DNA of 53,212 nucleotides, the filler included, from Jimgerdemannia flammicorona (taxonomy: Eukaryota): assembly GCA_003990765.1 (NCBI GenBank). It is 2 parts of 2 records of this genome, joined end to end, with 100 filler letters (N's around TTAATTAATTAA, not from the genome) between each part and the next. Parts side by side here need not be neighbours in the genome. Positions count along the whole stretch, not along the records: positions 1 to 26,575 come from RBNJ01000718.1; 1 more part is not named here. One strand, given 5' to 3'. Under the pieces are notes generated by a model. It saw nothing but the letters and a program-made list of their open reading frames with translations, had not been told where the DNA came from and made no database searches. This document shows positions 1-53,212 of the stretch, piece after piece. The position numbers and the translations under genes were made by a program. The number at the start of each line of letters is the position of its first letter. The first letter of the stretch is position 1.

Positions 1-1030
1 AAGTAATCTGTTCGAATTTGATTAGCAGTCTGGGGAAAAGGGAGTACTGATGAACTTTCAAGGAATGGATCGGCGGATGGCACGTTCATTAATACCCATG
101 GACGGTATGAGGATACTTTCCGTCGAAAAAAGAAAAAAGAAACAAAAAAAAAAAAAAAAAAAAAAAAACCCCATTTGTTCCAAGACAAAATCTGAGATTT
201 ACAGACTAACCCAGAACGTGCGAGAAATATGTTGGGGAAAGGGTCCACTTCATGTGCAATTTAGTGATCCGGCCACAGCCATACCTTCGGAAAATAATCG
301 AAAATTGGCATCGTGAAAGTTGTTTCATACATTGCCTTGGAAGGCATACCGTTGTAAAATTTTAAATATTTATTACACTATGAGACACAGCCTGCGCACA
401 TGCCCCTTCCTTTGAGAACCTGTTCCTCGAAGGATCGCCATATTCGATTTATTTATCTATTGGTACGATAACCTCATCCAATTCCAGCCCTCGTTATGTC
501 TCTGTGACGCAACAGCCCTTATTGAGCGCTCTTCTGTTCCCTGCAAACAAATCCTGTGGCTTACGAGAGAGTGTGTATCAAACCGAGAAACATCCATTCG
601 CGGCGATGACAAACAAGGTTCGGCCGTTCACGTAGGCATCAGTGTAGCACCGGCCGGAAACAATGGAACGTGGCTTTGTCAACGCGATGACTAACCGCGC
701 CCGGTCAAGAGGCCACCATGAACGGATGCGGAAGCTCTGTGGAAGCGATCTCCGAAGGAGTTTAACAGTGGCCCGAAACCTAGCGGGGCCTGTGAAAAAG
801 GGTCCGTAAGCGGCTTGTTTGGTGGGCATATGATAATCGGTGTTTCCAAAATAGGCTTGGTGCAACCTCAACCTCACGGGAAACCCTTTGCGGGGGTCCG
901 ACCCCGAAATCCGGGAAGAGCGTCCCGGCTCGTGCGATTTTGAGGCATAAAAGAAACAGATCAAGCCAGAGAAGAGAGACATTGTTTCAAACCACCAAGC
1001 CTGCATACACAGCGAACTAAGGTTGCGCCT

Positions 1031-1117
1031 TTCCCTTCCCTTCCCTTCCCTTCCCTTCCCTTCCCTTCCCTTCCCTTCCCTTCCCTTCCCTTCCCTTCCC
1101 TTCCCTTCTCTTCCCTT
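1031..1117. repeat. (CCCTT)n microsatellite
   Basis: Near-perfect pentanucleotide run just upstream of the ATG at 1162. Confidence 0.95.
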
Positions 1118-1161
1118 ACTTCCTCCACACACTCTGACCACCCCGACCCTCAATTCTCAAA

Positions 1162-1899
1162 ATGAGCTCCCCAAACAATGAGGTTCGCTCCACCTATTAC
1201 GACAACATCCCCTTCCCCTTCCCCCTCTTCCCCTTCCTCTATCCGATCGTCTGGCCTGAGCCCCTTAAATCCGGTCACGTGAGGACCCGTGACTCTCTGG
1301 ACTTTGTCAAGATCGCCAGCTTCTTCGTCCCACTCATGATCGTAGCATACTACGGCGCTTGGAACAACCACGCGGCGTGCCTGTACGTGGTGATGCACGG
1401 GACTTATGGATTCTGGTGGGCTGTCAAGTCCAACTTCTTCCCAGATCGGCGCTGGGAGAGCTACACGCCGGTGTGGTACTTCTTCGTCGTACAGGCCGTC
1501 TTCGGGGCCTATTTTGCCATCCCCTGGTACATCTGCGCCTACGATGTTGTTCTCCCGGCCTGGCGCCTCGCCCTCACCGTCATGGTGTGGGGGTGCGGCG
1601 TCCTACTCATCTTCGTGTCTGACATGCAGAAGACCATGGCACTCGAGCTTGCCCCGGGAAAGCTGATTACCAACAAGATGTTCACGTACGTGCGCAACCC
1701 CAACTACTTCGGCGAGCTGTTCAACTATGTCGCTTTCGTCAGCTTGGCGGGGCACTGGCTGCCCCTCATGTACCACGCCATTGTCTGGTCGCTGGTGTGC
1801 CTACCCGGTATCGTGTCGAAAGAAAAGTCGTTGAAGAGGTATCCCGAGTTCAAGGAGTGGCAGAAGAGGAGCTGGGCGTATATTCCGTTTGTGTGGTAA
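1162..1899 (+). CDS. DUF1295 / steroid 5-alpha-reductase-like polytopic membrane protein, intronless
   Basis: 245-aa ORF with several hydrophobic helices and family motifs SDMQK, RNPNYFGE and KEKSLKRY; GC3-rich codon usage like the neighbouring genes. Confidence 0.8.
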   Translation: MSSPNNEVRSTYYDNIPFPFPLFPFLYPIVWPEPLKSGHVRTRDSLDFVKIASFFVPLMIVAYYGAWNNHAACLYVVMHGTYGFWWAVKSNFFPDRRWESYTPVWYFFVVQAVFGAYFAIPWYICAYDVVLPAWRLALTVMVWGCGVLLIFVSDMQKTMALELAPGKLITNKMFTYVRNPNYFGELFNYVAFVSLAGHWLPLMYHAIVWSLVCLPGIVSKEKSLKRYPEFKEWQKRSWAYIPFVW

Positions 1900-2784
1900 A
1901 AAGGCTGCCTTGTCGACCATACTTTGATTAAATTTGATGGTTGCTGACAACAGATGTTATATCGTCATTCCGTATAATTTATCCCTTTTTTGTTGTGATA
2001 TAATCCCTCTTACTGCGAGCGATCCATTTTGCTGGAAATATTTTCAAGCCCCTTTTTGCTACCTAAAGTTCCGAATGTATTTTGGATCGGATTTCAGATC
2101 TTAAAAGTTGAAGCGACCCTACATTGAAATTTAACTAATTTAACTGGTGGTGGTATATACATGTCTCTTGCAAGTCAACATTCCACGCCTCATCTCTTTC
2201 ACACCCATATAGTCACCATATAGTGATATCTTCAATGTATATACACGCCTTCGCATGATTGTAATAGGTTTGTTTGGCCGTTATATAAACCTATAGGGCA
2301 TCATTAATAGCAGATCAGGAGTTTAAACAAAATGGAGTATTTTTTATTTTATTTTTTTAGATTGGGACGCGAATGGATGAGGGGCCACTATTCAGGTTGG
2401 AGTAACTGGCGATATAAACGACTCTGTCCGTGTCCGTCTAATGGTCGTCGAGTTCCTGTCATCCTATCCTGTCAATGGTTCTACACTTACATCTTCTCGG
2501 TCAGTTTGGGTGTCACCTCAACGACTTGAACCAAACTATGGAATTAGTTACCCGCTTCCCGCGCGCATGGACGGAACAAAGGCGGCACGGCATCTTGGAT
2601 ACCGAGGAACCGAGGACTGTTAAAGTTTTTCTAATTCCAATGGCGCTATCTGCAAGCCACTGTGAAGCTCACACATGAAATGTTGCTACGTCATCAAGTC
2701 TAGCGGAGCCTTATTGTATTTCTTTCCCGTCCCTCCCGAAAGACCGCTCCCACTACCACTACCCCCCACTCGCCAATACATACC

Positions 2785-5676
2785 ATGGACCTTGACACCC
2801 TCAGCTTCATTCTACTGGGCTCCATCGGCGCCGTGGCTTATCTCTCGCTCAATAACTCCAAGACCCCGGACGTGCACCCGCTGATCCTCAACGGCCAGGC
2901 CGACGTCTCACGTATCCGCAACGCCGGCGAGTCTGCTATCTACCGCTGCAAGTACACCCCGAACGGCCAGCCCCTGTTCTCGTGCCCGGACCGGAGTGCA
3001 AGAACCCTCTACGACATCTTCCAACAGGGCGGCCTCAAGAACAATGCCCAGGCGAACTTCTTGGGGACGCGCGCGAATGGAGGGAAGGGAGCGTACGAGT
3101 GGGTGTGTAGTCGTCGTGGTTGGTGGTTATATGCCCTGTGTTGCAGAGGCAGAGCGCTAGTGCCCTTTTGTTGGGCGGTTATAGGGAACATCTTATTGAC
3201 GTATCTTCATTTTTTTTCACTCTTTTCCAGCAAACTTATGGTAATTATACGTGCCATTTTTCGATCACCCGAATTATGTGACTGTAGTGGACCTCACCCC
3301 CTACCATCCATCCCTTACCTCACCTAGACCAGGTCGCCAAACGCGTCAACAACTTCGGTTCGGGCCTCCTGAACATTGCCGGCCTCAAGACCAAGTCCGA
3401 TGAGGTTGTGGGTATTTTCGCCCCTAATTCGGCGGGTATGTAGCCACCTTCATCGGATGTCGGCGTGGGCGGTTTACGACATTTCTAGTTCGGTTTCACG
3501 TTTCTTGTTCATGCTAATCGACCACACCGGAATATCCTACTTACAGAATACGTAATCGCCGAGTTCGGTATGTCCCCATGTCGCCGCCGCGAGCGCACAC
3601 CGTATCCAACTTAAACCTCGACCTGCTCGGCTCGCTCACTCCTCTTTGCTTTTTCCACTTCCACCTCTCAGCCGCCCACCACTACAGTTTGGTGACTGTC
3701 CCACTGGATCAGCACGACACGGTCTCGACCCTGACACACGTTCTGAACCTGACAGGGATGACAGTTATGGTGGTCTCGTCGCGGACGCTCCCTGCGGCGC
3801 TAGCCGCGGCATCCGAGGCCTCGTCGCGGGCGCTCCGTCACGTGATTGTCATCGGTACAGACGAGGACCTGCGTGCCGACGACCGCCGTGCCGCTGAAAT
3901 CGCTGGCATTGAGCTCAGGTCATTCGAGGTGGTTGAGAAGGCCGGCGAGAGCGCCCCCGTCGAGAATGTTGCTCCGGGTAAGTGGGTGTTGGCCCGGATA
4001 GGTGGATGGGAAGTACTTGTGAAATGGCCGTGCGAGAACGTGGTTTTGGATCTTGGCATAATTCGTTCTGCTTCTCATGGTTCTTCACGTGAATATGATT
4101 TCCCTCGCGCCAGCCCCCGATGACCTCGCTAGCATCTATTTCACAAGCAATATCACCGGGGTACGCTATCCTTCTCCAAGATACCAAGCATGGTTTTTCA
4201 ACTCTTTCTCGTCTTCCCGCTCATTGACCGTTTCGATCATTTTTGAACATTACAGACGTCAAAGAAGGGCGTCATGCTCACCCATAAGGTTCGTTGTCTC
4301 AAGACTCACCCTCGATATCGTGCGAAAGTGGTCCGTTTATCCGCCCCTCTTATGTCCAAGCTTACGCCACGTTCCGCATTCTTTGCTCCTCCACGGTACC
4401 CAGAACCTCGTTGCCGATATCGGTGAGTTAGCCTTGGCCCTGATTGGCCCATATAGTTACTGTGTGCGTGCTTTTTTTTTAAGGGAGAGGGGGGGGGAGG
4501 GACCTCTTCTTTCACGGCACGCGTCATCTAACCTTCACGGGACTATATTCAGCCGGTTTCCTCGCCATTGTACCGCCAAACCAGAAGATCACGGCAAGCG
4601 ATCGCCATTTGTCGTACTTGTCGCTCGGTAAACCGCCTGCATTTTCTTTTTTCATAAGAGCGAAATGTCTCCAATACAGACGCTCTCCAACGGATCGTAA
4701 ACTAACACCCCGCTCCTCACTCTATGGTACTCTTCTCACCCTCTCTCGCGTAGCCCACGTCTACGAACGCGTGACAATTGGAGTGCTCACCTACGTCGGC
4801 GGATCCGTGGCTTTCTACAGCGGTGACGTGTCCAAAGTGCTCGAGGACGCGCAGGAAGCCAAACCCACCATCTTCACTAGCGTGCCCAAAATTCTGCACC
4901 GTGTGCAAGACCAGATTATCAAGCAGTACGGCGACTCGTTCCTGTACAAGAAAGGGTACGGCAACAAACAGGCGCTTCTCAGGCAGGGCAGGCTGGTCAA
5001 CGACGACATGTGGGACCTGCTCGTGTTCCGCGACATCAGGACAAAGTTCTTTGGCGGCCAGGTCAGGGTCCTCGTCACCAGCGCCGGTAAGAATTGCATA
5101 CATCCTCTTCACTGTTCCCGGCTCGACCCTAAACCCATTTTCCCCTTCCTTCAGACCTAACCAATGCCAAGACGACCGAATTCTTTCGCATCGTGCTCGG
5201 GTCGCAGGTAATCCAGGGGTACGGCTTGGTAGAGGCGAGCGCGGCGGTGACAGCAACGCTGTTCAACGACTACTCGTCGACAGGCGCCGTGGGCGCTCCC
5301 CTGCCCTGCAACGAGATCAAGCTCATTGACCTGCCAGAGCTCGGCTACCGCGCCGAGGACGTGCCTAACCCGCGTGGAGAGATCCTCGTTCGCGGTCACA
5401 ATGTTTTCAAGGGGTACCTCGGCGACGAGGAGGCCACACGTAAGGTTATTGACGCTGATGGCTGGCTGAGGACTGGACAGGTCGGAGAAGTGCTGCCCAA
5501 TGGGACTATTAGAATTGTGGATAGGAAGGAGGTATGTGTATTGGGGAAAAGAGGGGGGCTGTGGTATGTTGCAACCTCAGCATGGTGAAGCCTTAGCTTT
5601 GCTAACGCTTCCGTATGTTACTTTTCAACCTCTCGTCACCCATCTGCAGAACGTCGCGTCAAGACTACCGCAGTGA
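2785..5676 (+). CDS. Long-chain acyl-CoA synthetase-like (AMP-binding) protein with N-terminal membrane anchor; 12 exons, about 557 aa
   Basis: Hand-spliced GT-AG exons: 2785-3102, 3231-3240, 3328-3435, 3547-3567, 3672-3977, 4114-4160, 4256-4288, 4404-4422, 4553-4627, 4754-5086, 5155-5531, 5650-5676 (1674 nt, in frame). Motifs: DDLASIYFTS..KGVMLTHKN, HLSYLSLAHVYER, KPTIFTSVP, QGYGLVE, GEILVRG.NVFKGY, DGWLRTG, IVDRK. Confidence 0.85.
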
Positions 5677-6895
5677 TCGCGATCGAAGCCATACCAGAAA
5701 AAAAAAAAAAAAAAAAAATTCTCTTCCTGCGCAGCTGCCGAATCAAGCACATATATATACCTTTCTGCCCGTCTGACACGCGTAACAAGTTAATGTTGCG
5801 TGCACATGTACGCACTTTTTGGTCGTTTGCTTTCTCTAGAATAAAGAAGCCGAGCGTTGTAGTATGGATTTTAAGGAGAACGTATGTTCGAGGTCACGCC
5901 GAAAACATACAAATGGAATTGTACGTCTTATGTCCGTCTCCAGTGAGATTCGGCATTTCACGCAATCATGCACTACTTTGAAAATTGTATCCTAATTTTC
6001 GAAGGAACCTTCAAAGGCCAAAACACCTACACCTTTCCAAGTGAAACTCGGTAACCTGACATCCAAAAAATAATCACCGTGGCTGCTTCACTCCCAGACA
6101 ATAAAATCGCTTTCCGTTAGCCAGTTCCTGGTCAAAGGCCGCAGCTGAAGGAGCCGTAAACTATCTCGAGTTCGTCAGACCTAGCCGGGTTCACTGATAT
6201 CCAACGGCATCGACGACTGGCGAGTGCAATCGCCTGTCCTAGAACGAATGTCCTCCAAGAATAATGTACCAATAATTCTTAAATATTTCCCACTCTGTGC
6301 AGGCCCCCGCACCGTTCGAAGACATCGTCGCGGCTCTTATCCCCTCATAGGCAACGTCAAGAACCTCGACTTCGACGCTCAACGCTCTGGCGACGTGGGG
6401 ACCAGGTGCCGGCGGCGCAATTTTCTACGACCGCCGTATTGTACACATCTCGAACCAACCGCACACATAGACGACGCCCTGCTGCTCCACTAACGGGCCA
6501 ACCCCACGACGCCTGCCATCTGTTCAGCGTCGCCGTGTTCGACGCGTGGGACGGGGGCGAGTCGTTGGTGGGCCTTGATGCGCCGGGCGCGGGGACTCAC
6601 CGACCTGGGGCTGGGCGGATTAGAGTGCTACGTTCTGGGCTAACGCCAGTGTGGACGTCGAAAACCAAGCCAACGTTATATCGAGAGCCTGGCAAAAGTT
6701 GAAGCGCAAAAGAGACGACGGTGTTATGTACTGAAGACGCCCGATTTATGAAGCGTTTGGACCCTAGGTAGCGTGCGGTTGTGGGATTCCATGTGCGAGG
6801 AAAATTTTTGGGGACGTCCCACTCTTTCCAGCCCATACTGCCGAGCGGACCCGAACTATCCATAATGCGGCGAGACGATTTTCCAGAGCCGTGTG

Positions 6896-6926
<31 letters not shown>

Positions 6927-7667
6927 GGGGGGGGGGGGGAACAGATATAGTCCCTTATTATCTATATAACAATCCCTTACACCGCATTTGAGATCGGGTT
7001 TACTCGGTCGGTGGTGTTCATAAAGGGTAGGGGGCCGCCGACCTGGGATCCAAACAAGAACCCCGACCGGCTCTTTCGGTGTTTCGTGACGGTGAGGGAG
7101 ATGCTAGCTTGACTGAAATGGTGTCCGACGATTTTGAGTGGATATTGGAATAAGCGAAATTTCATCGTTCAGAAGAGAATCGGAAATGAGTTATTTGCAC
7201 GTGACCATCCCAATAAACGCTGCATCGGCTCAATGTTGACAAATAGGAATTTTAAGATTTCATGTATAATTTATTACATGAAACAAAACAAAGCATGAAA
7301 ACACGCCGGCAGGACCAAAAACAGCCCAAGCACGAGCTAACCAGCGAAGGAAACAACCCGCCCCGCCCCCCGCGAACAATCCCAATCATCAAACTGTTCA
7401 ATCACACCAGTACCACCACAAGCGCACGTGCGTCCTGAACACGTCGAGAAAACGACGGTCGGACGACCCGTCAAGACGAGGTATAGTCGTCTGTCCGACG
7501 GGGTTCGGTACGCGATGACGAGCTAGATCTCTAGATCTGCACATCGGATCGTGATTCGAGAGTGCGGGTCAGAAATACGATCATCACGGCCACGATATTG
7601 TTTGACAATACGAACATAACCAGGAGCGGTGAACCTACTTCGTCAATTTCCTACCAGTCTGGCCACC

Positions 7668-9019
7668 CTAACGCTGCGATACAGAATCGATAGCCACGGA
7701 GCTCTCCGCCTCTCCCCCAATATCGTTCAACTCCTCATACGAATAAAACCGACTCAAATCATCGGACGCCAAGCTGATCCCGGACGTCTGGCGGCCGTTC
7801 TCAAAATCACAATCATCAGCCTCAGCCTCAGACCCAGCCGCGACCTCGGAGACATGCATTTCGCGCCTCCACGCCAAATACTCCTTCGTCTCAGCCGTCA
7901 TAGCCCCACTCAATCCCTTAAGCTGCAACGCTTTCAACGCATCCGCCACTGCCTCTGCCGTAGGCCTTCGCTCGGGCTCGGGATTCCAGCACGACTTAAT
8001 TATGTCCTCGTACTCAACCGGCATCCCCGGCACGAACTCCTCTCTTAGATTATCCTCGCGCGCCTCGACGTCCGCGGCGGTCCTACGGGGCGGAACGCGG
8101 CTGGCCATCTGCCACAGCAGTGTTCCTAGGCAGTAAACCTCCGACGCCATGGTGTAAGGGTCACCGCGGAAGACCTCAGGCGGGAGGTAAGCGATGCGGC
8201 CGTACAAGCCGGGTGCGGAACCAGCAAGGGAGACGATGGCGGATCCGAGGCCGATGTCGACGAGGGAGGGTGAGTCGCGACAGAAGATGACATTGCGCGA
8301 ATGCAGGCCGTGGTGAAGAACGCCAAGGGAGTGGCACCGCGCGAGTTGGGAGGCTAGGACTAAGGATTTATCCGTCACGTCTGACCAGGAGCGCGGCGGG
8401 GTTGAGATAAGGGTTTCTTCCATGCTGCCGTCGCCCGTTTCGATCACCATGAGATATTGGTTCGAGGGTTCGCTCCAGGAAAGGCCGACGAGCCGACGCG
8501 TGATGGGTATGGTGTCGTGCCAGGAGAGGTGGGCTGTCAGGATAATCTTGGTGTAGGAAAGGGGAAGGAAGATCTTGTGAGACAGAGGCGGATACAAAGT
8601 AGGGTACACAATCTTCCAGTCAATAAACCTACCTCAGCAGCCATAGCCACGTCGACCTCCTTTATCGCATACGTCTTCACTACGGGCTCGCTCCTCCCGG
8701 CCCAGATCCAACCAAGGTGCATATCCTGGTACTCGACGAAATATTTTTTAGTGGCCCATTGAACTGTGGCCTTGTGGACGGCCGCAAACCCGCCCTGACC
8801 AAGTCTAGTGACATCGGTGAAGCGGTGGTAGGGGATCCATACGAGGCAGTCAGCGAGGAGAGATACGTCAAGGGCCTTGAGGTGGAACTGTAGCTCAGCG
8901 TCGTGCGGGAAGTTCTTCTTGTTCTCGCGCACGGCCAGCTTGTAGGCGATATCGCTGCTGGCGTACATGCGTTTGGCGGCCTCGAGCTTGGCGGCGGAGG
9001 CAGTGGCGGGAGCAACCAT
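7668..9019 (-). CDS. Tyrosine-kinase-like (TKL) kinase-fold protein, probable pseudokinase; 2 exons
   Basis: Exon 1 9019-8633 (LVWIPYHRF..LGQGGFAAVHKA, YAIKE); GT-AG intron 8632-8547; exon 2 8546-7668 (HHGLHSRN, DIG, YLPPE, CWNPEPERRP). The WIPYxxF lead-in resembles the kinase family expanded in Glomeromycotina. Confidence 0.85.
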
Positions 9020-10214
9020 GATTCCCTTTAGAATCTGAGCCTTTCCGCAGCGGAAATGGATTCGATAGAGAGAGAGAGAGAGAGGCAATCGGAAGCGACA
9101 AGTAGGGGTACGAGTATATTACGAGAGCGGAATGTTCGTTCAGGTACAAAAACAGGTTTTGCATCGGTGGCGCGGTAGTGTGGCTTGGGCGGTGTTGGGG
9201 AGTTGAAAGAAGGACGTGTGCACGCGTTGGCGGCTACAAGTGTGCTTTTCTCACGCTGCTCCTTCCAATCAACCATATGAATCCCCTCCACTAAACAGGC
9301 CCTGATCGAGCCTCAATTCATATTCAATCGGTGTGCCTTTGGACCCGATCCAGTGGACCGCGCACATTACACGTGACGACCCGAGACCTGACCAAGGAGA
9401 CTAAAGAAGCACGTCCACACCCCAAACAATACCATCGTCCACGCGAAACTTATATTAACTGCATTCCCCAAAGACGTTTGAAACATCTTACCCGTCCCAT
9501 CTTCCATCACCGCAATCTTGCTATCTGCCTTTAATGCTCCACGGCACCACGAGCCCACGAGGACGCCGTCCAAGAGACAACTTCGATGAGCCGCTTCCTA
9601 CTCGGCGGGAGATGGCAATGCACGAGAACGTGTTGTCTGGGACTAATGTGAAGAAGGGCGGGCTTCCTTGGGCCTAAAAGAGGGAAATTGTAGAGAGGGG
9701 TGTTAAAGTCACGTACATCTTCCAATGAATATGCCCCCCTCCCTTCCTCCCCCCTATACTAATATTTAGGAAATGCCAATGTTCCCGTCATCTTCGACTA
9801 ACAACAGCTGCAAGGCATATTGCTCGCAAGTCACAATGTGTATTTTAATAGGATGGGGACGCCCTTATCGGTGGTATTGGGAACTGACGTGTCGGATGGA
9901 TCAGATTCAACATCTTGCGCTGGATCAGCACTCCATCATTATCGTCAATGACGATCGTCGTTCTCGCTGACCAAGACAATCCGTTTCAAGAGGGAACTCG
10001 AGCGAACAGATGAGATGTTTTGAGTGTGACTTCTCGTCGTCCCCCCCCTTGAGGACAACACGGCGCGAAGGATCGACTCGATCCGTCCATGCACTCTATC
10101 CCATCTCATTGGTTCAAGTAGTATATTATTACTAAAATTGCAAGGACGATTCCGAGTAAGCAGATTACGCAACAAGCACTGTAGATAATCACAATAATAA
10201 TAAATAAAAGTATA

Positions 10215-10685
10215 TACTATGAGTCCTCAAAACTCAGTTCAACTGCCTGTTTGAGCGGGTCAAATTTGGGCCATGTTACGGAGTACAAACCCATTTTTAT
10301 TCAATCACTATTCAACCAAATGTTCAGGGTGACTAAAGCTCATGGATAATTATATAAATAAAGAATATATACATCAATGTGTAAAATACGAAATGATAAT
10401 AATTAATACTTTGTAGATTTGCCACTCACGTAGCAATTTCTTTTATGTCAGGACGTGATAATTTCGCGACACTTTTTCTATGTCAGGGCGGTGATTTCGC
10501 GACACTTCTATCAGGACGTGGCGATTTCGCGATTCATCGTTCCTTAGCATTATATGATACAAGTTACAAGCATGCTTGTGAGAGTTGCACCAATATTTAT
10601 TAATATGTAATTACATTAACCGTCTTATTATTAATGAATATTATCTATAACAGGAAGTTGAACTGAGTTTTGACGACTCATAGTA
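10215..10685. mobile_element. MITE with 37-bp terminal inverted repeats including flanking TA
   Basis: TACTATGAGTCCTCAAAACTCAGTTCAACTGCCTGTT (10215-10251) matches the reverse complement of 10649-10685 with 2 mismatches. AT-rich non-coding interior with three TCAGG.CGTG..ATTTCGCGA repeats (about 10446-10532). Confidence 0.85.
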
Positions 10686-11611
10686 ATTAATAAAATAAGC
10701 AGTAGTTCAAATACATTGATTCAGATCGAGCATCACATATGATAAATTAAGTTTTATTTGAATGTTCAGTTTATTAAAAATAATTGAATAAAAAATATAT
10801 CACTAAAGCATAAGAAATGTGACAATATGTGACTTGTGTTCCAGATTTTGCATGGATTACCAATATCTACCACAATGACTTGAGTAAACCTAGTCTTGAT
10901 TTGAGTTCATCTTTATCCAAGTGAATTTTGTCCCCATCCGAACTTCGGAATATGAATCAAGTACTGATTTGCATGGATCCCTTACTTGTGACCTCTCTAA
11001 GAGTAATGTGACCTCTCTAAGCGTAAGATGAAGTAATCAATCTGTTCCATGCCACAACGCTGGATGATGGAATAAATAAATGAAAGTCTTCCCGTTATCA
11101 CCAACAAAACAACGTATCTACGTATTTGGCATCGCATGTTTACATCTCATGTCAACATCCGCGGAAGAGGATATGTATTTGGTGTTCGTGCCACGGCGCG
11201 GGAAAGGGCAGAAACGGGTGTTTGCCATCGCCCTCGCCGCAAATGGATGTATTGTACCATTTCTCCGCCAAGTTATAAGACAAATATGTTCTTCGTTTCG
11301 TCTCAGCCAATTATCGTATGTTGAAAACCCTACCATTAAGAGCTGCCGACTGGTCGCTGTTCATTGCACGTCGAGTAGACTGATCTTCGCCGTGTCCATA
11401 ATTTGCACGCTGTATCTGAAACTAGCCGGCGTATTCGCCTCGACGGACTCGACGAATTTTAGCCGTCCAAGTTTGCACCCCGCGTCACCCTCTTTCGGGC
11501 CAACAAAACTAAAAGCACCCCTGGGTCTTGGAGCCAAGGCAGCCTAGTATTTTGATATCAAAAAATAAATAAGGATACGGCTTGGCCACCGTCACCCCCT
11601 AAGCCCAAACC

Positions 11612-11660
<49 letters not shown>

Positions 11661-12646
11661 CCGAGGATGTATACGTACAAAAAAATTGTCTGTTCATCTC
11701 CCCCTCCCCTCTTTCTCTTTCACGACGGACTCACGTCCTGCTAACCCGGAAGTCTCGCCCACGCCACACTGACAGTGGGTGATTTCGCCCGCTCAATCTG
11801 AAAGCGTCCACCGCATGGCGACGATGTGTTGTATAGTGATGAAGCGAGAGAACTTGTCACTTCTGCGTCCAGCCAAGTCCTCGGATGCAGGCCACGTCGG
11901 CTGTCCAGGTTGGGAGATTTCTGTGGTCAGACCATGGGGGAGGGGATAGCAATTGAAGGGCTCGCATCAAGAAATTCGTCGAGGCGTGTATGCGAAGAAC
12001 GGGCGTCGAACTGCTGTGAAGGAAACACACATAGACGCGCCCTGTTTGTTGCTTTGCTCCAAGGGGGACGAAATCGTCACTGCGGGGACAAGAGAGTACG
12101 CCGAGAACGCGCGTGGGGTGGTAATGGATTTTTTACGCCCACACCGCATTGCCATATCATCGTAAGGATGCCGTAAGGGATGGGATGATCGGCTTGCGGA
12201 CTTGCGGAACTTGTCTTGGCGGTATTGTCTTGGCGGTGATCCTTGGCATGGTTAGAATGTGACTGTATTGGGAGAAAGGTGCAAGATGAGCTTTGCAGGG
12301 TTCACATTGATGACATTGAGCAACTCCCATTAGATATACGTATATGCACAAGGATGCACGCAGGGAGCGTCGAGCATTGAGAACGTCTGCACCCTCCCAT
12401 AGTGTCACAGCGTCACCCGGTCTATTGATCTATAGGAGAAGGCTCTAGCAGAGGCCTATATAGGGTTAACGGTTGACATCATCCGATCACGGCCCAAAAA
12501 GCTTTACGCCCAACCTTAAGGTGACATCATATGTAATTTCGGACCTGAAAGTCAAAGTCATGGAGGTTATAAAAGGGTTCGAAACCGCACTACCTTTCCC
12601 TCCAAAGAACCACAACCGACAAACACCCATCCGACAAACACACAGC

Positions 12647-13831
12647 ATGTTTACCCTGCCAACAACCACCAGGGCCGCCACCAATTGGGTCTTCATGCTC
12701 AATTTTCTCATGGCCATCGTCAACGCATCGCCCATCGGACTTATCGCACGCGATGTCCCCAATCCCACCACCGGCCCTTTCAACCTCGACGCCCATGGCA
12801 TCGTCCTCGCCGTCCTGGCCATTATCAGCGGCATCTACTTCTGCTTCTTCGGATACCGCTTCTTCAAGATGACCATGTTTTTGAGTGAGTGCTCGATTTA
12901 ATTCCAATTCCAATTCCCGCATGTCGATTTCTGTTACTCACCCTCCATCCACGTCCCATACAGCCGGCTTCTGGGTCTTTGGCAACATCACCTACATCGG
13001 CATGATCAACGGCGGTTCCAACCAGACGCTGACGCTCATCATCTCAATCATCGTCGGTCTTCTCGGTGGCGCCATTCTCACCTGTTGCTGGCACATTGGC
13101 CTCTACTTCCTGGCCGCCCTTGCGGGTTACGCCCTCGCACTGTGGATCCTAGGCTGGAAATCCGGAGGTCTTATTGAGAGCTCCACCGGTCGCGTCATCC
13201 TCATCGTCGTGCTTATCATTGTGTTTGTGCTCCTCATCATCTTCTTCGAGCGATGGATGGTCATCATCTCCACTTCCGTCATCGGCGCCTATCTCATTAT
13301 TCTCGGCATCGATATCTTTGCCCAGACCGTGAGTTTTTTTTTTTTTTTTTTTTTTTTTTCCGCGACGCTTCTATACTGGATTGGAGGATTGTTATTACTA
13401 CCACATTGCTTATAAGCTCTGTCATTAACTCGCACCCAACACGCTTCTCTCTCTCAGGGCTTCGCCAGCAATGCCGCTTCCTTCCTGTCTTCCAATCACA
13501 GCACCAATTCGAACACGAACATGGACTGGAAAACCTACATCATGCTTGCCGCCTTCATTGCCCTGGCCATCATTGGCATTTTCTTCCAGAACCGCATCCA
13601 CGGCGCCCGCAACTTCCGTACCGGCTCAAGTAAGCATATTTCCCTTCTTGATTAATGGCTTCATTCATTAAAAAGTGTAACAGCAAACTCACGTCTTCCC
13701 ACTCCCCGCTTCAAAAAATTTTAGCCGCCCCCTACGGCTACGGTAGCAAGTGGGGAAGACGTCGTGGCACGCCCGTAGAGCCCGCCACCACCACCCCACG
13801 CAAGAGCTGGGGTTTGTTCCGTCGCAACTAA
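12647..13831 (+). CDS. DUF4203 / TM7S3-TMEM198-like multi-pass membrane protein; 4 exons
   Basis: Exons 12647-12884, 12964-13328, 13458-13629, 13725-13831, all GT-AG and in frame. Family motifs G..FCFFGYRFFK.TMFL.GF and STSVIGAY.IILGID.F; basic C-terminal tail. Confidence 0.85.
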
Positions 13832-16250
13832 GCGGACATTCGCGGACATATGGCGGATTCGTTCAAACAACTGATCCCAAACTACCCACTACTATTTGAT
13901 ATGTCAGTGATCCCAATGATTTTAATACTCGGAAGAACTATTATTACAATTTCTTTCTTTTCTTTCTTTCTCAAAAGGGAGGCGGTTGCACGGCATGGGT
14001 GCTACACTACCCTGCCACTCTCCACTCGTCAAACCCCGACTGTTTGATTCACCGACGGGTGTACGCTCTCTGACACATTTTTGTATGCATCATCTAGTAT
14101 CTAGGAATTTCTTTGAAAACACATTAATTCTGTAAATATAAATAACAAATGGCGAATACCTCCATCTTCATGACAATACATATATATATTTATTTCGATA
14201 TTCGCTTTTTTACAAACGAAAGATGGTATGATCCATGATCGATCTAGTTTAAGGGATATGGGTTTCCTGTCTGGTATTGCTAACAAACGAAAGGCAAGAG
14301 TGTAAAGTGAAGAAGTTCGTGGCGGAAGCTGAGAAAGATTTTAAACAGAAATGGAAAAGTGTCACTCAGTGAATCCAGTCTCGCGTTATATGTAGACAAG
14401 AGGAAACTTTATCCCTTTCCAATAGGCGCATGCGGAACATGCGCTTTCTATGCGGTATGTGCTTCTATCGGTGCTATACCGCTAAACCCGCACCGATCCT
14501 CCAATGCCATCTCATTCAACAAACGATCCCCAATCTCCTAAAAAATGCACTTCCAGGGTCTCTCTTATGTATCTCGCGCTCTCCAGCCTCCTCACCACCG
14601 TCCTTGCGGCGCCCACGCAAGACCCAATCTGCATCATCGGCGGTGGCCCGGCGGGTCTAACGACGGTGTCGCTTCTGCACGAAAAGGGCTATCCGACAGT
14701 GGTGTTTGAGAAGCAGCCAGAAGTGGGCGGCAATGCCGCACACTTCAGGTGGGTGGATACAAAATCGACATGGGGCCCCTTCTCCTGGATAACTCGTACA
14801 CATATGTGCTGGCGCTCATCAAGAAGTTTGGTATGCACACCGCGACGGTGCTGGGCGAGACCGGGACGGTGACGGCGTACGACTACAATACCGGGGTGTT
14901 GATCAACTCGCCCTGCTTCAACGAGACCACCACCACGCCCGAGATCCGCGCCGCCATTACAAAGTTCAAAGCCGAGCTCAAAAAGTACCCGGAGATGGAC
15001 GACGGATCCGCAGGCCACCGTCTCCGTCGGCCGGAGCTGTACGTGACATTCGCCCAGTGGCTCGCGGAGCATCTCGTCGTCCCTATCGAGCACGAGGGAT
15101 ACGGGTCCCTCTCGGAGACGCCGGCGATGTACGTACTCAACTTTCTCAACACCAAGACCAGCGCGTCCCTCGTCTTCGCCGAGACCAATATTGACACCAT
15201 CGCCGAGGGTTGGAACGCCCTCATGGAGAACATGGCCAGCGCCCTCCCAGATGTCCGCACAGGGGTGAACATCGTCAGCGTCCAAAGGCCGGCTGGGGAT
15301 TACGACGGCCAGCAAGTCTCCGTCGTCTATTACGACGTGCACAACGACACACAGACCCAGAAATGCCAGTCCGTCGTGATTGCCTTCCCGCAGCTGCTGA
15401 GCGGCTGGAGTTCCTTGGCCTTGACGCGCGCGAGCGCAAACTCTTCCGCAACGTCCAACACACCATTTCTCGGCCGCCTTCAGCGCCCCCGGGTTGCCCA
15501 TGAAGGACGGCGGGGAGCTTCTCCAGCTCATTAATGGGACCGAACAGCATTGTCGAGGGTGAGCCGTGGCGATCCTGGCGCAGTCGCCCGAGGTGTACAC
15601 CAGCTACGCGTGGTTCCGTAACCAGAGCGTCGAGCAGAGTAATGACAACCTCCCAAAGATCGTCGAGGAGAAGATCATTGAGTTCGTTGATAGGGCGACG
15701 AAGGGGGGGGTCAAGGCCAAGGTTATCGAGGTTGATCAATGGGACTATTTCCCCCATGTGGGCACCAAGGCACTGTTGAATGGGTTATATTAATCAAAAG
15801 GCCGAGAAGATTCAAGGGTATCGTCGTACTTACTATACGGGGTCGCTATTTGAGTTCGAGATCGTCGAGCGGACGATGGACGCCGCGTACGATCTTGTCA
15901 ACAATCATTTCTAGACCTGTGTTTAATTATTTTTGGCTGCCATGTAGAATTTTTCCTCACAATTAATAAAATCAATAATCAATTCACTACAAGCCGTCTG
16001 AATGACACACAATGGGAACCTTAGTGAAAGGGCAATGCTCCACACTACATCCAGATGATAACATCCAGATGATACCAAGCCACCTTGTTTATAACCTCCT
16101 TTAAAAATACATTGGCATTTGGCAATAGAGCCCAATGGCTGGAGCTGGGCCTCTACAAACGTGCCCAGGGCTTCGGCGAGGCATCGGAGAACTTTATGGT
16201 CTGCTGGAGTCTAAAGATTTTCACGACGCGACCGCCACGCGCACACCACG
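13329..16250 (+). repeat. Segmental duplication, copy A
   Basis: Collinear with about 21089-24670: DUF4203 intron 2 to 3' UTR, intergenic DNA, the oxidoreductase gene and its downstream flank. Confidence 0.9.
14545..15914 (+). pseudogene. Frameshifted copy of the secreted FAD-dependent oxidoreductase at 22809-24245
   Basis: Aligns by eye to the intact paralog. Frameshifting indels near 14567, 14731, 15398 and 15790; deletions at the QHDKQRET and MDRGLGVLL segments; coding split over several ORF-track frames. Confidence 0.9.
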
Positions 16251-16278
16251 TTCCTCTTTGCCCTGTTTCAATGGGTCA

Positions 16279-17814
16279 ATGGGAGGCAAAAAAAAGGAGG
16301 TGGTGACGTCACCAGGAATGGAGGATGTTGCAGTCACTACCTCTCCCCCTTCTCCGCACATCAAACTCATGCGCGACCAACACGATAGTGGCCTCAGTCT
16401 AAAGGACGACATAGCCACAATCTGGACCGATTCAACTTTTCACGACGTAACCATTATCTGCTCCGATGGCGTAGAGCTGCGCGCCTGCCGGGCCATCTTG
16501 GCCTCACGCTGCGCCGTCTTCCGGGCCATGCTCTACGGGCAGATGCAAGAATCTACGACGCAGAGAGTGGTCTTGCACGACATTGCATCGCCCGCGCTAC
16601 GCGTCGTGCTTGGTTTTATCCACACGGAATCCATCGACGGCGTCGACTCCTCCATCGCCGTTGATGTCTACCACGCGGCCAGCTTCCTTCTCCTCCCAAA
16701 GCTCATGACCTTGATCCTCGACCGCGCCCAGGACGCCGACGGCTTCGGCCACGGCTACTCGGCCCCCTTACTCAACGACGCCGTCACCACCGTTCCTTGG
16801 AGCGAAACTAGCCGCGACCTATACGACGCCCTCCTCCGTCCCTTCTGTTCCAGCCTCCTCGCCCCTGGCGACCTCAATGCCCTCACTAACGACGCTATCG
16901 ACCTCTTCCTCGCCAAGACCCACTTCACCTCCTTTACCACCCCGGAGCACGACCTCCTTCTCGCCGTCATTGACTGGGCCTGGTCCCGCGTGGACGATCA
17001 TCCTCCCGCCGCCGACCGTCACGCCGCCCTCGCAGCTGCCGCCGACCCATCCGCCACACAAGCCACCAAGATTGACCTGGGCTCAGGCCCGGGACTCGAG
17101 GCATTACGCGGATTACTACAACATATGGATCTGACGCTCGTGTGCCCGCACCGAATGAAGCGACTTCTCCGGTGCGTCGACGCTCTCGCCGAATCATCGC
17201 CGCACCTCACCGCCTTCTGTCATCACGCCTGCCGTCACATGCACTGTCCGCCGGGCCACCCGTCCGAGCACCGCGGCCGACCAGACATGCAATGGGACCA
17301 GACGAACCTAGCGACGGGCCTCGTGGTCACGGACGGCGGGTCAGTGATCGAGTACCCGCGCAAGCCGGCTTCGACATGGGTGGGTCGATCGGCGCGCGTT
17401 TTAGCACCGCTGTCGGCCGGCCGCAATGGACTATGCGAGTGGGATGTGGTGGTGGAATCGGTCGGGTCGTGGAACGGTGAGGAAATGATTGATATCGGGC
17501 TGGTGGGTGAGACGTTTGAGGATAGGTTCGAGGCCAGCATGCTGGCGCTGGCGTCGCCTGGGTGGGCGTTCGAATCGTATGGACAGGACTCGTATCTAGT
17601 GCAGTCACCTGACGCGAGCAAGGGGGCGCCGTTTGGGACGAAGGTGAACAGCGGGGACGTAATCACATTCCAGTTGGATTTGAGCGATCGGACGTGTGCG
17701 ATGGCAATCAATGGGCATAGCTATGGGATCGCGTGGAAAGATTTGCCGGATAAGGTGTATCCGGCCGTCACGCTTTGTCCGCAGGCAAGGTATCGGATCA
17801 GGCCCAATGTTTGA
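16279..17814 (+). CDS. BTB/POZ (+BACK-like) - SPRY/B30.2 protein, intronless
   Basis: BTB signature FHDVTIICSDG.ELRACRAILASRCAVFRAML..LGFIHT; C-terminal SPRY signature WDVVV..IGLV..GDVITFQLDL..YPAVTL. Start uncertain (16135, 16279 or 16318). Confidence 0.85.
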   Translation: MGGKKKEVVTSPGMEDVAVTTSPPSPHIKLMRDQHDSGLSLKDDIATIWTDSTFHDVTIICSDGVELRACRAILASRCAVFRAMLYGQMQESTTQRVVLHDIASPALRVVLGFIHTESIDGVDSSIAVDVYHAASFLLLPKLMTLILDRAQDADGFGHGYSAPLLNDAVTTVPWSETSRDLYDALLRPFCSSLLAPGDLNALTNDAIDLFLAKTHFTSFTTPEHDLLLAVIDWAWSRVDDHPPAADRHAALAAAADPSATQATKIDLGSGPGLEALRGLLQHMDLTLVCPHRMKRLLRCVDALAESSPHLTAFCHHACRHMHCPPGHPSEHRGRPDMQWDQTNLATGLVVTDGGSVIEYPRKPASTWVGRSARVLAPLSAGRNGLCEWDVVVESVGSWNGEEMIDIGLVGETFEDRFEASMLALASPGWAFESYGQDSYLVQSPDASKGAPFGTKVNSGDVITFQLDLSDRTCAMAINGHSYGIAWKDLPDKVYPAVTLCPQARYRIRPNV

Positions 17815-17853
17815 GAGCGAGGCGGGTAGTAGAGTTGGGTTTGCATGGACACA

Positions 17854-17955
17854 GATCGGCTTGGAAGGTTATAGGAAGGATGGTATTGGATAGGTTCGAA
17901 TTGTGATCGGCTTGGAAGGTTATAGGAAGGATGGTATTGGATAGGTTCGAATTGT
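17854..17955. repeat. Exact 51-bp tandem duplication
   Basis: GATCGGCTTGGAAGGTTATAGGAAGGATGGTATTGGATAGGTTCGAATTGT twice, in the presumed 3' UTR of the BTB gene. Confidence 0.95.
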
Positions 17956-18603
17956 CATGGATCGAAGAAATTGTGCAGCCCACAAGCTCGACGGCGAAGG
18001 CCAGAGGTTCACAGTTTCACGGACAGTTAGTGGTAGAGGGTGTGGATAATCAAGTAGTTTGTGTCTTTGATACGTCATATTATTTACGACGTTTCTGGAA
18101 GGTGACGACTTTCCCTTATACCCTCGGCCACGTATTGTTATCCTTTCTAACACATTGTAAATAAAGTATGGCTAGTTTTTGACTTACTGGTTGCTTTTTA
18201 TGAATATTTTGTTTGAACATCATTTGCTTCGGTGAACCGTGCGAATTGCATACCATCTGCCATCCAAAATCGAGAAGCACGTCGTTTGCGCTGAGCTCGG
18301 TAAAACATGTGCTGAGGCTCTCCAAATACGGAATAACATGGACGTGGTCAAAAACAACCAATTAGTGGAAGATGATTTATAAGCATCTTCGGAGGACCTG
18401 GTAACAGTCTCTATGGAAAGTACGGAGTACGGAGCGACAAACTACCCATTCGAAGAATTTCTGCGCAATTATATACTTTTTGTAGGTGTGGTTGATGACG
18501 TATACAGTACGTCATTATCAGGTAGGATGCAATATAAGCCACCCGAATGCAGTGGAACAAATCCCAGAACTCCTTCCCACTCTCACCCCATTGACATATT
18601 GAC

Positions 18604-19230
18604 ATGGAAGACCATGACCACGACCACAACTATTCCCACCACATTCCGACTCCACGCCCGCAGGTTCCCCGGCCGACTCCGCACTCGCAACCTAAGCTCA
18701 CGCTAGTCACGGGGGAGGGCGTCAACATCCCGCTTGATCTGGACTTGGCGAGGCACTGCGCCCGGCTGGCCCGCAAGCTGCACACCCTGGATGCATACGA
18801 CGTGCTGACGGTGACGGTTCCGTTCCGCCAAGAGGTGGTCCAGATGGCCCTCGAGTACTGCGACCACCTACGCCAGAAAGAACTGCAGTCGCGCGCCGCC
18901 TCCGCCTCGAACGACTCGCTCTACGACGTGCCATCGCCCAGCGCCATCGACGAGTCCGTACGCAGCACAGGTGGGGACTATATCTTCGACGATTGGGAGT
19001 TCGCGTTTGTGGCTCAGGAGGCCGAGGGTCGCCTGGTGTCGGAGCTCAACTCCACCGCCCATTTTTTGGGGATCGCACGGCTACTCGATCTCGTCACTAT
19101 TAAGATTATGATGATGAGCCAGGAAAAGCAGCCCCACGAGGTTGCGTCCATGTTTGGCGTGCAGGGCGCGCAGAACGGCGAGGACGTTGTCAGCGCGTTG
19201 GCGCAAAGTATGCAGGGGCTCAAGTGGTAG
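18604..19230 (+). CDS. Divergent Skp1-like protein, intronless
   Basis: POZ part (KLTLVTGEG..LARHC, LEYCDH) and dimerisation part (DDWEFAFV..ELNSTAHFLGIARLLDLVT..KQPHEVASMFGV) match the Skp1 pattern ELILAANYLDI..LLD...KTPEEIR..FNI. Confidence 0.75.
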   Translation: MEDHDHDHNYSHHIPTPRPQVPRPTPHSQPKLTLVTGEGVNIPLDLDLARHCARLARKLHTLDAYDVLTVTVPFRQEVVQMALEYCDHLRQKELQSRAASASNDSLYDVPSPSAIDESVRSTGGDYIFDDWEFAFVAQEAEGRLVSELNSTAHFLGIARLLDLVTIKIMMMSQEKQPHEVASMFGVQGAQNGEDVVSALAQSMQGLKW

Positions 19231-19820
19231 GAGGAAGGAAACGCGTGCGGTGCGAGAGGGGAGGGTTTGGGAGATTTTTGTGGCGACGGTGACGTTGGGT
19301 TTGTCGAGGGCCGGTGAGAAACATTTCGCGCAACGGGCAGTGATTTTTGTCGATTTACGTGCCGCGTGGAGTACGGAAAGGCTTTGGTGAATTCTACACT
19401 CGTTGAAACTGAAGGCGTCCTGCGTCGTGACTCTGCGTGTCGAAAATCAATTCGTACAGTGGCTCGTTTCTCCCATTTGACGTGTACAGCTTCTTCAATT
19501 CTTCGCGATTTCGCTTTGGGCGTACTCATATCTCATTTTGTTTTGTTACTTCCGGCGGGGATGATGTGTTGTCGTTTTTTGTGTTTGTGTCAACTATGTT
19601 TGTGTCAACTATTCCCATGCATGTCACGCGGTCACTTCTAATACCTAGCTTTGTTCATCGAGGAAGGGGGTTTGGTGGACTTGGAGGTCGATAAAACAAT
19701 GATTTAATGCAGCCCTATGAATGCTATGGTTATTATATGTCGTACTGTTGCACGTGATCATGACCTGTGGCTTTGGGGCACTGTCCGCCGTCCTCGTTTT
19801 GGAAGCAGATCATTGCCACC

Positions 19821-21088
19821 ATGACAACCTCTCAAGACCAGCGCTACTGCATCATCACCGGCGCATCCTCGGGGCTAGGTAGGCCGCTTCCATCTGAACA
19901 ATGAACAGTAGCAGCTACCCGGCCTGAACCCCACCCACCCCCAGGCTTCGAGATTGCCCGCCAGCTTCTGCTGCAGGAGAACTGGCATCTCATCCTAGGT
20001 CAGTATTGAACCTTCCCACAATCCTATCATTTCTTTTATTCCCTCGTTAATTTCAATACATGCGCAACCCCAGCATGCCGCAACGACTCCCGCGCGCAAG
20101 CAGCCCTGTCATCATTTCCCTCTGATCTCGAGACACGTAATTGCGTCGCGGAGACGGCGCTCCTTGACATGGCTTCGCTCGATTCCGTGCGTGCATTTGC
20201 GCAGTCATATATTGAGAAGAAACTACCGTTGCACGTGCTGGTCAACAATATATCCTTTTTATTTCTTTGTGATCCTGCATGTGCAGCTCAAATGAGAACG
20301 CGAATCGATTGAGGCCTTAATGTGAACGGGATAACGCGTCCACACGCCGGGGTGTACGAGATAGACTACAGTGTAACTGAGGACGGGTTCGAGACCAAGT
20401 GAGTGGGTGTGGGTTCGGTGGAGAGACGAGGGCAACTCTGCTTTTTTCTTTAATCGTTACGCTGGACAACAAACCCATATTTTGTAGCATCGCCGTGAAT
20501 TACATGGGCCCTTTCCTGCTCACGAACCTTCTACTGCCCGTACTCGAGAGGTCTGCGCCGGCGCGCATCGTCAATGTGTCGTCGCTGCTTTACAGGCAGG
20601 TGAATAAAGGTAGATTGTTGCAAGAAAGGATAAATTGAGGTTCCTTCTGGCAATTTCATCCTTGGCTCGAATCAAGCACTCACCCGATATCATCGTATTT
20701 TCCTTCCCTTCAACCTGCCTAAGCCACCGCCCTCTCGCACCTATCGCCCATCGGCCCCCTCACCGCAACCGCAACCTATCCCCTCTCGAAGCTCTACCTA
20801 AACTGGCACACCCACCATTTCGCGCACCATATCCTCCCCACCGGGGTGACCACGCATGCCGTGTGCCCGGGCTTCATCCCGACGACGGGGCTAGGCCGCG
20901 CGGGACCATGGTACGCGCGTTGGGCAATGCAGAACGTCATGATTTGGATGCCCTTTGCCGTGTCTGTCGAGCGCGGGGCCGAGAATTGTGTGGGCGTTAT
21001 CGTCGGTGAAGCGGAGGAAGGAAATGGAATGGTATGGGTAAAAGGGGGATGGGTGCCCGGGGTCGAGGGGGCAGAGGAGGCGGAGATG
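19821..21088 (+). CDS. Retinol dehydrogenase/WWOX-like short-chain dehydrogenase (SDR); 6 exons including one AT-AC intron; native last exon absent
   Basis: Exons 19821-19878, 19945-19998, 20074-20249, 20346-20398, 20488-20609, 20724-21088. Motifs: IITGASSGLG, LACRN, LDMASLDSVRAFA, LVNN|AG, TEDGFE, VNYMGPFLLT, RIVNVSS, YPLSK (YxxxK), AVCPG. Confidence 0.85.
20250..20345 (+). other. U12-type (minor spliceosome) AT-AC intron, 96 nt
   Basis: 5' end ATATCCTTT, branch-like CCTTAAT at 20315-20321, 3' end CAC. Removal restores the SDR NNAG motif in frame. Confidence 0.88.
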
Positions 21089-21092
21089 GTAT

Positions 21093-21123
<31 letters not shown>

Positions 21124-21150
21124 CTGCGAAGCTTCTATATGCTGGGTTGG

Positions 21151-21194
<44 letters not shown>
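21151..21194. repeat. (ATT)n microsatellite
   Basis: About 14 perfect ATT units inside the duplicated intron. Confidence 0.95.
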
Positions 21195-21250
21195 CGCATT
21201 ACTTATAAACTCTGACATTAACTCACGCCCAACACACCTCTCTCTCACAG

Positions 21251-21616
21251 GGCTTCGCCAGCAATGTCGCTTCCTTCCTGTCATCCAATCACAGCACCAA
21301 TTCGAACACGACCATGGACTGGAAATACTATCTCATGCTTGCCGCCTTCATTGTCCTGGCCATCATCGGCATTTTCTTCCAGAGCCGCATCCACGGCGCC
21401 CGCAACTTCCGTACCGGCTCAAGTAAGCATATTTACCTTCTTTATTAATTGGGTTCATTTCATTAAAAAGTGCAACATCAAACTCACGTCATCCCACTCC
21501 CCCCTTCAAAAATTCTAGCCGCCCCCTACGGCTACGGTAGCAGGTGGGGAAGGCGTCGTGGCACGTCCGCCGCCACCACCCCCCGCAAGCGCTGGGGTTG
21601 GTTCCGTCGCAACTAA
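21251..21616 (+). CDS. Orphan exons 3-4 of a second DUF4203 copy, possibly spliced onto the SDR
   Basis: Exons 21251-21422 and 21519-21616 keep splice sites and an open frame (GFASNVASF...RKRWGWFRRN*). Exons 1-2 are absent. Confidence 0.6.
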
Positions 21617-22808
21617 GCGGACACTCGCGGATATATGGCGGATTCGTTCAAACAACTGACCCACTATTATTTTATATGTCAGTGATCCCTGTGATTTTAA
21701 TACTCGGACGAACTATTGTTACGATTTCTTTCTTTCTTTTTGTTCTTTCTTTCCCAAAAGGGAAGCGGTTGCACAAGCTGGCGTGGCATGCTACACTACT
21801 TTGCCATTCTCCACTCGTCAAACCCGACTGTATTATTCACCGACGGGTGTACGTTTTCTGACATATTTTGCATGCATCATCATCCAGTGTCCAGGAATTC
21901 CTTTGAAAACACGTTAATTATGTAAATATAAATAACAAATGGCGAATACCTCCATCTTCATGACAATACATATACATATTTACTTTGATATTCGCTTTTT
22001 TACAAACGAAAAATGGGACGATCAACATAGGAGTGTTTGGTTTAAGGAATGTGGGGTTTCCTGGCTGGTATTGCTAATGAACGGGATCAACATAAAGACA
22101 AGGGTGTCGAGCCAAAAAGTTCGTGTGGCTGAGAAGATTTTAAATAGACTCAAAGTGAATCCAGTCTCGCCTAACTTGGGTATTTCATTACCTTGACTTT
22201 CTTTATTTCTTTGACTCCTGGAGTCGGGTACTGGTGGGGCTTGAAAGGTGTACAACTATCTTGATCTAAGATTTAATTTCTCTTAATGCTGGCTATTTAT
22301 ATAAGGTTGTATGGCCAAGTATGCGGCCAAGTTATTTTGGCATTGCTAGGATATTTTTCGTGGATGGGTATATAAGGCAGTGCACCAATTAATGTCTATT
22401 CCCTATTTAGTATACCGTACCGTCACAATATAAATAATGGCGAATAATGATACTACATATATACATATTTACTTTGATATTCGCTTTTTAACAAACGAAG
22501 AATGTGGGTTTTCCGTCTCGTATTGCTAACGAGCGGGATCAACATAAAGGCAAGGGTGTCAAGCCAAAAATTCGTGAGGTTGAGTAAACGGAAATAGAAA
22601 AGTGTCACTCAAAGGGAATCCAGTACAGACTGGCCGAGTGGGAGCGAACGCAAACACACCCCTTTCCAATAGGCTCCATGCGGCGCATGTGGCATGCGCG
22701 CTGTATGCATCTCTATCGGGACTATATTATGCCCTGATTCCCTATATAAACCCGCACGCGATTCTCCAATGCCATCTCATTCGACAAAATATCCCAATCT
22801 CCTAAAAA

Positions 22809-24245
22809 ATGCGCTTCCAGGGCCTCTCTTATCTCGCGCTCTCCAGCCTCCTCCTCACCATCGTCCTCGCGGCGCCCACGCAAGACCAACACGACAAGCA
22901 GCGCGAGACAAACCCAATCTGCATCATCGGCGGCGGCCCGGCGGGTCTAACGACGGCATCGCTTCTGCACGAAAAAGGCTATCGGACGGTGGTATTTGAG
23001 AAACAGCTAAAAGTGGGCGGCAAATGCCGCACACTTCAGGTGGGCGGATACAAGATCGACATGGGGGCCCTTTTCCTAGATAACTCGTACACACATGTGC
23101 TGGCGCTCATCAAGAAGTTTGGTATGCACACCGCGACGGTGCTGGACGGGACCGGGGCAGTAACGGCGTACGACTACAATACCGGGGCGTTGGTTAACAT
23201 GCCCTACTTCAACGAGACCTCCGCCACGCCCGAGATCCGCGCCGCCATTGCAAAGTTCAAAGCCGAGCTCAAAAAGTACCCGGAGATGGACGACGGATCC
23301 GCGGGCCACCGTCTCCGTCGGCCGGAGCTGTACGTGCCGTTCGCCAAGTGGCTTATGGACAGGGGCTTGGGTGTACTCTTGGAGCTTTTTGTCGTCCCTA
23401 TCGAGCACGAGGGATACGGGTCCCTTTCGGAGACGCCGGCGATGTACGTACTCAACTTCCTTAACACCAAGACCAGCGCGTCCCTCGTCTTCGCTGAGAC
23501 CAATGTTGACACCATCGTCGAGGGCTGGAACGCCCTCATGGAGAACATGGCCCGCGCCCTCCCTGATGTCCGCACGGGGATGCACATCGTCAGCGTCCAA
23601 AGGCCGGCTGGGGATGATCACTACGGTCATCAAGTCTCCGTCGTCTACTACGACGTGCACAACCACAAACACATCCAGAAATGCCAGTCGGTCGTGATCG
23701 CCTTCCCGCAGCTGCTGGAGCGGCTCGAGTTCCTTGGCCTTGACGCGCGCGAGCGCAACCTCTTCTACAACGTCCAACACACCACCTATTTCTCGGCCGC
23801 CTTCAGCGCCCCCGGGTTGCCCATGAAGAACGGCGAGGAGCTGCTCCAGCTCGTTAATGGGAACGAGACGCGGGTGAAGAGCATTGGCGAGGGTGAGCCC
23901 ATGTCGATCCTGGCGCAGTCGCCCGAGGTGTACACCAGCTACGCGTGGTTCCGTGACCAGAGGGTCGAGCAGAATAATCACAGGCTCCCAGAGATCGTCG
24001 AGAAGAAGGTCAGTGGGTTCGTTGATAGGGCGACGAAGGGGAAGATCAAGGCCAAGGTTATCGAGGTTGATCAGTGGGACTATTTTCCCCATGTGGACAC
24101 CAAGGCGCTGTTAAATGGGTTCTATCAGGAGGCCGAGAAGATTCAGGGGTATCGTCGTACATACTATACGGGGTCACTGTTTGGGTTCGAGACCGTCGAG
24201 CGGACGATGAACGCCGCGTACGATCTTGTCAACAATCATTTCTAG
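22809..24245 (+). CDS. Secreted FAD-dependent oxidoreductase (flavin amine oxidase-like), intronless
   Basis: Signal-peptide-like N-terminus, ICIIGGGPAGL Rossmann motif, FEK..VGGKC, DMGA, and C-terminal QWDYFPHV..QG.RRTYYTG; 478 aa uninterrupted. Confidence 0.88.
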   Translation: MRFQGLSYLALSSLLLTIVLAAPTQDQHDKQRETNPICIIGGGPAGLTTASLLHEKGYRTVVFEKQLKVGGKCRTLQVGGYKIDMGALFLDNSYTHVLALIKKFGMHTATVLDGTGAVTAYDYNTGALVNMPYFNETSATPEIRAAIAKFKAELKKYPEMDDGSAGHRLRRPELYVPFAKWLMDRGLGVLLELFVVPIEHEGYGSLSETPAMYVLNFLNTKTSASLVFAETNVDTIVEGWNALMENMARALPDVRTGMHIVSVQRPAGDDHYGHQVSVVYYDVHNHKHIQKCQSVVIAFPQLLERLEFLGLDARERNLFYNVQHTTYFSAAFSAPGLPMKNGEELLQLVNGNETRVKSIGEGEPMSILAQSPEVYTSYAWFRDQRVEQNNHRLPEIVEKKVSGFVDRATKGKIKAKVIEVDQWDYFPHVDTKALLNGFYQEAEKIQGYRRTYYTGSLFGFETVERTMNAAYDLVNNHF

Positions 24246-24757
24246 ACGCGTGTTTGATTATTTTTGTCTGCCATGTAAATTTTTCCTCATAGTTAAAAAA
24301 AAATTAACTCGCGCAATGGGAACCCTATTAAAAGGGCAATGCTCCATACCACATCCAGATGATAACATCCAGATGATACCAAGCCACCTTGTTTATAACC
24401 TCGCTTAAAAAGATACATTGGCTTGGATTCTGGATTTAGCAATAGAGCCCAATGGCTGGAGCTGGGCTTCTACAAACGTGCCCCCTCCCCAGGCCGTTAA
24501 ACGTCAAAAAGCCTTTCAAGAACACAAAACACCCAGTCCTCGACGACACCGCCTTCACCACACCTACTCCCAAAGTCTTGCGCGCCGAGCGAGGTAAAGC
24601 AACAACACATCGGCTCGCTGGTTCTGTCGGAGTCAAGATTTTCACGACGCGCACCGCCACGCGCGTACCGCCACGCGCACCACCACGCGCACCACCACGC
24701 GCACCACACCACCACCCAGATCCGGCGAGTCGCACACAGGGTGTCACGAGTTGGTGA

Positions 24758-25915
24758 TACTATGCAACACAATTGAAATAGCCATAAACAAACCCTATGT
24801 CATCAGTCCCAATTCAAATAGACGTAAACAAAACGTTAATTAGAATAAAAACGTCACATATTTCAACCTCTTGTTTACACCTATTTGAATTGGAGCCCAT
24901 AGTATATCTATTGTAAAATAGGCTATTTCATACATATATATTATATAAAATAGGCTATTTCATCACATATATCAATTATAAAATAGTCATATATTTATTA
25001 TAAAATAGGCTTGTTTATGGCTATTTCAATTGTGTTGTATAGGATGTCTTGTTATCTAATACATTCCATAATCATGTTTCTTTCTTTTCTTTTTTTTTTA
25101 TTATACTTGAGCGCGCCATTCCTGTTTCGCATTTTTCCAAAGAATCTTGGTTTCACAAGGCATATTATGTACATATCCCGGTGTGAATAATGCTATTATG
25201 CAACACAATTGAAATAGTCATATGTCATTATTATAAATTATAAAATAGGTTTCAATTGTGTTTCATAGTATTATTCTCCGTAAAGCTCGCGCTCCCCTCT
25301 TCAACTCTAGCACCAACCGGTATCGGGCCCGCATTATCATCCGCTTTGTCTCGTGTCAAATGCCGGCACCACGAGATGCGTAGCTTCAGAACGTCACATG
25401 TCGGCGTGCCATCTGCAAAGCTGGTAGCTCAGCCTACTATGCAATACAATTGAAATAGCCGTATTTTATAATAGATATATGTAATGACATCGGCTTTGTT
25501 TATGGCTATTTTAATTGTATTGCATAGTAGTTGAGAAACCGTCGTCCAATTGAGTCGGAGTCAATGCCGTCTGCTTTTCTTGGGCACATGTGAATGAGGC
25601 ACATGACCCGTTCTCGGGGTGCCTCTAAGGATTCAGGCGCTTCTATTTGTGACCTTCTAGCATGCAAACCACACAATTTCTCACATGTTTTTTTTTGTAA
25701 AATACTATGGAGTTCCAAAACTGAGGTCCCTTGCCTCCTTTAGACGAAATTCATCAATAATAGAATACTTTTGAATAAAAAGTAAAGTTTTTAAAATACA
25801 TATGAATAAATACTGGTACAACATTTTGTGTATATGTACATAATACTACACAATTGAAATGGCCATAAACAAACCGATTGTCATCACATATATCTATTAT
25901 AAAAATATTGTGTTG
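24758..25915. mobile_element. Cluster of tiny palindromic MITE-like elements with TACTATGCAACACAATTGAAATAGCC ends
   Basis: Copies at about 24758-25044 (with a different nested element about 24805-24904 ending CATAGTA), 25194-25270, 25435-25529 and a partial at 25844-25915. Confidence 0.75.
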
Positions 25916-26259
25916 TCGCGACACGAAATCACCACGACCTTGCAACGCGACTGGTGCAATATTGAGAATAGGTGGCAGCAAATGTGATCATTGGTTCTGT
26001 ACATCTTATAGTTTACTCCCTTACTGTAGTTTTGCATATCCTATAGAACGTGTGTCGTTCAAATTGTCGTCACATTCGACACATTCGACGTTCGAATAGT
26101 AGGTCAATAAGAATGGTATTTGTGTGGTGTCACTATATCAAATTTGGATCGTTAAAGGACAGGGATAAAGTATATTTATTTAAAAAAAAAAAAACAAAAA
26201 CAATATCAAAAAAGGGATTTCTTTGAACAGCATCAGGCAGGTTTCTTGTAATCGTGTGT

Positions 26260-26478
26260 TCAAAGGTCACCGGCCGTCCGTAAATTCAACCGTATGTTCC
26301 CGGACGTCGTATTCAATCGGATTGACCCCTCGCGCACCTTAACCTCCTTTGTGCTTAACCGCCCCGACAACTTGGTCGTCTTTTTCTCCCGGTACTTCAC
26401 GCTGCTTTCGTTGGAGGCCCGGATACCCACGCCGCCGGAAAGAGTGGTCAGCATGAAGTCTCCAGCAAAGGGGCGAAG
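26260..26478 (-). CDS. Probable terminal exon of a beta-repeat (DUF4097/adhesin-like) protein, cut by the contig end
   Basis: After a pyrimidine-rich TAG acceptor: LRPFAGDFMLTTLSGGVGI...SIRLNTTSGNIRLNL*, with two TxSGx[VI]x[IL] repeats. Upstream exons are not in the contig. Confidence 0.4.
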   Translation of the reverse strand, partial: LRPFAGDFMLTTLSGGVGIRASNESSVKYREKKTTKLSGRLSTKEVKVREGSIRLNTTSGNIRLNLRTAGDL

Positions 26479-26575
26479 CTATAGGGACAAACGATAGGGA
26501 GAACCACCTATGATTGGTTGTCGCGGACTCGTGCATGTCGATACAGGACAGCGAGGCGAGAGCAAGCCAAAAAAA

Positions 26576-26675
26576 NNNNNNNNNNNNNNNNNNNNNNNNN
26601 NNNNNNNNNNNNNNNNNNNTTAATTAATTAANNNNNNNNNNNNNNNNNNNNNNNNNNNNNNNNNNNNNNNNNNNN
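26576..26675. other. Artificial contig linker N44-TTAATTAATTAA-N44
   Basis: A 12-mer with stops in all six frames, centred in a 100-nt gap; the flanking contigs are 26575 and 26537 bp. Confidence 0.95.
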
Positions 26676-26948
26676 CTGTCCTCAGCGTGTCCGCAAAGCT
26701 CCTTCCCTGCAGCCCTCCGGCCCCCCCCCCAGTGCCACTTCCACTACCTGAGCTGCCCTGCCCACCTGAGCCACCGAAAGACCCCATCCCCAGTCCATAC
26801 CCTCTCCCGACGTGCTGCCAGTTGAAGGCCCCAGGTCCACCCGACCTAGTACGCGTGTCGGCTTGCTCGCTGGTTGACATTGCCTTAGTAACTTTCTCCA
26901 ATAAACGACTTGAAAGTGTGTTGTAAAGTGTGTGTAACGTGAATTGTA
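26676..26948 (-). mobile_element. 5' UTR and ORF1 start of a young LINE-like element, cut by the gap
   Basis: MSTSEQ..GAFNWQHV..Gly-rich..RSFADTL; the leader and peptide resemble 53076-53212; CpGs retained. Confidence 0.55.
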
Positions 26949-26949
26949 G

Positions 26950-29900
26950 CGGAGAGAGATGTCCTTAACTGTATATATATAGATATATTGGTCTGACTTT
27001 TGAATTAGCTTCTTTATCTAAATAGCAGATATAACACCACATCTGGGCTTTGGTTTCTTTTTGGTATATTTAGATTATAGTTTGATATCTCTCAGAGAGA
27101 TTATATTGATTCACCAACTGATGTAGAGATTCTTCTGAGTAAGCTAGGATTTCTACGAATGAGGTTATGCTGAGAGAGGTATACTATGTAGAAGATTTGT
27201 CTTATGATATAGTTTCTATGTTGTAAAAGTATATTCTTACATATATATCTTAGAGAGTTTTTATGTTATTCTATTTCCAAATGTGGTAATATTTCCTTCA
27301 GAGTTTCTTTGCATCTTAAGGTAGAATTTGTCAGCAGATTCTTAGTTAAGATAGCACTTACTTGTTCTACTATCAATAAGGACTTTGACAGAGTTTCCTT
27401 TGATTTTCCCTTATAGGAAGATATATATATTTTGTATTGATTTTTTACTAAATAGTAATTGTTTCTAAGGTAGTTTTTTCTTTCCAATCTTATACTTCTT
27501 TATCTTTATTATTAATATTCTTGGATTCAAGAATACATGTAATGTATTCTCTTATGTATTTGAAACAGTATATCTTGATTCTATGAAGATATCATCCTAT
27601 GGAGACATATCTATCAGTAATGTACTGATACTATTTCTGGTCTCTATCTTGAGGTTCTTTGATACAGATTATCTTCTGTACCTTAGTCTTCTCCTTGGTC
27701 TTGTCAGGGTGCTTTTCTGTTGATCCAAAGGCTTTTTCTCCTCTGTTGGAGAGTGATAGTTTATTTGTTTCCTCTACTTCAAGGTTATTGCATATCACTT
27801 TGATAATAGCTTGGGTAATTCATTTTCTACATGTGATTTCGACAGCCTTTTGTCCAGTGTTATGTAGTAGGACCTTGATCTCACCTTTGAATTCTTGGTC
27901 TATAATTCCTTTAGCAACACAAAGTCTTTCTTCTTTGGCCAGGCTACTCCTTTCTGCAAGATGAATATAGGTTTCTCTAGGTACTTCCATTTCAATACCT
28001 GTGCTAATAGTTACTTACTTGTCTGATTCAATAGTCACTTCTATATTAGAGTAGAGGTCATAGCTAGCATCAAATTTGTATACTTTGTCTGAGATCTTTA
28101 TGACAATATGAAATCTCTTGACCTTGATTTTCTCAATGATTACTTTGAGTCATCTCTTATTATAGTAACAGTGTGTGGGGAGGATGGCCCTTTGTTGTTA
28201 TTGGTTTTCTTATCAGAGTATTTGCAGGATATATATTCTTCTTCTTATAGTAGAAACATACTCTCTTTATAAGTTCTTCTGTTTTTTTATTAGATAGTTT
28301 CTTAAATCCTTTTTGTAATCTTGAGGGCTCATTCTGAGATTCATACTTTTTTTTCAAATTGATATTATTTATCTCCTTCGTTGTTGATTCTATTATCTCT
28401 TAGTCTTTGGACTGCAAGAATAGTATATGCTTGAGTAATAGTATATTCTCCTTATTTATAGATTTTTCTAATAACTATCTAGAGATAATATTAAAGTAAT
28501 AGATAGCTCAGGTTCTATTTATAGTCTGCTATTATCAGCTGTATTCTGCTTCTATAGTATTTAGGAGAGTTTTTAATCTTATTGCAAATGCTTCAAGGTC
28601 CTCTTTTCTATTATTATAGAATTACAAGTTCTTGAGCTTAGTTCTGGCTTCTGAAATATGGGCAGAGCTATGGAACTACTGAATAATTAGCTTCTTTAAT
28701 TCTATAGTAGCTGGGTGAGCTTCATAGTCAGAGTGATCATTATCTCTATTGCTTGTGACAACTTCAGTATGGGTTTCTCAGATAAGTGGGTATACTGGTA
28801 GGTTGTACCATCACTGGGCTACTGTATCTGTAAAGTATATGGTAACCTTTTCTACTTATGAGTCTGTAGTTGCTTAGAGATCTTCAATCTATAGTAGATA
28901 TTATTATCAAGAATACTATCTAGACACTAATTATCATTTTATTCATTGATACAATAATTGGTATTGACTTATCCTATAAATATAATTACTTAGTCTACTT
29001 TGTCTTTGAATAGAGTGAGGTAAAGTTCTTTTGTAGACTTATTTGTTTCAATGCTGAGGTAAAGAGCTTGAGTAAGGATGGCTACTTGATCAGTTAATAC
29101 TGCTATCTTATCATTTGCTAATATCATTCTGCTGTCTTTGTTGTCTATTTGGTGAGATGATTGGGTCTCATCTTCTTCTTCTATTGTTATAGTGTATCAA
29201 TCTTAATTTTTCTATAATATTGCTAAGGTGAGTAAGCTTGTAGGCTGGTGGTTTTGACAGAGTAACTATTTAGTCTACAGTGATTCTTGATAGGCTTGAC
29301 ATTCTTAGTGGTAGTTCTGTAATAGTACTGGAGCCATCAATGGCTAGTTTAGGGATTTTTTCAATTATCCTCCTAGATTTAGATAATGTGGCAAGGATTT
29401 TACTAGGTCCAGTAGCTTGTGATTCTTATTACTAAATTATTCTTACTTATATGTGAGGAATTCAATAATAGAAGTGTCATTTTTTTTAATAGAATAGTAT
29501 TCCTTATAGTTTGAAAAGGTCTTTGCTTTGTAGTTGCAATAATTTAAAAGGTTGTTCAGGAAGTATTCAGTTGTAGTCTTGATGAATTCTTAGGTATATT
29601 TCTTATAGAAGATGGCTGCTAACTAGTTTATTGAAATTCTCCTTATGTTTGGGAGTATAGGTGACTTCTTTATTTAGTGTGAGAAAAGTATTGAATACTT
29701 CTTAAATGGTTACATTATTGAGTTTATCAAACTCCTCTTGGCTGGTGTGAGTTACCGTCTACTTGGTAATGATTCTGTTGACTTCTTTAGCTTGAGTCTG
29801 AGGAGTATCCAGAGTGAAGATTTGCTTTGATTATTACTAACAATATTAATGATATTGACTAGTTCTGATTATTTATAGTAGATCACTTGAAGAAAGATTG

Positions 29901-30350
29901 CTCATAGATAGGAAGTAAACATCTACTACTATCAAATTATAATAAAACTATATACTGATAGAATTAATATATTGTAGGTAATCAATAGTAACTATTAGTC
30001 TAAAGTTCTGAGTTCTTGAGGAAGTGCTGAGTTTCAGTTATCTATATAGTAGAGTCTAAGTATCACTTTTGGTTCTAGTGCTAATAGGAATGACCATACT
30101 TATATTCTAAGTTAATTAGACTTAAAATAATTAACAAGTTAGATTTGAGGAGTTTCTGTAATAAGAATACTACTTTATTATTATATTTAGAGAAAGCAGA
30201 GCTGAGGTTGTAATATACTCAGTATAGAGAGTATTTATATATATTTGAGACTATAACTAAATATAGTATATATACTAAGAATATCTCTATATAATTATAC
30301 TACTTTGGATAACTATAACTACTAATCAGAAATTCCAGAGACTTGTAACA
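26950..30350 (-). mobile_element. Degenerate LTR retroelement: LTR, PBS, gag with zinc knuckle, dUTPase; no pol visible
   Basis: LTR about 29939-30350; mutated PBS-like TTTGATAGTAGTAG at about 29924-29937; gag remnants (YF.D..AQ*W, EARTKLKNL; CFY knuckle about 28230-28265); dUTPase about 27713-28137; many TA-generated stops. Confidence 0.7.
27713..28137 (-). pseudogene. dut: Element-borne trimeric dUTPase remnant
   Basis: Manual translation gives DASYDLYS, RSSLA, GIIDQEFKGEIKVLL.N, *ITQAI and RGEKAFGST, matching dUTPase motifs I-V; two stop codons. Confidence 0.85.
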
Positions 30351-30426
30351 ATTTATTATAATTATTATAAGCTATATTTAATAGCTAAATTAGATATGTA
30401 TCTTTAATTTTGTTTAATTAGTAGTT

Positions 30427-30902
30427 ATAATAAAACTATATACTAATAGAATTAATATATTGCAGATAATCAAACTGACTATCAGTCCTAAGTTCTGAGT
30501 TCTTATAAGAAAGTACAGAGTTCCAGTTATATTTTATAGTAGAGTTCAGATATTACTTTTGAGATCTTATTCTAATAGAAGTACTGTACTTACATATATC
30601 TCAAGTTGATCAGACTTAGAATCATTAACTAGTTGAATCTAAGGATTCTGTAATAAGAACACTACTTTATTCTTATATTTAGAGAAAGTAGAGCTGAGGT
30701 TACAATATATATACTCAGTATAGAGAGTATTTATACATATTTGAGACTATGACTAAATATAGTATACTGGATATATATATATATATTTATGCCATTTTAG
30801 ATAACTATAACTGTTAGTCAAAAATTCTATAGAAATTTCTATAGAAATTTCTATCAGAATTTTTATTAAAATTTTCAGTAGCTTATAGATATATATATAA
30901 CA
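30427..30902 (-). mobile_element. Second copy of the same LTR (solo or tandem)
   Basis: Direct repeat of about 29939-30350, differing mostly by transitions. Confidence 0.7.
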
Positions 30903-31157
30903 ATTTATTATAGTAGTTTACTTTGATATTATTAGTAAAATAAAGCTTAATCTTATTAATATATATATTTATATTTAAGATTAATAATATTTTTAAATAA
31001 TATATATATAATTAAAAAAGTCTATTATATAATAAATTATTTAATAAATATATAAAATAATAGTAATAAAATAAAAATATTAGTTTTAAAATTTAAATTT
31101 TATAAATTTTTTATTTTTTATTAAGTTTATATTAAATTTTATATTTATATTAAATAG

Positions 31158-33922
31158 TATGACATATGATACGAAATAGAAACAGAAAATAGACATTTGA
31201 TTATAGTATCTGAATCTGATTTCCAATTTAGTATAGTGTAGAAAATTACCTTTACTGTGGATACTATATCTAAAACATTATCAATGAAACTGTTACTATA
31301 GTATTTCAACAATATTGAAATATTTCAACATTTTCTAAATAACTTATAACTTAGCCTCATAGTAGCAGAATTAGTGCACAAATCTGTATAAATAATTCAG
31401 TATTTTAGAGTAAATAAACCTCAGTCAGATCAAGTTAGTTCAATTCTAAAAATAAGTCTTCTTTATATACTCTTCCCTCTATACAAAATCTGTCCAACTT
31501 ACCAAGTTCCATGTCTGCTACATTATAATTTAGTGCTCATTGGCTAGTGATTCAAGATGAATTCTCACTTTTAAGCTGAAAAATGAATAACTGCCAGACT
31601 GCCATATAGACCATTATATCATGCATAGTATTTGTCTGTACTATCTGCTGTTAATTAGTTGTTCCAGTTGTCAGCCTCATTTCTGTAAACTATTGTTAGT
31701 ATTGAATAATAGATACTCTGCAAAGGACCACATTATTAAGTTAATAGCTGGATTGCTCCTTAGTTCGAGAGACAATATTACAAGAATTAATTGCCAAAAA
31801 ATACCAAACAAACCACCATGCCAAATGGACCACTGTACAGACCACAAAGAAAACTGCTATATGAACCATTGCTACCTAAATTTTGAAGATATTGTTTGTC
31901 TGTACCATTTGCTGTTAATTGGTTGTTCCAGTTGTCAGCCTTGTTTCCATAAACTATCATTAGTATTGAACAATAGATACTCTATAAAGGACTATATCAT
32001 TGAGTTAATAGCCAGATTGCTCCTTAGTTTGAGGGATAATATTATAAGAATTAATTGCCAAAAAATGCCAAACAAACCACCATGCTGAACAGACCACTGT
32101 ATGGACTATAAAGAAAACTGCTATATGAACTATAGCTATCTAAATTTTGAAGACATTATTTGTTTGTACCATCTGCTGTTAATTGGTTATTCCAGTTATT
32201 AGTCTCATTTCTGTAAACCATTGGTATTGAATAATAGATGCTCTGTAAAGGACTATATCATTGAGTTAATAGCTGAGTTGCTCCTTAGTTTGAGGGACAA
32301 TATTATAAGAATTAATTACTAAAAAACACCAAATGAATCACTATACTGAATGGACTACTATTATCTGCCACTTTTGAAAATATGACCCATTAACTGTACT
32401 TGATGAGTCTGGAAGCCATTCTGCAACATATGATTTGCCACCACCTGACTTTTGAAGATATGACCCATTAACTGTACTCAATAAGCCTAGAAGCTGTCCT
32501 GCAATATATAATTTACTACCTGACTTTTGAAGATATGATCTGTTCTGTAATATATAATTTGCCACCACCCAACTTTTGAAGATACAAACCTCTCAAATTT
32601 GAAGACACTGTTTTGTCTCTGTGCCATCTGCTATTAATTGGTTATTCTAGTTATCAGTCTCATTTCTGTGAACTGTCAGTATTGAACAATAGATATTTTG
32701 CAAAAGACTGTATCATTGAGTTAATAGCCAGATCACTCCTTAGTTTGAGAGACAATGTTATAAGAATTAATTGCTAAAAAACACCAAATGAACCACTATG
32801 CTGAATGCTGTCTGACATAAGAATACTATCTGACTTTTAATGATATATGAACTATCTGAGTAAAGAATGTCACTCAACCTTTGAAGATGCCATCACTCAC
32901 CCAACTTTTGAAGATATTGTTGTCCAACTTTTGATAATATATGAATGGAATGGACTGCCTCAAAGAATTAAAAAGATGTTGTATATGAACTGCTCAAGTA
33001 AAGAATGCTATCTAATATAAGAATGCTCTGACTTTTGATGATATATGAACTGCCCAAGTAAAGAATACTGCTCAATATATGAATGGACTACTCTGGAGAA
33101 TTAAAAGATGTCACCTGAGTTAATTATTTGAAGAACACTGCCCACTATAAAAAAACTGCCCAAGATGACATATAAATAGACTACCATATGATATATGAAT
33201 GGACTGCTATGGAGAATTAAAAGACACCATACAAACCATCATCTGACTTTTGATAATATACAAACAGAATGGACTGCTCTGGAGAATTTGAAGATGAGCC
33301 ACCACTCAATTTTTGAAGACTCCATCACCTGAATTACTATCTAAACTGCCACCCAATTTTTGAAGACTCCATTATCTAAAACTGCTGCCCAAATTAATTA
33401 TTTGAAGACTTTTGGAACCTTGAATAACATTTTAACAATTGTCTGAATAGATCATAAATATATCCACATAGGGGAAACAAATATATAAATATTGCAATAT
33501 AAGAATTTGAATAGATATTTTTATATCAAAAATAACCTATTTAGGGGGAAGATGTGATATATGGTATAAAATAGAAACAGGAAATAGACATTCAATTGTA
33601 GTACCTGAATCCAATTTCCAATTTAGTATAGTGTAGAAAATTACCTTTACTATGAATACTGTATCAAAAATATTATTAGTGAAACTGTTACCATAGCATT
33701 TTGAAAATATTGAAATATTTCAACATTTTCTAAATAACTCATAACTTAGCCTCATAGTAGCAGAATTAGCACACAAATCTGTATAAATAACCCAGTATTT
33801 TAGAGTGAATAAACCTCAGTCAGATCAAGTCAGTTTAATTCCAAAAATAAGTCTTCTTTACATATCCTTCCCTCCATACAAAATCCATCCAACTTACTAA
33901 GTTCCACATTTACTATATTACA
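31158..33922 (+). mobile_element. Complete non-autonomous LTR element (TRIM/LARD-like)
   Basis: 370-bp LTRs at 31158-31527 and 33553-33922 (TG..CA, mutated to TA..TA in the 5' copy); PPT TTAGGGGGAAGA directly before the 3' LTR; ATAG target-site duplication; interior made of tandem repeats. Confidence 0.85.
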
Positions 33923-34658
33923 ATAGTAAGATAATTAGAATTAATAGACTATAATAATAATTAATAATAAAGTAATTAATTTTCAATATATATAAAAGCT
34001 ATCTTTAGAATAATTAAAAATATCTTTTATAATATTATAAATATTTTATAACTCTTTTTATATTTCATTTTTACTATATATTAGATATTATATATATTTA
34101 TTTAGAGTAATTTATAAATAAAATTTAATAATAATTTTATTGTTGATTAATTTATCTATATTATAAGTAGATAATCTATTAAATTATAATTTACTTTAAT
34201 AGAATTAAAAAATATATAAGATATTTTAAATTTTGTTATTTTTAATTTATTATTATTAATGAAATAAATATATTAAATAAAATATTTTTGACAATATTAT
34301 CTTATATTAAAAACTTTAATATATTTCTTTAAAGCTGATAATTCTCTTTAATAATTTATATACTTTTTAAAAATTCTCCATTTTTAGCTCTCATAGTAAT
34401 GTTTGATCTGTAATAAGATCTCATATATATTTATCTTAATTTATCATAGATAAACTTTCCAAAAATACCTTTTAGATTAATTACTAATGATATATAAAAA
34501 TAAAAATAAAAAAACCAAACTAAAGAAATAGAATAAGATATTAAAACTTTGAAATTAAACATTTTTTGTGAAGTCTATAAACGCCACACTCAATCATCAA
34601 AATCATATATTTAACATGTCAAATTTATAGAGAAAATAATCACGAAGACATTGCATAA

Positions 34659-36464
34659 TTAAGCATAATATAGATATTTGGTATGTTCCCACACAATATC
34701 CACCCCGGACAATCGGCCCTTGCTCAAGACTTGGCCACTAACACATACGTGACATTCTGTCTTTCCTGACAACACGTCTTCGATCACTACAAACAAACTC
34801 TCATTATATCTGTCCGCCTTTCTTTCGGCATGGTACATCCGGTAATGTGAAACGGATCCTGGAGGGCGACCGGCGATGATAGTGTTGAGGTACCGGTTCT
34901 GGAAGTAGGGCAGCGGCAACAGCGCTATTCTCCAGCTTCCACTCAACGCATCAGTCAGGATTACCTTCCACAGATTAGCGCGTGGTCTGATTATGTGGGA
35001 GCTCACCTCTGACAGATATTCGGCACGCATTCTATTCGCATGACTAAGCACAGGGGAATATTCTGCATCGATAGCTGCATGTATAGAGGTCCCACGGTCG
35101 GTCAGGCATTGAACAAAACTGTCAAGTTTGCGTATCTTCTCGAATCCTGCTTCGTTTAGACACTCGTCGATGGCCCACCGCTGCCGGAGTGTGTCGTCGG
35201 CGTCAAAATGCACAGAGCACAGGCCCGAGTCGAGGAGAATCCGCGCCTTCGTTGTATTGATTTCTTCGACGGCGAGGAGCATGACACGCTGCCACGAGAC
35301 GGCGTAGGAAGCGCGTTGACGGAGATGGTGGTAGAGGCTGAGCATATCCATGGATGCGTAGAGGTAGTCTTCGTTGATCGTGAAGTTGTCGCCCCAGAGC
35401 CAGTCCCATAGCTCTAGGTTCTTCCGATCGTTTGCGTGGGATTTGTTGGCATTGACATACGCATACATAAGTTTGATTGAACGCTCCTTTTGAACGCCGT
35501 ACTCTTCTACTAGCATTTTCATCATCCCAGTGGAATCGCCGCCGCATTCATGTGCGCTCATCCACAAAATATTTGTGTCGATTGTATTGAATTCTCCATT
35601 TTCGCGGTATAGGTCAAGTAGGTACCTTGTTGCCTTTAGATTACCACATTTGATGGCTCGAAAAACTAGAGATTCATCGCCTTTTTCGAGCAACAATTTG
35701 GCCTTATCGCAGGAGATCAGATATTTGACAAGGTCTCCACAGTCGCTGTGCTGCACGAGCACGGCAAAAAGGACATTGCCGCAGAGGCTGTAATGATACA
35801 CATTCGCACCGTAATTATGAATAAGATCACCAATCATTCCACGATGGTAGGCGTCCGGACGGCAAGCAAAACGCGCGAGAACCCAGCCGTTGGCATAATC
35901 GACGGGCGCCCCTTGCTCAATCATGAAAATCGTCTCCTCTTCCTTATACCAGAATGCGACGTGCATCAGGACGCCGTCGCGAAGCTCGAGAAATTTACGC
36001 GGATGACGGGAGTGGAGCATCCGGAGGACGGCCAGATCAAAGAAGTTCGGGTTGTGTGGGGCAGGAACTTTGAGATAGGCGCGGAACTGCGGCTCGAAGT
36101 CAATGTGCCAGCGGCCTCCGAAGGCGTTTGCCCAGGCGAATTCGTCCGTCGGTCGAGTGAAGAAATTATTCATAGGCGACATCTCAGATTGGGGCACCAG
36201 ACGGCGAAGCAGCCGCCGCTGAGCCGGAAGCCGCCGAAGCGGCCGCCACTGAACCGGCTGCCGGGGAAGCAACGGCTGCTGAGCCAGCCATTCTGTTTTG
36301 ACCCAAGGCGTGTAGGCTAGGTTGAAGAACTGTCGAGATACGAGGCACCATACGCGCAGGTTGGATAGGATGATGATTTCTTCTAGGACAGTAATGGGTA
36401 GTTGCGTAATGTGAGTCGCATTGGCGTCTTCGCGGATGGTTGCGGGTAGTTTGGTGAAGTCCAT
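34659..36464 (-). CDS. N-terminal F-box-like plus ankyrin-like repeat protein, intronless
   Basis: About 601 aa from MDFTKL. F-box-like ITQLPITVLEEII...LVSRQFFNL; ankyrin-like MIEQGAPVD, LIHNYGANV and LVFRAIKCGNLKATRYLL. Confidence 0.7.
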   Translation of the reverse strand: MDFTKLPATIREDANATHITQLPITVLEEIIILSNLRVWCLVSRQFFNLAYTPWVKTEWLAQQPLLPRQPVQWRPLRRLPAQRRLLRRLVPQSEMSPMNNFFTRPTDEFAWANAFGGRWHIDFEPQFRAYLKVPAPHNPNFFDLAVLRMLHSRHPRKFLELRDGVLMHVAFWYKEEETIFMIEQGAPVDYANGWVLARFACRPDAYHRGMIGDLIHNYGANVYHYSLCGNVLFAVLVQHSDCGDLVKYLISCDKAKLLLEKGDESLVFRAIKCGNLKATRYLLDLYRENGEFNTIDTNILWMSAHECGGDSTGMMKMLVEEYGVQKERSIKLMYAYVNANKSHANDRKNLELWDWLWGDNFTINEDYLYASMDMLSLYHHLRQRASYAVSWQRVMLLAVEEINTTKARILLDSGLCSVHFDADDTLRQRWAIDECLNEAGFEKIRKLDSFVQCLTDRGTSIHAAIDAEYSPVLSHANRMRAEYLSEVSSHIIRPRANLWKVILTDALSGSWRIALLPLPYFQNRYLNTIIAGRPPGSVSHYRMYHAERKADRYNESLFVVIEDVLSGKTECHVCVSGQVLSKGRLSGVDIVWEHTKYLYYA

Positions 36465-36699
36465 CGCGGTGGTTTCTTGGTGGACGATTTCGAGTCGTTT
36501 GGTGAAGTGTATCACTGGGTGGACTGCGGAATTTAATCGGCAAATCGGCGCTGCGCCGTATTCGGCACGTGACACAACGAGAATCGTTATTTGAGGTGAA
36601 GTTTATACACTATGGCCTATCTGGATTTTATCTTATTTATTTCCCTGTACAATTTAAAACTTGCGTACGCTTTACACTACAGTGTGTTTACCAACCTAA

Positions 36700-37375
36700 C
36701 GAATTGGCGTTGACATGCGCATGATTGAACGCTCCTTTTTGACTCCGTACTCTTCCACGAGCACTTTCATCACCCTGGTGGCCCCGTCGCAATATGTGCG
36801 TCCATCCATAACGTATTTATGTTGAATATGTTGAATTCTCCATTTTCGTGGTCCAAGTCAAGTGTATATCTCGTGGCTTCGCCACCATCGTTGTGCTGCG
36901 CTAGCACGGCAAAATGAACATCTCTACAGATGTTGCCATTGAATAAGCTCGGGGTCGTAACAATGTATAAGGTCTCCAATCATTCCGCGATAGTAGGCGT
37001 CTGGCTGACAAGCAAAACGCGCGACAACTCAGCTGTCGGCGTAATTGATGGGCGCCCCTTGCTCGATCATAAAGATGGTCTCCTCTTCCATGTACCAGAA
37101 TGCGACGTGCATCAGCACGCCGTTGTGAAGCTCGAGAAATAGTTGCAGAAGAATTTCGGGTTATGCGGAGCAAGAACTGGTATGCGCGGGTCTGGGGCGT
37201 CGAGTTTCCGAAGGCGTTTGCCCAGGTGTCCGTAGTGGAGACGTGTTATAGGCGCACCAGCCACCGCCCCTTCGGCTGCTGAGCCAGGTATTCGGTATTG
37301 ACCCAAGGCGTATAGGCTAGTTCAAGGAACTGGCGTGATACAAGGCAGGTCGGATAGGACAATGACTTTAGTTGG
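36700..37375 (-). pseudogene. Deleted and frameshifted tandem paralog of the F-box/ankyrin gene
   Basis: Collinear homologous blocks, e.g. TGATTGAACGCTCCTTTT (36722 vs 35474), CCAGAATGCGACGTGCATCAG (37095 vs 35949) and ACCCAAGGCGT.TAGGCTAG (37301 vs 36301), with large deletions. Confidence 0.8.
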
Positions 37376-37569
37376 GGGAGGTGAGCAAGCAGGTTTTAAC
37401 CAAATTACGATGTCGCCACACATTACCCTCAGCTTTGTGTTACATCGACCTCGTGTGAAGACCATTACTAAGCCACCAGAGATAACATTAAAGTGGCTGC
37501 CTCAAATGTCGTCCAACACTCGGAAGGTACTGGACTTATTTTTAGCTCACTTATCTTCATTTATGCACA

Positions 37570-38702
37570 CATCTCCCAACTCACGACGTCTCCTTCCGCG
37601 GTCGCTGCGTTGGTCGTCCTTCGTAAGGCCACCTTCCAAAGGGTAAACCTGCGTGCCGAAGTCGCGGCAGCGAAGAATGTTGTCGGCAACGTCATGGAGC
37701 AGCCTTTACGTGGAGTCTGAGTGGCGGATAATGTCGTACCCACGAATCTCCGCGAGCTTATCAACAGCGGGCTGGACGTTATCGACCGGACCGTTCATAG
37801 ATTACCATCCTGGGACGGACGATGGTTCAAGCCCTCATCCATCCTTCCTTGTTCCCGTACGTCAAAGGCGTCAGCACCGTTCGGGACCTGCTCATCTTGC
37901 CCCATTTGCCGGCGGCTCAACTTCAACATAGTTGGGGTTGGGGGTGGGATTCATGGCAATACCAGTGGCTCCCATCCCAATTTTACGGCGAAGACGGTCC
38001 TACCAGCGTCAAGTCGTACATCAACAACCTCGACCTGTCTCACCAAGATTTGTACAAGGCCGTGGAACTGGGCTTCTCACTGTTCCTTCCAATGTTCGAG
38101 CGAATCTTGGAGATGCACCTTCGCTCGCGCGAGCTGCAAGTCATTGTCAAGGCGGTCAACTCATTATTTCGCCAGCTGATAAGCCGTACATAGAGGAGTG
38201 GCATGTGGAAGGAATGTCACACGAACACATCATCACCTCTGGTATCTACTACTATTCGACCTCTCCATATGTTAGGGACAGGGGGCTCGAGTTCCGGAGG
38301 AATACCTTTTACGGACGCAAACCGGAGGGCCAAGTCCAGACGTCTGAGGGCCGACTGATCGCTTTCAGCAACAGGCTGCAGCATCGAATGCCCGGGATCT
38401 TGGGCAATTCGAAGAACGAGGTCGGTATTTGCAAGATCCTTGCTTTTCTTCTTGTTGATCCCGAACGTGAGATTGTGTCCACCAAACACGTGCCGGAGCA
38501 GCAATGGGTCAGCGAACGGCCCCGGGTAATGACGGCGCTGAATGAAGTGGTGATGAGGACGATCGGGAGGGAGATGCCGACCGAAATATTGCTCGAGATT
38601 ATTGAGTGGGCTAAGTCGGGATTCACGTGGGAAGAGGTGAGGCAGCATCGGTTGAAGTTGATTGATCTGAGAAAATATCGCACTTCCATCGCACAATTTT
38701 GA
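37570..38702 (+). pseudogene. DUF4246 family (putative 2OG-Fe(II) oxygenase-like) pseudogene
   Basis: Motifs DYHPG, LIHPSLFP, YQWLPS, SYINNL, LQVIVK, WHVEGM, GRLIAFSN.LQH and FLLVDP spread over three frames. TGA at 37718 and frameshifts near 37790, 37821 and 38161. Confidence 0.8.
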
Positions 38703-39333
38703 AGACGCGCATCGCGACATATTTAATGCCCAGAATCGTAGTCGATGTTTAATTACTCAGCTGAGAATTAATAAATATATTGGATCTGGGCAACTCCGTG
38801 ATTAGTTCGCCACTACGACGTGATCCTACTGGCCCATTAAATCTGAACTTGAGTGTGGTTATTGAGCGAAAGTGTGCATGAGGGGAATCTCGAATGTGTC
38901 CATTGCGCCGTTCGTAAGAGCTCCCGAAAAATATAAGAGGGAGATAGACAGGGCGCGAAACCAAACGACAAGAATTGTTCTCGCTTTTCATACACGATCG
39001 CATCTGGAAAACTACCAAGATTCTCAACAGTTAATTTTTTTTTTTTCCCCTAACCAAAAAAATTGCAAATTTTTTTGGAAGATTCTCATAAATCCAGGTC
39101 GGAGAGTAGCGACGGTCAGTCGTCCGTGGGTGTGTGTTATTCGTTTTCTGATCAACAATCTTCAACAATCGGTTAGGTGTTCGTACAATGGTAAAATTAC
39201 GTTCATGGAATAGGCGTCATCCTTTGACGTGGCGTCAGTTATAAGACAACGGTTTTGGAGTATCTCAATCCTTTTAGGTTTCTCTGATTTGTATTTTTCT
39301 CGATAATGTTTTCTTCTTTTGTTTGTGGTTTGT

Positions 39334-39389
<56 letters not shown>

Positions 39390-39390
<1 letters not shown>

Positions 39391-42300
39391 GATTCTCTCA
39401 TCTTTTCCTAAGTCAAACTCAAATTTGATATATATGGTAAGGAGGAATTTGAAACCTTCTGAGTCACTCCTGAATACTGTTAGCCTAGGATATATTACCA
39501 ATGATAAAGCATGAAATGGTACAAGAGCAGATCATTTATTTGACATACTACCAGAATAGCTCACAAGTGATTTCCACAATAGTACTTGGCTAGAATTAAG
39601 ACCATGGTTAAGCAAATTCTAACAGCTAGACCAATTCTGTCTCAAAAATAATTCCATAGACCTAAAAAGAAAAAATCATAAACCAAGAAGGAAGAACCTA
39701 AGTATGAATTATTCAGAGCTCTCTCTGTATCTACTTCTTAGATACTCTGTAATCCTGAATCTATCTAGTTAAGTATCTTTAAGAAACTCACAGAAGGAGA
39801 AAGAAATGAACTCAAAAGAAGTGGAGTATGCTTCTATTGCTGAAAGATAGGACATATAGCCAGTGTCTGCCTTAACCAAAAACTCTAAACTATAATATAA
39901 GCAACTGCCATCACTCTGTACCCTCTCAACAATCTGACTACCAAAATACTAGACTTTGTCAAGTTAAGGAAAACAGCCATTACCCCTACTAAAGAAAGCC
40001 AAATGATAGTTAGATATAATTTATATATAGCCAAAGAAGTTATAATTTCTAACTGAGAAGTCAAGTAAGTCTATACAGGAATCAGTATTCAAATCTCTGA
40101 AGGATATATTGGAAGAATATATTGTTGTAGCAGCTTAGTATTAAAAGAACTCTCAGTAAAAGAAGGAGTCATTGATGAAGATTATATAGATAAAATTATT
40201 ATTCTCATTAAGAACTATAGTTTGATACTATTCAAGATCTCTATTAGTTACTATATTGTTCAGATCTTATTTAAGAAAATTAAGTCAACTCTGATAGTTA
40301 AAAAGTCTCTGAACTACTATCTACTATTTAAGAATTCAAAGGATTTAGCTTATCAAACATAGCCCCAGCTCAATCTATTACAAATAAGAAGAAATAATTC
40401 TATAGAAAAATCAAAGATAGATTTATATCTAGTGATCAATACCCTCATAGTATTGGAATATACTCCTTCTGAATGATTGACAATTGCTTCTTATATATCA
40501 ATAAATTAGTTCAATAATGAGCTAACAGAAGGAAGCCTCTTATAATCAAAATTACCACTATTAGATCAGACAAACTGCTTACTCTATAAGCTTTTGTTAA
40601 TCAAGCCCCTGTTAAGATTATGATAGACAGCAGTGCCTCAGGCAATTTCATCATTAAAGAAACAGTCAATAGACCTAAAGTCTTGATCTCTCTAGTATAA
40701 CAAATCTAAGTAGTTATTACTACTAATGGAACCTTATATATTACTAGCAAGGAAGTTTGTAACCTATTCTTCAGAATTGATAACTATTGAGTATATATTA
40801 CTCTCTAAATCATACTACTCCTAGACAATGAGATTATTCTAAGAACACTATGATTAAAATATAAAAACCTCATAATAGATTAAGTGAACCATTTCTTGAC
40901 TATTAAAAAAGGATGCTACAATTTTAAACAGCAAGACAAAAGAGATCCACTCAGCTCTAGAGACCTTGATCTAAAGATTACATATATCAATAAACTACAA
41001 CTTAAGAAATTAATAAAGAAATGTCCTCTCTTTACTATCTTTATATATCAATCTAAAGCAGAACCTGAGAATATCAAAGAAGACTTTTTCAAAGTTAATA
41101 GTTGTATCAGACCCTTATTCTAGAAATTTTGAGATATATTCTTAAAGAAACTTTCCAAAGGTTTACCACTCAAACAAGCAGTTGACTATATAATCAAGAC
41201 TATTTCAGATACCAAGTCAACCTTCAAGTCAATCTACTATATATCTTCTAGAGAAATTAGTACACTCAAGAGAGAGGTTGATGGGTCTCTAGGATAAGGA
41301 TTTATTAGACCTAGTATATTACCATATAGTATATTAGTTCTCTTGATTATCAAGAAAGGAGAAGACCTCTAAATATATATTAATTACTGAGACCTCAATG
41401 AACAGATCATCAAGAACTATTACCCACTACTCCAAATTAATAAAATCTTCAATAGGCTTACCAATCTATAATTTATGAGCTCTTTTGACCAATAAAATAG
41501 TTACTGACAAATTGCTATAAAAGAAGAATATATCTACAAAACTATCTTTCAAACTCACTATAGATATTTTAAGTTCTTAGTTATGCCCTTTAGCTTAACT
41601 AATGCTCTCACAACCTTTCAGACTCTGATGAACACTATCTTATATCTATATCTAAACAAATTTGTTATTATCTATATTGATGACATTCTAGTCTTCAGCA
41701 AAACTATGGAGAAATATCTTGAATATCTTGAACTAGTACTACTGAAACTCCAAGAAAACTATCTCTTTGTAAAGCTTAGTAAATATTAATTCCTTCTGAA
41801 GAAAATTCAATTTCTTAGATATATTATTACTCTTAATGAAATCAAAGTAGACTCTAGCAAAATCTCTGTAATCAAGAAATGACCCAGACCCAAAAAGCTG
41901 AAAGACCTTCAATCATTTCTAGGATTAGCAAAGTATTACAGATGATTTATTATGAACTTTGCAAAGATTACTACTGCTCTTACTCAATTGACTAAGCATT
42001 ATAAAAAAGATGGACAAATCTAGACTATAAAGTAAGAAAAAGACTTTAATAATCTTATTAAATAGGGACCTAAATAATACTTAGCCTTTCAAGCCTTGAA
42101 AGATACTCTGATAACCACTTCAGTACTTTAAGAAGCAAATTCTGTCCTACTATATGAAGTTACTACTGATATCTCTGATCTAGCTCTTAGAGTAATACTT
42201 ATACAAAAAAGTCACCTTATGGTCAATTATTCTCATAAGTTCAATAATACCAAAATTAACTATATTACCTATATAAAGAAAATATTAGCCATTATAGACA

Positions 42301-45300
42301 CTCTGATTAAATAGTATCTATATCTCAAAGAAGTATACTTTACTATATTGATAGATTATAAATTATTAATCAATATCAAGATCTAGACAACTTTTTCCCA
42401 AAAGTAAGCCAGATGGATAAAAATTCTTACAAATTTTAACTATGAAATCCAATACTGCTCTAATAAGAAAAATATAGTTACCAATATAATCTCTAGACTA
42501 CTAATTGAAGAAGTCATACAAACTCTTACTCTGCTTATTAATTTCATTAAAGAACAAATTATTGTAGTATATATTAATAATAAAAAAGCTCAAGCACTTT
42601 AAGAAATCCTAAGTAATAATGATATTAATAAGTATTCTCAGTATTACTAATACTAATTAAAGAACAATACTATTATTATAAAAATAGACTGTATGTTTCT
42701 AACAATTGAAGCCTTCAAAGGACTATTCTATTTGATTATCATAATGTCCCTATAGTCAGATATCTTAGATTTGACCAATACTATAAAGTTATCTTCTGAA
42801 ACTTCTATTGATCTCATATAGTAGACTAGGTGAAGACCTATATCACTTCTTGTAATATCTGCTAATATAATAAATCTTTAACTCTAACAAAACCTGAACT
42901 ACTTTACTCTATTCTAGTACTATCTGTCAATTAATAATAAATCTCTATAGACTTTATTATACAACTATCCCAAACTAAGAATAAGTAAAATACAATTATT
43001 GTCTTTATCAATTATCTTAGCAAACAAGCTCACTTTATATCTATCTACACAATTACAATAATATATACTCTTATTTGACAATATCTTACTATTATAGTCT
43101 TTCTAAGATCATTATTAGTGACCAAAATCCAAAATTCACTAGCTATTTTTGAAAGGCTCTATACTTATACCTTAGAATAAAGCTTGTACTATCTATAGCT
43201 TTTTACTCTAAAACTGATAGTTAAACTGAAAGAATAAACTAAACCCTAGAGCAAATGTTAAAAAACTATATTTTCTATAAGTAAGACAATTGGCATAAAT
43301 ACCTTACCATAGTCAAGTTTGTCTATAACAATAACAAACAAGCTTCTCTTAAAATAACCCCATTCTTTACTAATATAGGACAAAATTCAAACACCTCCTG
43401 AATCTTATTAGAACTACAGATAAACTCTCTACTATTGAAGCTGTTGAAGAATTTCTACTCTAAATATACAACTTGAGCCAAATTATAATTAAGAATGTAT
43501 CTTAAGCTCAAAACCAATAATCTCAGTATATCAACTAGTACTATTGAGAAGAAACTTTTGACATTAGTGAAAAAGTCCTACTAAATACATATCTGAGAAT
43601 ACTGAGTTAATAATCTCAAGTACAGATCTTCTATAAAGCTGAATAGTAAGTTTATCTGACTTAGTGCTCTGAATGAGTCAATTTAATTTAGATTAGATTT
43701 AGATTGAATTCAGATTGAATCCTATCTGGATCAACTTGGATGGGATTTGAATCTCATTTAGATCAATCATTGTTTTAATTTCCAAATTAGTCAATTAAAT
43801 ATTTACATCAATAACCTGATGAATGATCATCCAATTTTGATAATCTTGATATATTTTGAAAACCTCTAATAAGGCCTTTCTAATGATACCAAGAATATTA
43901 AAATTGGATTATACATTGCTGAGCTATTAAGGAAAACATTCTTTTGAAGAAATTTCCAAAATCAGCAAGTTGAATAATTTCCAAATTTGGTATGTCAGAT
44001 ATTTTCCTTGATAACTCAGCAATGCATAATCCAATTTCAATATACTTAATATAATTAGAAAGACCTCATTAAGAGTTTTCAAATGATACTAAGATCATCA
44101 AAACTGAATGATTATTTATTGAGTTATTGATATAAATATTTAATTATCTAATTTGGAAATTGAAACAATAGTTGATTCAAATCAATCCAGATGAGATTTG
44201 AATTTCATCTGAGTTAATCTAGATGGAATTTTAATTTGATCCAGATCAACTCATTTAGAGTACTAATCAGACTATTCAAAGTCATTATACAAGTTTCTCC
44301 AATAGTTTACAAACTAGCCCTATCAGATACTATCAAGATTCACCTAGTCTTTAATGTTCAACATCTCAAGTGATATAATGAAAATAATGATAAACTATTT
44401 TCACATCAAACTGTAAAACCACTAATATCTGTCACTTTTAATAATTATAAGGAATATGAAGTTGAACAAACTCTCAACAAATATAGCCATAAGAACCACC
44501 CAGAATACATTGTCAAATAGAAAGGTTATCTGATCTATGATGCTACATAGGAACTCAGAACAAATCTTTAGAATACTACTAACTTAGTTTAAGAATATGA
44601 TTTTTCAAACAACTAGTCAAAATACTCTAATACCTATTATTACCATACTATATATATTACTCCTTCTGAATACTGTTAAAAGCACTCTTATAATTATTAT
44701 GAACAAAATCGAAATCTCAGCTACATCTTCAGCAAATCAAGATAAAAGAAATACTAACTCTCTAAAAAATTAGCAAAACTGAAGTCAGCCTATTTTCCCT
44801 ATATAATTGATGAGAAATAAGATATAAATATTTAAGAAGATTTTTTAGAGAAAATTCTCTAGTAATAAATAATATCAGAATTACTTCCAGTATATAGCAT
44901 TGAACATATGATCATTTAATATATGAATTCAATACATATATTAGATAACTGTACTACAAGTATGCCACTTTCTGAAAAAATTAAAGTTACTAGACTTTTG
45001 ATCATCTAATTAGTATAACAATAATAGACAAATTAGAAGAACTCAATAAGAATGTCAAAAACTAAGAAGGAGAGAGATATAAGTATACAATCTCTAAGTT
45101 ACTGAAATTATATATGTATCACCCTTAGAAAAAATTCAGAGATAATGATGCTGAGTCAAACTGAAGTTACAGATTATGAAGCTGAGTCAACTTGAAGTTA
45201 TAGAATATAAGATATACAAAAACAGAATCTTACTAATTAAGATCTAAAGTATATATATACATATACTAAATATATAATATATCAAAACAGAGAACTATAA

Positions 45301-46640
45301 TAAATCAAAATAATAATTATAAATATTAAATATATATCTAGCTATAACTACTGAAATCTATAACTACTGAAATCTATAACTACAGTTATGCTGACATTTA
45401 GAATGTTATTATTAACTGATCTATAGCACCTCTGTCTCTTATGAATATTCATAGCTTAGTACTCCTCTATTTCATAGAAGTCTGATGGAATACTCTAGAA
45501 GATATAGTTAACTACTACTATGATACAGATATTATCAAAATATCTCAACATCAGAAACTCATTATATATAAACACTGGAAATATTTTTATAAGTACAGAA
45601 CCTATATTTTCTACCTCTAAGTCACTATTACCAAAATGGTTGCTACTCTGACCTATGGCTAAATCAATGATATAGTACAAGAACTCAATTAGAAATATAT
45701 TGAGTATACTAACTATATCCTATAAATGCCTTAAGTGAGATATATCATGAAGGATATCTATAATATAATTCAGTTCTATAATAATGAAGCAGAAGATAAT
45801 GATCTCTCTGATACTGATATGATCTCCAACCAAAGATCTTTGCCAATTTTAGTCATTCTACTAATCTTACCAATAAACTTATAATAGTTTATAACTATCT
45901 ATAAGACCTACTGAAATAATGACTACTGGTATGAGTATCTACTTACATTTATATCTGACTACTTTAACTATAATAAAGAAATAGATGAACATAATTTATA
46001 CCTCCAGACAACTCTTAAGATAGAACCAATGATTCCATCTCCCAAGTATGAGCAATATGAAGAACAACTGTTAGCTTACTGTAACTTTGCAATATATAGT
46101 ACCATAATATACCAAAGATATGCTGATAGTAAATCTGATAAAAGCAAAGATAATATATTTCTTCTCTACTTACTAATACTATATCCAGCATATGAAACAG
46201 ATGATATTATTCTATGGGATGATTACTTTATTTCAATATACTACTATATAAATAAATAAGGAGACATAATCCAGAAACTACTCTTTCTAGATAACTACTT
46301 TATCAGAGATAATATCATTGATAGTAATTTTATCAAAGAGTAGCCAGTTAGTATTTAAATCTATAAATAGCTTAGCAGTCATTAGTATAGTTAGATTAGC
46401 TTAGTACTATATAACTATATTCTAACTCTTCAGTTAGTAGATCTCTTGATATATCAGTTCACACTTTGTATTATATAACTGTATTCTAACTTATCAAGTA
46501 CTAAAGTGCTGTATCTATATTTAGTCTAGCCCAGATAGCCACTCATTATTATAAATACTCTCTCTCCCAGATCTTAAGAACTCAGACAGAAATTGAGATA
46601 AGAATCAGACAAATACTTCTTCACACAAATATCTCATCAC
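39390..46640 (+). mobile_element. Degenerate Ty3/Gypsy chromovirus-like LTR retrotransposon, 5' part missing
   Basis: CFYC*KIGHIASVC knuckle about 39828; protease IDSSASGNFI about 40620; RT MPFSLTNA and YIDDILVFS at 41583-41700; RNase H; integrase; chromodomain EYEVEQ..YIVK*KGY at 44452-44530. 3' LTR limits uncertain. Confidence 0.85.
43662..44265. mobile_element. hAT-type foldback MITE nested in the Gypsy integrase
   Basis: TAGTGCTC...GAGTACTA ends, arms inverted over most of the length, and an 8-bp TSD ATCTGACT/ATCAGACT interrupting the KFIGPFKV-like motif. Confidence 0.8.
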
Positions 46641-46649
46641 ACACTACTT

Positions 46650-48240
46650 CTAGTATTAGCTAATAGTAATATCATAAATAGTGAATAAACCCTACAAATC
46701 ACTCTTAAGTAAAACCATACTTTATTAGGTCCCACTTCTAACTAGATCTAGAAATTTCCTAATTGATATTGTCTGTAGTAATATACTAATTCAACTAAAC
46801 TAGTTTTAGTTTCTTGAACTTTCTATAATAGGGAAAATTCAGAATATTCAGAACAAGACTAAGAAAGGACTTTGGTTGAGATATCAATCTTATCTTGAAA
46901 TTAATAAGCATAGAGAATATACTCTATATAAAATTGATCTTGATCTTAAGAAAATAGTCTTTTAGAATATCCAGACTTTCAGAAAACTCTTTCAGAACTA
47001 TATAATAGTACTCTAACAAAGTACTCTCTTATAGTGATACTGTTATTCCTTTAAAGATATTTTCAGTATAGCTAAAGTTGAGATATATGAAATACTAAAT
47101 GAATTTTTTTGAAAGTTATCAAAAGATTCAACTTATATGTAACAGAACTATACTTCTCTAAGATCTTAAATACTCTTCTTTAGTCTTATATTATTTAGAG
47201 TCAGATATATATGATATACTGAGTAATTCTTATTTGTCTTTTTTTTAAATAGCTTCTCTTCTATTTTTGTCAGTATATACTATTTATATTCTTTGGACCT
47301 TACTAGATGGTATCTTATATAATATCAGTAATTTTTTATACTATTAGTATTGTAACTTATATGTTAGTTATGGGAGTTTGGGAATATTATCTGTAATTTA
47401 GATAGAATAGAGTCATTTTTATACTTGTACCTATATTATTATTATATGCAAATTCAGCTAAGGTTAGTTTTTCATCTTAAATATTCAACTTATAGCTATA
47501 GTAGATATTAAGTATCTACTTCAGAATTTGATTGGTCTAGTTTGTTTGGCCATCTGTTTGTAAGTAATAGATAGTGGATATCTTGAGTTATATATACTTC
47601 TAGTCTCTTAAAGAGTACTTATCAGAAGTTACTTATGAATTTCACATCTCTTTCAGAGATAATTGCTGATAGTATGTAACTCATAAAGACAGAATATATT
47701 ATCTATACTATTTCTGGAGCTATTATAGTAGTGGTTATTATAATTAAATAAGTCTACTTACTGAGATAATTGATAAAGAAAATAATCACTTCTCTTTCCT
47801 TTTTTGTTTTTAACAGTTGGATAATAAAGTCCATTCTGATATAGTCCTAATTTTGAATAGAAATTAGTAGTAGCTATAGTATTCCAGCTAGAGCTTAGTT
47901 ACTGGGCTTATATCTTTAGCAAATATCATAAGATATAATATAGTTCTTAATATTTACTATTATCTTAGGCCAGTAGAAATATTAGATAATATTTTAGTAT
48001 ATCTTATCAAATCTCATATAACTAGCTATAGGTGTATCATATAATTCTTATAGTATTCATAGATAGATAGGAGTGTTATATAGGAATCTAAATTCTTATA
48101 TTGTTGAGTTATATATATCTATTTTGAACTAAAATAACTTATATATCTTTTTCAAGGATTTGCTTGATAATTTCTTATATATTAATATATATTTTATAAG
48201 TACTATGCTTCTTTATTAACTAATTTGTAATAAACACATA
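46650..48240 (-). mobile_element. Degenerate Ty3/Gypsy 3' fragment (integrase to PPT/LTR)
   Basis: Minus-strand remnants of the integrase zinc-finger region, FYWPK, MDFIIQL and VTYKL..IH.VFHISQL; heavily TA-enriched. Confidence 0.7.
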
Positions 48241-48422
48241 GTTCTCATACTATACTGGTAGCTCCAACCCACTCTCACTCTACTCTATCTCAACATATAC
48301 TCTCTCTTACCTTCTCTCTCTTAAATACTACCAGGTTATTAATCACTATAACTCACCTACTATTCTTCTTATATATCTCTTCTACTAGATATCTATAGCA
48401 ACCTCTTTGACAGCCTCACTCT

Positions 48423-48425
<3 letters not shown>

Positions 48426-48479
<54 letters not shown>

Positions 48480-51400
48480 GTCACTTGGACTCTCTCTTTA
48501 TTACACCCATCTATCCCATATAAGTACAGTGAACCCACCCCCTATCCAATCCTCTCACTACTCTGTTCGCATATCCTTGTCACCAAACCTCACTGTTGCC
48601 CCCCTGAAGAACTCCAACCTATCTACCATCTAGTCATCAGATCTTCCAACAGCTCCTTCCATCTTAAAACCTTCTCCTGTAGACTCACCTACCTCCCCTC
48701 CTCAAACACAAATAGCCAATGTCCTGTCAATCCTACCCAAACTGCTAACACCCACCCAACAGTGAGCCAACTATCATCCACCCCTCCCACTAGCTGGGAC
48801 CTCAAGTCCTCCCAACAATCTCCCTTACCTGCCGGCCTGTGCCCCACACCCAGTCTATCCCCTATTTCACCCCAAAAGTCCCCCAAAACCTCACACTCAC
48901 CCAGCCAATGTTCTGGTGTCTGCACCAAACCCCCCAGCTTGCCCTACATTGTAACACTCCTCACAGTTGAAACAGCCACCATCTACCAGATGCCCAGTGT
49001 GGAAGTTCAGCATGACATTCCTTCATAGCATTTGCCACCACACCACCCAGAACTTGGGGAGAAGCCACCACCATACCTCTGCACTCCAAGACCAGATATC
49101 TGCCCAGTCCCACTTCTTGCCAATCCCAACTGCCTGCCAACCGCTCAGCCAAAGATCCCGGCCAAGACCCTGCTGATACTCCACTCCATCCCCAATATCA
49201 AAAGCAGCAAGTGGAGCACCCCCCAGTAGCAGCCTATCCCACCACCACATACTAGGTCCCCACAACACCTCCCCCTCATTGCCCTGCCAGTGCAGACCAA
49301 TCCTGTGTGCTCCATCAACCACTCCCCACCAAAAGCCCTTAAACTACAGCCTCTGAATTCCATTGAGCTCCACCAAAGAGAGTAGATCTCCCAAGGACCC
49401 TCAGGGGGAGGTTCTCATCTCCCATACCTTCTGCAGCAGAGGCACCCAACCCCCGCTTTGCAGTTCAGCTGCTCTCTTCAACCACCAGGCTCACAAGCAG
49501 TGCAACCTCTTAGGGAAATCCACAAGGCCAAGACCTCCCCTGACCACCAGTGTCGCAAGAGTATCCCAACTGATCTGGGACCTCCTTTCTGCCCAAATCC
49601 AATCCCTAGCCACCTTCGTCAGCCTCTTCACCACTCAAGCTGGGAAGTAGGTGGTAGGCTACATACCACAGCTTGGGGAATCAGTATATGTATATTCAGA
49701 ATTGATACCTGCCCTGCTAGAGAGATATGGTGGACTCCCCAATCTTGAAGGGCCTTCCCCCAAACAGCCACCTTGCTCTCCCACCACATATGTGACAAGA
49801 CAGAGCCATACACAGAGAGGAAGATGCCCAGATATCATACCACCTCACCAGTAGGGACAATTGTTCCAATGATGTCCCCACCTACCAGCCCATTCCTGAG
49901 CACCATAGTCTCACACTTATGCCAGTTGAGCTTTGCCCCAGAGTGATCCTCATACTATTCCACCATCTCCCTAAGTACCTCGACATCCACCACAGATACA
50001 AGGCCAACCACCATATCGTCCACAAAGGCTCCCACCTTCCATACTATGCCATAGATAGAGAGCCCTACCACCTTCTGGCGAATCCTATCCATCAATGGCT
50101 CCAATGAGAGGGCATAAAGAATGGGGGACAGAGGGTCCCCCTGAGGAACCCCTCTTTTCAAGGTAAATGCCAGACCACAGTGACCATTACACATCAGCAC
50201 TGCCTGACTGCCCTCCAGCAGATTCAACATAGAAGCTCGAAATCCTGAAGGTACACCAATATGATCCAACACCATGCCCAGCCAAACCCACCAGACCTGG
50301 TCATAGGCCTTCTCCTGGTCCAAGAAGATCAACCTTCCATCTAGGCCACAAGCCCAGGCCCCTTCAATGATACCATGCACCCATGCAGTCCCATCTCTTA
50401 TAAGTCTGCCTCCAACAAAGCCCCACTGCTCCTCCCCCAGCACCTGTTGGGCAACCTTCTGCAGTATTGCAACAACCACCTTAGTCACCATCTTCCTGTC
50501 CATGTCCAAAAGCATGATCGGTCACCAGTTCTTCCAGTCTTCTCTCCTCCCCTTGTCTTTGTACAATAAAGCCACCAGCTAAGGTCCTGCTCTCCAACCC
50601 ACTCACCACTCTGAAGAACATGATCACAGAGAGCAGTCATTTCACCCAAAATGCCAGGGACCTTAACCATCTTCTTCCAGAAGTCCCACAGGAGTCCATC
50701 CTCCCCTGGTGCTGTTCCAGTTTTAGTTGCCGCAAGGACACTCTGGACCTCCTCACCTTGCACCAGCAAGGCCAAGTCATCCAGTCCAGCCACTTGTGGT
50801 AGCCTCCATTCCCCTAATGTATCTTCAATAGCTGCCTCATCAGCACCCCCTTCTTCCTCACTCCATAAACCCTACCATCTCTCTTTCAAAACCCCTAAGA
50901 TTTGTTACATGCCATGTACCATATCCCCATTGGCATCTAGAACTCCATCCCACCGATGTCGCACCCTCCTAGCTTGGAGCAGATGGGATAAATATCTAGT
51001 AGGCCTCTCACCCTCTTCAAGCCCCTGCCACCTTAGCCTAGCAGCCATACCTCGCATATGCACCTCCTCCTCTTCTCACAACACCTGTTGCAGTTCCATA
51101 ATTTCCAATTTAATCTGCACTAACCTCCAATCCTCTACCCCATCAGAAGAAAGCAGACCTGCCCAATCCATTTGCAATCTCCTCAGCCTATTGGAGACAC
51201 ACCTCATGTGCTTCCTCCTCTGCCTCCCAGCTTCTCTCCCAGCCCCTCCCCAATAGACCCTTACAGCCTCTTTCAATCTCATCCAACGGACACCCACAGA
51301 CAAACCCTCATACCTCCAGCAAGCAACTTTCACCTGAATGTCCTCTTCCCATGAATCCCACAACCCCTTCTCAGCCAGCAGGGAGGAGTTAAGGTGCCAA

Positions 51401-53075
51401 TGTCTGGGTCTATCTCCACTCCCCCCAAACTGTCCCTGTCCCAACAGTCCCCAGTGATCAGACCATGGGCACCATTCTACCTCCAATACCTTCCAGACAT
51501 CAGACCCCCAGCATTCTGCCATCAGAATCCAGTCAATCCTTGTACCTAAGCCATTCACCTAATGCATGTAGACCCTGGAATCGCCCCACATGTTCTGCCC
51601 ATATCCCCTAGGGAGCTTATCTGCTCCACCTCCTCCCATGTATCCAGACCTCCACTTCTCCCTCCTGCACTCCTCCCACTATCAGTACAGTCCAGATGCT
51701 GATCCCGAACCATATTAAAGTCCCCCCCAAGCACATCAACCCCTTCAACCAAGAGAATACCCTCCTCCAGCAGCTCCTTAATCCATGCAATCCTCTCACC
51801 CCTAACCACAGGGCAGTAGCAAGAGCCAACCCTCACTGACTCCCACCCCGGCTGATGCCAATCTCTCCAGACCAAGTAATCACCCCAGCTTCCAATACCC
51901 CACAAGTCTCCTCTACCCTTCCTCACCAGAATCGCCACTTTTCCAAACCAAGGAGTAGCCCCACCCCATTCCCTAGTCCACTCAACCCGATCATCCTCAT
52001 CCTCACACAGAACATCCTGCAGTAAAAAGAGATTGGCCTCCAATCCCCTGAGCCAATTAAAAATGTTCTTATACCACCCAGATCCCCTTAGCCCATTCAC
52101 ATTCAAAGAGAAAATGTTGGTTGTACTATTCATAAGAGTAAAAGTTGAATTGTGAACCCACCCTCTACAATTCTACATCCCACTCCTCCTGCAACAAATC
52201 CAAGTCATGATCAGCAGCCAGTTCCCTTTCACCAGCTTCCTGTGCCTCAAACCCTCCCAGAAGTTCTACTATTGCCCCATCTTCTCACTCCTCAAAGTCC
52301 TCATGATATTCTAGACAGGCTTCCTGCCAGAACCACAAACCATGCTGCTCCACCCAATAGTATGCCGCCCACTCACCAGTGACCACTGCCAGCTCAGCCC
52401 TCCTCACCTCATCAATCTCATATCCCTCCTCCTCCAGAAGAATCGAAAGAATCTCCCCCTTCAGTGCCTCCACCACTCCCTCACTGCTCAAAATCTGTGT
52501 CCAATGCTCCTCAGGCATTACCTACAGGTCCACTTCTCCCAAAGTCTCAGCTGCAAGGTTATCCATCACCTTGCTCATCTACAGCAAGTTCCCCACCTCC
52601 TTCCCTCCCAGAGTCCCTGGCCATCCTACATCCATCATCGTGGTGTCAGCCCCTATACTGGCAGCCTCATCCCACTCCTCCTCATGGACATCCACCAGCT
52701 CATCCTTGCCAACTGCCACTACCTGACCCCCTTTTTCCACATCAGGGATGCCAAAGTACACTCGCTGGGCCCCCTTCATTGGTATATCCTCCGTTGTCTG
52801 TCTCTTTTCAGCTGGGCCCCTTCTGATAAGAGGGGGGGGGGTTGTGTCCAGCTCTGGCTCCCAGACCTCAAAGTGCTATCGGTAAAGGAGTCCTTGCTCA
52901 GTATCTTTGCAGCCCCTTCCTTGCCTGCCTCCACCTCTCCAATCCCTTTACTTGCCCAAACACTGGCTTCAATACCCCCAGACCCTTCAGCTCTCACTGC
53001 CTTCTGCTTCACCTCTACTTTCATACTCACAAGTAGCTCTCTCTGCCATTTGCCGCCAGACCTTTCACCGGTAAC
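48426..53075 (-). mobile_element. L1-clade non-LTR retrotransposon (partial ORF1; ORF2 with APE and RT), inactivated, with poly(A) tail
   Basis: APE motifs SLNVNGL, GGDFN, RIDW and SDH from 52133; RT motifs LDQEKAYD, GVPQGDPLSP and FVDD at about 50330-49997; poly(A) at 48426-48477; several stops and frameshifts; strongly CpG-depleted. Confidence 0.9.
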
Positions 53076-53212
53076 ATTCAGGTGACACAAGATTTGGACA
53101 ACACTTTCTGCGAAGTTTTTGGTGAAAAGCTACTATCAACATGGCGAGCAACGAGCATACTGGTGGGCATGGCGGCCAGGGGGGCAGTGGTGCCTTCGGC
53201 TGGCAGCAGGTC
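53076..53212 (+). mobile_element. 5' end of a young LINE-like element, head-to-head with the older LINE
   Basis: ATG at 53141 gives MASNEHTGGHGGQGGSGAFGWQQV, homologous to 26676-26948 including the leader. Confidence 0.55.

Follow-up and report, generated by a model that had tools for sequence, protein, structure and literature searches.

A predicted short-chain dehydrogenase/reductase (SDR) gene in the fungus Jimgerdemannia flammicorona raises the question of what kind of intron divides its cofactor-site motif NNAG, and of which spliceosome takes that intron out. We examined the gene within a window of 53,212 nt, meaning the whole stretch of DNA that was analyzed, filler included; two runs of N, 44 letters each, lie at 26576-26619 and 26632-26675. 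The original prediction placed an AT-AC intron of the minor (U12-dependent) class at 20250-20345. J. flammicorona is an early-diverging fungus outside Dikarya and belongs to Mucoromycota, Mucoromycotina, order Endogonales. We found that transcripts lose a segment of 96 nt whose excision joins AAT precisely to GCC, restoring NNAG and an intact SDR. We conclude that 20250-20345 is very probably a U12-type AT-AC intron removed by the minor spliceosome. From its U12-type motifs and the observed splice we infer that J. flammicorona has a working minor spliceosome.

The host gene lies on the plus strand, as do all of its features given here, and is a multi-exon gene with its ATG at 19821. Exon 1 (19821-19878, MTTSQDQRYCIITGASSGLG) carries the TGxxxGxG cofactor motif and is identical to the start of the public protein model, P0001. 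Intron 1 (19879-19944, 66 nt, GT-AG, reading GTAGGC..CCCCAG) is predicted and agrees with P0001, and exon 2 (19945-19998) was likewise placed by prediction and P0001. Intron 2 (19999-20073, 75 nt, GT-AG) leads into exon 3 (20074-20249), which ends ..LPLHVLVNN. Exon 4 (20346-20398) starts AGVYEIDY and is followed by intron 4 (20399-20487, 89 nt, GT-AG). Exon 5 (20488-20609) encodes ..IAVNYMGPF..RIVNVSS.. and matched adh_short by itself with an E value of 9.7e-05. Beyond intron 5 (20610-20723, 114 nt, GT-AG), exon 6 (20724-21088) contains YPLSK, an instance of the YxxxK active-site motif, as well as ..CPGFIPT.., and is 100% identical to P0001. The public model has more exons past 21088.

Once spliced, the predicted protein contains the classical SDR motifs TGASSGLG, NNAG (after the AT-AC splice), NVSS (with the catalytic Ser) and YPLSK. 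The adh_short matches of single exons were under the Pfam cut-off, and the precomputed domains of P0001 are PF00106 and PF13561. These matches and domains, together with the homologs, bear out the earlier description of a fungal SDR gene, and by its motifs the host gene is assigned to the classical short-chain dehydrogenases/reductases. We also searched metagenomes for related loci. A scan with P0001 found no relative of the SDR locus. A scan for L-[VI]-N-N followed by RTATCCTTT returned at least 118 loci, and no SDR-like frame lay upstream of the motif among the matches listed; one weak six-frame match among the listed loci (L023, E 1e-4) was on the opposite strand. The metagenome scans are no evidence either way on whether the NN/AG intron position is conserved.

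We examined the sequence of the intron and its flanks, and every letter that had been reported for them proved correct. Exon 3 ends GTC AAC AAT at 20249, the intron begins with ATATCCTTTTT at 20250, CCTTAAT lies 24 nt before the intron's end, the last letters are CAC up to 20345, and exon 4 begins GCC GGG GTG at 20346. The intron is 96 nt long and in phase 0. The upstream exon encodes ..LVNN and the downstream exon AGV.., and the splice rebuilds LVNNAG. Read without splicing, 20250-20345 runs into an in-frame stop directly after ..LVNNISFLFLCDPACAAQMRTRID.

U12-type introns have the 5' splice site consensus /RTATCCTTT. The 5' splice site at 20250-20258 (ATATCCTTT) matches it at nine of nine positions. 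The 5' splice site is described as a defining feature of U12-type introns (PMC3584512). The branch-site-like motif CCTTAAT (20315-20321) fits CCTTRAY at seven of seven positions; the base before it is G and not T, and its final letter is T and not C. We assigned the putative branch adenosine to 20320 by this motif, which puts it 25 nt before the 3' splice site at 20345. We also considered GATAAC as a branch site. Its adenosine (about 20333-20334) would stand 11-12 nt from the 3' end, an ideal distance, but its agreement with the consensus is limited to TAAC, and we keep it as a weak alternative to CCTTAAT. The terminal AC (20344-20345) is the fourth AC downstream of CCTTAAT, and the splice skips the three nearer ones, which end at 20327, 20335 and 20343. 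The last 24 nt of the intron (GTGAACGGGATAACGCGTCCACAC) contain 10 pyrimidines with a longest run of 3 and form no polypyrimidine tract, whereas the GT-AG introns of the same gene have C/T-rich 3' ends.

Two features of the intron sit less neatly with its class. The optimum distance from branch site to 3' splice site in U12-type introns is given as 11-13 nt (PMC3584512), and minor introns are described as avoiding phase 0, with a phase preference of 1>2>0 (PMC10639083). In our judgment, phase 0 and a distance of 25 nt from the putative branch adenosine do not overturn the classification of 20250-20345 as U12-type.

We asked how often such motifs would be found by chance. RTATCCTT occurs 6 times in the window on both strands against 5.43 expected, and CCTTRAY occurs 25 times against 31.6 expected. 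Neither motif is enriched window-wide, and the argument therefore rests on where the motifs stand. The odds of the donor motif falling at the position fixed by protein homology are about 5e-5, and those of CCTTRAY falling in the last 40 nt are about 0.01; the joint chance of both placements, calculated from the window motif counts, is roughly 5e-7. We looked for other U12-like introns in the window at the five further exact RTATCCTT sites and with a relaxed donor/branch scan. None in a coding context was found among 33862, 48571 and 47-116 on the minus strand, which are AT-rich or non-coding, and the minus-strand sites 40100 and 45750 lie in low-GC blocks. Blocks of 24-31% GC occupy 28000-34000 and 40000-48000, between gene-bearing stretches of 50-58% GC. 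Minus-strand open reading frames at 49955-52172 look retroelement-like by eye.

In the mechanism that we propose, U11 and then U6atac would pair with the 5' end of the intron, ATATCCTTT. U12 would pair with CCTTAAT and bulge the branch adenosine at about 20320, and the cut would follow at CAC/G. Removal would be carried out by the minor spliceosome, presumably kept in this lineage as in other Mucoromycota. A search of the window with Rfam found no snRNA match, and nothing reached gathering scores. With the limit relaxed to E 0.5, the only matches were two weak ones to mir-458, on both strands of a palindrome at 25432-25532, which reached 31 bits where the gathering score is 59; the palindrome is most probably no more than a hairpin or an inverted repeat.

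The main alternative for the class of this intron accepts the AT-AC splice as real and assigns it to the major (U2-dependent) spliceosome, as holds for a minority of AT-AC introns. AT-AC termini are indeed reported not to be exclusive to U12-type introns (PMC3584512), a spacing of 25 nt from the branch motif looks closer to that of U2 introns than to the optimum of 11-13 nt, and the lack of an Rfam snRNA match in the window fits this alternative as well. The motifs themselves argue the other way. The 5' end matches the U12-type consensus completely and does not look like GTRAGT with its G changed to A. The U2-dependent reading also has to accommodate a CCTTRAY near the 3' end, at the low chance given above, and the missing polypyrimidine tract. 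Minor snRNAs are, moreover, reported from relatives in the same phylum (PMC10639083, PMC11347168, PMC2396436). We consider removal by the major spliceosome unlikely and retain the assignment to the minor class.

We compared the AT-AC intron with the other introns that could be drawn. We enumerated GT-AG, GC-AG, AT-AC, AT-AG and GT-AC pairs that were in frame and stop-free (n = 133) and scored each of the 133 candidate proteins against a profile of 131 homologs. All 133 scored models share one extra V, with exon 6 begun three bases early, which leaves the ranking unaffected. The AT-AC intron 20250-20345 gave the top score of 276.9 bits. Its sole tie was an AT-AC intron shifted by 2 nt (20248-20343), which yields the same protein from a different mRNA. 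The best GT-AG candidate reached 264.2 bits, 12.7 bits under the AT-AC intron. The enumeration thus upholds the original claim that no GT donor rebuilds LVNNAG.

The deposited annotation draws this part of the gene differently. A protein search with exon 6 identified P0001, at 100% identity, as the 382-aa NCBI entry 'hypothetical protein BC938DRAFT_482304 [Jimgerdemannia flammicorona]', and tblastn mapped it wholly within the window at 19821-21613. Instead of the AT-AC intron, P0001 has a GT-AG intron at 20269-20313, which inserts 17 residues within NNAG (..LVNNISFLFLCLNVNGITRPHAGVYEIDY..). The gene predictor read on into the intron and took GT (20269) and AG (20313) as its splice sites, the kind of mis-modeling that had been foreseen for GT-AG-only predictors. 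We aligned 133 rows, consisting of the AT-AC model, P0001 and the 131 homologs. NNAG is present in 104 of the 133 rows, and residues between NN and AG occur in P0001 alone and in 0 of the 131 homologs. The 17 residues of P0001 are spurious and represent an annotation error.

The 3' part of the public model also departs from the SDR. Its remainder (21089-21613, plus strand) lies outside the mapped contigs and consists of an intron containing poly-T and (ATT)n, followed by a tail that copies the neighboring membrane-protein gene. The last 89 residues of P0001 fall in the second copy of a segmental duplication (13388-16107 and 21181-24411; about 3 kb, 88-93% identity; 11 repeat families) and repeat the tail of P0017 (PF13886, 12647-13828). 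Because the tail of P0001 repeats that of a neighboring membrane protein, the SDR entry may be chimeric or may reflect a gene fusion. Several other observations concern this region. An intact 479-aa open reading frame occupies 22806-24245, and a second copy at 14689-15790 is broken over several frames and looks like a decayed duplicate. Poly-T runs of about 35-60 nt occur at 21092-21195, near 13300-13390 and at 48430-48480, and the (ATT)n repeat lies in the intron after SDR exon 6. One X2 contig, from the second of the sequencing runs described below, extends about 600 nt past 21088.

We looked for the splice in two public sequencing runs from two studies (X1 and X2), which were available as assembled contigs and not raw reads and whose label as RNA is a guess. 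Contigs from both runs were mapped on 18400-21088; sequence beyond 21088 was left out on account of its poly-T and (ATT)n repeat. The GT-AG joints of intron 4 (20398/20488) and intron 5 (20609/20724) are present in both runs, and that of intron 2 (19998/20074) is present in one X1 contig and not in X2. Since X1 and X2 carry the GT-AG joints of neighboring introns, the runs hold spliced RNA or cDNA. No joint for intron 1 was listed among the X1 and X2 contigs on 18400-21088. Upstream, high-depth contigs of both runs cover 18602-19879, unbroken from an upstream open reading frame (18595-19230) through a 600-nt 'intergenic' stretch. The X1 contig extends to the final base of SDR exon 1, and the X2 contig breaks off at 19738, leaving a loose end of 22 nt. 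Read-through, antisense transcription or an extended 3' UTR could each account for these contigs.

The joint 20249/20346 was found in contigs of both X1 and X2, exactly as predicted. It skips 96 nt with AT..AC ends and has zero shared letters. Each run has one AT-AC junction contig, at a depth of 12.3 in X1 and 101.4 in X2. The X2 junction contig measures 60 nt, 30 on either side of the joint, has no mismatch and falls 1 letter under the bridging criterion of 31 per side; by our reading of the assembler, 60 nt is the size expected of a junction-specific unitig. Exon 3 contigs of both runs stop exactly at 20249, and exon 4 contigs begin exactly at 20346. The AT-AC splice is, in our judgment, almost certainly real.

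These contigs also bear on the possibility that the public GT-AG intron (20269-20313, adding 17 residues) reflects the true or main mRNA and that the AT-AC form is a minor by-product. That intron is in frame and stop-free and has the standing of a deposited annotation. Its joint, 20268/20314, is listed among the contigs of neither run, whereas the AT-AC joint is in both. Its protein scored 257.8 bits against 276.9 for the AT-AC model, and its extra residues split NNAG at a point where no homolog in the alignment has an insertion. We regard this possibility as very improbable. It is just as hard to credit that the AT-AC joint is an artefact of reverse-transcriptase template switching, of assembly error or of a processed genomic copy, as the reliance on contigs, the 30 nt per side and the guessed RNA label might allow, when two runs of two studies agree, the flanking contigs end and start exactly at the joint, the skipped segment has AT..AC ends with U12 motifs, the join restores a conserved protein motif, the absence of shared letters leaves no repeat for template switching, and a processed copy would itself derive from the AT-AC splice.

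An unspliced form of the intron is present as well. Both runs have an unspliced contig across 20220-20375, at a depth of 30 in X1 and 101.7 in X2. The X2 unspliced contig has a single difference from the window, at 20299, between the two motifs. Over introns 2, 4 and 5 the depth bins are fully explained by exon letters alone, and there is therefore no unspliced contig at those introns. With no such contig there, genomic DNA becomes a less likely origin of the unspliced form. U12-type introns are reported to be removed more slowly (PMC3584512), and the retention of 20250-20345 would fit slower removal than that of its neighbors. The retention is no more than a hint, since contigs give no measure of abundance and lose rare forms.

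We considered what this intron means for the wider picture. It is a known type of intron combined with a documented annotation error, and not a surprise. [quoted passage not shown] What the locus offers is an instance, backed by transcripts, of minor-class splicing from Endogonales, a plant-associated, early-diverging fungal order. P0001 shows the concrete cost of GT-AG-only prediction, which here amounts to 17 residues inside the cofactor-site motif, and surveys that classify annotated introns only would miss the intron at 20250-20345. Because GT-AG-only annotation hides such introns, the counts given for Mucoromycota in PMC11347168 ('few to none') may be underestimates. A further idea is that Endogonales keep a working minor spliceosome whose choice of 3' splice site is looser than that of animals and plants. 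Its basis is the cut 25 nt after the branch-like motif, with three AC dinucleotides passed over, and we hold it to be possible but doubtful. The phase 0 position in a metabolic SDR, and not in an 'information-processing' gene, could be the trace of a gain specific to the lineage or of a recognition rule that is drifting.

Minor-class splicing has been documented in other fungi outside Dikarya. PMC2396436 describes minor snRNAs from chytrids as well as from the zygomycetes Rhizopus, Phycomyces and Mucor. [quoted passage not shown] PMC10639083 reports all four minor snRNAs from Rhizophagus (R. irregularis) and predicts 205 minor introns there; it puts their number at about 4 for Rhizopus and about 20 for Phycomyces, and describes them as wholly absent from Dikarya. 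Since minor snRNAs and introns are known in other Mucoromycota, a U12-type intron in Endogonales is expected biology. We found no report of minor introns in Endogonales or Jimgerdemannia in the main texts that were searched.

We compared the J. flammicorona locus with known systems. Among SDRs, the host protein is closest to the RDH11-14 and DHRS13-like (retinol dehydrogenase-like) enzymes, at 29-44% identity over 42-74% of its length, and shares with them TGxxxGxG, NNAG and YxxxK. Unlike these enzymes, the public host model has a C-terminal tail copied from a neighboring membrane-protein gene. The intron resembles the human and plant U12-type introns described by Turunen et al. [quoted passage not shown] It differs from them in a branch-to-3' splice site distance outside 11-13 nt, and here we infer the role of the snRNPs. 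It also resembles the U12 AT-AC introns reported for Rhizopus oryzae, Phycomyces blakesleeanus, R. irregularis and B. meristosporus, with which it shares RTATCCTT, a CCTTRAY-like motif, AT-AC termini and no pyrimidine tract. J. flammicorona belongs to the same broad lineage as these non-Dikarya fungi (Mucoromycota/early-diverging), from which minor snRNAs are reported, but to a different order, Endogonales. Compared with other U12 introns of non-Dikarya fungi, the J. flammicorona intron stands apart in the 25 nt between its motif and the 3' splice site, in its metabolic SDR host and in its phase 0 position.
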